Below are positions 1-64,000 of a stretch of 64,000 nt of DNA, one piece after another; within the stretch, counting starts at the first letter, position 1; each line of letters begins with the position of its first letter. The DNA is from Bdellovibrionales bacterium (GTDB lineage Bacteria > Bdellovibrionota > Bdellovibrionia > Bdellovibrionales > UBA1609). The notes under the pieces were generated by a model that was not told the origin of the DNA, did no database searches, and was given only the letters and a program-made list of their open reading frames with translations. The translations under genes and the position numbers were made by a program. The stretch lies in assembly GCA_965261545.1 (NCBI GenBank), contig CBDHDF010000007.1:416001-480000 (forward strand). The letters run 5' to 3'.

Positions 1-129
1 GAAGAAATGGCAAGCTTATTGGTTCAAATGGATGAATTTCCTCTTTCGAGTTTTTGTCCCCATGGACGTCCCGTCTATGTGGAGTACCCCTTTTCTCAAC
101 TGGAAAAAGACTTCGGTCGAGTGGTCTAG
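1..129 (+). CDS. mutL: DNA mismatch repair protein MutL, C-terminal fragment (window edge)
   Basis: Frame 1 reads EEMASLLVQMDEFPLSSFCPHGRPVYVEYPFSQLEKDFGRVV*; CPHGRP endonuclease motif; conserved mutL-miaA order. Confidence 0.92.
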   Translation, partial: EEMASLLVQMDEFPLSSFCPHGRPVYVEYPFSQLEKDFGRVV

Positions 130-133
130 TTTC

Positions 134-1057
134 ATGGCGTCTTCTTTCCCCTTTCTTTTCATCATGGGCCCCACAGGGGTGGGAAAATCAGAGTTGGCCC
201 ACTTGGCGGCTCAAAGAGAAAAGGGAGAAATTGTCAACTGCGACAGTCTCCAGTGCTACCAGGGCTTGGATATTGGAACAGCAAAGCCCTCCTCCACAGA
301 AAGAAAGCCCATTCCCCACCACCTTTTTGACATTGTTGAGCTTGGGGGACAGTTAACAGCCGGAGATTACAGAAGAAAGGTCTTGTCTCTCTGGAAAGAG
401 CCTCCCCAAGCCCCTCTTTTCTTTGTGGGGGGAAGTGGATTTTATTTTCAAGCCCTAGAAAAGGGTATGTATGAAGTCCCCGAAATCCCCGAGAACATTC
501 GCCGTGAACTCTCCTACCAAGATGATTTGCCATCCCTTTATGAAGAACTCAAAAGAAAGGACCCCCAGACGGCTCAGAAAATAAAAACCCATGATCGCTA
601 CCGAATTTTGAGAGCCTTAGGTGTGATTCGAGCCAGCGGCAAGACTCTCACTGAAATTCGCTATGAGTTTGCACAAAAAAGAAAAACACAACTTGTGCCT
701 GTGATGAAAATAGGTTTAACTATGGAGCGAAATTTTCTGCGCAAAAGAATTCTTCAAAGAACTCAACAAATGCTAAACCAAGGTCTTGTTGAAGAAACAG
801 AGAGTTTAATGAAAAAAGGCTATAGTCACTGGCCTCCCTTAAACAGTGTGGGTTACAAAGAATGTCAGAACTTCTTAAAAGGGCAGGCTTCTCAAAACGA
901 ACTCCTGGAGAGTATTGTGACAAAAACCATGCAGTTAGCAAAACGACAAATGACATGGTTTCGCAAAGACCTCAATGTAAGATGGTATAAGAGACAAGAG
1001 GTGGAAAACTGGAAGGAGCCTCTTCAGTGGATTCACAAAGCTCTTGAAGTGAATTGA
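134..1057 (+). CDS. miaA: tRNA dimethylallyltransferase
   Basis: GPTGVGKS P-loop, DSLQCYQGLDIGTAKP, VGGSGFY, AKRQMTWFR; ATG at 134 just after the mutL stop. Confidence 0.96.
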   Translation: MASSFPFLFIMGPTGVGKSELAHLAAQREKGEIVNCDSLQCYQGLDIGTAKPSSTERKPIPHHLFDIVELGGQLTAGDYRRKVLSLWKEPPQAPLFFVGGSGFYFQALEKGMYEVPEIPENIRRELSYQDDLPSLYEELKRKDPQTAQKIKTHDRYRILRALGVIRASGKTLTEIRYEFAQKRKTQLVPVMKIGLTMERNFLRKRILQRTQQMLNQGLVEETESLMKKGYSHWPPLNSVGYKECQNFLKGQASQNELLESIVTKTMQLAKRQMTWFRKDLNVRWYKRQEVENWKEPLQWIHKALEVN

Positions 1058-1080
1058 CCGCCACCTCTTATCTCCATATA

Positions 1081-1150
1081 TCTGTAGTGTCTAAATGCTC
1101 TGTAGTGTCTGAATGCTCTGTAGTATCTGAATGCTCTATAGTGTCTGTAG
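1081..1150. repeat. Intergenic 18-bp tandem repeat (~3.7 copies)
   Basis: tctgtagtgtctaaatgc / tctgtagtgtctgaatgc / tctgtagtatctgaatgc / tctatagtgtctg. Confidence 0.9.
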
Positions 1151-1192
1151 AATACCTTTGGAAACTCTTTGGAGGAAAAGCCGGTGAAAGTC

Positions 1193-2095
1193 ATGAGAAA
1201 TATAACAAGTATGACGGGGTATGGAGCATGGCATTTTTCCACGGAGCACTTGGAATCCCATGTAAGAGTGCGCACAGTGAATGGACGCTTCTTAGAGATT
1301 CGCTTCCACCTGCCCAAGGAGTACTTGGCCTTTGAGTCAGAGCTTAGAAAAATGACCACCTCATATATTCAAAGGGGGAGTGTAGATATCCACATTCAAC
1401 GCAAAAAAATCAACCCATCGAACTCTCTATGTTTTGTCGCTTCTCCTCAGTTAGCCAAGAGTTGGCTCAAAGCCTGCCAGTATTTATCAGAAGAGTTAGG
1501 CATAGAAGTCGGTGAAATCACGGTGAAAGATATGGTGGGAATTGTCGATGTCATCCACTACGATGGATCATTAACCTCTGCAGTGGACTCCGAAGAAAAA
1601 AAACTTCTTTTTCTTGCCACTCAAAGGGCCTTGGAAAACTGCCAGAAAGAAAGAGAGCGAGAAGGTCAGGCTTTAAAAACAGAACTCCTAGAGCAACAAA
1701 AACATTTAAGCCATTTGATCAAATCCATGGATGACTTGCACGAAGAAGCCAATAGGGGGCTCAAAAAAAAATTTGATGAGAAGTTTAGTCAGTTAACAGC
1801 CTTTTATGAAAAGGGCTTGGACCCCCAGAGGTTGGCCCAGGAAGTGGCTCTTCATATTGAAAAAACGGATATTAATGAAGAACTATGGCGATTGAGGGAA
1901 CACATTAAGAATTTTAGAGAAATACTTAATAACTCTGGTGTTTTTGGAAAGAAACTCGATTTTTATGCCCAGGAATTGCTGCGAGAGACCAACACCATTG
2001 GGTCTAAGTCTCAATTGACACAGTTGACTCATCTGGTTGTAGACGCTAAGACTGTCATAGAGAAAATGAGGGAACAAGTGCAAAATATAGAATAG
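1193..2095 (+). CDS. yicC: YicC/YloC family endoribonuclease
   Basis: SMTGYG, RTVNGRFLE, DINEELWRL, GKKLDFYAQELLRETNTIGSK, EQVQNIE; sits upstream of gmk. Confidence 0.95.
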   Translation: MRNITSMTGYGAWHFSTEHLESHVRVRTVNGRFLEIRFHLPKEYLAFESELRKMTTSYIQRGSVDIHIQRKKINPSNSLCFVASPQLAKSWLKACQYLSEELGIEVGEITVKDMVGIVDVIHYDGSLTSAVDSEEKKLLFLATQRALENCQKEREREGQALKTELLEQQKHLSHLIKSMDDLHEEANRGLKKKFDEKFSQLTAFYEKGLDPQRLAQEVALHIEKTDINEELWRLREHIKNFREILNNSGVFGKKLDFYAQELLRETNTIGSKSQLTQLTHLVVDAKTVIEKMREQVQNIE

Positions 2096-2191
2096 AGTCG
2101 CCAATGAAGAGTGAGCCCTAGAATGAAGGTGAATTGTCAATGGGGCACCATGAATCATCAAATCATCCATGAACTGTGACATGAGTTGTCA

Positions 2192-2767
2192 ATGAATCGT
2201 CGTAGGAAAATATTTATTGTGGTTGGTCCTAGTGGAGTGGGTAAATCCACTCTCGTCGAGCAAGTCGTTAAAGAGCTGGACCAGCTCTACGATGTGGTGA
2301 CTTGCACCACTCGCCCCATGAGAGCTGGAGAGCAAGAGGGCTCTCCCTATTTTTTTGTCACCCAAGAAGAATTTGAGGCGAAAAAAAGTAAAGGGTACTT
2401 TGTGGAGTTTGCCAAGGTGCATAATCATTGGTACGGAACCCCCAGGCCAGAGATCGAGAAAGCTTGGGAAAAGGGTTTGGCTGTGATTATGGATGTGGAC
2501 ATTCAGGGGGCCGATTCACTTAAAAAAAAGTATCCCCAAGCTGTGACATTGTTTATTCGTCCTCCCTCCATAGAATTGCTAAGCCAGAGAGTGAGGGAGA
2601 GAGATGGTCTAAGCCTCAAGGAGGATGACCTCCAGATACGGATGAAAAATGCCATTCAAGAACTCGATCGAGCCTCAGATTTTGACTACCAATTTGTCAA
2701 TGAGAACTTTGAGATTTCCTATGCTAGATTTAAAAAAATCATTGAAGATCATTTGGTTTTTGACTAA
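2192..2767 (+). CDS. gmk: Guanylate kinase
   Basis: GPSGVGKST, TTRPMRAGEQEG, YGTP, DVDIQGA. Confidence 0.96.
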   Translation: MNRRRKIFIVVGPSGVGKSTLVEQVVKELDQLYDVVTCTTRPMRAGEQEGSPYFFVTQEEFEAKKSKGYFVEFAKVHNHWYGTPRPEIEKAWEKGLAVIMDVDIQGADSLKKKYPQAVTLFIRPPSIELLSQRVRERDGLSLKEDDLQIRMKNAIQELDRASDFDYQFVNENFEISYARFKKIIEDHLVFD

Positions 2768-2925
2768 AGTATTGTGTCTACCTCGCTTAAAACTCGACTT
2801 AGACTTTTTAAAGACTTTTTAAAAAGATTTTTTACTTTTTTAAAAGATGTTTTAAAATATTTTTTTAAGATTTTTTTAAGATTTTACTTAATGAAAAATT
2901 CTACCCAGAAACAACGGGAGGCCCT

Positions 2926-3168
2926 GTGGCTCGTATTACAGTTGAAGATTGTCTAGATAAGGTCAACAACCGCTTTGCACTTGTTTTGCTTGTTTCAAAG
3001 CGAGTGAAACAGCTTATTAAGGGATCCCCTTCCACCATGAATATAAAAGACAACAAACATGTTGTCAGTTCCCTGCGTGAAGTGGCCACAGGTTCTGTTT
3101 ACTACGATATTGAAGAGGATTCGCAGGGGTCCGCCGACAAACAAATTCAAAATGACTTAAATTTCTAA
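2926..3168 (+). CDS. rpoZ: RNA polymerase omega subunit
   Basis: [35 protein letters not shown]; gmk-rpoZ-spoT order. Confidence 0.96.
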
Positions 3169-3221
3169 GGGAAGACTCTTGGGGGGGAGACTTGTATGAA
3201 AAATAAGCCCAAGGGAGTTCA

Positions 3222-5453
3222 ATGAGCCTCATATCGAAGGTAAGGTTGGGAGAGCACACCGCCAGCTCCATTGAGCAGCTCATTGAAGATATGGCAAACG
3301 ATTACAGTAAAAGTGAAAAAGACATTGTGCGACAAGCCTATGCCTTTTCGGAAAAAGCTCATGAAGGACAAATCCGCCGAAGCGGTGAGCCCTATATCCA
3401 GCATCCCCTAGGGGTCTCATCGATACTCGTGGACTTAAGACTAGACACCGCAACAGTGGTGACAGGTCTTCTCCATGACACCATTGAAGACACTGAAGTC
3501 ACTCTTGAGCAAGTCACTAAGCAATTTGGAGAAGTTGTTAGCTCCCTTGTGGATGGTGTCACAAAAATCTCCCAAATGCGCTTTCGAAACACCCATGAAA
3601 AACAGGGAGAAAATATTCGCAAAATGATTGTGGCTATGGGCAAGGACGTGCGAGTGGTCCTCGTTAAACTTGCAGATCGCCTGCACAATATGCGCACACT
3701 GAATCATATGCCCTACAAAAAACAAAGCACCATTGCCAAGGAAACCTTGGATATCTACGCCCCTCTTGCCAGTCGCCTGGGCATCAGTTCCCTTAAAATC
3801 GAGTTGGAAGATTTGGGCTTTCGCTATTCTATGCCAAGCCACTACTACGAACTGGCCCAAAAAATTGATAAAAAGCGCAGGGATCGAGAAAAATATATCG
3901 ACGAAGTCCGAAAGATTCTCTCCAATGAAATTGGCATGCGTACAAAATTTAGATTTGAAGCCCAGGGCAGGCCCAAGCACCTCTACTCTATTTTTAAGAA
4001 AATGCAAATACGCCATGTGGACTACGACCAGGTTTACGACATTCTCGCCTTTCGCATTTGCACGGAAAGTATTCCAGGCTGTTACGAGATTCTGGGAATT
4101 GTACACTCTCTTTGGAAACCCATTCCAGGTCGATTTAAGGATTTTATTGCCATGCCCAAGGCCAATAACTACCAAAGTCTTCACACCACGGTGATAGGGC
4201 CAGGAGGTGAGCGCATTGAAGTTCAAATTCGCACCTACGAAATGCACCGAGTGGCTGAGTGGGGAATTGCAGCCCATTGGAATTATAAAGAAGAGACCCT
4301 CGGAAGCTCTACTGGCAAAGAGGCCATTGATAAATTTAATTGGCTTCGCGAATTGGTCAGCCTGCACCAGCAAACCAATAACTCGGATGAGTTCTTAGAG
4401 GATATTAAAACCGATCTCATGGAGTCAGAAGTTTATGTATTCACTCCCAAGGGAGAAGTCAAAGAATTCCCCGACGGAGCGACTCCCATTGATTTTGCCT
4501 ACTCCATTCATACGGATATTGGCCACACGGTGATGGCAGCAAGAGTCAACGGTAAAATTATTTCCCTTCGCTATCAACTCAAAAACGGTGACACTGTAGA
4601 CATTATCACATCTAAGAACCAATCTCCCTCCAAAGATTGGTTGAAGTACTGTGTCACCTCTAAGGCCAAAAGTAAGATCCGAGCCCATGTCAAAGTAGAG
4701 CAACGGGAACGAGCCCACAAACTTGGTATGGAGTTATTGGAAAAATCCTTTAGAAACCACGGCCTCAACGCTCAAAAGCAGTTAAGGGGGCCTCGCTATG
4801 AAAAATTTCTCAAAGATATCGGTTGCTACCAAGTGGATGATCTCTATGTGCGCGTGGGGTACGGGAAAACGGCTCCAAGGCAAGTTGTGGAAGCCATCCT
4901 CCCCGATCAAAAGGATGACGATAAAACATTGGAAGAAAGCAGTTCATTTATGGAAAGAGCCTTTAAAGTGGCCGCAAACCGCAAAAGGAAAAGCTCTTCC
5001 CTCATTCGCGTGGGAGGCATGGATGAAATACTCGTGCATTATGCCAAATGTTGCAATCCCATACCTGGTGACCCCATCATTGGTTTTATCACCCTTGGTC
5101 GCGGAGTGACCATCCATGGGCTGAACTGCCCAGGGGCCTACGAACTTGATCAAGCACGGCGAATAGATGTGGAGTGGAGCCATGGAAAATCCTCCGAAAC
5201 TGTTGGAAGAATGGTGAGAGTTCGCTTAGTCAGTCATGATATTCCTGGACTTTTAAAGAACATGACAGATACTTTTGTCTCCTGTGGTGTAAATATTCAC
5301 AATGCTCAAATTCGTACAACAAGAGATAAAAAAGCCATTTGCCTCTTTGATGTGGATATTCGCGACACCTCCCACCTCGAAGATGTCATGCAGGCCCTCC
5401 AAAAAATCAAGGGAGTCATTAGCGTCTCAAGATCCAACTCTCGAAGTCATTAG
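3222..5453 (+). CDS. spoT: Bifunctional (p)ppGpp synthetase/hydrolase (Rel/SpoT)
   Basis: HD motif LHDTIED, KLADRLHNMRTL, YQSLHTT, TGS (ATPIDFAY), CCNPIPGD, C-terminal ACT domain. Confidence 0.95.
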   Translation: MSLISKVRLGEHTASSIEQLIEDMANDYSKSEKDIVRQAYAFSEKAHEGQIRRSGEPYIQHPLGVSSILVDLRLDTATVVTGLLHDTIEDTEVTLEQVTKQFGEVVSSLVDGVTKISQMRFRNTHEKQGENIRKMIVAMGKDVRVVLVKLADRLHNMRTLNHMPYKKQSTIAKETLDIYAPLASRLGISSLKIELEDLGFRYSMPSHYYELAQKIDKKRRDREKYIDEVRKILSNEIGMRTKFRFEAQGRPKHLYSIFKKMQIRHVDYDQVYDILAFRICTESIPGCYEILGIVHSLWKPIPGRFKDFIAMPKANNYQSLHTTVIGPGGERIEVQIRTYEMHRVAEWGIAAHWNYKEETLGSSTGKEAIDKFNWLRELVSLHQQTNNSDEFLEDIKTDLMESEVYVFTPKGEVKEFPDGATPIDFAYSIHTDIGHTVMAARVNGKIISLRYQLKNGDTVDIITSKNQSPSKDWLKYCVTSKAKSKIRAHVKVEQRERAHKLGMELLEKSFRNHGLNAQKQLRGPRYEKFLKDIGCYQVDDLYVRVGYGKTAPRQVVEAILPDQKDDDKTLEESSSFMERAFKVAANRKRKSSSLIRVGGMDEILVHYAKCCNPIPGDPIIGFITLGRGVTIHGLNCPGAYELDQARRIDVEWSHGKSSETVGRMVRVRLVSHDIPGLLKNMTDTFVSCGVNIHNAQIRTTRDKKAICLFDVDIRDTSHLEDVMQALQKIKGVISVSRSNSRSH

Positions 5454-7213
5454 TCACCCTCAAGAGTTTCAAGGCCACCATCATTAATGGTCCAACCTCG
5501 CTCTCTCAGGGCGGTTCGCGCCTCCGTGGCACTGCTGTTGTATTTTGAATTACCCCCGTGCAATGGAACATCATCCTGTTGTGAGGTGAGATGAATTCGA
5601 TTGAGCAGGCCGCTATACAACTTTGTGGAAAGAGTCACATCCCTGAATATATCTCTCATAGCAGTGACATGACGGAAGTCCCATTGAGTCATCTCGGGTT
5701 GAGCCGCTTGCGCTTGAATAAACATAAAGTTCATGTTTCTGACGCCGGATGTATCCCAACGGCTGACATCGGGATTGGCGACCACTGTATAGGCAAATAC
5801 ACTATTCATGTTTGTAACGTTGGATGTATCCCAACGACTGACATCGGGATTGGCAACCGCTGCTTCGAAAAACATATTATTCATGTTTGTAACGTTGGAT
5901 GTATCCCAACGACTGACATCGGGGTTGGCGCCCAATGCTTCTGCAAACATACTACTCATGTTTGTAACACTGGATGTATCCCAGCGACTAAGATCGGGAT
6001 TGATGGCCTCTGTTTCTGAAAACATATAACTCATGTTTGTGACACTGGATGTATCCCAATCACTGATATCGAGATTGATGATCTCCGAGACTACAAACAT
6101 GTTGTTCATGTCTGTGACATTAGAAACATTTCCCCCACTCAGTTCTTTGAGGTTAATACAATCAATAAAGGCTTTCTCTAAACTTTTCCATCCCACATCC
6201 CCCAAATCTTTTACAGATATGAATTGAGACGCATGCGTAGTGGCATAGTCGTCGAAATTCCACGCTTCAAGAGTTCCTGAAATGGTGACAGTGTAATCTC
6301 CAGCTTCGACGTAGGTATGAGTGATATCACTGTCATCGTGGGCGGTGACTTCACTGGAGGAACCATCCCCCCAATCCACCTGAAAATTATAATTATACCC
6401 TGGAGGCAAAGGAAGGGCAATCGCTTCGTTGTTGCTAGAAATTCTCCAGACCGAGATAAAGAAAGAAAAACCCCCATCATTAATAGTCCAACCCCGCTCC
6501 TTTAAATTTTGTCGGACACTTTCAGCCCGACTGTCATACTTAAAACCACCCACATTTAAGGTGAAATTTTCCTGGGTGGAGGTTTCAAAGAGTCGATGGA
6601 GTAGGGTATTATAAACCCTTGTGGGAAGAGTGACTTCACTAAACGCTTCATCCATCTCTGTGACAAGGGCGAAGTTCCATCCACTGAAATCAATATTTTT
6701 GATGGAAGTCGCCCCTTTAAACATACGATTCATCTTTGTCATACGAGACACATTGCCCCCAAGAACTTCACGGAGATTACGACAGCCCTCAAAGGCTCCC
6801 TCTAAATTCTTCCATCCCACACTTCCTAAGTCTGTCACAGAAATAAGTTTGTCTTTGCTTCCACCGTTGTTAAAAGACCAAGCTTCAAGCACCCCTGAGA
6901 TAGTGAGGGTGTACTCTCCAGCCTTTGCATAGGTATGGGTGATATCACTATCATCATGGACTGTGATTTCATTGGAGGAACCATCACCCCAATCCACTTG
7001 GAAATTATATTTATATCCTGAACGCAAGGGAAGAGTAATGGACTCGTTGTCGTTGTCAAGGCGATACACAGAGATAAAGGGGGAGGGAGGTGTTTCTTCG
7101 GAAGAGCCACCTTGCCTCTTGCCATCATCCCTACATCCCAAGAAACTCATTATGGCAAAGCAAACGATGAATAGAAATAGAGTCCATTTTTTAAAAATTT
7201 GTAACTGAGCCAA
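5450..7213 (-). CDS. DUF285/BspA-like repeat surface lipoprotein (2 PKD-like + repeat modules)
   Basis: Lipobox FLGC; VDWGDG...HTY PKD-like domains; 25-aa WDTSxVTNMxxMF repeats; GWTINDGG caps. Confidence 0.88.
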   Translation of the reverse strand: MAQLQIFKKWTLFLFIVCFAIMSFLGCRDDGKRQGGSSEETPPSPFISVYRLDNDNESITLPLRSGYKYNFQVDWGDGSSNEITVHDDSDITHTYAKAGEYTLTISGVLEAWSFNNGGSKDKLISVTDLGSVGWKNLEGAFEGCRNLREVLGGNVSRMTKMNRMFKGATSIKNIDFSGWNFALVTEMDEAFSEVTLPTRVYNTLLHRLFETSTQENFTLNVGGFKYDSRAESVRQNLKERGWTINDGGFSFFISVWRISSNNEAIALPLPPGYNYNFQVDWGDGSSSEVTAHDDSDITHTYVEAGDYTVTISGTLEAWNFDDYATTHASQFISVKDLGDVGWKSLEKAFIDCINLKELSGGNVSNVTDMNNMFVVSEIINLDISDWDTSSVTNMSYMFSETEAINPDLSRWDTSSVTNMSSMFAEALGANPDVSRWDTSNVTNMNNMFFEAAVANPDVSRWDTSNVTNMNSVFAYTVVANPDVSRWDTSGVRNMNFMFIQAQAAQPEMTQWDFRHVTAMRDIFRDVTLSTKLYSGLLNRIHLTSQQDDVPLHGGNSKYNSSATEARTALRERGWTINDGGLETLEGD

Positions 7214-7530
7214 AACTTACTCCTTAGTACATCAATAACATTAGTACATCAATAACAATAGAACAGAAAGGTTAAAAGAGGAATTAAATATTCTTGTTGA
7301 TCTATATCTTGTGATCTTAAAGGTGGAAAAATGGACTTTTGTTTCGCTGAGAACTCTCCTAGAGCCAGTTGACCTGTAGTTAATTCATAAAATTTTAATG
7401 TATTCGGTCTCAACTTCCATCCACAATCACACTCACAGGCATAGGACAAAAACACAACCTATGGGCAGTTACACATGAAAATTTATAATAGTTATAATAG
7501 TTCCTATATCACTACAATTTGGAGATAATT

Positions 7531-9171
7531 ATGAAAGCATCTGATTTATTTGTTAAAGCCTTGGAAAATGAAGGTGTACGCTATATATTTGGAGTTCCAG
7601 GTGAAGAAAACCTCGACTTCTTAGAATCCCTTCGTACCTCAAAAATCAAACTGATTCTCACAAGACATGAGCAAGGGGCTGGCTTTATGGCAGCCACCTA
7701 TGGACGATTGACGGGAAAGGTAGGTGTTTGTCTGGCCACCCTAGGGCCAGGAGCCACCAACCTGGTGACCGCCGCCGCTTACGCCCAACTGGGTGGCATG
7801 CCCATGATGATGATTACGGGACAAAAACCTGTGAAAAAAAGCAAACAGGGACAATTTCAAATTCTCGATGTCGTTGAGATGATGAAACCCATTTCAAAAT
7901 TTACCAAGCAAATTGTGAATGGCAACACCATTGCTGTCAATGTGAGAGAGGCTGTGCGATTGGCTCAAGAAGAACGTCCAGGAGCTGTTCATATTGAGCT
8001 GCCAGAGGATATTGCCGCCGAGGAAGCTGACACTCTCCCCTTTGCCGTTCACTCCAGCAAGAGACCCAACTCCCATGACAAGGCTATTTCCCGGGCCGTT
8101 GAAATGATCCATGAATCAAAAATGCCTCTTCTTCTCATTGGGGCCGCCGCCAATCGCCACAGAACAAGTCAAGCCCTCACTGAGTTTGTGGAACGCACCC
8201 AAATTCATTTTTTTAATACTCAAATGGGCAAAGGCGTGGTGGATGAACGCCACCCCTTATTCCTGGGGACAGCAGCCCTTTCTGACCACGACTATTTGCA
8301 CATGGCCATTGAAAGAGCCGACCTCATTATCAATGTGGGCCACGACGTGGTTGAAAAGCCTCCCTTTTTTATGGAAGTCGGTGGAACCAAGGTCATTCAT
8401 ATCAATTATTTTTCAGCCAAAGTCGACGATGTCTACTTTCCTCAACTGGAAGTGACAGGGGATATTGCCAGCACCATTGAGGCTTTAAGCCAAAAAGTCG
8501 AGGGAGTGCAAAAGAGAGATTCAAGTTTTTATAAAAGAATTAAAAAGGCCGTAGAAAATTATGTCGATGACCAATGCAGCAACGATCGTTTCCCTATTAT
8601 CCCCCAATACTTAGTGGCCCAAATTCGAAAGGCCATGCCTGAGGATGGGATCATTGCCCTGGACAATGGCGTTTACAAAATATGGTTTGCTCGAAATTAT
8701 AAAGCCTATCTCCCCAATACAGTTTTGTTGGACAATGCCCTTGCCAGCATGGGAGCAGGGCTGCCCTCGGCCATGGGGGCCAAGTTGGTCCACCCCGATC
8801 GCAAGGTCATGGCCATTTGTGGTGATGGTGGTTTTATGATGAACTCCCAAGAACTGGAAACCTCTGTTCGCTTGAAGCAAGATTTAGTGGTGGTTATTTT
8901 GCGCGACAATGCCTATGGCATGATTAAGTGGAAACAAGCGGGGTCTGGCTTTAAAAATTTTGGCCTCGACTATGGAAACCCCGACTTTGTTCAATACGCC
9001 AATGCCTATGGAGCCAAGGGCTATCGTGTGGAAAGCTCTCTCCACCTCACACAGGTTTTGGAAGAATGCATTCAGAGCAAAGGCCTCCACGTCATTGAAG
9101 TGCCCGTGGATTACTCAGAAAATGAGAAAGTTTTGATTGATGAATTAAAAGCCAAAACAAGTATTTTGTAA
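7531..9171 (+). CDS. Acetolactate synthase large subunit-like ThDP enzyme
   Basis: FGVPGEEN, RHEQGAGFMA, TLGPGATN, GDGGFMM ThDP motif. Confidence 0.93.
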   Translation: MKASDLFVKALENEGVRYIFGVPGEENLDFLESLRTSKIKLILTRHEQGAGFMAATYGRLTGKVGVCLATLGPGATNLVTAAAYAQLGGMPMMMITGQKPVKKSKQGQFQILDVVEMMKPISKFTKQIVNGNTIAVNVREAVRLAQEERPGAVHIELPEDIAAEEADTLPFAVHSSKRPNSHDKAISRAVEMIHESKMPLLLIGAAANRHRTSQALTEFVERTQIHFFNTQMGKGVVDERHPLFLGTAALSDHDYLHMAIERADLIINVGHDVVEKPPFFMEVGGTKVIHINYFSAKVDDVYFPQLEVTGDIASTIEALSQKVEGVQKRDSSFYKRIKKAVENYVDDQCSNDRFPIIPQYLVAQIRKAMPEDGIIALDNGVYKIWFARNYKAYLPNTVLLDNALASMGAGLPSAMGAKLVHPDRKVMAICGDGGFMMNSQELETSVRLKQDLVVVILRDNAYGMIKWKQAGSGFKNFGLDYGNPDFVQYANAYGAKGYRVESSLHLTQVLEECIQSKGLHVIEVPVDYSENEKVLIDELKAKTSIL

Positions 9172-9281
9172 CATTTTGTAGCAAGTATTTTATAGTACCT
9201 TGCAGTAAGCATCTTGTAACTTATAAAAATCTATTTTGTAAAAACCTATCAACCTATCATCTATAAGGAAACAGCAAGACC

Positions 9282-10670
9282 GTGCCTCAAATAAAAGTTC
9301 TCTCCCCCTATGACCAAAGCCACCTTCGCTCCTTTGATTTGATGGATGCCAATGAGATCGAAAAAAAACTCTCCACAGCCTACGCTCTCACCCGTGGGTC
9401 TCCCCTACCCACTCCCAAGAGAATTGAAATTTTAGAAAAAGCGGCCCACCTCATTGAGTCAAAGGCTGAGGAATACGCCATGACAGTGGCCCAAGAGGGA
9501 GGAAAGCCCCTTGTGGATGCCAGAGTTGAAATCGCAAGAGCGGCCCAAGGCACCCGAGAAGCTGCCACCTCCATAGCCCACATGGTAGGGCGACGTATTC
9601 CCATGGGCTTGAACAACTCTTCTCTCCATCGCCTGGCCTACACACAAAGGGAGCCCATAGGAGTGGTCGTTTCTGTAAGTGCTTTCAACCATCCCTTTAA
9701 CCTGATTGTTCATCAGGTTATGCCCGCCGTAGCAGTGGGCTCCCCCGTTATTGTTAAGCCAGCTTTGAGCACTCCTATTTCCTGCACCCAAGTCCTCAAG
9801 GTTCTTTACGAAGCGGGACTCCCGGAGGAATGGGCCCAACTAGCTCTTTGCGATAATGATGTCTCTGAAAAACTCGTCACAGATCCCCGAGTGGCTTTTT
9901 TTTCTTTTATCGGTTCATCCAAAGTCGGCTGGACTTTGCGATCAAAATTAGCACCTGGAACAAGGTGTGCCCTAGAGCATGGGGGAGCCGCCCCTGTCAT
10001 CTTTGATGAAGACGCAGATATCCAATCCGCCCTCCCCCTTTTGGTCAAAGGAGGATTTTACCACGCCGGTCAGGTTTGTGTTTCTGTGCAAAGGGTGTTT
10101 GTCCATAAAAAAATTGTGGACGAAGTGGCAGAGGGCCTTGTACGTCTCACTCAAAAACTCTCTGTGGGAGACCCCTCTGAGGAAAAAACAGAGGTGGGAC
10201 CCCTTATACTCGAAAGAGAGGTGGACCGGGTCGCCACATGGGTTCAGGAGGCCAAGGACCAAGGGGCACAAATCTTGTGCGGAGGTGAAAAGCGAGGCAA
10301 CACTTGTTTTGCCCCCACTATTTTATTAAATCCCAGCCAAAAATCTCAGGTTTCCCAGAAAGAAATCTTTGGACCTGTCATCAATATTTACTCCTACGAC
10401 CACCGTAGGGAAGCCATTGAGTGGGCCAATTCCCTCCCCTTTTCTTTTCAAGCCTCTGTGTTTACGAAAAGTCTTGATGTGGCGCTAGATACGATTCATA
10501 GACTTGAGGCCGCTGCCGTTATGGTTAATGACCATACGGCCTTTCGAGTGGATTGGATGCCATTTGCAGGCCATAAGCAATCGGGACTTGGCGTGGGTGG
10601 GATTGCCCCCACCATGGAAGAAATGACTCAAGAAAAACTTGTGATTTATAAATCCAACTTTCTTGCATAA
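9282..10670 (+). CDS. Aldehyde dehydrogenase family protein
   Basis: FNHP, FIGSSKVG, LEHGG, GQVCVS catalytic Cys, EIFGP, PFAGHKQSG. Confidence 0.93.
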   Translation: MPQIKVLSPYDQSHLRSFDLMDANEIEKKLSTAYALTRGSPLPTPKRIEILEKAAHLIESKAEEYAMTVAQEGGKPLVDARVEIARAAQGTREAATSIAHMVGRRIPMGLNNSSLHRLAYTQREPIGVVVSVSAFNHPFNLIVHQVMPAVAVGSPVIVKPALSTPISCTQVLKVLYEAGLPEEWAQLALCDNDVSEKLVTDPRVAFFSFIGSSKVGWTLRSKLAPGTRCALEHGGAAPVIFDEDADIQSALPLLVKGGFYHAGQVCVSVQRVFVHKKIVDEVAEGLVRLTQKLSVGDPSEEKTEVGPLILEREVDRVATWVQEAKDQGAQILCGGEKRGNTCFAPTILLNPSQKSQVSQKEIFGPVINIYSYDHRREAIEWANSLPFSFQASVFTKSLDVALDTIHRLEAAAVMVNDHTAFRVDWMPFAGHKQSGLGVGGIAPTMEEMTQEKLVIYKSNFLA

Positions 10671-10753
10671 ATTTCTTGCATAAAAACGACAGACAGTGCG
10701 TACATCCACGTATTGGCATTGACTAAGGAGGTGTAAAAAAATAACTTTTCTGT

Positions 10754-13123
10754 ATGACATCAACTTTCCTAGTAAAAACAAGTGAAAAAAATAAAAGTTA
10801 TTTATTTACACCTCCTAAGAGGATTTGGAACTTACTGAAAGGAATATCGAAGTTGGTAAGACGAAACCATTTACCTAATTTGATCTCAACTCATTTCAAA
10901 AATAAAAAACATTTTGGTTTTTCTCTTATTGCTATGATGGTGTCTCTCTTTATTATGGGATTTTCTATGGCAGCTCTGATGACGCTAATGGTTCGTCAAG
11001 AAAAAGGAGGAATCGCTTTAAGTCAAAAATTTGACAGCACTCGCTTACAACAAAGTTTGTTGAGCACAATGATGAATTCTGACATATGCACTTGTCACTT
11101 TACTGCCAGTTCAAATTTCCCATTGACTTTAGATACACAGCAATTCGTGGATATTCCAATGCACTCCATTCGGAGCCACTGTGATTTTTCATCCCAAGAT
11201 AATATTCTTGCGAAGGCTGAAACCCTTATACCTGGTAGCAACTTACTGGTGAATACAATCCGGGTGACAAATATTAAATTTACAGGAATATCCAATCGAT
11301 ACTCAGGGAGTCTCAATGTAGAATACAATCAAGAAAATTTGTCTTACCCAATGGAGGCCTCTTCCATTCCTCTTATTTTAATAGTGGACTCAGAGTCAGG
11401 AACCGATGTTGCTCGTCCTATTAAGTCTTGTTGGAAGGCTAATGAAAGCAATCAAGAGATTGAAATCAGCGATAGTGAAAAGGTCCAAAATTTCAACAGA
11501 TTTTATAACGGTTGCATGTTTTTGGATTACTCTTCCGGTGAAGAAAGCGGTGGGCGAACTTTAGTGGGTTGTAATGGCACTGCAAATAATCATCACCCCC
11601 CACATAGTACGGCTTTGGGCTATCAGGCGGGAAAAAACTCATCAAATAGCGGAGACAATACCTATTTAGGTTATCTAGCTGGATCCGCACACTCTGGAAA
11701 TCAAAGCACTTTTGCAGGAAGATATTCAGGGTCGGAGGGTAGGGATGGTTCGGCAAGTACAGCGATTGGTTACCAATCAGGAACGTATTCAGGAAATAGA
11801 AACGTTGCTGTGGGGACGTATGCAGGAGCGCACTCTCAGGGAAATGAAAATGTTTTTATAGGAGCCTCGGTGGGGGGACATGGGCAGGGAAGTCGGAGTG
11901 TGGCTTTGGGTTCTCGGGCGGCGTTAAATATTTCTAATGATAACGTGGTCTTAGGCTCTATAGCTTTGCAAAATGAGGATGAAGGTGCCAATGTTGCAAT
12001 TGGCTACAGGGCTGGTTCGAATTTTGTAAAATATGGTCAGATTTTGATAGGTCACGCTGCTGGTACCCATGCCAGAGGAGATAGAAATATTTTTCTAGGC
12101 TATCAGGCAGGAAATCATAATAACAGTGATACATCTACAAATGATAATATTCTTATGGGTTCCATAGCTCGCTCCCCTAAGAATGGTGATGGTAATCTCT
12201 TTCTAGGGTCCCGAATAGCGTCACCATCGCATGCTCAAGAAAATACATTCGTGGGATCTGAGATCAACTATTACGCAAGGAGGGACGTGAAATACAACAC
12301 AATAGTGGGTGAAAGGACCTCCCGGCATTGGGAGGGTGGTGAAAAAAATGTGATGATAGGTTCCTATGTAGCTTATACATCTTATATTACAAGAGAGGAA
12401 AATTTTAGAAATGTAATTTTGGGTTCGAAGGCTGTATTGTTCAGCGATCTTAGAAATGATAGTATTTACATAGGTCATATGGTCGCGTCTAATAGGAATA
12501 ATCAACTTCGTCATTCTGAGCTCATTTTTGGAATCAAAGATAAGAGATGGTTGACAGGGGATATTTCTTCAACAGGTAATCTCTTTATCAATGGTCAACA
12601 AGTGGCTCTCACAAGTTCCAGAGAGATAAAGAAAAATATTTACCCCATAAAGAATATTAAAAAATATGTTGATGGCATCATACAAGCGCCTTTGTTTACC
12701 TATCATTATAAAGATAAGAGTATGCAACCTCAAAAGACTCGTATGGGATTTATATCTGAAGAACTTCCTGAGTATTTACAGATAAAGAAAAAAGGGCAAC
12801 TTTCTCATCCCGACTGGCCAAGTATTTATGGTTCTTTTTGGGCAAGTATCCAATATATTTATGGTATGTTGCAAAGACTCAAGAAATCCTTCTCTATGAA
12901 TACAAAAAAAATGGTCAGTAATATAAGACATTTCCATGATATACAAAATAGATTTATAGAAGACACAATGGCTTCAAAAAAAGATCTTTTAAAGATAAGA
13001 AATCAGCTCTCTCAGTCATCTCAAGATCTTAAAGCTGCCAAGCTAGAGCTTAGAGAGCTAAAAGCAGGTATAAAGGAAAAATGGAAAGACATCGAAAACA
13101 AATTTCCTCTCAAGAGGGATTGA
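10754..13123 (+). CDS. Prepilin-like N-terminus + Gly-rich fibre repeats + peptidase S74 chaperone domain (paralogue 1)
   Basis: KKHFG|FSLIAMMVSLF hydrophobic helix; CTCHF; xxxGxxAG repeats; TSSREIKKNI...RMGFISEELP; C-terminal coiled coil; start codon uncertain. Confidence 0.78.
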   Translation: MTSTFLVKTSEKNKSYLFTPPKRIWNLLKGISKLVRRNHLPNLISTHFKNKKHFGFSLIAMMVSLFIMGFSMAALMTLMVRQEKGGIALSQKFDSTRLQQSLLSTMMNSDICTCHFTASSNFPLTLDTQQFVDIPMHSIRSHCDFSSQDNILAKAETLIPGSNLLVNTIRVTNIKFTGISNRYSGSLNVEYNQENLSYPMEASSIPLILIVDSESGTDVARPIKSCWKANESNQEIEISDSEKVQNFNRFYNGCMFLDYSSGEESGGRTLVGCNGTANNHHPPHSTALGYQAGKNSSNSGDNTYLGYLAGSAHSGNQSTFAGRYSGSEGRDGSASTAIGYQSGTYSGNRNVAVGTYAGAHSQGNENVFIGASVGGHGQGSRSVALGSRAALNISNDNVVLGSIALQNEDEGANVAIGYRAGSNFVKYGQILIGHAAGTHARGDRNIFLGYQAGNHNNSDTSTNDNILMGSIARSPKNGDGNLFLGSRIASPSHAQENTFVGSEINYYARRDVKYNTIVGERTSRHWEGGEKNVMIGSYVAYTSYITREENFRNVILGSKAVLFSDLRNDSIYIGHMVASNRNNQLRHSELIFGIKDKRWLTGDISSTGNLFINGQQVALTSSREIKKNIYPIKNIKKYVDGIIQAPLFTYHYKDKSMQPQKTRMGFISEELPEYLQIKKKGQLSHPDWPSIYGSFWASIQYIYGMLQRLKKSFSMNTKKMVSNIRHFHDIQNRFIEDTMASKKDLLKIRNQLSQSSQDLKAAKLELRELKAGIKEKWKDIENKFPLKRD

Positions 13124-15312
13124 CTCTTATATCTTCATTGATCGCTGTGGTTATGATTGGTATGACCTCACTTTCTTTGGTATCTATGCAAGTATATCAA
13201 AAAAAGAAAATCTTGATTTTAAAACAGAAGCTTGTCCATATTGGTTTGAAGTCCTTTATTACAAAGGTTTTTTATAGCGGTGCTTGCTCTTGCCATTTTG
13301 ATGATGAAATCAATACCGAGGCCCCCGATGGAAGTCTCTTCTTAAATATGTCAAATACGAATGCATTAGAAAGTATCTCTTTGGAGTCCATAAGAACAGG
13401 GTGCCACTTTGATGGTAATAGAAATATAATTGTAAAAACCAATAGGGAAGTGGATTCTAGTGGAGGACTCGTTGTGAAGAGTATTGTCGTTAAAGACCTC
13501 GTGGCTACAGGAACCTCCGATGCATATTCTGGAAATCTTGTCATAAGTTATACAGAGCCCAGTCAAAAGTTTCTTTTAAAGCCTATTTCTATACCTCTCA
13601 CTTTATCCATTGATACAAGTTCGGGAACTCCAGAGGCTAGACCCATTCAATCTTGTTGGCAAAGGGAAGACGGTAATAATAGTGGTGCTGAAGAAATTGA
13701 AAACAATAGTTTCTCATCGAATAATATGAATTGTGCTCAAGTAACAAGAAGTTCCCACGTTCATAGTGAAAGTAGCCTTTTGAGTTGTGGGGCACAAAAC
13801 CAAGAGAGGAAAACAGGAATAGGATTTAGTGTGGGGGATGCCAACCCTACAGACAACACCAATAATACTACTTATTTGGGACATGCATCTGGTCAATCCG
13901 CATCTTTTAGTGAAGGAGTTTTTTTAGGCTATAAGGCGGGTCGAAGTCTTTCTGGTCTTTATAATACTGCCATTGGTTATCTTGCTGGCAAAAGTACACA
14001 GACTGGAAATCGTAATAATGTGTTGCTAGGGGTGAATATAGGGAATTCTTCCAAGACATCGGAAAGTACTGTAATAGGAACTTATGCAGGGCAATCATCG
14101 ACTAATTCTGCTGTTTTTGTTGGAACAAAAGCCGGTCAACATGTTCGAGAAGGAATCCTTATAGGCCACGAAGCAGGACTGTCACGGTATGGTATTCAGT
14201 CGTCAGATATCCTTATAGGAAACAAAGTAGGAAGATATACCCCGTCTTACGGGCAAAATCTGGTGATTGGTCATCAGGCAGCCATGAGGGGCAATCTTGT
14301 AAGGGCTGTTGGAATCGGTAAGTCCGCTGGCAGTGAAGGCATTAGTAGTTCTATCGTGGTAGGATTTCAGGCAGGCCAAAGAAATAAAAAACACCAAAAC
14401 TCTTTTTTGGGAGGACAATCGGGTGCTAACGTCAGAGATGGAAATTGGAATAGTTTTATTGGTTTCCAATCGGGATTTAACAAGAGGTCTGGAAATAGTT
14501 CTACCTACATTGGGACCTTTGCAGGGTTCAATGACCGATATACCTATGAAAATCTCTGCTTAGGATGGAAGTCTTGTTACCAAATCGCGGGGAATCATAA
14601 TACCATGTTGGGTGCTGGCTCTGGACAGAGTAACCTTGGAGCCCGTAATATATTTATTGGTCATGGAGTGGGTTCTTTACAATCTCATCGTTATCTTAAT
14701 GACACATTCATGATCGGAACTGAAAACCATCAAGAATGGCTGCGTGGAGAAATATCATCAGTTTCAACACTTCTTTTAAATGGCACCCCTATAACCATTC
14801 AAAGTTCGAGAGCTTTGAAGAAAAACATATCTTCTACGAAGAGTCTTAAAAAGTATTTTCAACTTATACTTGAAACTCCTCTTTTCACTTACCAATATAA
14901 AGACCCAAATCTTCAATCTGATAAGGTACGCATGGGTATTATTTCTGAAGAACTTCCTGATGATTTGCAAATTAAAAGAAAGGGAAAACTCTCTCAGCCA
15001 GATTGGCCAAGTATTTATGGAATTTTTGCAGCTAGTATCAAATGGATTTACAACTCTACATTGAATTTGGAAAAAAGTATGTCCACAAAAATGATAACCT
15101 TTGTGGATTTATTGACATCTCTTAAAAATGATATGAAGAGGATGCGAAAAAGGCGTGATAAATGGGTAAAAAATTCTTATGAAACAAAGAGGAGCATCAA
15201 GCAATCTCAAGAGAATATAAGAAAAATAAGAGATGAAATAAAACATGTAAAATCTAATACAGAAAAAAAATTAGGAGAACTTATGGATGATTCACTAATT
15301 ATGGATCCATGA
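13081..15312 (+). CDS. Prepilin-like N-terminus + fibre repeats + S74 domain (paralogue 2)
   Basis: QEG|LTLISSLIAVVMIG; CSCHF; GxxAG repeats; QSSRALKKNI...RMGIISEELP; overlaps paralogue 1. Confidence 0.78.
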   Translation: MERHRKQISSQEGLTLISSLIAVVMIGMTSLSLVSMQVYQKKKILILKQKLVHIGLKSFITKVFYSGACSCHFDDEINTEAPDGSLFLNMSNTNALESISLESIRTGCHFDGNRNIIVKTNREVDSSGGLVVKSIVVKDLVATGTSDAYSGNLVISYTEPSQKFLLKPISIPLTLSIDTSSGTPEARPIQSCWQREDGNNSGAEEIENNSFSSNNMNCAQVTRSSHVHSESSLLSCGAQNQERKTGIGFSVGDANPTDNTNNTTYLGHASGQSASFSEGVFLGYKAGRSLSGLYNTAIGYLAGKSTQTGNRNNVLLGVNIGNSSKTSESTVIGTYAGQSSTNSAVFVGTKAGQHVREGILIGHEAGLSRYGIQSSDILIGNKVGRYTPSYGQNLVIGHQAAMRGNLVRAVGIGKSAGSEGISSSIVVGFQAGQRNKKHQNSFLGGQSGANVRDGNWNSFIGFQSGFNKRSGNSSTYIGTFAGFNDRYTYENLCLGWKSCYQIAGNHNTMLGAGSGQSNLGARNIFIGHGVGSLQSHRYLNDTFMIGTENHQEWLRGEISSVSTLLLNGTPITIQSSRALKKNISSTKSLKKYFQLILETPLFTYQYKDPNLQSDKVRMGIISEELPDDLQIKRKGKLSQPDWPSIYGIFAASIKWIYNSTLNLEKSMSTKMITFVDLLTSLKNDMKRMRKRRDKWVKNSYETKRSIKQSQENIRKIRDEIKHVKSNTEKKLGELMDDSLIMDP

Positions 15313-17639
15313 TAAGGAAAAATATGAATTTAGTAGACACTAAAAGTACCAACAAGAGCATCAACAAGAATATTTGTGGAAGTTATGGTTTTGCCATACC
15401 TTCGATTCTTCTGTCTATTTCTATGATGAGCATATCTATGTTGTCTTTCTTATCCAAAGTCAATATGGGGAATCAAGAGTCTGAGTATTTATCTCATCAA
15501 ACTCAAAGGCAGAGTATTGAGTTCGCTGTCAAGAAAATCATAGAGTCGAATATATGCACTTGTCACTTTGATTCAACACAAAATACAAACATTTCTTCTG
15601 CATCATTAAAAATTAATACCATATCCTTAGAGGATATTCCACTTGAAGCTATAAGAACCGGTTGTGACTTTAATTCGGCCGATAATATTTTAATTCAAGA
15701 GGGGGAGTCCCTAGAAGATGGTTTGGTGATTGATACAATCAAAGTGTCCAATATGAGCCCCAAAGAGGGAAGCAATAAAGTTGTTTTGGGAGATATTATT
15801 ATTGGGTATACAAGCGAAGGCAACACAAGAAATCTCCACCCCTCTGCAATCCCTGTATCTTTTACCATTGATCCAAACTCAGGGTCTAATGAAAGTCGAC
15901 CTATCAAAGAGTGTAAGGTTCCTGACGACGACAACGATGATGAATCAAGTCCATCAGGATTTCCATGTTATTTTGCAGATACAGAGACCGATTGGAGGGG
16001 GCGAACTCTTTTCGGTTGTGGAATATCCATAAATGAGAATCAATCTCGGTTTACAACATCTTTTGGATTTGGGGCTGGGAAGTCTTCAGGTTCTTCTAAC
16101 TCGAACATGGGAAATACTTATTTTGGGTACGAAGCGGGGATGAATCATCAAAGTTCCGAGAGCACAATGATAGGTTATAGAGCGGGAAAAATGTCTGTGA
16201 ACTTAAAGCGTAGCAATCTTATTGGGTATCAAGCTGGAGGAAATGTCATTTCGGGACAGGATCTTCATTTCATTGGAGCCGAGGCCGGTCTAGAAACATT
16301 GAGGGGAAATAGCAATATTTTTATAGGAGCTTCAGCAGGAAGACAGAACCTGGTAGGAAATAAAAATATTTTCTTGGGTTATGAGGCTGGTCGAAATGGA
16401 ACTACTACGCATGAAAATATTTTTATAGGCTATAGAGCGGGGTTTTCAAACACAAAAAATCGAAATGTTTTTATTGGTTCCCAGGCAGGAGAAGCCAATG
16501 TCTTAGGGGAAGATTCTGTGGTTATTGGTTATCGTGCGGGCTATAAAAATCCGCTTATAAACAAGAGTGTTTTTGTGGGAACTTTGTCGGGAAGTGAGAG
16601 TAATGGAGGTGACCGCTCTGTATTCATAGGCTATTCATCTGGCCAAAAGAACGAAGGAAATTATAATACATTTATAGGAAATTACACTGGAGTGGAAAAT
16701 ACGGATGGTGAAGAGAATGTTTTTGTAGGACACAGATCCGGTGAATCCAATAGCAGTGGATCAAAGAATACATTTCTTGGATATTTAGCAGGACACAATA
16801 ACATATCAGGGCTCAGCAATACTGCCATAGGCTGGAAAGCTGGCTATAACAATACCACGGGGAGTTTTAATACCATGATTGGATATCGTGCGGGATATTA
16901 TAGCACAGGAAGTCATAATATATTTATAGGTACAAATGCAGGTGATGATGAAGTATCTTATAGCAATACAAATTCTAAATTTGTTCTGGGCAATACAGAT
17001 GCAAAAAATTGGCTCAAGGGAGACATGACTCCCACTGGAAATCTCTATGTCAATGATCAGCAAGTTGTGATGGCAAGTTCAAGATTTTTAAAGAAAAATA
17101 TTCATCCCGTTGTCCAATTTAGAAAATATTTGAATGACCTCTTAAAAACTCCTCTTTTTACATATCAATATAAAAGCCCGAGAAATCAACCCCACAAAAC
17201 CCGTATAGGGGTTATATCTGAAGAACTTCCTCAAAACTTAAAAATTCAGACGAAGAGTGGACTCCCCCATCCCGATTGGCCCACCGTATATGGTTCTTTT
17301 TGGGCGAGCCTCAAAGCCCTCCATGAAATCAAGAAAGAATTGAAAGAACAATTTCTATCAAAATATAAAGGCTTTTTATCTGAACTTCAATCCATAAAAA
17401 AGAAGCAGCTTCAAGCAATTAAGATATGGACCCATCACAAAAAAGAAATCGCCTCCACAAAGTCTCAATTGCGTCAGATTCATCTCGAAATAGAGCAAAT
17501 TCAAAGAGAGATTTTAAAAATCACAAAGAAGTTTGATGAAGATTGGAAAAATTTGGCGGTAAGACTCTCACCCCCTTCGACGCTATCACCATCACCTCTA
17601 AACCCTCCTACTTCTGACTTGCATCACATCCATCAGTGA
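15309..17639 (+). CDS. Prepilin-like N-terminus + fibre repeats + S74 domain (paralogue 3)
   Basis: YG|FAIPSILLSISMM; CTCHF; NxFIGYxAG repeats; ASSRFLKKNI...RIGVISEELP; ATGA overlap with paralogue 2. Confidence 0.78.
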   Translation: MIRKNMNLVDTKSTNKSINKNICGSYGFAIPSILLSISMMSISMLSFLSKVNMGNQESEYLSHQTQRQSIEFAVKKIIESNICTCHFDSTQNTNISSASLKINTISLEDIPLEAIRTGCDFNSADNILIQEGESLEDGLVIDTIKVSNMSPKEGSNKVVLGDIIIGYTSEGNTRNLHPSAIPVSFTIDPNSGSNESRPIKECKVPDDDNDDESSPSGFPCYFADTETDWRGRTLFGCGISINENQSRFTTSFGFGAGKSSGSSNSNMGNTYFGYEAGMNHQSSESTMIGYRAGKMSVNLKRSNLIGYQAGGNVISGQDLHFIGAEAGLETLRGNSNIFIGASAGRQNLVGNKNIFLGYEAGRNGTTTHENIFIGYRAGFSNTKNRNVFIGSQAGEANVLGEDSVVIGYRAGYKNPLINKSVFVGTLSGSESNGGDRSVFIGYSSGQKNEGNYNTFIGNYTGVENTDGEENVFVGHRSGESNSSGSKNTFLGYLAGHNNISGLSNTAIGWKAGYNNTTGSFNTMIGYRAGYYSTGSHNIFIGTNAGDDEVSYSNTNSKFVLGNTDAKNWLKGDMTPTGNLYVNDQQVVMASSRFLKKNIHPVVQFRKYLNDLLKTPLFTYQYKSPRNQPHKTRIGVISEELPQNLKIQTKSGLPHPDWPTVYGSFWASLKALHEIKKELKEQFLSKYKGFLSELQSIKKKQLQAIKIWTHHKKEIASTKSQLRQIHLEIEQIQREILKITKKFDEDWKNLAVRLSPPSTLSPSPLNPPTSDLHHIHQ

Positions 17640-17661
17640 TGGGTCCCATCGTGTAGTCCCA

Positions 17662-20600
17662 TCAGTGATGGCCTCCATCGCGAATGATCCAGCCCCCTCC
17701 TTCTTGACTCACTAAGTTGGCCCGTGCTGATACGGCACTGGAGTTGTATTGCAATGTGCTCACATCGATAACTTTCTGGATGCTGGTGCTTGTGGGTGCT
17801 CTCTCATCAAAGCTGATTAAAAACTTTGAGTAACTTTCAATGGAAAGTCCCGATGAGAAAAAGAGATTATGGACATTCGTGACATTTGAAAAATCCCACC
17901 TACTTGTGTCTGGGATAGCTTGGGCGGCATAGGAAAAGGCCAGGGACATATCTGTGACACTGGAAGTATCCCAACGACTTGTGTCTGGAGTGGCGACTTG
18001 GGTACCATAAAATAGACCTTTCATATTGGTCACACTGGAGGTGTCCCAATCACTTGTATCTGGGTTCACTTTAAAGGCATAGGAAAACATAAAGGACATA
18101 TTGGTGACATTGGAAGTGTCCCAGCCACTTGTCTCTGGGGTGGCTTTGCGAGCCTCATAAAACATATGCGACATATTGGTCACACCTGATGTGTTTCCCC
18201 CAAAAACACCTTCGAGATTGGAATTGTCTTTAAAGGCTTTAGAGAGATCTTTCCAGCCCATATTTCCGAGGTTGCTCACCTTTAGCAAATTTCTTCTTGA
18301 GGATGAATCATTTTGGAATCCCTCACAAAGGCCCTTGATCGTGACCTTATATTCTCCATGACTTTCGTATTGATGCACCTTATCGGAATCATTAAAAGAT
18401 GTCACCTCACTCGTATTTCCATCTCCCCAATCCACGGTAAAGTTATAATTTAATGATGAACCTGGCTTAAGAGGGAGGGTGAGGGAACGATTACCTAGGA
18501 TTCTCCACTTTGTGATAAAGTAATTAAGGTCGTTAACAATCGATGTATTTATTTGGGCTCGTCCTCCATCCTGACTTGCCTCAATGAAAACCTGTGGGGA
18601 AGATATGTTTTGTAAGTTAAAAATTCCTGAAAATATGTTGCTCTCTGTGCAAGATAGAGATTTTTCCACATTTGGTTTTCCAACAATCACCTGGACAGTT
18701 CCAAGGTTTGCATTGCAAGTTCCATGGACTCTGTAGTTTGCTGCATTGGCTGAAGAAAGAGGATCCATGGATGCGGTATCTATGCTCAACCATGGCACAT
18801 TAATACCAACACTCAAAGATTGACTGTCCACTCCTCCATCCATAATGGACCAACCAGAACTTCTCAAGTTGTGATGGGCCAATAAGGCATGCAAGCTGTA
18901 TTGCAATGTCCCTACATCGATCACTTTCTTAATACTATTGCTTGTAGGTATTCTTTCATTGAATCCTATTAAAAAGTCTGAATAACCCTCCACAGATAAA
19001 CCTGACTCCGAAAAAATACGCTCGATATGGGTCACATTTCGAAAATCCCAAAGGCTTGTATCTGGATCCGCTAGAGTCGCATATTCAAACATGCTATTCA
19101 TCTTTGTAACATGAGGAGTCTTCCAACCACTGGTATTTGGGTCCGCTTGACGGGCATTAAAAAACATATTTGACATATCTGTGACGCTGGAAGTGTCCCA
19201 ACCACTGGTGTTTGGGTCCGCTTGAGCAGCATAAGAAAACATACCTTTCATATTGGTGACACTCGAAGTGTTCCAAGCACTCGTATTTGGATTGGCTCGG
19301 GGAGTGCTAGAAAACATATTTGACATATCTGTAACGCTGGAAGTGTCCCATCCACTGGTATCTGGAGTGGCTTGGGCGGCACGGTAAAACATACCTTTCA
19401 TATTGGTGACACTCGAAGTGTTCCAACCACTGGTATCTAGAACAACCTGACGAGCTTCATAAAACATATTTGACATATTGGTCACACCGGATGTGTTGCC
19501 TCCAGTCAATTGTGTGAGATAATTATTGCCTTGAAAAGCCTGGGATAAATCTTTCCATCCCACACTTCCAAGATTGACAACCTTAATGAGAAAATTATTT
19601 GAAGCAGATGAATCATTCTGAAACCCCTCACAAAGGCCTTTGATAGCGATCTTGTATTTTCCGCCCCTTGTATATCTATGCACTTTATCGGAATCTTCAA
19701 AGGATGTGATGTGACTAACAGCTGTGTTATCCCCCCAGTCCACGATGAAATTGTAGTTCAACCCCGCATCTGATTTCAAGGGAAGTGTGAATTGGTGATT
19801 ACTTGGAAACTGCCACTCTGTGACAAAGCGCTCATTGAGTTCACTGACAAAAGAGGAATTGGCCACGGCACTCACCCCATCCTGACTAACGCTTACAGTG
19901 GCCGATTCAGAAGAGATGTTCCATAAATCAAAACTTCCTGAGAATGTATTGTCTGCAGCACAGGGTACATCTTTCTGAACATTGGGTTCTCCAACAACGA
20001 CTCTAACAACTCCAAGATTTGCATTGCAAGTACCGCTAATTGTGTAGGAATTCGCATTGTATACAGTGATGGGCTGGACCTGAGAATGGAGACTCAACCA
20101 TGGTATAGTCTTGATATCTAGGGCGTCATGACTTAAACCTCCATCTGTGATTCTCCACCCTTTTTGCTTGAGGCGATGGCGAGCTGGCGCCGCACTGTAG
20201 TTGTATTTGACTGTGCCCACATGGATGGACTTATTGAAGCTTGTACTTCTAGGTGGTTTTGCATCCAGCCTTATTAAAAATTTTGAATAATTGGACATGG
20301 ATAAACTGGATGATCGAAACAGGTTATCAAAGTTCTTATTTTCAACAAGACCATTGATGACATTTGTAAAATTCCAACCACTTGTATCTGGATCCGCTTT
20401 TAGGGCACCCCCAAACATATGATCCATGTGGGTGACCTTGGAGGTATCCCAGCCACTGGTATCTGGAGTCGCCTGTAGAGCCCCCGTAAACATATGCTCC
20501 ATATGAATCACCTTGGAGGTATCCCAACCACTGGTATCTGGAGTCGCTTGAGAGGCAGCATAAAACATACCTGACATATCGTTGACGCCGGAAGTATCCC

Positions 20601-21654
20601 AACCACTCGTATCTGGCGTCACGTAATGAGAGTTATTAAACATACTATTCATCTTGGTCACACGGGATGTATTCCCCCCAAAAACCTTGGTGAGAGAGGA
20701 ATTGCTTTGAAAAGCATGGGATAAATCTTTCCACCCCATATTTCCAAGATTGACAACCTTAAATAGATAACCACTTAAAGGTGATACGTTATTTTGAAAC
20801 CCCTCACAAAGTCCCGTTATTGTAATCGTATACTCTCCAGCTTTTTTATACCTATGCGCTTTATCGAGATCTTCAAATGATGTGATGTGACTCACAGACG
20901 TTCTATCTCCCCAATCCACAGTGAAATTATACTTTAACCCCCTATTTGACTTGAGAGGCAGAGTGAATTGAAAATTTTCTGGAAAATTCCATTTTGTGAC
21001 AAAGCGTTTGATATTGTTAGCAATAGAAGAGCTTCTTACAACTGTTGCTCTCTTATTTCCATATTGACCGGTCTCATATTGAGTGACGGCAATGGTAACA
21101 GGATGAGAAGATATATTTTGCACATCAAAGGTTCCTGAAAATGTATTGTTTTCTGCACAGGGTAAAGTTTTTTGTGCATCCGGTTTGCCAATAACAACTC
21201 TGACATTACCGAGGTTCGACTTACAAGTTCCATAAATGGTGTAAGCCCCTGCATTGGATAGAGAAATATCGGGCAATAAAGAACTAATACTCAATGCTAT
21301 TGGATCTGTTGTATCTTCCTTGCTAGATCCCTCAGAGCTGATAACACCACAGTTCAAATTGTTTGTTCCCTCGGATTCTTGTGGTTCTAAAGACTGTGCA
21401 TACCTCTTCCACTGCAAACATATAGGCTCTCCAGCACAATCTTCATCACTTGGTCTTGGTACTTCTGATATAGCTCCACTTGAACTTTCTAAGCCAGAAG
21501 AAGAGTCAGAAGAAGAACCAGAGGAAGAGTCAGCAACACTTGGAAAAGAAAAAAGGAAGGCGGAGACAATAAATAATAGTTTAAATAATTTGAATAATTT
21601 TATTGTATACAACAATTTTATATTTATATTTATATTTATAATATTTATATTCAT
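17662..21654 (-). CDS. Large secreted DUF285/BspA-like protein with 3 Ig-like/PKD-like/repeat modules
   Basis: Signal peptide ending SVA; GGAGG RBS; three copies of GTC...C / FVTKW...VDWGD / WDTSxVTxM repeats / GWxIxDGG. Confidence 0.88.
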   Translation of the reverse strand: MNINIINININIKLLYTIKLFKLFKLLFIVSAFLFSFPSVADSSSGSSSDSSSGLESSSGAISEVPRPSDEDCAGEPICLQWKRYAQSLEPQESEGTNNLNCGVISSEGSSKEDTTDPIALSISSLLPDISLSNAGAYTIYGTCKSNLGNVRVVIGKPDAQKTLPCAENNTFSGTFDVQNISSHPVTIAVTQYETGQYGNKRATVVRSSSIANNIKRFVTKWNFPENFQFTLPLKSNRGLKYNFTVDWGDRTSVSHITSFEDLDKAHRYKKAGEYTITITGLCEGFQNNVSPLSGYLFKVVNLGNMGWKDLSHAFQSNSSLTKVFGGNTSRVTKMNSMFNNSHYVTPDTSGWDTSGVNDMSGMFYAASQATPDTSGWDTSKVIHMEHMFTGALQATPDTSGWDTSKVTHMDHMFGGALKADPDTSGWNFTNVINGLVENKNFDNLFRSSSLSMSNYSKFLIRLDAKPPRSTSFNKSIHVGTVKYNYSAAPARHRLKQKGWRITDGGLSHDALDIKTIPWLSLHSQVQPITVYNANSYTISGTCNANLGVVRVVVGEPNVQKDVPCAADNTFSGSFDLWNISSESATVSVSQDGVSAVANSSFVSELNERFVTEWQFPSNHQFTLPLKSDAGLNYNFIVDWGDNTAVSHITSFEDSDKVHRYTRGGKYKIAIKGLCEGFQNDSSASNNFLIKVVNLGSVGWKDLSQAFQGNNYLTQLTGGNTSGVTNMSNMFYEARQVVLDTSGWNTSSVTNMKGMFYRAAQATPDTSGWDTSSVTDMSNMFSSTPRANPNTSAWNTSSVTNMKGMFSYAAQADPNTSGWDTSSVTDMSNMFFNARQADPNTSGWKTPHVTKMNSMFEYATLADPDTSLWDFRNVTHIERIFSESGLSVEGYSDFLIGFNERIPTSNSIKKVIDVGTLQYSLHALLAHHNLRSSGWSIMDGGVDSQSLSVGINVPWLSIDTASMDPLSSANAANYRVHGTCNANLGTVQVIVGKPNVEKSLSCTESNIFSGIFNLQNISSPQVFIEASQDGGRAQINTSIVNDLNYFITKWRILGNRSLTLPLKPGSSLNYNFTVDWGDGNTSEVTSFNDSDKVHQYESHGEYKVTIKGLCEGFQNDSSSRRNLLKVSNLGNMGWKDLSKAFKDNSNLEGVFGGNTSGVTNMSHMFYEARKATPETSGWDTSNVTNMSFMFSYAFKVNPDTSDWDTSSVTNMKGLFYGTQVATPDTSRWDTSSVTDMSLAFSYAAQAIPDTSRWDFSNVTNVHNLFFSSGLSIESYSKFLISFDERAPTSTSIQKVIDVSTLQYNSSAVSARANLVSQEGGGWIIRDGGHH

Positions 21655-21733
21655 CTTACAACCTCCTCATTTATTCTCATTTGACAAAGCAACTTCTTAC
21701 CACCTTCATTTCCCCAAAAACATCTGAAATGAC

Positions 21734-24700
21734 TCACTTCAACCCCCCATCTGTGATGGACCAACCTTGATTCACTAAATTCTTCCTTGCCAAGGTCGCA
21801 CTGGAATTGTACTGCAGTGAACCCACATCAATAATTTTTTTAATTTTAGTGCTTATGGGTGATCCTTGATTGAATCTGATTAAAAATTTTGAATAATTGT
21901 CAGTGGATAAACCCGATGATGAAAAAATAGAAGTGAGATTGATGGCATTTCGAAATTCCCAAGCGGACACATCTGGATTGGCTTGACTAGCACCTTTAAA
22001 AACTTCTTTCATCTTTGTCACACGAGAAGTATTCCACCTTTCAGTATTCGGTTTGGCTTTAGTGGCATTATAAAACATACGTGATATATTGGTGAGTGAG
22101 TAAGTATTCCAAACTGTATATGGGTTGGCTTGGGTGGCATGGGCAAACATATATGACATATCTTTAACGCTGAAAGTATTCCAACGATAGGTCGCTGGAG
22201 TGGCTTCATAAGCTTCATAAAACATATATGACATATTGGTGACATTGGAAGTATTCCAAGCACGGGTATCCGGCTTGGCCTTCCAGGACCCCTTAAACAT
22301 GGCCTCCATGCTTTTGACATTGGAGGTGTCCCAACCACTGGTATCTGGGACGGCCTTTCTAGAAGCATAAAACATATAGCTCATGTTCTTGACCCTAGAG
22401 GTATTTCCCCCAAGAACTTTGGTGAGAAACACATTCTTTGAAAAGGCATAGGACAGATTCTCCCAGCCCATATCTCCAAGATTGATCACCTCCCTTAGAT
22501 ACAAAGAGGAATGTATGTTACTCTGAAGTCCCTCACACCTACCTGTAATGGTAATTATATAATCTCCAGCCTCAGAATAGACGTGCTTCTTGTCGGCATC
22601 ACCAAAAGATGTCACTCTACTGGCAACGCTTCCATCTCCCCAGTCTACGGTAAAATCATAATCGATTCCTGTTTTCTTCTTAAGAGGAAGAACAAGACGG
22701 TGCCCTGCTGGGATTTTCCATTTTGTGACAAAGCGATTGATTCCATTGGCAACAGAGGCATTGTCCACAATGAAGCCGCCCTTTTGACTAAGATGGATCT
22801 TTGCAGGGTGAGAAGATACATTTTCTAGATCAAGGGCTCCTGAAAATGTGTTGTCTCTCCTACAAGGTAAATTTTTCTCCACATTGGGCTCCCCAACAAC
22901 AACTTTGACAGGTCCAGAATTGGAATGGCAAGTTCCATGGATGGGGTAAGTTCCAGCGTTGGCCAGAGTTATGGTAAGTGGTTCATTGACTTTCAACCAC
23001 GATATGTCGAGGCTTGGTAGCCTGCTGTTTAAGCCTCCATCAGTGATAGTCCAACCCTTAGCTATTAAACTGGCACGAGCCGATACAGCACTGGAACTAT
23101 ATTTCAACGAACCTACATTCACCTTTTTTTGAGCACTGACGCTTGTAGGTGTCTTCTCATTGAGTCTTATGAGAAATCTTGAATAATTCTCAATAGATAA
23201 ACCTGACTTACCAGAGAGATAACTAAACATCCTTTCAATGGAGTGCCACGTGACATTGGTAAAATCCCAGTCCCTTGTATCTGGATCCGTTTGCGGAGCA
23301 TACACAAACATATAATTCATAGAGACCACCTTGGAAACATCCCAGCCCCTTGTATCCACGGTAGCTTGAGTGGCACCATAAAACATATTTTCCATACTCG
23401 TCACATTGGATGTATTCCCTCCAGAAACTTTTGTGAGATTGCGATTTTCGTAAAAAGCCCTAGATAAGTCTTTCCACCCCATATCCCCAAGGTTGACAAC
23501 CTCATTGAGATAGGGTCCGGAGTTCACTCCAAGAACACGATTGTTATTATGAAACCCCTCGCAAAGACCCGTGATTGTGATCGTATACTGCCTGGCTTCC
23601 GCATATGTATGCACCTTGTCGGTATCATTAAAAGATGTCACTCTACTGACAGAGCTTCCATCTCCCCAATCCACCTTGAAGTCATAATTGAGTCCTGAGT
23701 GTGATTTAAGGGGAAGAGTGAATCGATAATTGGCCGGAAAAGTCCATTTTGTTATAAAACGCTTCATCTTATTTGCAATGGATAAGTTATCTAAGACAGG
23801 TCCTCTCCTCTGACGTATTCTCACTCTGATGGGATGGGAAGATATATTTCGTACATCAAAATTCCCTGAAAAAGTGTTGTCTGCTAAACAAGGTAAATCT
23901 TTTTCCACATTTGGCTCTCCCACAACAACCCTGACAGCCCCAAAATCTTCATTGCAGAGTCCACTGATTGTGTAGGCCCCCGCATTGGCGAAGACAAGGG
24001 GAGAATGTGGTGTATCCATCGTCAGCAATGGTCTACCGAGATACTCTATTCGACCTAATACACCCCCATCGACAATGGTCCAACCTTTAGATACCAAACG
24101 AGCACGAGCCGACACAGCGCTGGAGTTGTACTGCAACCTATTTACATTGATCTCTTTTTGAATGTTAGGATTCCTTGGTGGTTTTCTATCGAGGCTTATT
24201 AAAAATTTTGAATAATGATCAACAGACAAACCTGATAACAAAAACAAACTCTTGAGACTGTTGTAACGATTGTCAATATTAGAATCGGGAACATAGGTGA
24301 CATTTGTAAAATCCCATCCACCTGTATCTGGGTTGGCTTGGCTGGCACCATAAAATAAACCTATCATATTGGTGACCTTGGAAGTATCCCAACCACTTGT
24401 ATTTGGGTTGGCTTGACGAGCTTTATGAAACATATTTAACATATTGGTCACATTGGAAGTATTCCATTGGCTTGTATCTGAATTTGCTTGAGAAGCATAA
24501 AAGAACATACCTCCCATATTGGTGACTTTGGAAGTATCCCAACCACTTGTATTTGGGTTCGCTCGGAAAGCATTCTCAAACATACTTTTCATGTTTGTGA
24601 CGCTGGACGTATTCCAATCACTTGTGTCGGGATTTGCTTGACGGGTATAGGCAAACATACTTTCCATGTTTGTGACACTGGAGGTATCCCAATCACTTGT

Positions 24701-27700
24701 GTCAGGGTTCGCTCGGAAAGCATTCTTAAACATACTTTTCATGTTTGTGACACTGGAAGTATTCCAATCACTTGTCTCGGGATTTGCTTGAGGGGTATAG
24801 GCAAACATACCTTCCATATTTTTAACCTTGGAAGTGTCCCAGCCACTTATGTCTGGTGTGACTTTGTTAGAATCATAAAACATATGACTCATATTGGTGA
24901 CACCCGATGTATTTCCTTTGTTGAGAAAGGTCTCAAGCTTATCATTATTTTCAAAAGCACGAGATAGATCTTTCCACTGCATACTTCCAAGGTTGGAAAC
25001 CTCTAGTAGATAGTTATTTGAAGGTGACGAATTATTTTGAAATCCCTCAGAGAGACCCTTCATCGTGATTGTATACTCTCCAGCATCAGTATATGTATGA
25101 GTCTTGTCCACATCATCAAAAGATGTAACTTTGCTGGTGTTTCCATCTCCCCACTCCACAATAAAATTATAATTGAGTCCTGTATCTGATTTAAGAGGAA
25201 GAATGAATTTATAATTAGATGGGAAAGACCATTTTGTTATAAAGTATTCCCTGCCTTCATTGGAGATAGAAGCACTTTTCACAGTACGTCCCTCACTCTG
25301 ACTGACTTGAATATTGGTGGGATTGGAAGATATGCTCTGTAGGTCAAAAGTGACTGAGAATGTATTCTCCACTCCACAAAATACATCCTTTTGTATATTT
25401 GGCTCCCCAACAACAACTTTGACAATTTCAGGGTTTGAGTTACAAGTTCCACTGACTGTGTAAGCCCCTATATTTAAAAATCCGATCGGAGCGAGTTCAT
25501 CCATTTTCAACCACGGAGCATCGAGACCTGGCCATGGATCAGTGGACAAGCCTCCATCCGTGATAACCCAACCCTTAGCGATTAAGCTGTTGCGAGCTGA
25601 GAAAGCAGCGGAGTGGAACTTTACACCAACATGAATACGTTTATGATGAATGGATTTTTTAGGTATCTTTTCGTTGAGTCTTATAAGAAATCTTGAATAA
25701 TTTTCTATAGATAAACCTGAATTGTGAGATAGATTTCCAAACATATCTCCAAGTTGAGTGATTTTTTTAAAATCCCAATGACGGGTATCTGGATTGGCTT
25801 GGGAGGCTCCAAAAAACATATTTCTCATACTGGTCACATTGGCAGTCTCCCAACCGCTTGTATCTGGCATGGCCTTGCTGGCACCATAAAACATATTTTC
25901 CATATGTGTAACACCTGATGTATTTCCTCCAGAAACTCTTCCGAGGTTATTATTACCTTGAAAGGCATAGGATAGGTCCTTCCATCCCATATCTCCGAGT
26001 TTGACCACCTCCCTGAGATACCCTTTGGAGCTCAGTCTATGAACTTCATTATTTTGGAATCCTTCACAAACCCCCTTGATCGTGACCGTATATTCTCCAG
26101 CCTTTGCATATGTATGGACTTTGTCGCTATCACTAAAAGATGTGATTTCACTGGTTCCTCCATCCCCCCAATCCACAATAAAATTATAATTGAGCCCTGC
26201 ATCTGGTTTAAGTGGAAGAACGAATCGATAGTTTTTCGGAAAATTCCATTTTGTGATAAAGTGTTCGATTGTATTCGCAACAGAGGTACTTCTTACTGTA
26301 TGGCCTCCCTCCTGACTGACTTCGATCATGACAGGATTGGAAAAGAGGTCTTTTAAATCAAAGACCCCTACAAATGTGTTGTCCCCTCTGCAAGGTAAAT
26401 ATTTTGCTATATTTGGCTTAATAAAGACTCTAACGCCTCTAGGATTTGAGTTACAAGTTCCACGGATGGTGTAGGCTCTGGCATTTTCTGAAGTGATGAC
26501 GGCCAATGGCATATCAATTTTTAACCAAGGCACGCCAAGGCTTGGCAATTGACTGTTCAAACCTCCATCAATGATGGTCCACCCCTTAGTTACTAAGCTT
26601 TTCCGGGCCAATCCAGCACTGGATTGGTACTGTAAAGAGCCTACGTCAATCTTTTTCTGAACGTTGGTGCTTGTAGGCGCCTTGTTATTAAGTCTTATAA
26701 GAAATTTTGAATAACTTTCAATGGATAAACCTGATATAGCTGGTCTATTTCCAAACATTTTTGCGATAGAATTTGAGGAGGTGAGGTTTGTAAAATTCCA
26801 GCCACTTGTACCTGGACTTGCGCTCGTGGCATAAATAAACATATGGCCCATGTCGGTCACATTGGAAGTATCCCAACCCCTTGTATCTGGAACCACTCGC
26901 TCTGCATTGTAAAACATATACTTCATGTCCGTCACATGGGATGTATTTCCACCGAAAAATTTGGTGAGATTATCGTTATCTCGAAAAGCGTAGGATAGAT
27001 CTTTCCATCCCATATCTCCAAGGTTCATCACCTCATATAGATTTCTTCCAGAACTCACCCAAGAAAGATTATTGTCATTCTGAAATCCCTCGCAAACCCC
27101 CTTGATCGTGACCTTATACTCTCCGGCGTCAGCATATGTATGCACCTTATCGAGGTCATCAAAAGATGTAATTCTACTGACAGGGCTTCCATCTCCCCAG
27201 TTCACAGTAAAATTATATTTGAGCCCTGAACCTTTCTTAATAGGCAGAGTGAATCGATAATTGGCCGAAAAATGCCACTTTGTTATAAAATGATCCATCT
27301 TATTTGCAATGGATGAATTCTCTACAGCGGAACCACCCTTCTGACTTGCCCGAACGATCACAGGATGGGAGGACACATTGCGCACATCAAAAATCCCTGA
27401 AAACGTATTATTTGATGAGCAAGGCAAATCTTTCTCCACATTTGGTTCTCCCACAACAACCCTGACAACTCCAAGACTTCCATTGCAAGTTCCACTAATG
27501 GCATAGTCCTTTGCATTGGAAGAAACAATGGCAAATGGCGGCGTATCAATCGTCAGCCACGGCACATTGAAACTCAACACTTGGCTGTCCAAGCCCCCAT
27601 CGAGGATCGTCCAGCCTTTAGTTATTAAGCTTTGCCGGGCCAACACGGCACTGGAGTTGTATTGCAACCTATGCACATTGATTTCTTTCTGAATTCGAGA

Positions 27701-30700
27701 GTCCCTAGGTGTGCTGGCATCAAGACTTATTAAAAATTTTGAATAATGATCAACAGACAAACCTGATAATAAAAATAAACTCTTGAGGCTATTGTAGCGA
27801 TTTTCAATATCGGAATTGAGAACATAATTGACATTCGTAAATTTCCAACGACTTGTATCTGGATTGGCCTGACCAGCACCATAAAACACACCTATCATAT
27901 TGGTCACATTGGAAGTATTCCAAAGGCTTATGTTAGGAGCCGCTTGGAGGGCACCATGAAACAGATTTTCCATATTGGTGACCTTAGAAGTATCCCATTG
28001 GCTTGTGTCTGGGTTAGCTTGAGAGGCATAAAAGAACATCTCTTTCATATTGGTCACGCTGGCTGTATTCCACCGACTCGTATCTGGGTTCGCTCGATTG
28101 GTATAAGCAAACATACCTTCCATATTGGTCACGCTGGAAGTATTCCAGCCACTGGTGTCTGGATTGGTCCGACGAGTATTTCTAAATGTATCTTTCATAT
28201 TGGTGACCTTAGAAGTATTCCATCTACTGGTATTTGGGGCCGCATTAGAAAAGAAAAACATACTTTCCATATTGATCACATTGGAAGTGTCCCAACCCCT
28301 TGTATCTGGCTTCGCTGCCAAGGTATTATAAAACATTTGCTTCATATTAGTCACCTTGGATGTATTTCCTCCAAGAATTTTTGTAAGATAACGATTATTC
28401 TTAAAAGCATACGACAGATCTTTCCACCCCATACTTCCAAGGTTGACAACCTCCTTGAGCTTGTCTCCAGAGTCAATCCAGGAAGATCATTGTTATTTTC
28501 GAACCCCTCACAAGTTCCATGAATCGTGACTGTATAGGATCCAGCATCTCGATATGTATGTACCTTATTGGAATCAGCAAAAGATGTGACTTGGCTGGAA
28601 GAACTCCCATCTCCCCAGTCCACAGTAAAATTATATTGAAGCCCTGGCCCTTTCTTGAGAGGAAGGGTGAATCGATAATTGGATGAAAAGGTCCATTTTG
28701 TTACAAAACGGTCTATGTTATTGGCAATAGATACATCATCCTTTACGACGGGACCTCCACCTTGGCTTGCACTGACGATGACGGGATGGGAGGATACGTT
28801 TCGTATATCAATGCTCCCTAAAAATGTGTTGTCTGAGGAACAAACGAAATCCTTTTGAACATTTGGCTCTCCCACAACAACACTGACAACTCCAAGACTT
28901 CCGTTGCAAGTTCCACTGATGATGTAAGCTTCTGCATTGGAAGAGACAATGGGAATCGACGACTTGTCAATGGTCAGCAATGACAGATTGGAATTCAACA
29001 CTTGGGGTTGGGTATCCAAACCGCCATCCACAATGACCCATCCCTTACTTTTTAATTTGGAGCGGGCTGATGCAGCACTGGAGTTGTATTGCAACCAACC
29101 CACATTGATTTCTTTCTGAATACGAGAGTCCCTAGGTGGTCTTGCATTGAGGCTTATTAAAAATTTTGAGTAGTTATCAATAGACAGGTCTGATTTTAAA
29201 AATAGACTCTTGAGACTATTGTAACGATTTTCAACACCAAGATCGGAATAGATAACACTTGTAAAGTCCCAGCCACTCGTGTCTGGGTTGGCTTGAGGAG
29301 CGCTATAAAACATACCTATCATATTGACCACATTGGCAGTTTTCCATCGACTCGTATCTGGGTTGGCTTGAGCGGCATAAAAAAACATGCCTTCCATACT
29401 GATGACATTGGAAGTGTCCCATCCCCTTGTATTTGGATTTGCTTGACGAGCACTCTTAAACATATTAAACATATTTGTGACATTGGAGGTGTTCCATCCA
29501 CTCGTATCTGGATTGGCCTGACCAGTATAGGCAAACATATGATTCATATCTGTGACCTTGGAAGTATTCCAGTTACTGGTATTTGGGGTGGCTTTCCTGG
29601 CACTTTTAAACATACTTGCCATATTCGTAACACTGGAGGTATTCCACTTACTTGTCTCTGGATTTGCGAAAGAGGCATAAAAGAACATACCCTCCATATC
29701 TGTGATCTTGGAAGTATCCCAAGCCCTTGTATCTGGTTTCGCTTTGAGCGCACCATAAAACATGTGTTTCATGTTAGTGACCTTGGATGTATTCCCTCCA
29801 AAAACTTTTTTGAGATTATGATTATTTTTAAAAGCATAAGATAAATCTTTCCACCCCATATCTCCAAGGCTGGTAACCTCCCTGAGCTTGCCCCCAGAAT
29901 TAATTTCAGGAAGATCATTGTTGTTTTCGAACCCCTCACAAGTCCCTTCGATCACAATCGTGTAGTTTCCAGCACTCGCATAGGTATGCACCTTGTCGGT
30001 ATCATCAAAAGATGTGATTTCACTGGACGAATTATCTCCCCAATCCACAGTAAAATTATAATCCAGCCCTGAGCCTTTCTTAATAGGCAGAGTGAATCGA
30101 TAATTGGACGAAAAAACCCATTTTGTTACAAAACGGTTTATCTTATTAGCCATGGATGAAGTCTTTGAAATAACACCTCCATTTTGACTGACACTGATAT
30201 TGATTGGATGAGAGGATATATTTCGTAAATTAAAATCCAAGAAAAACGTGTTGTCTCGCTTACAAGCTGTATTTCTTTGTATATTTGGCTCTCCCACAAC
30301 AATTCGAACCACTCCCAATTTGGCATTGCAAGTTCCACTGATCCCATAAGTAGCTGCATTGGAGGACTGAATGGAAACTGGTGGCGTATCAATAGACAAT
30401 AATGGTATATTTTGATCCACCCCTTGGCTGTCCAAGCCTCCATCAATGATGATCCAACCCTTAGCTATTAAGCTGGCACGAGCCGATACAGCACTGGCAT
30501 TGTATTGCAAAAAACCCACGTTGATTTCTTTTTGAGTCTTAGAATTCGTAGGTGAATTTGCATTGAGGCTTATTAAGAATTTTGAATAATTATCAATAGA
30601 CAAGCTCGACAATAAAAATAAACTTTTGAGACTATTGTAGCGACTTTCCATATCTCTAGTGGTGTTATAGGTCACACTTGTAAAGTCCCAGCCACTTGTA

Positions 30701-31788
30701 TCTGGATTGGCTTGATTGGCACCATAAAATAGGCCTATCATATTGATGATATTGGAAGTCCTCCAATGACGTGTCTCCGGATTTGCTCGGAGGGCTAGGT
30801 AAAACATTTGTTGCATATTAGTTACATTGGAAGTATCCCAACCACTTGTATTTGGATGGACTCGATCAGCTCCCGAAAACATATACCCCATATTGGTAAC
30901 ATTTGATGTATTTCCTCCAAGAAATTTTGTAAGATTATCATTATCTTGAAAAGCATAAGATAGATCTTTCCACCCCATATTTCCTAGATTCATAACCTCA
31001 TATAGAAGATTTTTTGAAGATGAATTATTTTGAAATCCCTCACAAACACCTGTGATTGTGACTATATATTTTCCAAACTTTTTGTATGTATGCACCTTAT
31101 CGAGATCATCAAAAGAAGTCACTTCACTGGTGCTTCCATCTCCCCAGTCTACAGTAAAATTATAGTCTAATGATGAACCTGATTTAAGTGGAAGGGTGAA
31201 TTGATAATTAGATGGAAATTTCCATTTTGTAACAAACTGATTGATATCATTAGAAATAGAAGAATTTGTAACTGAGGCTGTAAGACTCCCCTCCTGACTC
31301 AATTGATGCTGAGTGACCGTCACTGTAACGGGATGAGAATATACATTTTGTACATTGAGACTCCCTGAAAATGTGTTGTTTTGTGCACAAGGAATATCTT
31401 TCTGCACATTCGGCTTTCCAATAATGATGCTAACAACTCCGAAACTTGCGTTGCAAGTTCCACTGACAGTGTAGACCCCTGCATTGGATGAAGAAATGGA
31501 GGGTAAAGGCCCATCAACAGTCAGTTTGGGTGCTCTGCACATATTGGTTTTCTTCTTTTCCAAAAAAATTGCATACTGTTTCCAACTTGAGCACCTTGAA
31601 CTTCCGCTGCAATTCTGTGGCCTACTAACTTCACTTGAACCTAAGTTTGCATTTGCATTTGCATTTGCATTTGAAACTGTATTTGAATAGGCAGAATATG
31701 TGCATATATAGGATGAAACCAGTAAAAGAAAAACAAAGATATTTAACCGTCTAAACAATGTTATTATATACGATATTTTCGTATTCAT
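21734..31788 (-). pseudogene. Giant DUF285/BspA-like protein (~3350 aa, 8 modules) split by a 1-bp frameshift near 28478; pseudogene or sequencing error
   Basis: ORFs 28351..31788 and 21734..28432 join mid-module; compared with the paralogous module (DLPEINSGGKLREV) one base is missing after DLP. Confidence 0.8.
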
Positions 31789-31903
31789 TTTACATCACCC
31801 TCCCTTTAACTTGACAATCGCATTGACCATTATTAATATTAATTATATCTAGAAATAAAGAAAAATCAAAAATATTCTAAGAGTCATCTCACATCAGGAA
31901 TAG

Positions 31904-32029
31904 TAGCTGCTCATTCCTTGGATAAGATACGAGGCACCAAGGCGGCGGCGACTGGAGGCGTACTTTGGGTACGTTGAAAGGAGCCACCGCCGCAGGTAAC
32001 AAAGTAGATCACCAAGGAGTGAGCAGTTA
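31904..32029. mobile_element. 126-bp palindromic MITE-like element
   Basis: Terminal IRs TAGCTGCTCATTCCTTGG / CCAAGGAGTGAGCAGTTA; internal GGCGG/CCGCC and CGTAC/GTACG stems; flanked by tcaggaatag / tcaggaatat. Confidence 0.72.
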
Positions 32030-32046
32030 TCAGGAATATATCGAAT

Positions 32047-34185
32047 TTATTCCTGACCTCCATCGTTAAACGTCCAACCCTTTCCCATTAAACTTGTACG
32101 AGATGATGCGGCACTGGATCTATATTTTAATGTGCCCACATCAATTGTCTTATCGAGGACTCTAGGTGTGCTTTTATTGAGTTGTATTAGAAGTTTTGAA
32201 TAATTTTCAATGGATAGAGATGAATATTGTAAGAAATTACTTAAATTGATCTTCACCTTCGTAAAGTTCCACCCACTTGTATCTGGATTTGCTTTTCTTG
32301 CATAGTAAAACATATCTAGCATATTTTTGACATTGGAAGTACTCCACCCACTTGTATCTGGCTTAGCTTGGATTGCAGAAGAAAACATCCTTGCCATATC
32401 TGTGACATTGGAAGTATTCCACCCACTTGTATCTGGGGTGGCTTGGGTTGCAGCAGAAAACATACTTGCCATATTTGTGACATTGGAAGTATTCCACCCA
32501 CTTGTATCTGGGGTGGCTTGGGTTGCAGAAGAAAACATAAATGCCATATTTATGACATTGGAAGTGTTCCACCCACTTGTATCTGGGGTGGCTTCGTATG
32601 CAGAAGAAAACATACTTGCCATATTTGTGACATTGGAAGTATTCCACCCACTTGTATCTGGGGTGGCTTGGATTGCATAAAAAAACATCCTTGCCATATT
32701 TGTGACATTGGAAGTATTCCACCCACTTGTATCTGGGGTGGCTTGGACTGCATAGTAAAACATACTTGCCATATTTATGACATTGGAAGTGTTCCACCCA
32801 CTTGTATCTGGGGTGGCTTCGTATGCAGAAGAAAACATAAATTCCATATTTGTGACATTGGAAGTATTCCACCCACTTGTATCTGGGGTGGCTTGGATTG
32901 CAGCAGAAAACATACTTGCCATATTTGTGACATTGGAAGTATTCCACCCACTTGTATCTGGCTTGGCTTGGGTTGCAGAAGCAAACATACTTGCCATATT
33001 TGTGACATTGGAAGTATTCCACCCACTTGTATCTGGCTTGGCTTGGGTTGCAGAAGAAAACATGCTTGCCATATTTGTGACATTGGAAGTATTCCACCCA
33101 CTTGTATCTGGCTTGGCTTGGGTTGCAGAAGAAAACATAAATGCCATATTTATGACATTGGAAGTGTTCCACCCACTTGTATCTGGGGTGGCTTCGTATG
33201 CAGAAGAAAACATAAATTCCATATTTGTGACATTGGAAGTATTCCACCCACTTGTATCTGGGGTGGCTTGGACTGCATAGTAAAACATACTTTCCATATT
33301 TGTGACATTGGAGGTACTCCATCCACTTGTATCTGTCTTGGCTTGGGTTGCAGCAGAAAACATAGATTCCATATTTGTGACATTGGAAGTATTTCCTCCA
33401 AGAACTTTTGTGAGAGAATCATTATTATGAAAGGCATAGGACAAATCTCTCCATCCTACATTTCCAAGATCGGTCACCTCAATCAAAAAATTTCTTGAGG
33501 ATTCCACGTTATTTTGAAATCCCTCACAAAGTCCCATAATGGTGATGGTATATGTTCCCTCTGTGGCATAAATATGTACCTTATCGGGATCATCAAAAGA
33601 CGTCACTTCACTGACACCACTTTTATCTCCCCAATCCACAATGAAATTATATTTTAAATTTGATGTGTCATTTTCTTTAAGTGGAAGAGTGAATGTATGG
33701 TTATTGTTGTCAAACTTCCATTTTGTTACAAAATGATTAATATCATTGGCAACAGTGACACTGTGTGTGTCCTTTCCATGTGTCACTGTGACTATGACTT
33801 CGTCTGATGTCTCTTGGCTCACATCGAAAGTTCCTGTAAAGACATTGGAACTGCAAGGCACTTCTACAGAAGTGATCTGAGGCTCTCCAACAACCACCGA
33901 CACGTCTCCATTCACATTTGAATCACAGGTTCCTTGTATCGTGTAGGACCTTGAATTGGATGAAAGAAGAGAGGCCAATGGTTCATTGACACTTAGGGGG
34001 CTCGATATAGGGTTGGAATTCGACGTAGGAACCGTATTTGATGTGGGAACGGTAACAACACCACTTTCTTTATTTTTCTTGTGACTATCGTTCTTCTTGC
34101 AACCCATAAGGGTCGTCAAAAATAAGATGAGTAAGATGGTGAGTAAAATCTCATAGATTATCTTCGCGTTGTTACTTTTTCTCAT
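32047..34185 (-). CDS. DUF285/BspA-like lipoprotein with 15 tandem 25-aa repeats
   Basis: Lipobox LMGC; one Ig-like + PKD-like module; TSNVTNMxxMFxxAxxAxPDTSGWN repeats. Confidence 0.9.
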   Translation of the reverse strand: MRKSNNAKIIYEILLTILLILFLTTLMGCKKNDSHKKNKESGVVTVPTSNTVPTSNSNPISSPLSVNEPLASLLSSNSRSYTIQGTCDSNVNGDVSVVVGEPQITSVEVPCSSNVFTGTFDVSQETSDEVIVTVTHGKDTHSVTVANDINHFVTKWKFDNNNHTFTLPLKENDTSNLKYNFIVDWGDKSGVSEVTSFDDPDKVHIYATEGTYTITIMGLCEGFQNNVESSRNFLIEVTDLGNVGWRDLSYAFHNNDSLTKVLGGNTSNVTNMESMFSAATQAKTDTSGWSTSNVTNMESMFYYAVQATPDTSGWNTSNVTNMEFMFSSAYEATPDTSGWNTSNVINMAFMFSSATQAKPDTSGWNTSNVTNMASMFSSATQAKPDTSGWNTSNVTNMASMFASATQAKPDTSGWNTSNVTNMASMFSAAIQATPDTSGWNTSNVTNMEFMFSSAYEATPDTSGWNTSNVINMASMFYYAVQATPDTSGWNTSNVTNMARMFFYAIQATPDTSGWNTSNVTNMASMFSSAYEATPDTSGWNTSNVINMAFMFSSATQATPDTSGWNTSNVTNMASMFSAATQATPDTSGWNTSNVTDMARMFSSAIQAKPDTSGWSTSNVKNMLDMFYYARKANPDTSGWNFTKVKINLSNFLQYSSLSIENYSKLLIQLNKSTPRVLDKTIDVGTLKYRSSAASSRTSLMGKGWTFNDGGQE
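32270..33392 (-). repeat. 75-bp coding tandem repeat, 15 units
   Basis: Near-invariant core catatttgtgacattggaagtattccacccacttgtatctgg recurring at 75-bp period. Confidence 0.95.
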
Positions 34186-34762
34186 TTTCTACCTTGATCT
34201 TCAAAGAAGGGAGTCGTTCCATTACGACTTCTACTCAATAATTCGGTAAATAGTTTGATTGAATGAAATCAAAAGTGGAATGAACTCATGGGCGGTGGGA
34301 TGGAGGAATTTTTACATTGAGACCCCAAAATGTATTGTTTTGTACACCTAGAGATTCTTCTTCTACACATCAGCTTGGATACAACGAAACTAAAAGCCTA
34401 GCTGGACTTTAGTATTGAAATCTCAACCCGAGGGGCATCTATCCATATCTACATCTATTAAGTATCTCTACAAAATCTATAAAAAGATAAACAAATCCTA
34501 TGAAAACCTCTTGATAAATAAACAATTAATTATTACCATAACATTCAGTAATAACTATTATTCTCCGATTTGTTTTATGAATGAACCTATGAATGAAACA
34601 TAGACCATCGGGACGAGAGACAATCCACGACTTAAGGAGTTGTGTCATGCATAGTATACTCCAAACCCATCACTATATCCGAGGGAGAAAAGTAACTTGA
34701 AGGCTTTGAAATGGAAAACACTCCGATACACTCTTGCTTCACCCAGCAAGTTGCAGAAAATT

Positions 34763-35458
34763 ATGAAACTTCCCATAGCAATACCTATATCTGTACCTGT
34801 CATAAGGACTCTTGCTCCACTCCTTGTTGGATTATCTCCACTTTTCATATCTGTTCCAACCTTGGCAAAAAAGTTTATGATCGACCCTGCCCATAGCTCC
34901 ATTGAATTTAGTGTGAAACATTTAGGGATTGCCCCTGTGAAAGGTCGCTTCAAGGTCTTTGAGGGTAGCTTTGATTTTTATGAGAAAACAGGCGTGGCAA
35001 AAAATCTCATAGTGAAGATGGATGTTGACTCCATCGATACCAATGAGTCTAACCGGGACGCCCACCTACGAAGCAAAGACTTTTTTCATGTACGAAATGA
35101 TACATATGATATCATTGAAGAAAATCGGTATCTCATTTTTAAAGCCGCTTCCACCTCTATCAAGAGTAAAGAAATCGCAGGACGCCTTAAAATATTAAAG
35201 ACCACTCGACCGGTCGTACTTACATCTCAGGTACGCCCCCTCAAAAATGGTGCAAATACAGAGAGGATTGGAGTTCAAGCCGAAGGAATGGTAAATCGTC
35301 AACACTTTGGGCTCACTTGGCAAAAGCCCTCCACTGGTTTCTTAGCCAAGGCTGCCGGCAAATTTGTGGGTGATGAAGTCAAAATCATCATCCATGCGTT
35401 AGCCAAACCAGAGCCAGAAAAAAAATCAAAACTAAAGGCAAAACTAAAACATAATTAA
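34763..35458 (+). CDS. YceI family periplasmic protein
   Basis: IDPAHSSIEFSVKHLG, VKGRF, SIDTNESNRDAHLRSKDFF, RQHFGL; start codon uncertain (34697 TTG alternative). Confidence 0.92.
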   Translation: MKLPIAIPISVPVIRTLAPLLVGLSPLFISVPTLAKKFMIDPAHSSIEFSVKHLGIAPVKGRFKVFEGSFDFYEKTGVAKNLIVKMDVDSIDTNESNRDAHLRSKDFFHVRNDTYDIIEENRYLIFKAASTSIKSKEIAGRLKILKTTRPVVLTSQVRPLKNGANTERIGVQAEGMVNRQHFGLTWQKPSTGFLAKAAGKFVGDEVKIIIHALAKPEPEKKSKLKAKLKHN

Positions 35459-35503
35459 AACCATAACTAATAACCATAAAATCCACTCAAAAAGGAGAAA
35501 AAA

Positions 35504-35821
35504 ATGAAAAAAAGAATATCCAAGAAAATTGCTCTCGGCGGACTTATCCTTACAAGTTGCACTCTTTCAGCCATGGAAGCGACCCAAGCAGAAACTCACT
35601 GTAAAGGGGTCGCCACAAAATGGGTGAACGACTGTAAAGCCAATGGACACGGATGCTCCATGCACGCTGAAGCCAACTTTGATGCCAATGAGTGGCTCAA
35701 ACTATCCTCTAAGGATTGCAAACAAGTCCAAGAGGCTATCAAAAACCCTGTCGTCAAACGCTATATAGAACGCATTCAAAAAGGCACTGTGACAGCAGTA
35801 AAACGTGGCAAAAAGTTCTAG
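35504..35821 (+). CDS. DUF2282/BufA1-like RiPP precursor (signal peptide + 4-Cys core)
   Basis: Strong AAGGAG RBS; HCKGVA...NDC...HGC...EW...DC pattern; directly upstream of a DUF692 gene. Confidence 0.82.
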   Translation: MKKRISKKIALGGLILTSCTLSAMEATQAETHCKGVATKWVNDCKANGHGCSMHAEANFDANEWLKLSSKDCKQVQEAIKNPVVKRYIERIQKGTVTAVKRGKKF

Positions 35822-36698
35822 TCACCATCCAATCACAGGGGTGGGGGTCAGTGCCCGACCACAGCACTTTGAAGAACTACTGAATTCAGAGGTTCCTGCT
35901 TTCCCTTGGCTTGAGGTTTTAGCAGATAACTATCTCCATGAAGACAGTATCAGTCACCAAAGGCTTAGGGCTTTGACCCCATCCTACCCCCTTGTCTTTC
36001 ACTGTGTGGGAATGTCTCTTGGATCTTCCACGGACTTTCATTGGGATTATTTAAAAAAACTTAAAAAACTGATTCGCCTTATCAAGCCCCAGTGGATCTC
36101 AGACCATTTATGTTTTTCTTCCTTTGGCCCGTCCCATTACCATGATCTCATTCCCCTCCCCTACACCCAAAGCATGGTCAAACATATAAAGAAGAAGTTG
36201 AGTATTCTCCAAGACTTCTTTGAAATTCCCCTCTTGCTAGAAAATGTAACAAACTATATGAGTTATGCTTCCAATGAAATGAGTGAAGCTGAATTCCTCA
36301 ATGAGATTCTCGCTCACACCCATGTGGACCTACTCCTTGACATCAATAATATATACGTCAATTCATTCAATCATAAGTTTGACCCCTATGCATTTGTGAA
36401 CCAAATTGACTTTTCAAGGGTCAAGCAAATCCACCTTGCAGGCTTCACAGACAATGGGTCTTATCTCGTGGACACGCATTCAAAGCCCGTCCATCAAGAA
36501 GTTCAAAAACTCTACCAACACACACTCCAGCGATCCCATAAGCCCATCCCCGTTTGCTTAGAATGGGACGAAGACATACCAGATTTTCCAACTTTTCAAA
36601 GAGAACAAAAGAAAATAGAACAAATATTTCAGAGCCAAGAAAATATTTTTAGGAGCACCATTGAGCCAAGATATTGCGAAAATCCAACGGGCCTATGA
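35805..36698 (+). CDS. DUF692 multinuclear non-heme iron oxidase (MNIO, BufB-like)
   Basis: WLEVLADNY, HCVGMSLG, WISDHL, LLENV, LLLDINNIYVN, QIHLAG, DTH, LEWD. Confidence 0.94.
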   Translation: MAKSSSHHPITGVGVSARPQHFEELLNSEVPAFPWLEVLADNYLHEDSISHQRLRALTPSYPLVFHCVGMSLGSSTDFHWDYLKKLKKLIRLIKPQWISDHLCFSSFGPSHYHDLIPLPYTQSMVKHIKKKLSILQDFFEIPLLLENVTNYMSYASNEMSEAEFLNEILAHTHVDLLLDINNIYVNSFNHKFDPYAFVNQIDFSRVKQIHLAGFTDNGSYLVDTHSKPVHQEVQKLYQHTLQRSHKPIPVCLEWDEDIPDFPTFQREQKKIEQIFQSQENIFRSTIEPRYCENPTGL

Positions 36699-37362
36699 AA
36701 AGTGGATCACCAAAGGAGCCCCTCAAGAACTCCTTGATGTCCTATCACCTCTCCCCACAATGAATAAAAACATATCTCTTCAAATCTATAAGAACAATTA
36801 CATATCTTCTCTGCTAAAGTCCATGACAGACACATACAGCGCATGTGAGAAGCTTCTAGAAAATGAGACCTTTACAAGGCTGATATTGGATTATATTTCA
36901 CAAACTCCCTCTCCCCACCCCTTACTTTCATCCTATGGTGAAACATTTCCCACCTTTTTGAGCCACTCTGTGATTCATAGAGAAATTCCCTTCTTATCAG
37001 AACTTGCAAGGTATGAATGGACCCTTAAAAAGGTCATTCTTGGTACCTTTCCCTCCCATGAAAAGGGCATAAACTTTTCTTCAAGCCATCCCGTCAGCGA
37101 AATCTGGTCTGCCATCACACACTCTGAAGATATCTTTGAGGACTCCTCTGAGGACAGATCTCAGAGTACCTCTCAAGACAGTTCGAACACTTCCCAAGGT
37201 CGCTCTCAAGACAGTTCCCAGGACAACTCTGATAGAGCCAAAATATCTGAAATACCCGAAGCACCTCCCATGGGCGAAAAACACTTCACCTACTTGATAA
37301 CTAAAACAAACCATGGTTGTAAAACGATCCCTTTCCTCCCTTCTTTGACATCCTTATATTAG
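36661..37362 (+). CDS. DUF2063 (BufC/HvfC-like) MNIO partner protein
   Basis: LQIYKNNY, YGETFPTFL, ELARYEW; overlaps the DUF692 gene. Confidence 0.85.
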   Translation: MSQDIAKIQRAYEKWITKGAPQELLDVLSPLPTMNKNISLQIYKNNYISSLLKSMTDTYSACEKLLENETFTRLILDYISQTPSPHPLLSSYGETFPTFLSHSVIHREIPFLSELARYEWTLKKVILGTFPSHEKGINFSSSHPVSEIWSAITHSEDIFEDSSEDRSQSTSQDSSNTSQGRSQDSSQDNSDRAKISEIPEAPPMGEKHFTYLITKTNHGCKTIPFLPSLTSLY

Positions 37363-37567
37363 GATGAATTTCTTTCAAATCTGTGGATCATTTTAACACA
37401 CCTGATCCAAAAGCAAATAGGCTATTATATTCAATAGGTTAGAGACTCTCACAGGTCTAAAACGACACAAACGACACAAAGCGTATATAAAATATACAAA
37501 TAGCCAGCCTAAGCAGGGCTATTCAATCCTCTGAAAGTCCATACAAAGCACTTTGAGACATCCACTT

Positions 37568-37583
37568 TGGCATGCAATTTGCT
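37568..37583 (+). promoter_or_regulatory. Sigma-54 (-24/-12) promoter motif
   Basis: TGGCATGCAATTTGCT: GG-N10-GC with near-consensus flanks. Confidence 0.65.
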
Positions 37584-37603
37584 ATATAGTAAGTTTCCCC
37601 CCT

Positions 37604-37645
37604 TGGCGACCTGGCCCCCCCTTTTTACCAGGTCGCCATTTTTTT
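37604..37645 (+). terminator. Rho-independent terminator
   Basis: 11-bp perfect stem TGGCGACCTGG/CCAGGTCGCCA followed by T7. Confidence 0.85.
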
Positions 37646-37742
37646 ATCTCCTTGTGCCATCTCGTAAAGCTGAATCTCCCAGATTGTATCCATTACCAGA
37701 TTGTATCCATCATCTGTCAGGCTCACTACTTTTATCTGAGGC

Positions 37743-38654
37743 TCACTTACTTTCTTCAATCACCTCAATACCTAGCTGAGTTTCAATATCTCGTTGTAGC
37801 TTTTCCATGGGGGTAAGAGCTTTAGGAGGAAGTTTGCCATCAGAAAGGCTAAGAGCTTGATAAAGAGTCAGAAATTGTGGGGTATGAGCAAAATTTATCA
37901 TAAAAGTTCGCCTTCCACATTGAGCTCTAAATTGAGTTTCTCCCAAAAAGGATGGATGAGAGTAAAACTTAAAGCTCTTAGAACGAGACTCCAAAACCAT
38001 TTTAAGAGAGGAGGGAACAGACACTGAAGCCACAGACGTCGCCATACATGGCAACTGAATATGAGAGATAGAGTCACCTGCCATACCAATGGTTTTTTTA
38101 TTTAAAAGTAGAGGCTTTTGCCAAAGAACTTGCTCCTCCCAATGGGATATCCATTTTTTCTGAGGTAGAGTTGATAACTTCAACTTCAATTCAATCCAAT
38201 AATTCCTTTTTTCTTTTTTTGGGAATTTTTGCTCAACAGATAAATAGGCTATATAGAGACCAAGCTTATGATTCCTGATAATTTTGTGAATAAAAAGGAA
38301 TTGTTCTCCTCCTTGAGCCTGGAAGTAATCTAAAGTACGAGAGTATTTATCAGAAATAACTTCTCTAAGATCCACTGAAAATCTTCTGTAAATCATGATT
38401 CGTTTTTTTTCTTTTGAACCTCTTGAAATAATATCTCCATGTATTTCATAGTAATCCTCCAGAAAAGATTTTAGAAATGAGTATTCAGCTTCTAAGTTAA
38501 GAGGGACCTCCATAGGCACTTCTTCTTGAAATTGTGATCGAATCCATAGAAGAGCATCCATATCATAGATCAAGGAGTAGGTGACAAGCCCTCCCCAAGA
38601 ACTCAGAGCAAGAAGAAAAATATGATAGAGAATATTTTTCTTTAACAATAACAA
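37743..38654 (-). CDS. Hypothetical membrane-anchored protein
   Basis: 303-aa ORF with an N-terminal hydrophobic helix; AAGGAG RBS; 5 bp after the kinase stop. Confidence 0.65.
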   Translation of the reverse strand: MLLLKKNILYHIFLLALSSWGGLVTYSLIYDMDALLWIRSQFQEEVPMEVPLNLEAEYSFLKSFLEDYYEIHGDIISRGSKEKKRIMIYRRFSVDLREVISDKYSRTLDYFQAQGGEQFLFIHKIIRNHKLGLYIAYLSVEQKFPKKEKRNYWIELKLKLSTLPQKKWISHWEEQVLWQKPLLLNKKTIGMAGDSISHIQLPCMATSVASVSVPSSLKMVLESRSKSFKFYSHPSFLGETQFRAQCGRRTFMINFAHTPQFLTLYQALSLSDGKLPPKALTPMEKLQRDIETQLGIEVIEESK

Positions 38655-38659
38655 ATTTC

Positions 38660-40099
38660 TTAGCTCCTTAGCTCCAATGGAGTTTTCAAAGTCAACTCAA
38701 GGGTGGTTCCCTGGTAAACTTTAGAGTGCACATGAATGGAGCCCCCCCACTCTTTAACTTTCTGACTTACATAGTACAAACCAAGACCTGTGCCTGAAGA
38801 CTTTCCCCTCGTAAAGTGCTCTTCAAAGACCTTATCCAAATCTTCAAAAGGCATTCCCTGTCCATTATCAGTGAAAGTGATTCGACAAAAATCTCCCTCT
38901 GTCACTGCCCGGCATGAGATCAAGCCCTCACAAGGTGGGAGCTGCGCCTCCATACTATTATTCATAATATTAGAAAAACACCGTATAAGTTCCACAGGAG
39001 AACTTATGACCTTAATATTCTCAGGAATCTCGACAACAAACCGAATGCTCTTATTAAGAACCTGCTTCTCCTGAATGAGACTCTGAACCAAGGGTGCCAA
39101 TCTCAAAGAACGAACCTTTCGCTCCATTTGGTAGGGGCTTTGCTCCCCAGGGTTGAGGAGATCACGACTGGTGTCCACAATTCTTTGAATGGAGGATCGA
39201 ACAAGGTCCATTTGAGGGAGAGGCATTTGAAAGTTTCCCTGCATGGCAATATCTAAGGCCATAGCTGGAGACAAAATATCGTGGGCCACTTGCCTTGTGA
39301 TCTTAGAAATCTCTTTCTCTGTTTCTAGTTCCATTTGAGTTTCCTTGAGATCTATACGCAAATCCAACCCCTGTTTCACAAGGTGAACAAGTTCAAGAGT
39401 GACTTTGTCTCCACGATCTTGATCTTCCATGGGAAATTTGTTTTCGGGATTCTGACTCCACTTTTTGAGAATATCCAAAGTGAAAACCAGGGCCTTTTTA
39501 TAACCCAAGAGAGGAAAGATGGCCGCCCCAATCACCAAGGCGATCATCACAAGAATGACAGAGATAAAAAGAGGAGAGAACAAAGTCGCTTGAATGAAGT
39601 GTTGAGGAGCAAGGCATGAACGAATCTTGCCAAGATGAAGACCCTGCATTGTGAGGGAGATTTCAACAGGTTGTAAGCAAGTTGCACCCTCTGAAATCAA
39701 ATTCTCTGAAATCGAACCCTCTGAAAATATCCTAGAAGAGGACTCAAAAGAGGGCTTAGAAACCCACCTGTAAAGACTTTTCCCTTGAACAATAACTTCA
39801 TAGCTAGATATGGGGAAGACCCTTAAACCATGAACGAGTTTTTCCACAAGGACTTCATTTGTTTGGTCAAAAATATTTCGTGCTATTTCATACTCCCACT
39901 GAGAAGCGTAAGCATGAATATCAGAGCGAGCCTTCTCATATTGGGAGTAGAGCAAAGCCATGTAAAGAAAACCCACAAAAAAAGCCACGGACGGGAGTAT
40001 GACAAAAAAGGGTTTTCTAAAAAGCTTCAGCAAGTGATCCTCTTTGGAATGACGACTCTCTGTGATTCCCTTAGGAGTGATACAGATGGGCTTCTTCAC
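38660..40099 (-). CDS. Sensor histidine kinase
   Basis: 2 TM segments; H-box QVAHDI; N-box NIMNNS; DNGQGM; GTGLGL. Confidence 0.92.
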   Translation of the reverse strand: MKKPICITPKGITESRHSKEDHLLKLFRKPFFVILPSVAFFVGFLYMALLYSQYEKARSDIHAYASQWEYEIARNIFDQTNEVLVEKLVHGLRVFPISSYEVIVQGKSLYRWVSKPSFESSSRIFSEGSISENLISEGATCLQPVEISLTMQGLHLGKIRSCLAPQHFIQATLFSPLFISVILVMIALVIGAAIFPLLGYKKALVFTLDILKKWSQNPENKFPMEDQDRGDKVTLELVHLVKQGLDLRIDLKETQMELETEKEISKITRQVAHDILSPAMALDIAMQGNFQMPLPQMDLVRSSIQRIVDTSRDLLNPGEQSPYQMERKVRSLRLAPLVQSLIQEKQVLNKSIRFVVEIPENIKVISSPVELIRCFSNIMNNSMEAQLPPCEGLISCRAVTEGDFCRITFTDNGQGMPFEDLDKVFEEHFTRGKSSGTGLGLYYVSQKVKEWGGSIHVHSKVYQGTTLELTLKTPLELRS

Positions 40100-40202
40100 T
40101 TGTGATGGGCTTCACCAGTGAATCACTTTCACTAGAAAGTGATTCACTTGGGAGTGATAGTAATACCGATACCTTTAGAAGTCACTCTTAAGGGATTGTT
40201 GC

Positions 40203-40646
40203 CTATGGATCCAGTGACAAAAGTTTAAAACCCTTTTGAAGAACCTGGCCCACCTCGGATTTAGGTATTTCATAAATATTAATTTGACCTGTCATGGTTC
40301 CGCATTGTTGAATGTGAAGCGTCCCATCCAAACGATTTTCCTTAGAAAAAATCTGAAGTCCCTTGAGTTCAAGCGCCATGACATCTAAGGGAATGGCTTT
40401 TCCCATACCACACTGAAGACTCCCATCATACTTGTATACAAAAGCTGTTGGAACATTACTGTCATAGGGAGTGGCTATTTTTAAGTCTTCCCCCATGAAA
40501 ATAGAAGAGGAAGGATCCACGGAAGGACGCCTCCTCGTATGGCGACAGTCGGATGAAGAACAGGCAATGAAGAAGATGAAAGATATAAGTAAAAAAAGAC
40601 TCCCATGCATCTGTTTTATGTTCTTTATGTTCATGGTGATGCTCAT
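40203..40646 (-). CDS. Hypothetical lipoprotein
   Basis: Lipobox FIAC; Cys pair in DGSLQC...QQCG; start codon approximate. Confidence 0.65.
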   Translation of the reverse strand: MSITMNIKNIKQMHGSLFLLISFIFFIACSSSDCRHTRRRPSVDPSSSIFMGEDLKIATPYDSNVPTAFVYKYDGSLQCGMGKAIPLDVMALELKGLQIFSKENRLDGTLHIQQCGTMTGQINIYEIPKSEVGQVLQKGFKLLSLDP

Positions 40647-40650
40647 AACT

Positions 40651-41988
40651 TTACTCCTCCTCCCACGGCCAAATATCAACACTTCTCTTCCAACCCATTT
40701 TCAAAGCAAAAAGGTTGGCCCCTTGAGAAATAAAATAAACCTCACCCGTCTTTGCATCCAGAGAGGGAGCACTCGCAATTCCTCTCCCTGGTGAGTATTT
40801 TCCCACTTCGCTACCATGAGTGGCATCAACAACCCTTAGGCCACCTTGGGAAACACCAAAGACCACAAGACCCCTAAAAAACTTGGGTTGGGAAGCCACG
40901 CCATGGATGAGTTTGATTTTCCATAACTCTTTTCCCGACTTTTTGTCTAAAGCTTTTACAAAACCACTGGAGGTTGAGTAAAACAGACGATCCCCTTCAA
41001 TAGTCACTGCCGTGTGGCCACCACCTTCCACTTTCCATAGAGTTTGACCCGTTCGAGCATTAAGGCAAAATAAGTTCCCATCATAGCTGGAAATGTAAAT
41101 ACGATTCCCCTCCTTGACAGGGAAGGCATCAATATCTTGAAACCTTTTATTTTGACTAAGTTGCCTCTCCCAAAGAACTTGCCCCCTCTTGGAAGATCCA
41201 CTGGAGCTTGTGCCACTGGAGTCTTTGCCGCCAGCAACCAATGCGACCAAGAAACCATCCGTAAATCCCACATAGAGAACTCCATCATGAAACAAGGGGC
41301 GACTGGAAGCTTGAATTGTAAGATCCGAAGGACTTGGCCTCGCATAAAGCCATTTTTGACGACCTGTTTGAGTATCTAAAGCATAGACAGTATTATTGCC
41401 CGAGAGAAAATACACAACCCTATTGTGGACAAAGGGCCTTCCAAGGGTAGGATACTTAGTGAAAAAAGTCCATTGGATATCTCCTGTACGAGCATCCAAA
41501 GAGTAAAAATATCCATTGCCCCCTCCAAAGTAGAGGCTGCTCCCGACGAACTGAGCCCCTCCATCCACACCATGGAGAATATGCTTTCTCCAAATAAGAT
41601 CCCCAGACTTACGCTCATAAGCAGACATCCCATCTTTGGCATTACCCTGGTAAAGAATATCATCTGTCACCACAGTTTCCATGCGGTGGTCGTGGAAAAA
41701 ACCCATAGAGCCTTGGGTCGTGGTATCACGAACCCACTTCTTTTCAATCATAAAGTAACGCTCAACAACGGGTTGACCCAAATAGCGACTTAGATGGCTA
41801 CAAGAAGTCAGTCCCCCTAAAAAACCAGCAAGCAATACAAACAGGGCCAGCCGCCACCATAAGCCATCATGTGACCCATATAATCCATGCAATCTATATG
41901 ATCCATACCCATGTAACCTCCACAAGTCCAAGTCATAGATTCTTGAAACGGTATTTTTCTGATATAAGCTATCCATCATCGCTTGCAA
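40651..41988 (-). CDS. PQQ-type beta-propeller lipoprotein, BamB-like
   Basis: Repeated ALDxxTGxxxW motifs; LTSC lipobox; downstream of a YfgM-like gene. Confidence 0.85.
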   Translation of the reverse strand: MQAMMDSLYQKNTVSRIYDLDLWRLHGYGSYRLHGLYGSHDGLWWRLALFVLLAGFLGGLTSCSHLSRYLGQPVVERYFMIEKKWVRDTTTQGSMGFFHDHRMETVVTDDILYQGNAKDGMSAYERKSGDLIWRKHILHGVDGGAQFVGSSLYFGGGNGYFYSLDARTGDIQWTFFTKYPTLGRPFVHNRVVYFLSGNNTVYALDTQTGRQKWLYARPSPSDLTIQASSRPLFHDGVLYVGFTDGFLVALVAGGKDSSGTSSSGSSKRGQVLWERQLSQNKRFQDIDAFPVKEGNRIYISSYDGNLFCLNARTGQTLWKVEGGGHTAVTIEGDRLFYSTSSGFVKALDKKSGKELWKIKLIHGVASQPKFFRGLVVFGVSQGGLRVVDATHGSEVGKYSPGRGIASAPSLDAKTGEVYFISQGANLFALKMGWKRSVDIWPWEEE

Positions 41989-42018
41989 TCTCCATGGTCA
42001 CAGTCATCTTTAAAGAAA

Positions 42019-42876
42019 CTAAGGAACTTGTTTGAATTTCATATACCTAAGATAGACCTTGGCCTGCTTTCCGGCCTCAGTATCCTTATAATCTTGAACT
42101 GCCTGCTCATAAGCCGCCTTGGCTTGCTCCATTTGGCCCAGCTTTTCATGGCTTAATCCTTTTTTAACCCAAACATCTCCATGGAGATAACTGTGCTGTT
42201 TGGAAGAAAGCACCTTACCATAACTGACAATCGCCTTCTCATATTCAGACATCTCTAGCCAAGCCCTTCCAAGCCCCGTATGAATCAGCCCATAAAATAA
42301 GTTGTTTTTCGAAAGATTCGGAGTCATCATAGAGAGGACGCTTTGAGCCTTTTCCCACTTGTTGTACTCGCCATAGAGAGAGGCCAAAAAGAGAGCCCCT
42401 TGAAAAGCTGTGGAAGTACTTAAATGTGATGAAATGACAGAAATGTACTCTTGGGTCACAGACGCAAAATGAGCTTCAAAAATTGCCTCCAGTGACAAAG
42501 AAGAGGCAGCCTTAGAGGAGTTCCTTGAATCCTTGGCTTTATCTCCAGACTTACCATCTGAGAATTCTTTCTCTTTGGTTTGATCTTCTAATTTAGCTTG
42601 ATCCTCTGATTTAGCCTGATTTTCTAACTTCTCCTTAATCTGCACAATTCTCTCTTGAAAGGGAGCCAAAGACTCACTGGCTTTATTTTCCCTGTATTTT
42701 TTAAACAAGTCGGTGGCCGTGAGACCTATACCCAAAAACAAAGCCACGCCAAGGACAATAAGAATGGGAATCTTAAATGCACTTAAAGAATCAAAGGTCT
42801 TGTGCGTTGCTGCAATAAACACATCAGGCTGATGAACTTCTTGCTTTGTTAATTTTTTACTTCGCTTTTTAGTCAT
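42019..42876 (-). CDS. YfgM-like TPR membrane protein
   Basis: Basic N-terminus, PDxF motif, single TM, C-terminal TPR helices; yfgM-bamB order. Confidence 0.8.
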   Translation of the reverse strand: MTKKRSKKLTKQEVHQPDVFIAATHKTFDSLSAFKIPILIVLGVALFLGIGLTATDLFKKYRENKASESLAPFQERIVQIKEKLENQAKSEDQAKLEDQTKEKEFSDGKSGDKAKDSRNSSKAASSLSLEAIFEAHFASVTQEYISVISSHLSTSTAFQGALFLASLYGEYNKWEKAQSVLSMMTPNLSKNNLFYGLIHTGLGRAWLEMSEYEKAIVSYGKVLSSKQHSYLHGDVWVKKGLSHEKLGQMEQAKAAYEQAVQDYKDTEAGKQAKVYLRYMKFKQVP

Positions 42877-42937
42877 TACGACCCCATACTTCCTAGAGGA
42901 TAGTTATAAATTCTATAAATACAAGTATCCTCATTCT

Positions 42938-44077
42938 CTACTTTTGACGTTTTGTCATTTCTCTAAGGGTGGAGAAGGCACGCACTGATTTTCCATTGTG
43001 GAACTTCTTTAAGCCCCCCATGGAGCTAAGCCTTTTTTCAGCAATATAATTTGCCGCACGATCCGTATTTATATTTTTGTCTCTTGCAGTGGAAAAAATT
43101 TGCAACATATTCTCATAGATTTTAGCTGTTTTCTCAAGGGCTCGCTCATGGGAGTAGCCCTCTAGTTCTACAAAAACATTCATAAGCCCTCCCGCATTGG
43201 CCACATAGTCGGGGGCATAAAGAATCCCTAACTCACGGAGAGCCTCACTGTGGTGAGACTCTGCCAATTGATTATTGGCGGCACCTGCAATAATTTTGCA
43301 CTTTAGTTGGACAAGGGTATCATTATTAATAATAGAACCCAGTGCACAGGGAGCAAAAACATCACATTCTTTAGAAACAATTTCGTTGGGGTTCACATTC
43401 TCAATATTGTGCTCTTGACAAAACTTTTTCACCTTTTTCTGATCAATATCCCCCACACTTACAACAGCTCCTTCCTTTATGAGGTCTTGAACAAGGTAAT
43501 AACCCACATTGCCTAAGCCCTGAACGGCAACACGAATATCCTTCAAGCTGTCTTCATTTAACTTTTCCTTGACCGAAGCCTTAATGGCCATAAGAACTCC
43601 ATGGGCTGTGTGCGGACTGGGGTCCCCAGAGCCTCCAAAAACTTTAGGAATACCAGTGACATAGGGAGTCTCCATAAAAACGTACTCCATATCCCTCACG
43701 GTGGTGCCCACATCTTCGGCTGTAATGTATTTCCCTTGAAGAGAGTTAACATAGGCACCAAAAGCACGAAAAAGAAGTTCTGTTTTTTGCTTTTTGGGAT
43801 CCCCAATAATAACCGCTTTGCCTCCCCCAAGGTTGAGCCCTGCGACAGCTGCCTTATAAGTCATACCTTTGGAAAGCCTAAGAACATCCACTAAGGCTTC
43901 ATTCTCACTTTCATAATTCCACATACGAGTGCCACCTAGGGCAGGGCCTAAAGTTGTGTCATGAATAGCAATAATAGCCTTAAGACCCGAAGTCTTATCA
44001 TAACAAAGTACCACTTGTTCATGTTCACCGTGCTTCTCTATAAGCTCAAAGTTCATATATAAATCCTCCGTAGCCAT
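42938..44077 (-). CDS. Leucine dehydrogenase (Glu/Leu/Phe/Val dehydrogenase)
   Basis: AIHDTTLGPALGGTR, LSKGMTYK, GGGKAV, TAEDVG, GLGNVG, GAANNQL, YAPDYVANAGG. Confidence 0.94.
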   Translation of the reverse strand: MATEDLYMNFELIEKHGEHEQVVLCYDKTSGLKAIIAIHDTTLGPALGGTRMWNYESENEALVDVLRLSKGMTYKAAVAGLNLGGGKAVIIGDPKKQKTELLFRAFGAYVNSLQGKYITAEDVGTTVRDMEYVFMETPYVTGIPKVFGGSGDPSPHTAHGVLMAIKASVKEKLNEDSLKDIRVAVQGLGNVGYYLVQDLIKEGAVVSVGDIDQKKVKKFCQEHNIENVNPNEIVSKECDVFAPCALGSIINNDTLVQLKCKIIAGAANNQLAESHHSEALRELGILYAPDYVANAGGLMNVFVELEGYSHERALEKTAKIYENMLQIFSTARDKNINTDRAANYIAEKRLSSMGGLKKFHNGKSVRAFSTLREMTKRQK

Positions 44078-44264
44078 GAGAGAATAGAAAAAGAGGGGGA
44101 TAAGGGCAAGAAAAAAGGTAGGTATCCCAAGTCATTTACCAGCCAGGTTGACACGGCGCATTTTTATTGCCGGGCCATAAAGTACCGTAAGGGTCATAAA
44201 AACCTGAAATCCCCTCAGTTATGGCTGATTTAGAGGGAGCCCAAGAAAGAATCCAAGAATACCC

Positions 44265-45035
44265 TCAAGAAAGAGATCCAAGGAATTTTTTCAAAGAAGC
44301 CACAACTTCTAAAGGAATCTCGTGCTTTCCTTGGAAGGCATGAAACTCTCCCCTCCATTGAGATGCCATAAGCATATGAAACAAATTTTCAGCATGTTGA
44401 AAGCTTAATAAGTGGTCCTGTCCACCATGGCTTTGAAAAAATCTCATACCCGGCCCCTGCAATGCCCATTGAGACCATTGCTTTTGTGACAGCAAAGTCC
44501 CCGATAAGATGACCAAAGCCCTAAGCTTTGCCGATGTGGCCAACATTGCCGGCATTTCCGATGCTGCCGACGCTCTTAAAGCCACCTCTGTGCTCAACAT
44601 AGCACCCTGACTAAAACCACCTAAAATAACTTCATCAAACCTTGAAGCCACTTCATCAAAAAATACACAAACCTTTTGATAAATACTTTCTATATCCAAA
44701 GGCCGATGTTCAGACAAATCCCTGTAAGCCCCCTGCATTAAAGCTTGTTCAAATGAATCAACATCCACTTTAAACCAAGCTCTCCCCATGGAATCTGGAA
44801 TCTCCAGAACTCCATTGGGAAAAATCCAGGTAAAGTCCCCACCTACCTCTTTCGCAAGAGGGGTAAGGTTTGTACAATCTGCTCCATAGCCATGAAAGAG
44901 AACCACACATGAGGATGAAGGACCACCCACCACACAGCAGTCTAAAGGACCAATTTTCTTTACTTCCACACCTAACTCCACAGTGTCATAATAAACATGA
45001 TACATACTTGTAGATAAACATCCAAATAAAATCAA
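44265..45035 (-). CDS. Phospholipase/carboxylesterase (alpha/beta hydrolase)
   Basis: FHGYGA, GGFSQGA nucleophile elbow, HGxxD, GKHEI; true start probably ~44970. Confidence 0.9.
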   Translation of the reverse strand: MILFGCLSTSMYHVYYDTVELGVEVKKIGPLDCCVVGGPSSSCVVLFHGYGADCTNLTPLAKEVGGDFTWIFPNGVLEIPDSMGRAWFKVDVDSFEQALMQGAYRDLSEHRPLDIESIYQKVCVFFDEVASRFDEVILGGFSQGAMLSTEVALRASAASEMPAMLATSAKLRALVILSGTLLSQKQWSQWALQGPGMRFFQSHGGQDHLLSFQHAENLFHMLMASQWRGEFHAFQGKHEIPLEVVASLKKFLGSLS

Positions 45036-45090
45036 AGATTTTACTATGATGAGACAAAGATTTTATGATATATAGAAAGAAATTAATCAT

Positions 45091-45726
45091 ATGACAAAAG
45101 AAAGAATTATTGATATTTCCCCCATGCTCAGTGAAAAAACAGCTGTTTTTCCTGGAGATGAAGCCTTTTCAAGAGATGTGGTGATGGACTTTGCCAACAA
45201 TAACCACCTCACCCTCTCCTCTGTAAAGTCGACACTTCATATAGGAGCCCATGTGGATGCTCCAAGCCACTATCACCCCCATGGCGAGAGCATTGAAAAA
45301 AGAAGCCTTCACATTTATATAGGTCCATGCCAAGTGATTAAAGTTCCCACGGTCCAAGGCGAAAAGATTTCCCTCGACGACATCAAAGACACCTCTATCC
45401 AATGCCCCAGAGTCTTGTTTAAGACAGACTCCTTTCCCAACCCCAACCAATGGAACGACAACTTTTGCTCTATCTCCCCCCAAGTGGTGGAATCCCTTGC
45501 CAATTTGGGGGTTATCCTCGTAGGCATTGATACCCCCTCCATGGACCCGGCCTCCTCTATTCAACTGGAGTCCCATAAAATGATTTACTCCAAAGATATG
45601 GCCATTTTAGAAGGTATTATTTTAGAGCATGTTCCAGAAGGAGTCTACAAACTCATCGCACTGCCTTTAAAAATCCAAGGAGGAGATGCTTCCCCTGTCC
45701 GTGCCGTTCTCATTGAATCAAAATAG
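45091..45726 (+). CDS. kynB: Cyclase family protein / kynurenine formamidase
   Basis: FPGD, HIGAHVDAPSH, GIDTPS, ILEG, DASPVRAVL. Confidence 0.85.
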   Translation: MTKERIIDISPMLSEKTAVFPGDEAFSRDVVMDFANNNHLTLSSVKSTLHIGAHVDAPSHYHPHGESIEKRSLHIYIGPCQVIKVPTVQGEKISLDDIKDTSIQCPRVLFKTDSFPNPNQWNDNFCSISPQVVESLANLGVILVGIDTPSMDPASSIQLESHKMIYSKDMAILEGIILEHVPEGVYKLIALPLKIQGGDASPVRAVLIESK

Positions 45727-45739
45727 AGACGAACTTTGT

Positions 45740-47803
45740 TTACTGTGACAACGACTTATCTTCTTGAGAAGTGGTCTCAAAGCTCTGTGCAAACTCTCTA
45801 TACCCCTCCTCCTCAAGCTTCTCCGCAGGAATAAACCTCAAAGATGCGGAATTAATGCAATACCTTAAACCCGTGGGGCCAGGTCCATCATCAAAAATAT
45901 GGCCCAAATGGTTATCTCCATGCTTAGACCTCACCTCTGTTCTCTTCATGAAGTACTTTCGATCTGTCTTTTCCACAATATTATCGGAGACAAGGGGGCG
46001 CACAAAAGAAGGCCAACCCGTTCCTGAATCAAACTTATCTTTAGAGCTAAAAAGAGGTTTACCTGAAACCACATCCACATATATACCATTCTCCTTATGG
46101 TCCCAAAATTTATTTTTAAACGGGGGCTCAGTCCCATCTTTTTGAGTGACATAAAACTGCATCTGATTCAATGTCTTTTTTAGCTCTTCTCTTGAAGGTT
46201 TCACATAAATCTCCTTGGATTTTTCTTTTGATTTCTCTTTTGATTTCTCTTTTTTCAATTCTTCTTTATGTTTTAATTCTTTTTTATGTTGAGGCTCTTT
46301 TGCAAGTATATCTTTCATCGACTTAAAAATTTTATAGTTTTGACGCTCTGACCAAACCCTCGATAACACCTTATCACGCCCCGATCCATTTCGATAAAAA
46401 CCATATCGCAAGGGATTCTTCTTATAATAATCTTGGTGATAACCTTCGGCAATATAATAAGCACTCACAGGCTTGATTTCTAAGGTGATGGGCTTACTGT
46501 AAACTTTGTCTTTGGTGAGCATGCGCTTGGCCTCAAGAGCAAGTTCCCTCTGCTGAGAGTTGTGATAGTAAATTCCAGGTCGATACTGATTCCCCCTATC
46601 CACAAACTGCCCCTGTGAATCTGTGGGGTCCATATTGCGCCAGAAAATTTCCAACAAATCTTTATAAGTCACCTGCCTTGGGTCGTAAACCACGCGTATG
46701 GCCTCGGTATGCCCAGTGGCCCCCCAAGAAACATCTTCATATGTGGGCTGGGATGTTTTGCCATCGGTGTACCCAGAGATCACTTCCACAACACCAGGCA
46801 CTTTTTCAAAGGGCGATTCCATACACCAAAAACAACCCCCCGCAAAAGTGGCAAATTCAAGGGAGGGAATAAGCACTCCCCCCGTGGCTTGAAGAGGCAC
46901 TCCCTTGCTTTCCACCCAAAAAGCCACACTTAGGGAGCGAGGGCTTGCTGTCAACTCCAGTTTCATTTCAAGCGGCCCCCTGTAAACTCCTTTTTGGGGA
47001 TCAAAAGTGAGTTCTTTCTCGCCTAAATGTAACACAACAAACTCATGCTGAAGTGTTTGCCCCTTATTTTCACCCTTGAAAACTTGACTCTCTAAACCGT
47101 GACCAAGAATTCCTCCAAAAACCTTCAAGTTTTTCAAATTTTTTAAGCCTTTGCCATTTAAACTCTTTAAATCCCCATGGGAACCATGGGAAGAAGCTCC
47201 TTGAGAGCGAAGAGGTTTATACTCAATCTCAAATTTATAGTTCCCTTGAGAAATATGGGAACTTGTGACCTTCGACACCACTTTGAGAATGCCAGTCCGT
47301 GGAGACACTTCTTTCCCCTTGCCTCTTTTTGACTGAAGATGAAGATTTTGAAAGCTCCACTCCTTCCCATTTTTAACAAAACTCGGTGTGTAGATCCGAG
47401 AAGAACCCCATAATCTGGCATAGTTTTTTTGCCTCTTTGTCCAGCGTTTATTTGCAAAGGGGTCCACCCAGCCCAAGCGATTCCAATAGTCCACATGAAA
47501 AGCCACGGGAACCACAGATTTCCATAGATGAGGGTGGTTCTTTAGCTGAGAAAGCCAGGCATCAGCGGGAGGGCAACTGCTGCAACCCTCAGAACTATAA
47601 AGCTCAATAAGCTCCGCTTGAGTTTCTTCTGAAATATAAGAGACCTGGGAGTTGAAATCTTGAGACCAACCCGATGAAGCCACATCCTGAGGTCCATCGA
47701 CCTTATTGGAATTGGATTTGAAGCCTAAAACCCACCCTGAAATACAAGCTAGTGACAATGACATAGATGTTATAATAACGACTAAATAAGCTCTTTTCCA
47801 CAT
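45740..47803 (-). CDS. msrAB: Exported DUF1223 (thioredoxin-like)-MsrA-MsrB fusion
   Basis: [15 protein letters not shown] and HVDYWN (DUF1223); FAGGCFWC (MsrA); [10 protein letters not shown] and RYCINS (MsrB); N-terminal hydrophobic segment. Confidence 0.9.
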
Positions 47804-47988
47804 ATTCTCTCCTTATGACCTCAACTTACTATGGTGCGAGTTGATGATTCTATCTCAACAGGGAAATACAGGGGCTTACTCTCAACTTTTAAAAGCAGTT
47901 ATGCCTTATATATTATATATATTCGGAAGAAAGTCACAATCAAATGAGGTTATTGTAGTTTATTGAGAGACCTCTCGGATGACCTCGT

Positions 47989-48102
47989 TCAAGACGATTG
48001 GGTAGAAAAGCGGTTGCCCGACCCAAGTCCGAGTTCTAATGCTAGTATCCCTGCAACCCATCTCTTTTGAGACTCACTTAAAGTGGGAATCACTTTGAGC
48101 CA
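47989..48102 (-). pseudogene. Possible ISAzo13-family transposase N-terminal relic (second copy at 53773-53886)
   Basis: WLKVIPTLSESQKRWVAGILALELG resembles the LxExQxR...ALELGxGG start of that family. Confidence 0.45.
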
Positions 48103-48281
48103 TTCTCTACCTATTCCCTGAATAGAAATTAAACACTGTATGCCAAAAAATGTAACTTTTTCCAATTCAAGATTGTCTATAGGTCAATATAATATGAAAT
48201 AATATGAAATATGTATTTCCATAATTTTCATGAATATATTACATTTATGAAAGGTTATAATATTTTCTTAATAAAAAATTT

Positions 48282-50378
48282 GTGAGTTCTGACTGAAAGT
48301 AAAATTTGGCTAGGCGGAGGGGATGAAGTTGGCATCCCTTTCACACGACCATAGTCTAGTCTGAGCGAACGGAAAAGAACTCTCTATTATGACAAGGGCC
48401 ACAGCATGAATATTTCATGGAGGGAAACTCTTCGTGGGAAGAGTTCCAGACAAGAGGCAAATCCAAAAATTCAGGCTATACCTGAGATTCATAGCTATCA
48501 GTAGAGTGAAAAAAAATCATGAATATTCAAAATTTTTCTGTACAAAGGAGATCGCCTTGGTATTATTTCAAAATGCACAATCATTTTGACATTTGTCTGA
48601 CCCATAAAGAAATTAAGAGATTCCCTAGAAAGGACCTAGAGAATGAATTTATGAATGTGCAAGAGAAGGTCTTTAAACAGAATGAAGAGATGATCAAAAA
48701 AGACCAAGAAATTATCAAGAAAGACCAAGAAATTATCAAGAAAGACCAAGAGATTCAAGAACTAAAAGAAGAGCTCAACCATCTGAAAAAGGATGTTGAG
48801 TCCAAAGGAATCCAAGAGGTCAATAAGTTGGCTAATGAACCCTCTTCAAAAAAGCCTGAGTGGGATAAGGATGGCAATCCTAAGAAAAAAGGCAAGAAAC
48901 AAAAGAAAAAGAATGGTGGTTCTCGAAAGGGTTCTGGCAACAAGAAGAAGAATTTAACTCCTGATGAGAAAAATACAACTCCCTTAGACACTTGTCCTGA
49001 ATGTGGTGAGGACTTAGAAGATAGAATTGTCTATGAGAGTCCCTCAAGAATCATAGAAGATCTTCCAGATACTCAACAAGCTATTGTATACCAGGAAACG
49101 ACAGAAAAAAAATGGTGTCCTATTTGTCAGAAGATTGTATCTTCAAAGAGTGAGAAAGGGCTTCCAAGCAGTGATTATGGTTTGAACACAATGACCTTAT
49201 GTGCTTATTTTTGGGTGATCACAGCTATTTCCCTTCCCAATATTTCAAAGTATCTCATGAATTTTTTTAGAATGCCTCTGTCAACCTCTGGAATTTCAAA
49301 AATGATGTGTCGCTTAGGTGATATTTTAACCCCAGTTTATGAAGAAATTTTACAAGATGTGAAATCAGGGTCCTGTATTTGGGCGGATGAGACGGGTTGG
49401 CGAATCAGGGGACAACTTCATTGGTTGTGGGCCTTTGCGAACAAAAAATCTGCTTATTATTGGGTAGACAAGTCCAGGGGTAGCGATGTGGTTAATCGAA
49501 TTCTAGGTGATATCTTCTCAGGAGTTTTGATAACTGATGCATGGTCAGGTTACTTTAAAATTGAGAGTTACAAGCAAACTTGTATGGCTCATATCTTTAG
49601 GAAGATACGTAAATTCATAGATGCTCATCCGGATTATAGGTCTATCTTAAAGTTTTACATCAAATTACGTCGAATATTGAGAGACGCTCAGAAACTCAAG
49701 GAAAATCGTGAAGAGTTGGGAGAGTTTGTTTTCAAAAGACGATTGGATCTCTTGAAAAGTCGCCTATCCGAGATTTTAAAATGGAAGAATCCTAACTCCA
49801 TTTTGAAGGAAGTCATTGCAAAAGTAAAACGCCAACAAGAGTACATTTTAACCTTTGTTGAGCATAAAGATGCCACTTCCCACAATAACTATGCAGAGTA
49901 TATTATTAAGAAGGGCGTTTTAAAACGTAAAATTTCAGGTGGAAGTATGTCAATGAAGGGTGCTAAAGCCTACTCTATCCTTATTTCCATAGGTCAGACT
50001 TGTCATTTACGAGGTCTATCCTTTCATGGATTTCTCAAAGATTCTCTGTTGGAATATATTAGGACCGGCAAGCCCATGTCACTTTCCAAATATGAGTTGA
50101 CCCAAGAGCAACAAAGGAAAGCCGTTTAATCTCTTGAGGCAACTCTTTGATAAACCACAAGATAAAGAAAGCAACGATTCGCCCCATTCTTTCGTGCCCC
50201 CCTTTACAGAGTCTAGTCAAACTTCTTCAATGATGTCAGCATCACTTCCACTCTCCTTGGCCACTTGACGTCATGATAAAGAGATATTAGAGGATTGTCC
50301 ACCCATCTGCTAGCAAGCAGGGAAGTTTGACTCCCGCTCCTCCCCCCTAGCCAGATTTTACTTTCAGTCAGAACTCAC
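48282..50378 (+). mobile_element. IS66-family element with a single ORF (2097 bp)
   Basis: 33-bp IRs GTGAGTTCTGACTGAAAGTAAAAT(T/C)TGGCTAGG; 8-bp TSD AAAAATTT; empty site visible in repeat copy 2. Confidence 0.93.
48519..50129 (+). CDS. IS66-family transposase
   Basis: Coiled coil, PSS motif, CPECG/WCPIC zinc finger, ADETGW, LITD, NNYAE. Confidence 0.92.
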   Translation: MNIQNFSVQRRSPWYYFKMHNHFDICLTHKEIKRFPRKDLENEFMNVQEKVFKQNEEMIKKDQEIIKKDQEIIKKDQEIQELKEELNHLKKDVESKGIQEVNKLANEPSSKKPEWDKDGNPKKKGKKQKKKNGGSRKGSGNKKKNLTPDEKNTTPLDTCPECGEDLEDRIVYESPSRIIEDLPDTQQAIVYQETTEKKWCPICQKIVSSKSEKGLPSSDYGLNTMTLCAYFWVITAISLPNISKYLMNFFRMPLSTSGISKMMCRLGDILTPVYEEILQDVKSGSCIWADETGWRIRGQLHWLWAFANKKSAYYWVDKSRGSDVVNRILGDIFSGVLITDAWSGYFKIESYKQTCMAHIFRKIRKFIDAHPDYRSILKFYIKLRRILRDAQKLKENREELGEFVFKRRLDLLKSRLSEILKWKNPNSILKEVIAKVKRQQEYILTFVEHKDATSHNNYAEYIIKKGVLKRKISGGSMSMKGAKAYSILISIGQTCHLRGLSFHGFLKDSLLEYIRTGKPMSLSKYELTQEQQRKAV

Positions 50379-51361
50379 AAAAATTTTAACAAAACACAAC
50401 TGTAAGATTGACTATTAGTGGTTATTTCTATATTCATTTTTACGACTGATCGGACCCTCATTTATAGAAGCTTGTGGATTCACAATTTTATTCACAATTC
50501 CACCTATGGAAGTGCCGCCGATGTGTTGGTGAGTTCCCGGACGTAGGTCCCCATTTAGATCGTCTGTTTTCAAAATTCGTCCTTGAACCCGACTATCCGC
50601 AATCTTGTTTCTATATCTGTTTTCTCACTGATACAGAAACAACCCACATGTAGGCTTCCTCGCTGCTGATCTTTATCCGGAAATCAAGTCTCTCAACTTA
50701 CCGAAACTTACCAAAACTATCAGCCCGTGGAACGAATTTCACACGATCCTATATTTAACTTACTCGGCTCTCTATTTCTCACGCTTGAGATGTTTTTTAC
50801 ATTCAAGCTGGTTTTCTTTAATTATCAGGTACATAAAACAGCTGTGTCTTGCTCACCTATTCAAGGTCTTCACCCTTACGGGATCGCCTTATCCTGTTCC
50901 CCCTGCCGCCCATGTCAACATGCAGTAAATATCAGAGTCATAATTGCTCTATGGAGGTTCGTTGTCCATGGGGCGAGGCTCGTCACCGTTTTTATCAAGA
51001 AAATTTCAAGATTTACGAAGCTATTCAATCTTTTATCAAATTACATTATTTCATATTTCATAACTCCTCCCCCTCAGAAATGCCTAGCCACAGTCATTTG
51101 TAATGTAAAAGGCATAATTAAACTCCTGGGTATTCCTATTCCACCCAATGACTGCGTTACATGCAGCATACTAAGACCACTGAGGTGAGTCAGTTATCCA
51201 CAGACTCATCCATGGTGACGCTGCGGCTATGGCCCTAGGGGAGCCAATAAGGCAGCGCTGCTGTGGATGAGTCTGTGGATAACTGCGACGGAGTCTCCAC
51301 ACAAGTGTGTTGGCAACTCTGTCCTCCGTGGTTTCATGTACAAAGCTCGGATCCTGAAATG

Positions 51362-53608
51362 CTAGGCTCCCATCTTCTCCAAATTGGCTTGGAAAGCATA
51401 TTCCTTATAGCCACGGTTGTCCCGCAGCATCGCATAGCAGATACAGCTCATCTTGCGAGCCAGGGCCACAACAGCCTTATTGGTTCCCCTCCTCGACTCA
51501 ACCTCTAAGGCCCATTTCCGAACAGGATCATCACATTTAGTGCTCTTTTTGAGCCAAGCCCGCGCCCCATGGATGAGATAGCGACGTAATATCTCATTGC
51601 CACTTTTGGTGATGGAGCCCATCATACGAGTGTTTGCTGAAGAGCTAACACTGGGAACTAAACCCAGGTAGCTGGCAAACTTACTGGCATCATCAAAACG
51701 ACTGATATCATCCACCACTGCCACCATAGCCGCAGCCGTGAGAAGACCAACTCCAGGCAAAGTTCTCAATTGTTTTACAGACTCTTTCTCCTGAACTAAA
51801 AACTCAATCCGGTGGGTGATAGACTTTTCTTGCTGTTGGAGGGCTTCGGCCTGACCGTACAATTCCTGAAGCAATGCCGTTTCCTTAAGCCACCACACCC
51901 CTCTGCCTCTGCGTTAAGCTATTTCTTTTAAAAGAACTCCCAGCCCTTTTGATAGACCTTTCATAGCTTCTTTTGAAGTGCCTCCTCTTCTCCATTGAAA
52001 TCTTCATCAGCAACTTTATCTGCTTCCTAAATTTCTGATAGAGCCCCGCAACAAAAAGGGGGATGCTATCCATTATGAAATCAAGAATCAGTTTAAAGTT
52101 AGGTTTTTTGTAGTCATTTTTTACCAACTGATTCACACTGTCTTCATCCTCATTTATGCTCATTTGAATCTTTGTATAATTGAAGAGCCAAAAATAAGAA
52201 TACAGCTCTTGCAATATTCCATTAAGGCTTGTTGAGTGCCACTGCTCCATTTTCATTGTCGATGTAAAATCACGAAATGTCGTTTCTATTTCCCAACGAC
52301 GAGAGTAAAGAGCAACCATATCCTTCTTGTCCAAGGAGCCATGCGGAAGATTAGTGGCCAAAACAGAGAACTCCCCAGTCTTTGGGTTTTTATACTTATA
52401 GAGATGAATGACCACCCCCTCAATAACCATTCGTGAATACCAACCTGGGCCATTAAATAAATTTACGATGGGGATAAAAGTAGAGCCTCGCTTACAACGC
52501 GCAATAACCCTCCTTTAAAAGATCTTTAGAGCGAGGAAGTGCTAATTGGTCGCCATCTATGGCATAGATATAAAAGCCATGAAACGTTTTTCTCAATGGT
52601 TCGTAGTCTGTAATCAGAGATTCAAAGATATTTTTAAAAAATAGGTAAGAAATACTTTGACGTATCTTGCTGAGACTGCTTTTGACTGGCATGAGAAGCA
52701 GGTCACCAAAATGAGTCCATACCGTCTTAAGAGCGATTTGGTAGCCTTCGTAATTTGTTCCGGAAATAAGATAGATAATAGTAAAAAAGAAAATTTGAGG
52801 ATTAAATTTTCGATTCCTTTTTTGTTTTTCTGGATCGACAAGGTGCTCTGGCTTGAAGGAAGAATCAAGTTTTGGTAGAATAAAATGGTCATCTGTGACG
52901 CGAACTCGTCATTTGGGGGCTTTCGAGATCAATATTGGATTGCATGTGACTTACTCCTTGGTTGAGGGTTGGGTGTAAAATAAAACAAGTCTTATTCTTG
53001 TCGATTTATCTAATAATTTCAAGAGATTTTTCTTAAGGAAACGGCATTGATTCCTGAAGAGTGCTGCGAATAAAAGGATTGGGCACTTTGGAAATAGTCG
53101 CTGGTGCTTTCACCCAAAACTGATTTGCTCCCACGGGAATCGTAAGACCCTGTTCCCTCAAAAGACCTCTGATGTGGTTTGTTAAACTCACCCGTGTGCC
53201 TACAGTAAGTTCACGGGAAACGAGCAGACTCTTTATGTCTCTGGAACCAGGACTACGGAGATGAACCTCACAATCACTATCAGGGTTCAGGCGCAGAAAA
53301 GTATTTAAAGCCTTGGCATCCCGCTCGTCGGTTTTCTTGCCGCTGATACCTATGCCCCTAAACTTGTTTGGGTTGATGATGTGAACAGTGTGACCCAAAT
53401 CCTGTAATTTCTGGACATAGGGGTTAACCCCTCCTGTGGCCTCAATGGCTATCTCACAGGGTTCTCTATTTGAGAAATAGCGAGGAAGATTCTTCGTCTG
53501 AATACAACTGACTCTAGGGACTCCTTGAACCATTTCTCCCTTTTGATCTGTAGCATAAAGAACTGAGTTATTCTTGTGAAAATCGACTCCTATGTATAAC
53601 TTGGGCAT
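51362..53608 (-). pseudogene. IS110 recombinase (352 aa reconstructed) disrupted by IS4 insertion
   Basis: N-part YIGVDFHK...IEATG...KKTDERDA; C-part LPGVG...ASYLGLVPSVSSSA...VALARK; halves rejoin in frame as RSTLQELYGQ. Confidence 0.92.
51872..53049 (-). mobile_element. Degenerate IS4-family element (1178 bp)
   Basis: 18-bp perfect IRs CAATGCCGTTTCCTTAAG; 10-bp TSD ATTCCTGAAG; fragmented transposase with YAIDG and LYSRRWEIETTFR. Confidence 0.92.
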
Positions 53609-53709
53609 TGCCGCTCCTTTCGTTTGTGAGCCTTTTGAGCTCGGTTTTTGTGTGGATAAGTATAACAACTTAGACCACGATGAAAAGGGGCGGCACTTCC
53701 ATGCCTCCA

Positions 53710-54179
53710 GAAGAAAGTCACAATCAAATGAGGTTATTGTAGTTTATTGAGAGACCTCTCGGATGACCTCGTTCAAGACGATTGGGTAGAAAAGCGGTTG
53801 CCCGACCCAAGTCCGAGTTCTAATGCTAGTATCCCTGCAACCCATCTCTTTTGAGACTCACTTAAAGTGGGAATCACTTTGAGCCATTCTCTACCTATTC
53901 CCTGAATAGAAATTAAACACTGTATGCCAAAAAATGTAACTTTTTCCAATTCAAGATTGTCTATAGGTCAATATAATATGAAATAATATGAAATATGTAT
54001 TTCCATAATTTTCATGAATATATTACATTTATGAAAGGTTATAATATTTTCTTAATAAAAAATTTTAACAAAACACAACTGTAAGATTGACTATTAGTGG
54101 TTATTTCTATATTCATTTTTACGACTGATCGGACCCTCATTTATAGAAGCTTGTGGATTCACAATTTTATTCACAATTC
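53710..54179. repeat. 470-bp direct repeat, copy 2 (uninterrupted)
   Basis: Runs gaagaaagtcacaatc...ttattcacaattc, matching copy 1. Confidence 0.95.
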
Positions 54180-54396
54180 TATACTGTCCTCTTGAAGAGG
54201 CTTAGGTGTGAGAAGTTACAAATAAAGTTAAGTCGTTAAGAAAGAATAAAAATAAACAATCATTTTTTTAAATAACTTGGACTGGAGGTATCATCAAACA
54301 AAGTAAATTTATTTAACAAATAATTATTTTTTTATAAACTTAAAAGTAATAATAAACTTAAAAGTAATAATTTAGATAATTTTAAACTTTATTTAA

Positions 54397-55146
54397 ATGA
54401 AAAGGAGTTATACTATGATAAAATTAAAAGTGGTAATTAGATCTATTTTTATTTTCAGCTTATTTCAAATGATTATGATTTCTTCATCTCAAGCCGATTC
54501 TGAAGCGCAAAATACTCAGCAGGTTGATGGTTGGTACATTTCAGGAAGTGTCGTCAGACCTTTAAATACAGACAATGATTTTTCAGTTGAAGACTCTGCT
54601 CTTGACCGTTCAGGAAATGTGAGCTTGAGTGCAGATGGTATCGGTATGAGTTTGGCTCTTGGACGTAAAATCAATGAGAACATTCGTATAGAAGGTGAAC
54701 TTTTTTGGGTGCCTCGTAGTCTTGATAATGCAACATATTCTAGTGTGTCGAGACCTGGTCTTGGTCTTGTAGACATGGTAAATAAAACAAGTGAAATATC
54801 AGGAGATACAGATACACAAGGTGCTATGCTCAATTTCGCCTATGATTTTGATACGGGAACTCCTTTCAAACCTTATGTTGCTGTTGGTGTGGGCTTTGCT
54901 AAAGTTGAACTCGATGGTACAGTCACAATCCTAGGCCGAGAAGGTACTCTTTCAGGTTCCGATACAGTTCTTGCTCTTCAAGGGCAGGTAGGTATGGCCT
55001 ACGAAGTAGCTGAGAATACAAATCTTATTTTTGTCTATCGACTTCTTAGCCTTCAAGATGGTGAAGTCGAAGATTCACGCGGTACTACAAAAGTGGATGG
55101 AAACACCCATGATGAAATCATGGTAGGAATTCGATACCACTTTTAG
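54397..55146 (+). CDS. Outer membrane beta-barrel protein (porin/opacity-like)
   Basis: Signal peptide ending SQA; GWYISG; RIEGE; KPYVAVGVG; terminal GIRYHF motif; start may be 54415. Confidence 0.88.
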   Translation: MKRSYTMIKLKVVIRSIFIFSLFQMIMISSSQADSEAQNTQQVDGWYISGSVVRPLNTDNDFSVEDSALDRSGNVSLSADGIGMSLALGRKINENIRIEGELFWVPRSLDNATYSSVSRPGLGLVDMVNKTSEISGDTDTQGAMLNFAYDFDTGTPFKPYVAVGVGFAKVELDGTVTILGREGTLSGSDTVLALQGQVGMAYEVAENTNLIFVYRLLSLQDGEVEDSRGTTKVDGNTHDEIMVGIRYHF

Positions 55147-55165
55147 TTCAAGCTAAGTTATTCAA

Positions 55166-55202
55166 GAGTGTGCGCATTTTCAAAGAAAGAATGCGCATTC
55201 TC
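55166..55202. terminator. Hairpin between convergent genes
   Basis: gagtgtgcgcatt ... aatgcgcattctc inverted repeat; no clear U-tract. Confidence 0.5.
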
Positions 55203-55236
55203 AGTGTCTGAAATTACTAGACTTACTAAGGTAGGG

Positions 55237-56184
55237 CTAGGGCCCTCTCAAGTGAGGCCAATATGTGGCTGTGGTCACCTTTGAGGGTAGCGCCCTTCCC
55301 ACTTTTTCTTCTATCCAAGGCTTGATATCTATGAGCTTTTTAAGGTCAATCCCCGTTTCAAGGCCCATCCCATGAAGCATATAAACCAGATCTTCTGTGG
55401 GAAGGTTCCCCGTGGCCCCCTTGGCATAGGGGCAGCCTCCCAAGCCCCCCAAACTGGAGTCAAAAATTGTAACTTCATGAGACAAAGCTGCCATCACATT
55501 GGCCAAGGCCATTCCTCTTGTGTCATGCAAATGAAGAGCCACTTTGCTCAAGGGAAGCCCTTGGATATCAAATGCATTCAATAATTTATTGATCTGCCCC
55601 GGAGTAGCCACACCAATGGTATCTCCAACGGAAATTTCGTAGACACCGAGATGAAACATTCTTTGGGTGAGTTCCACCACCTGCCTTACAGAAACCCTTC
55701 CTTCATAGGGACAACCAAAAGCCGTGCTCAAGTAACCACGCACTCGAATATTGTTTTTTTGAGCCAGTTCTATAATTTTTTGAAATCGCTGGAAACTTTC
55801 TTCAACATTACAGTTAATATTTTTTTGAGAAAAAGTGTTGGAGCAAGCCCCAAAGATAGCAATCTCTTTCACAAACGTATCCATGGCCTGAAGCATCCCA
55901 TTTTCATTGGGAACTAAAACAGAATAGTCTTCAGAGACTCTTAATTTTTCAAGAATTTTTTCTGTGTTTGCCATTTGGGGGACCCACTTTGGGGAAACAA
56001 AGGCCCCAACCTCAATTTTTTGGAGACCCGTGGAAGATAGTTTCTGTATAAACTCCACTCGAGTGTCCACAGGCAAAGATTTGACTTCGTTTTGAAGCCC
56101 ATCTCTCGCCCCCACCTCAACAATTTTTATAAAATTTCTCGCCTCCATGTTTTCTGTCATGCCGTCCTTCACACCTTCTGTCAT
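55237..56184 (-). CDS. Hydroxymethylglutaryl-CoA lyase
   Basis: EVGARDGLQNE, FVSPKWVPQMA, GDTIG, HLHDTRG, GLGGCPYA. Confidence 0.95.
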   Translation of the reverse strand: MTEGVKDGMTENMEARNFIKIVEVGARDGLQNEVKSLPVDTRVEFIQKLSSTGLQKIEVGAFVSPKWVPQMANTEKILEKLRVSEDYSVLVPNENGMLQAMDTFVKEIAIFGACSNTFSQKNINCNVEESFQRFQKIIELAQKNNIRVRGYLSTAFGCPYEGRVSVRQVVELTQRMFHLGVYEISVGDTIGVATPGQINKLLNAFDIQGLPLSKVALHLHDTRGMALANVMAALSHEVTIFDSSLGGLGGCPYAKGATGNLPTEDLVYMLHGMGLETGIDLKKLIDIKPWIEEKVGRALPSKVTTATYWPHLRGP

Positions 56185-56594
56185 TTGATAAGCACCAATT
56201 CTTGATCAAGAGCCACTTGCTGGCCTTCCCGACACGATATCTTGTGGACTCTTCCAGAAATTTCGGCGCAAAGACTGTATTCCATTTTCATGGCCTCCAT
56301 AACCACCACCCTGTGACCAACTTCTACGCTTTCACCCTCAGAAACATCAATTTTAATAATTTTTCCTGGCATGGGAGCCGATAAAAGGCCACTAGAAGCC
56401 TTAAGCTTTCGGCGACGGGCTCTTTGAATATGCGAGGCTTGTAGCACTTGAGGCGAGGACGAGTGGGACACAGTCACGTTTTCACACTCCCAGACAAAGG
56501 TTTTCCCACGGGCATGAATCCATAACTGAGACTCAGATTTTTCTACCCACACTCGAAGCTTTTTTCCCTGGTAATCAATTTCTAAAAACTTCAT
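56181..56594 (-). CDS. Biotin carboxyl carrier protein (MCC)
   Basis: APMPG and EAMKME biotinylation motif. Confidence 0.92.
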   Translation of the reverse strand: MKFLEIDYQGKKLRVWVEKSESQLWIHARGKTFVWECENVTVSHSSSPQVLQASHIQRARRRKLKASSGLLSAPMPGKIIKIDVSEGESVEVGHRVVVMEAMKMEYSLCAEISGRVHKISCREGQQVALDQELVLIK

Positions 56595-58219
56595 GAATGG
56601 TTTCCCCTATTATTTACCTCGCCTTTATGAACTCCATGACTTTCATTATCTCCACTCTTCCCACAACCACTATTATTTCCACCATCCCCATGGCCTGCCC
56701 ATGGACTCATCCATGGGTTGGAATTGGAAAAATTCCATGGTTTTATGGAGGCGTTCCATGGCTCTTTGGAACTTTCTTCTCCTGAACTTTCTTCTCCTGA
56801 ACTCTCTCCCATTTTTTGATTTAGAATCTCAGCAACTTCTTTGTCAGAGCTTGAAATCTCTTCTCCTTCTAAACCTTGGGGAAAATTTTCTTGAATAAAC
56901 CCCGTGGTCATCTCACCTGAAACAAAATCAGGGTGGGATAGGATTCTTTGTAGATAGGGGATATTTGTTTTAAGACCAAAGATCACTGTATCCTCTAAAG
57001 TCCTCATCATCTGACGAATGGCACGAACTCTTGTTTCCCCCCAAACAACGACCTTCGCTATCATCGAATCGTAATAGGCTGTTATTTCATCCTTGGCTTC
57101 AAAGCCCACTTCAAAACGTCGGCCGGGCCCGTGAGGCCAATGACAGCCTCCCAAAACACCCGTGCTAGGCAATCCATTTTTATAGGGATCCTCTGCATAA
57201 ATGCGACATTCTATAGCATGCCCCCGTGGCAACAGCTCTTCTTGATGCCACATGGGACTCTGCCCTTGGGCCACAAGAATTTGGGCTTTGACTAAATCCA
57301 CACCAAGAATAAACTCTGTCACTGGATGCTCCACCTGCAAACGAGTATTCATTTCTAGAAAATAAAACTTACCATCCTCCACGAGAAATTCCACAGTTCC
57401 AGCCCCTACATACTGGGCTTTCTTTGCAATATTGACCGCTGTTTGAACCATTTTCTCCTTGAGTTCGAAACCCACCAAGCAAGAAGTTGCCTCTTCAATG
57501 ATTTTTTGGTGCCTTCTTTGAATAGAGCATTCCCGGTCCCACAAATTGTAAATACGCCCTCCCGGTTCACCAAAAATCTGAAACTCAACATGCTTAGCGT
57601 GGGTGAGATATTTTTCTAAAAACACCTGCTCTGAACCAAAGGCGTTGAGACATTCTCTGCGTGCCGATTCAATCGCTTCCCCAATTTCATCGCTTTTGTG
57701 AATAACTTTGAGGCCACGACCTCCACCGCCTCCCGCCGCCTTAACCATGACAGGATAGCCTATTTTTTGGGCAGCAAGACAAAGAGACTCCAGACTTTGG
57801 CTTGCTCCAAAATCACCAGAGATCGTGGGAGCGCCCACTTCTTGCACAAGTTTTTTTGCTGAAATTTTATCTCCGAAAAGTTTTATGCTCTCAGCACTGG
57901 GCCCCACAAAAATGAGATTATTTTCTACACAGGCTTTGGCAAAATCGGCATTCTCAGAAAGAAAACCAAAACCCGGATGAATGGCGTCAGCCTCGGCACT
58001 CAAGGCGCCGTGAATAACATTTTCTATATTTAAATAGCTTTCTAGGACAAAGGGGGGACCAATGCATACTCTGTGATCGGCCACCCGATAAGCCATGGTG
58101 TTCACATCCACCTCGGAGTGAAGCAGCACACTTTGAATTCCCATATCTTGGCAAGCTCGTATGATTCTTAGAGCAATTTCGCCTCTATTTGCAATGGCAA
58201 GCTTTTGAATACGCCTCAT
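56591..58219 (-). CDS. Biotin carboxylase subunit of methylcrotonyl-CoA carboxylase
   Basis: IANRGEIA, HPGFGFLSEN, GGGGRG, RECSIQRRHQK, EMNTRLQVEHPVTE. Confidence 0.93.
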   Translation of the reverse strand: MRRIQKLAIANRGEIALRIIRACQDMGIQSVLLHSEVDVNTMAYRVADHRVCIGPPFVLESYLNIENVIHGALSAEADAIHPGFGFLSENADFAKACVENNLIFVGPSAESIKLFGDKISAKKLVQEVGAPTISGDFGASQSLESLCLAAQKIGYPVMVKAAGGGGGRGLKVIHKSDEIGEAIESARRECLNAFGSEQVFLEKYLTHAKHVEFQIFGEPGGRIYNLWDRECSIQRRHQKIIEEATSCLVGFELKEKMVQTAVNIAKKAQYVGAGTVEFLVEDGKFYFLEMNTRLQVEHPVTEFILGVDLVKAQILVAQGQSPMWHQEELLPRGHAIECRIYAEDPYKNGLPSTGVLGGCHWPHGPGRRFEVGFEAKDEITAYYDSMIAKVVVWGETRVRAIRQMMRTLEDTVIFGLKTNIPYLQRILSHPDFVSGEMTTGFIQENFPQGLEGEEISSSDKEVAEILNQKMGESSGEESSGEESSKEPWNASIKPWNFSNSNPWMSPWAGHGDGGNNSGCGKSGDNESHGVHKGEVNNRGNHS

Positions 58220-59133
58220 ACCCCAGAACCTCGCTTTTCCCGACCAGAGCTTTGTTTTTTTAGAAATGACTGAAGACCCCTTTGCCCTTCAACACTCACC
58301 CTTCTCTCGGCAATGGTTCTCGTCACCTCACCCTTGATATCGCCCCAGGACTTCCCTGAATAATGACTTAAGCAACCGTTGGTAAGTTTCTTTGTGGCTC
58401 GAACAGCTTCTAGCCCTGAGGATAAAAACCGATCCAAAGTTTTTTGAACCATTTCATCCACCTCTTTCAAAGAGCCCACACCATGAATAAGACGAGACTC
58501 CTTGGCCTCACTAGGTCCAAAGAATTGTCCCGTCAACATCCATGAAGAGACTATGGATGAACAACCAACTTTGTTAAAAACAAAAGGACTAATCACAGCA
58601 GGAGCCAATCCCAGCTTGACCTCGCTGAAGCAGAATCTTGTTTTTGATTCAGCAAAAGCTATATCGCAAATGGCCACCAAGCCAAGAGCACCTCCCATAA
58701 CATAACCATGGAGCTTTCCTACAATCGGGCAGGGGCAGTGGAGGCCCGCTTCAAACATCTCAAAGAGTTGACATGAATCGGCCACATTTTCTTCAAACTT
58801 GTAATTCACCATAGACTTCATCCAATTTAAATCAGCTCCTGCACTAAAACTAGGTCCTCTTCCCTGCAAAACAAGAGCATGACAACTTTTATCCACATGG
58901 GTGAAAACTTCGGTCAATGCTGCAATCATGGATGGATTCAAGGCATTGTGTAAGTGGGGACGATTTAAGTCGACATATAAAATAGAGTTCTGTTTTGTCA
59001 CAAGGAGAGTGGGTTCATTTTTTTCTGTCTTGAGTGTTTCTAGTGTCTCTGGTACTCCTCGTGTCTCTTCGGCTCCCGTTCGCATTTCTTTTTTCGTCAT
59101 AGGTTCTCCCAACACCATAAATACACCCCACAA
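58216..59133 (-). CDS. Enoyl-CoA hydratase family (methylglutaconyl-CoA hydratase)
   Basis: LNRP..HNA, FSAGADLNWM, GGALGL, FSEVKLGL; leucine catabolism operon context. Confidence 0.9.
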   Translation of the reverse strand: MWGVFMVLGEPMTKKEMRTGAEETRGVPETLETLKTEKNEPTLLVTKQNSILYVDLNRPHLHNALNPSMIAALTEVFTHVDKSCHALVLQGRGPSFSAGADLNWMKSMVNYKFEENVADSCQLFEMFEAGLHCPCPIVGKLHGYVMGGALGLVAICDIAFAESKTRFCFSEVKLGLAPAVISPFVFNKVGCSSIVSSWMLTGQFFGPSEAKESRLIHGVGSLKEVDEMVQKTLDRFLSSGLEAVRATKKLTNGCLSHYSGKSWGDIKGEVTRTIAERRVSVEGQRGLQSFLKKQSSGREKRGSGV

Positions 59134-59207
59134 CCACCCTACAGCCTAACCCCGCTCACCCACAATAATCACCACACACACACTCTCTCTCTCGATACAA
59201 CTCCATT

Positions 59208-60836
59208 CTACATTCTAAAGACACCCTGTTGTGGCTCTGGCCATGGGGCATTCATGGAGGCTGAGAGGCCAAGGGCGAGAACTTTACGTGTATCTACGGG
59301 ATCGATAATACCATCATCCCAAATATGCGCTGTTGAATAATAAGCTGAGGATTCTTTTTCATATTTCTTAAGAATAGGATCCTTAAATTCATTTTGTTCA
59401 TGGAGGGACATGGGGTCGTTTTTCTTCTGATCCATTTTAACGGTGAGAAGGACATTGGCCGCCTGCTCTCCCCCCATGACAGAAATCCGAGCGTTGGGCC
59501 ACATCCAAAGCTGCCTGGGCTGAAAGGCCCGACCACACATACCGTAATTTCCAGCTCCATAGGAACCACCAACCACAACAGTGAATTTGGGAACGCAAGC
59601 ATTGCTCACAGCCATCACCATTTTGGCACCATGCTTGGCAATTCCTTCGTTCTCATATTTTTGTCCCACCATAAAGCCTGTTATGTTTTGTAAAAATATA
59701 AGAGGTATTTTTCTCTGACTGCAAAGCTCTATAAAGTGAGTCGCTTTCATAGCACTTTCACTAAATAAAACTCCATTATTGGCGACAATACCCACGGGAT
59801 AACCCCATATGTGGGCCCAACATGTAATAATTGTGGAACCATAATTTTCTTTAAACTCATGAAAGAAACTTTGGTCCACAAGACGTGCCACAATTTCTTT
59901 CATATCAAAGGGAAGCCGGGGGTCTTTGGAGACAATACCATAAATTTCTTGGGCCTTGTAAGTGGGATCAATCACAGGCCTTGTGTTGATCTGAACTTGT
60001 TTTTGACGATTTAAGTACGTCACAATCAGACGGGCGAGTTCTAGGGCCTCTTCATCGTTTTCAGCAAAGTGATCGGTCACTCCCGATTTCTTACAATGAA
60101 CATGGGCACCACCTAAATCTTCAGATGTCACTTCCTCACCTGTTGCAGCTTTGACAAGGGGGGGGCCTCCAAGAAATATCGTACCTGTATCTTTGACAAT
60201 AATATTTTCGTCACTCATGGCAGGAAGGTAAGCTCCACCTGCTGTACAACTTCCCATGACCACAGAAATTTGAGGAATCTTTTGAGCAGACATACGAGCT
60301 TGATTATAAAAGATTCGGCCAAAGTGATCTCGATCGGGAAACACCTCATCTTGCATGGGTAGAAAAGCTCCCCCACTATCTACAAGGTACAAACAGGGCA
60401 AGTGGTTTTCCATAGCTATCTCTTGGGCACGCAAGTGCTTTTTAACGGTCATGGGGAAGTAGGCCCCCCCTTTGACTGTGGCATCATTGGCAATAATAAT
60501 GCACTCCTGACCACTGATAAGACCCATGCCCGTGACAATGCCAGCACAAGGAGCTTGGTTTTTGTACATTCCCCAAGCAGCAAGACTTGAAAATTCCAAG
60601 AAGCTCGCCCCCTCATCTATGAGCTTATCAATACGCTCCCGGGCCGTTTGTTTTCCCCGAAAACGATGCTTTTCTATGGCTTGAGTCCCTCCCCCTTTTC
60701 TCACTTCATCTTGATTTTTTTGCCATTGCTTTACCAGCTGTCGCATCGCTTTATAGTTATCAGAATACTGTGACGAAGAGGCGTCCACCTGGCTATCCCA
60801 CTGGTAATATTGACTTGAGTTTTTGTCTGCACTCAA
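59208..60836 (-). CDS. Methylcrotonyl-CoA carboxylase carboxyltransferase subunit
   Basis: [52 protein letters not shown]. Confidence 0.95.
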
Positions 60837-60909
60837 GGCCTCCTCCTTTCACTTTTTGTAACACCATGGCACTGTCAGAATGGCGTGTTAATGGCAGGCC
60901 CCCTAAGTA

Positions 60910-62241
60910 TCACGGAATCTCAGGAACCGTGCTCTCTTTTAGAAAAAACTTGGAAAAAGAAAGCTCACCAGAATCGTCTTTTGGTTCATCATCGTCGTAA
61001 CGCTCTACTTCGAGGAGGCGTTTTTTATTGCGCTCTGCATAATAATTTCTATATACGATGTTATTTATTCCTCTAGTTGCATAAAGTCCATTGCCCTTTA
61101 AAAATTGAGCTGTATCTAGTGTCGCCATGAGGCTGTCTGTAAAATAACTCTTACTTCGTTGACTCCATTTTAAAGGCGTGCTGAATTCTATATTCATGAA
61201 ATTCCTGTTTGATTCTTTACTCACAAGACCCATCAGATAGGGGGAGCTCACAACACGATCCAGGTTTGAAAAATGCGGATAGCCCTCCCTTGCCAGTGCT
61301 GAGTTTTCGATAAGAAATCTATCTGCAAAAGAAGGTCTGTTCCCACAAGAAGCACCTCCCAGACATGCAAACAAAGTAATGGTACTTACCTGCTCCACCC
61401 CCAGTGAATCTATTTCATTTACACGATGAAGTAAATGACCAAGGAAACTCTCTGGGCCCATATATGTTCCTCTTCCAGCAATCGCTACCACATCTTGGCT
61501 TCCATGAGCATTGACTACAATGGATCCCAAACGAACATCCTCAGAAAATATATGCCCTCTCACTGGCGTCGTATCAGCTAAGGCAAGATCACCAAACACG
61601 ATTCCCCTAGGATCACCTGAGGCAGTAGATCTATACCTACTCGTAAATTCCATCATTGATGTATAATATGTGTCAGTACTACTCACTTTCTGATTAAGCC
61701 AAAGGGTGAGGTATTGTGGTTGTGCCCCTGTGGGATCCGTAAAATTGGTGGGATTACTGTTGCTGTAAATGTAAGGAGATTCATTGTACCTAGATGGGTC
61801 CATACTTGTAAATCGAAGAGTATTTGGGTCGTATTCTCTTTGATAGAAGTGGTAGTTATTGAATCCGGAATTCATGGGTTGACCCACGTAGCGATACTGC
61901 ACAGAATCCACGTCGCCCGTAGAAATCGTCTCTCCATAGGGAGTGTAGTCAAAGCTTCCCAATAGACTGTTGTCTTCTTTAAGGACAACCCTAGTGGAGC
62001 GTCCATGGTCCGCAAGCAAATAGCCTGTTTCACCGTTTGCCACTTGGGCCAATATCTGGCCTCCAGGGCCAAAAATATGAAGCGTTTGGGTTTGAGTCTG
62101 CCCTTGAGTAAAAATCTCTACAAGGGGGTGACGTCCTGATCCATAAATAGTGGATACAGTTTGGGCCGAAAGAGTATGTGCCCAAAAAAAGAAAATTAAA
62201 AATTTCAATATAACCTTCAAGTTTTTTTCCGCATTTATCAC
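60910..62241 (-). CDS. Secreted Rhs-associated-core protein with a putative cysteine-peptidase C-terminal domain
   Basis: Signal peptide; YLLADHGRSTR...DYTPYG...REYDP...RF...DP...PYIY..SNP...DPTG; downstream NAHGS and LFAC motifs. Confidence 0.78.
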   Translation of the reverse strand: MINAEKNLKVILKFLIFFFWAHTLSAQTVSTIYGSGRHPLVEIFTQGQTQTQTLHIFGPGGQILAQVANGETGYLLADHGRSTRVVLKEDNSLLGSFDYTPYGETISTGDVDSVQYRYVGQPMNSGFNNYHFYQREYDPNTLRFTSMDPSRYNESPYIYSNSNPTNFTDPTGAQPQYLTLWLNQKVSSTDTYYTSMMEFTSRYRSTASGDPRGIVFGDLALADTTPVRGHIFSEDVRLGSIVVNAHGSQDVVAIAGRGTYMGPESFLGHLLHRVNEIDSLGVEQVSTITLFACLGGASCGNRPSFADRFLIENSALAREGYPHFSNLDRVVSSPYLMGLVSKESNRNFMNIEFSTPLKWSQRSKSYFTDSLMATLDTAQFLKGNGLYATRGINNIVYRNYYAERNKKRLLEVERYDDDEPKDDSGELSFSKFFLKESTVPEIP

Positions 62242-62482
62242 TTGTTTACTGTTTGCGAAATTAAGCCTAACATAAGGTGACTCTACTTTAATTGTTTTAA
62301 TTTCAATTGTGTCAATTGATACTGCTCGTCATTTCAAGCCTATTCATCATAGGTTTTAGGATTATTTGTCATAAACTCGCATTTTCTCGCCTTCTCTTAC
62401 TTTGTCTTTGGTCTTCCCCGTTTTCCTCAAATTTTTAATTTAATGATAGACGTCTTTTGGGCTCCTCTATATTCTCTGGCCT

Positions 62483-64000
62483 ATGTCCTACAAATCTCCT
62501 CAAACTCTCAAAGACCTCCACAGGACTCGTAATATAGGGATTATGGCTCATATTGATGCTGGCAAAACCACCACCACCGAGCGCATTCTTTACTACACTG
62601 GCAAGAATCACAAGATGGGGGAAGTCCACGACGGGGATACCACTATGGACTGGATGGAGCAGGAGCAGGAACGAGGGATTACAATTACGGCGGCGGCCAC
62701 CACTTGTTACTGGTCTGAGCATCGCATTAACATTATTGATACTCCAGGTCATGTTGACTTTACAGTGGAGGTGGAAAGGTCGCTTCGTGTTCTTGATGGG
62801 ACTATTGCCGTCTTTGATGGGGTGAGTGGCGTGGAGTCCCAGTCAGAAACTGTTTGGCGACAGGCCAACCGTTACCATGTTCCGAGAATTTGCTTTATCA
62901 ACAAGATGGACAGAGCCAGTGCCAATTTTCACACAAGCCTTCAGTCCATTGCTGAAAAGCTGAAGGCCACTCCTGTGGCTTTACAAATTCCTGTGGGTAG
63001 CGAGAGCCAGTTTCGGGGAGTTGTCGATCTCGTTGAAAACAAGGCTTATATTTGGAGTGACGATGATTGTGGTGAAAATTCTAATCGTGAAGAGAGCTTT
63101 AAAAAAGTGGAGGTTCCCCCCGAATTGGAGGAAGAGGCGTCTTTGGCCCGTGAGGCACTGCTTGAAGCCGTGTCTGAGTTTGATGACGTCGTGATGGCAA
63201 AATATCTCGATGGTGAGGCCATAGCCCCCACGGAGCTGCGGCAAGCCATTCGCCAAGCCACACTCTCCCTTTCTATCACTCCCGTATTGTGTGGATCTGC
63301 CTTTAAAAATAAAGGAATCCAGCCCCTTTTGGATGCCATTCTCTTTTACCTTCCAAGTCCCTTAGATGTCGCAGATATCGTGGGTTGGGACCCTAGAGAG
63401 GAAGACCGAGAGATTCTTTGCTCCACGGACTTTGATACGCCCACCACAGCCTTGGCTTTTAAAATCACTTCAGACTCTTTTGCAGGGTCTTTGAGCTTTG
63501 TGAGGGTTTACTCGGGTGTGGTGAAGGCAGGTAGCCAGCTTCTAAATCCTCGGAAAAACAAAAAAGAGCGGATTCAGCGTCTTGTGAAAATGCATGCGAA
63601 CAACCGTGAAGAAATCAAGGAACTCAAGGCTGGAGACATTGGAGCCGTGGTGGGACTTAAGTTCACTGGAACGGGGGATACCCTGTGTGCATCTGAAAGG
63701 CCCGTGGTTTTGGAGTCTATTCATTTTCCTGAACCCGTGATTTCAGTGGCCATTGAGGCCAAATCCACAGGGGATCAAAAGAAAATGGAAGAGGCTCTCG
63801 CCAGGCTTCAAAAAGAGGACCCCTCCTGTGGGGTACGCACAGATGCAGAGACAGGCCAGATGCTTTTATCGGGTATGGGGGAGCTTCACTTAGAAGTTCT
63901 TGTGCATCGCTTGCTTCGTGAATACAAAATCAAAGCCAATGTGGGAATCCCTCAGATTTCCTACCGTGAAACTCTTTGCTCTCTTGTGAAGGGAAAAGCA
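62483..64000 (+). CDS. fusA: Elongation factor G, 5' part (runs off the window)
   Basis: Read from ATG 62483: [47 protein letters not shown]; absent from the ORF track because there is no stop in the window. Confidence 0.96.

Follow-up and report, generated by a model that had tools for sequence, protein, structure and literature searches.

Three overlapping genes from a Bdellovibrionales genome encode paralogous proteins in which a pilin-type N-terminus is followed by a neck, a glycine-repeat fibre, an S74-type domain and a coiled coil. Their sequences suggest that the products A, B and C form a 1:1:1 S74-folded trimeric fibre, which would act as a type IV pilus-tip adhesin. The probability of this reading is put at roughly 0.55. 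The pilin-S74 fusion itself is already known, and the new element here is the comparative case for a heterotrimer.

Results

Organisation of the three genes

The three genes lie on the plus strand of the window, the whole stretch of 64,000 nucleotides that was analysed. Gene A (10754..13123, class A) codes for 789 aa as called, gene B (13081..15312) for 743 aa and gene C (15309..17639) for 776 aa. A and B overlap by 43 nt, and B and C by 4 nt (ATGA). The pairwise identity of the three proteins is 33-35%. The first-pass annotation had read three overlapping frames of one shared architecture here, and all of them were found in place. The same holds for the motifs that it listed. The leaders G/FSLIA, G/LTLIS and G/FAIPS, all without Glu5, the cysteine pattern C-x-C-H-F, R-x-x-C-x-F and RPI-x-x-C, the sequences SSREIK, SSRALK and SSRFLK, the G[FIV]ISEELP motif and a coiled coil at the C-terminus can all be recognised. 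The region 10789-17900 is spanned with zero differences by one contig assembled from a public run, which may be the window's own source. Positions 10778-10819 belong to a repeat with copies elsewhere, and the true start of A is therefore probably downstream of the called 10754, where in-frame TTG codons occur. Promoter and terminator scans gave matches at chance level only, and NCBIfam assigned 0 families to the three proteins.

Flanking the cassette are five large genes for DUF285-type surface proteins (window 5450-7213 and 17662-34185); four of them were scanned and all are DUF285. By motif, about 31 ORFs of this type are found in the genome, three of them directly upstream of one cassette on contig C2. 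A gene for an MbnB/TglH/ChrH-family enzyme followed by DUF2063 occupies window 35805-37362 and is a possible peptide-modification locus. Transposase genes are located at window 48519-53668, and repeated ORF families make up about 21% of the genome. The gene order of C10:655000-668000 recurs with differences on contig C5, which is possibly a second haplotype.

Four cassettes in one genome

The genome (G000; 4.3 Mb, 96.8% complete) shares its family with G311 and G354. It carries four A-B-C cassettes, namely the studied locus, C7:320089-327097, C2:618860-626256 and C2:632223-639169. All 12 cassette genes are whole. The 560 repeated-ORF blocks, which occupy 924 kb of the genome, interrupt none of them, and loss, gain or homogenisation of a gene is seen in none of the four cassettes. 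Each gene is nearest to the same-position gene of the other cassettes. In each of the five regions compared, identity tracks position, and in nearly all comparisons it is higher within a class than between classes; a single divergent A head breaks the rule. For the N-terminal helix it is 45-70% within a class versus 17-45% between classes, and for the coiled coil 25-61% versus 7-24%. Between the studied cassette and its nearest copy, dN/dS stays below 1 in all 15 region pairs and amounts to 0.16-0.25 in the S74 region. The cassette genes are under purifying selection. In a FastTree analysis of the pilin and S74 regions, three proteins of another assembly (P0014, P0126 and P0123) grouped with A, B and C respectively, their co-location being read solely from the same listed longest contig of 114,398 bases. 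P0034 and P0035, both listed at 91,099, grouped with A and B. Duplication of whole cassettes alone would produce position-wise similarity, whatever the chains do.

The pilin-type N-terminus

The mature pilin module of A (10919..11440; residues 56-229, after Gly55) consists of a 51-residue helix and a four-stranded sheet. It was modelled with a pLDDT of 83 in a lollipop shape, with a helix at 2-52 and strands at 110-121, 127-136, 148-156 and 166-172, so that a helix of about 50 residues stands against an antiparallel sheet. The leader of B ends at Gly13 and that of C at Gly27, and their pilin modules lie at 13120-13665 and 15390-15923. Gly precedes the hydrophobic tract (position -1) in 12 of 12 cassette genes, and Glu5 occurs in 0 of 12. 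N_methyl scored above the cut-off in all four A genes; B and C were below it or unmatched. Gly14 is present in all four A chains, as in PilA of the same genome. A leader could be recognised in 31 of the 42 related ORFs listed, and Glu5 is present in 25 of those 31. In type IV pilins this residue is "often, but not always" present, in the available text of PMC10191384.

Structure comparison with VIA-align over 48,161 chains placed type IV pilins and pseudopilins in 12 of the best 50 rows. The scores were weak (Z 3.0-4.0) and tied with non-pilins, and none reached Z 5; among the pilin matches were PilB (Z 4.0, rmsd 4.2, 98 aligned), EpsJ (3.9), XcpV (3.9) and GspK (3.8). Foldseek at E 0.001 returned nothing for the pilin module, and a further search with the pilin alignment brought back only proteins of the same genome. 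The pilin-type N-terminus proposed by the first-pass annotation thus draws its support from N_methyl, the helix-plus-sheet model and the Glu5-bearing relatives, the structural match being weak. We regard the N-terminus as very probably pilin-type.

Nine single genes of the genome (L014, L015, L016, L053-L057 and L060) carry the same pilin module with the fibre absent. Their tails are short and mostly Cys-rich. Five of the nine seem to be cut short or have no leader, and insertion sequences are often found next to them.

Neck and repeat fibre

Behind the pilin module there is a linker of 13-43 residues, then a two-cysteine neck, then rungs of 16-17 residues. The neck of A (11513..11572; Cys254-Cys273, ending in GRTLVGC) is kept across the whole family. 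The repeat fibre of A (11609..12532) has about 19 rungs and is predicted to be a beta-solenoid. Over the 19 aligned rung columns of the 12 cassette genes, Gly is present in 226 of 228 cells and insertions are found in loops only. With a rung profile derived from these same 12 genes, 17-19 rungs were counted in each, with about 33% identity between positions. The same scan gave 18/18/18 for the ENA triplet, 15/16/15 for the G365 triplet, 14-15 for six G322 genes, 6-40 across 27 single genes and 6-41 across 13 genes of an array in G357. For proteins listed on contigs of equal length, the numbers agree within a contig and differ between contigs (26/25, 20/21, 18/18 and 18/20). Six unlinked single genes of G363, at 43-70% identity, also have 20-21 rungs. 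Therefore, matched counts do not need linkage.

The modelled solenoid was compared with known structures. CbpF, the head of a trimeric autotransporter, was aligned over 199 residues with Z 9.9 and rmsd 7.8, a score level with those of unrelated beta-helices (Z 9-10.7). An assignment to the YadA_head-type repeat did not hold, as the unit has 16-17 residues and Pfam YadA_head (PF05658) matched none of the A, B and C proteins. PF05658 was also absent among 25 listed of the 46 families matched by 54 homologues. In the Atlas, the repeat region is closest to unnamed, partly viral clusters (0.96-0.97).

The S74-type domain and the coiled coil

The S74-type domain of A (Ser621, Lys626) and its coiled coil (693-783) are encoded at 12614..13102. 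The corresponding pairs are Ser575/Lys580 in B (from 14803) and Ser590/Lys595 in C (from 17076). A whole-protein scan with PF13884 gave 20.6 bits for A, 18.4 for B and 20.6 for C, against a cut-off of 22. A scan of the genome gave 12 matches, all at or above the cut-off, and they are exactly the 12 cassette genes. Among 54 homologues, 49 were matched at E 0.01; PF26696 is precomputed on some of them. Ser and Lys occur at the domain start with a spacing of five residues, the coiled coil (helix 693-783) lies behind them, and the Ser, Ser and Lys of SSRxLK are unchanged in 54 of 54 homologues. The first-pass annotation had compared this motif with SDxRLK. The Ser-to-Lys spacing agrees, and the comparison fails at Asp after the catalytic Ser (SDxxxK), which is replaced by Ser in all 54, and at Arg, which lies one place earlier. 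SD is found in relatives that share this neck and these repeats. In MYRF the dyad is Ser578 and Lys583, and Asp579 is listed as conserved (PMC3742443, available text). One relative (G310) has the same neck and repeats together with a canonical SDRRLK (PF13884 E 2.6e-15), which ties the SSRxLK variant to true S74 domains. The S74-type C-terminus is thus supported by the PF13884 matches, with the scores of A, B and C below the cut-off when taken alone, and by the SDRRLK relative. An S74-folded trimer is highly probable, and self-cleavage by the SS variant appears likely from the conserved residues.

The coiled coil is about 90 residues long and carries class-specific Trp positions; its charge patterns gave no clear pairing rule. 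Complex prediction with the C-terminal thirds of A, B and C scored 0.50 and one control 0.44, which speaks neither for nor against the heterotrimer. The full-length monomer model is poor (pLDDT 60, below 50 over much of the S74 region). Foldseek at E 0.001 returned nothing for it, and the PDB sequence searches gave coiled-coil and chance matches only.

Triplets, pairs, arrays and single genes among relatives

An S74-region profile found matches in 15 of 390 genomes of the class. PF13884 found them in 56 of 109 family genomes, and 20 loci were examined, chosen mainly where listed matches are adjacent. Triplets are present in five relatives (G365, G354, G326, G323 and G322). That of G365 is overlapping, and the same triplet is split over two contigs in G354, with position-wise identities of 77/65/65%. 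In G326 and G323 prepilin-SDxRLK triplets are found. The order in G322 is X-Y-Z-X-Y-Z, with 73/61/68% position-wise versus 42-46% otherwise. Glu5 is missing from exactly one chain of three in G322 and G323, and from none in G326 and G365. In the S74 tree, separate clades were obtained for SS (100), G000 with ENA (95), G322 (99) and G326 (89; one MAT-like gene inside), 9 rows being left out, among which were the two "c" genes of G322 and two members of the ENA triplet. The placement of triplets in separate clades points to repeated triplication.

Most relatives are single genes. Pairs are present in G329, G340 and G296, and G357 has an array of 16 related ORFs over 65 kb (L021-L024). In this array the pilin modules are near-identical (70-100%), the fibres have 6-41 rungs and the upstream frames are long and repetitive. 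The first-pass annotation had asked whether homologous loci come in threes. Triplets do recur, and singles, pairs and the 16-ORF array exist beside them; three genes are therefore not required family-wide. No relative was confirmed in genome contigs (first scan), metagenome contigs or viral contigs. A comparison of the gene C protein with 40 relatives gave just weak repeat matches, in 4 of them.

The single pilin-S74 genes of G363 and G358 (L030-L038) overlap a downstream gene whose product has 360-540 aa and a signal-like start. Hint-type domains were seen in two of four such partners scanned. This pairing recalls the CofB-CofJ and TcpB-TcpF cargo pairs.

Pilus and secretion machinery

The genome has pilA, pilB/pilT/pilC, pilD, pilM-Q, pieces of a Tad system and a T2SS operon that includes pseudopilins of its own, gene names beyond family matches being a reading of the sequences. 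pilD and pilM-Q are at G000:C7:486273-492961 (L059), 6-13 kb beyond the right end of the window. The cassettes are not beside pilus genes, the nearest being about 53 kb away. TIGR02532 matched at 6 places in the genome, which are pilA, a pilA fragment and four T2SS pseudopilins. PilX_N matched GspK only, and the T2SS carries its own GspG-K set. As the matches of both families are confined to pilA and the T2SS, these scans revealed no ordinary set of type IVa minor pilins beyond the T2SS operon, and divergent pilins can be missed in this way. PilM, PilT and GspD matches were obtained in 15 of 15 genomes tested, so their presence cannot separate a type IVa pilus from a T2SS. The GspK search was patchy, and the PilY1 search was uninformative because its controls were silent. 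At G000:C2:885054-890016 a secretin gene looks split by insertion sequences, so that one Tad-type system may be broken.

Discussion

Proposed assembly

The following assembly is proposed for the three chains. The prepilin peptidase PilD would cut each leader after Gly, and the N-terminal helix would keep the chain anchored in the inner membrane. One A, one B and one C would then be gathered by their class-specific coiled coils and S74 domains, and about 19 rungs would zip in register, as suggested by the matched rung numbers and the conservation of the classes. The Ser/Lys pair would subsequently remove the chaperone and the coiled coil; this step is less sure because Asp is lost. The pilin heads, each joined to the fibre by a linker of 13-43 residues, would fill the three leading, staggered places in a filament that is most likely a type IVa pilus. 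Addition of PilA beneath them would drive the fibre through the secretin to the outside. The four cassettes would be four interchangeable tips with different loops. An adhesin role is inferred by analogy with the MAT fibres of Bdellovibrio and the modular pilins.

If the N-terminus is pilin-type and the S74-folded trimer forms, a heterotrimer is likely. The first-pass annotation had raised it from the three coupled genes. Four position-classed cassettes, matched rungs and recurring triplets now speak for it, and the variable gene number in relatives speaks against it. A set of three Glu5-less chains also differs from known tip complexes, each of which has one such subunit as its cap (PMC10191384, available text). 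Tethering through the fibre could make the Glu5 salt bridges unnecessary in these chains. A stronger version is possible, although we hold it only tentatively. The heterotrimer would then be obligate, with three pilins starting the type IVa pilus in lieu of a minor-pilin set and each giving one strand, and such cassettes would have arisen repeatedly in predatory bacteria because a three-fold fibre docks on three non-equivalent positions of a helical filament.

Alternative explanations

Each gene may instead produce its own homotrimeric pilin-fibre. The cassette would then go back to an old tandem triplication, copied later as a unit, and would supply alternative tips. Single-gene relatives must indeed be homotrimers if they trimerise at all, arrays and pairs occur among the relatives, and the S74 proteins in the available text of PMC10769870 and PMC3742443 are homotrimers. 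The shared rung number of the unlinked G363 genes is compatible with this as well. However, the gene content of the four cassettes has stayed intact, the classes persist in another assembly and triplets recur in separate clades. The agreement of rung numbers within equal-length contigs, with differences between contigs, and the class-specific Trp positions of the coiled coil are also on the side of the heterotrimer. We therefore consider separate homotrimers unlikely.

The other two alternatives concern the two ends of the chains. The Glu5-less helix could be an inner-membrane anchor or export handle only, so that the fibre stays periplasmic or exits by the T2SS pseudopilus rather than the type IVa pilus. 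The absence of Glu5 from all cassette genes, the weak structural match to pilins, the complete T2SS in the genome and the lack of linkage to pilus genes fit this explanation. Nevertheless, it is quite improbable, given the invariant Gly at -1, Gly14 in the four A chains as in PilA, Glu5 in most relatives, and a T2SS equipped with GspG-K of its own, whereas scans of the genome turned up no type IVa minor pilins besides the cassette proteins. At the opposite end, the trimer may sit at the tip with an SSRxLK motif that no longer cuts, so that the S74 domain and coiled coil remain as the outer end. The change of Asp to Ser and the Arg shift throughout the clade, the low Pfam scores and a coiled coil of about 90 residues under purifying selection are in line with lost cleavage. 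Since both catalytic positions are unchanged in every homologue, it is regarded as very unlikely.

Comparison with known systems

The first-pass annotation named no described system with this fusion. The pilin-S74 architecture is already catalogued in the survey of Raynaud 2021 (PMC8179133). There the IPR012902-IPR030392 architecture is listed for 29 proteins, and 8 more proteins have YadA-head repeats in between (4, 3 and 1). The cassette proteins resemble these modular pilins in combining a prepilin motif with an S74 domain. In its available text the survey lists the fusion and reads the module as "peptidase activity", with no argument on trimers, cassettes or chain classes. Unlike its entries, the cassette genes have SSRxLK and lack Glu5. 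In the Atlas, N_methyl plus S74 clusters were found in Melainabacteria and serve as leads; whole-protein rows score below 0.9. A search of the open-access literature, with subscription journals outside its scope, found no study of the pilin-S74 fusion or of a heterotrimeric S74 fibre.

The MAT fibres of Bdellovibrio (PMC10769870, available text) come from the same order and are long fibres with a terminal S74 chaperone, and they too are a multi-gene family of likely adhesins. They begin with a signal peptide and a conserved beta-rich N-terminal domain, whereas the cassette N-terminus is a pilin module; this comparison was made by architecture rather than against MAT sequences. MAT-like genes with a different start are present in relatives (L068 and L076). 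The type IVb proteins CofB and TcpB (PMC9565799 and PMC10191384, available text) are similar in having a pilin module, a flexible linker and a beta-rich C-terminus that trimerises at the tip. In TcpB, a 13-residue linker lets the three-fold tip of a homotrimer sit on three staggered pilin positions (PMC9565799). CofB and TcpB differ from the proposed cassette fibre in being homotrimers, short, without S74 and encoded in the pilus operon. A sequence relation to them was not seen: there was no PDB match at E 1, and the cassette C-terminus is made of repeats and S74. KilLMN of Myxococcus (PMC12075869, available text) also belong to a predatory lineage and form four paralogous three-gene clusters with predicted heterotrimeric tips. 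They differ in belonging to a Tad pilus and in building the outer end from one chain only, and neither S74 nor tail fibre is mentioned in that text. All three cassette chains, compared with KilLMN by gene organisation only, would build the fibre.

Implications

How adhesion fibres and type IV pili work together in Bdellovibrio is described as an open matter (Caulton 2024, PMC10769870, available text). The cassette genes unite an adhesion fibre and a type IV pilin in one polypeptide, and they offer a concrete pilus-tip candidate for a genome in which scans for ordinary type IVa minor pilins found none. The S74-folded phage tailspikes, MYRF and the Bdellovibrio MATs are built from three identical chains. 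If the proposed assembly is true, a natural 1:1:1 fibre would reveal a way for an S74 chaperone to incorporate the selection of chains.
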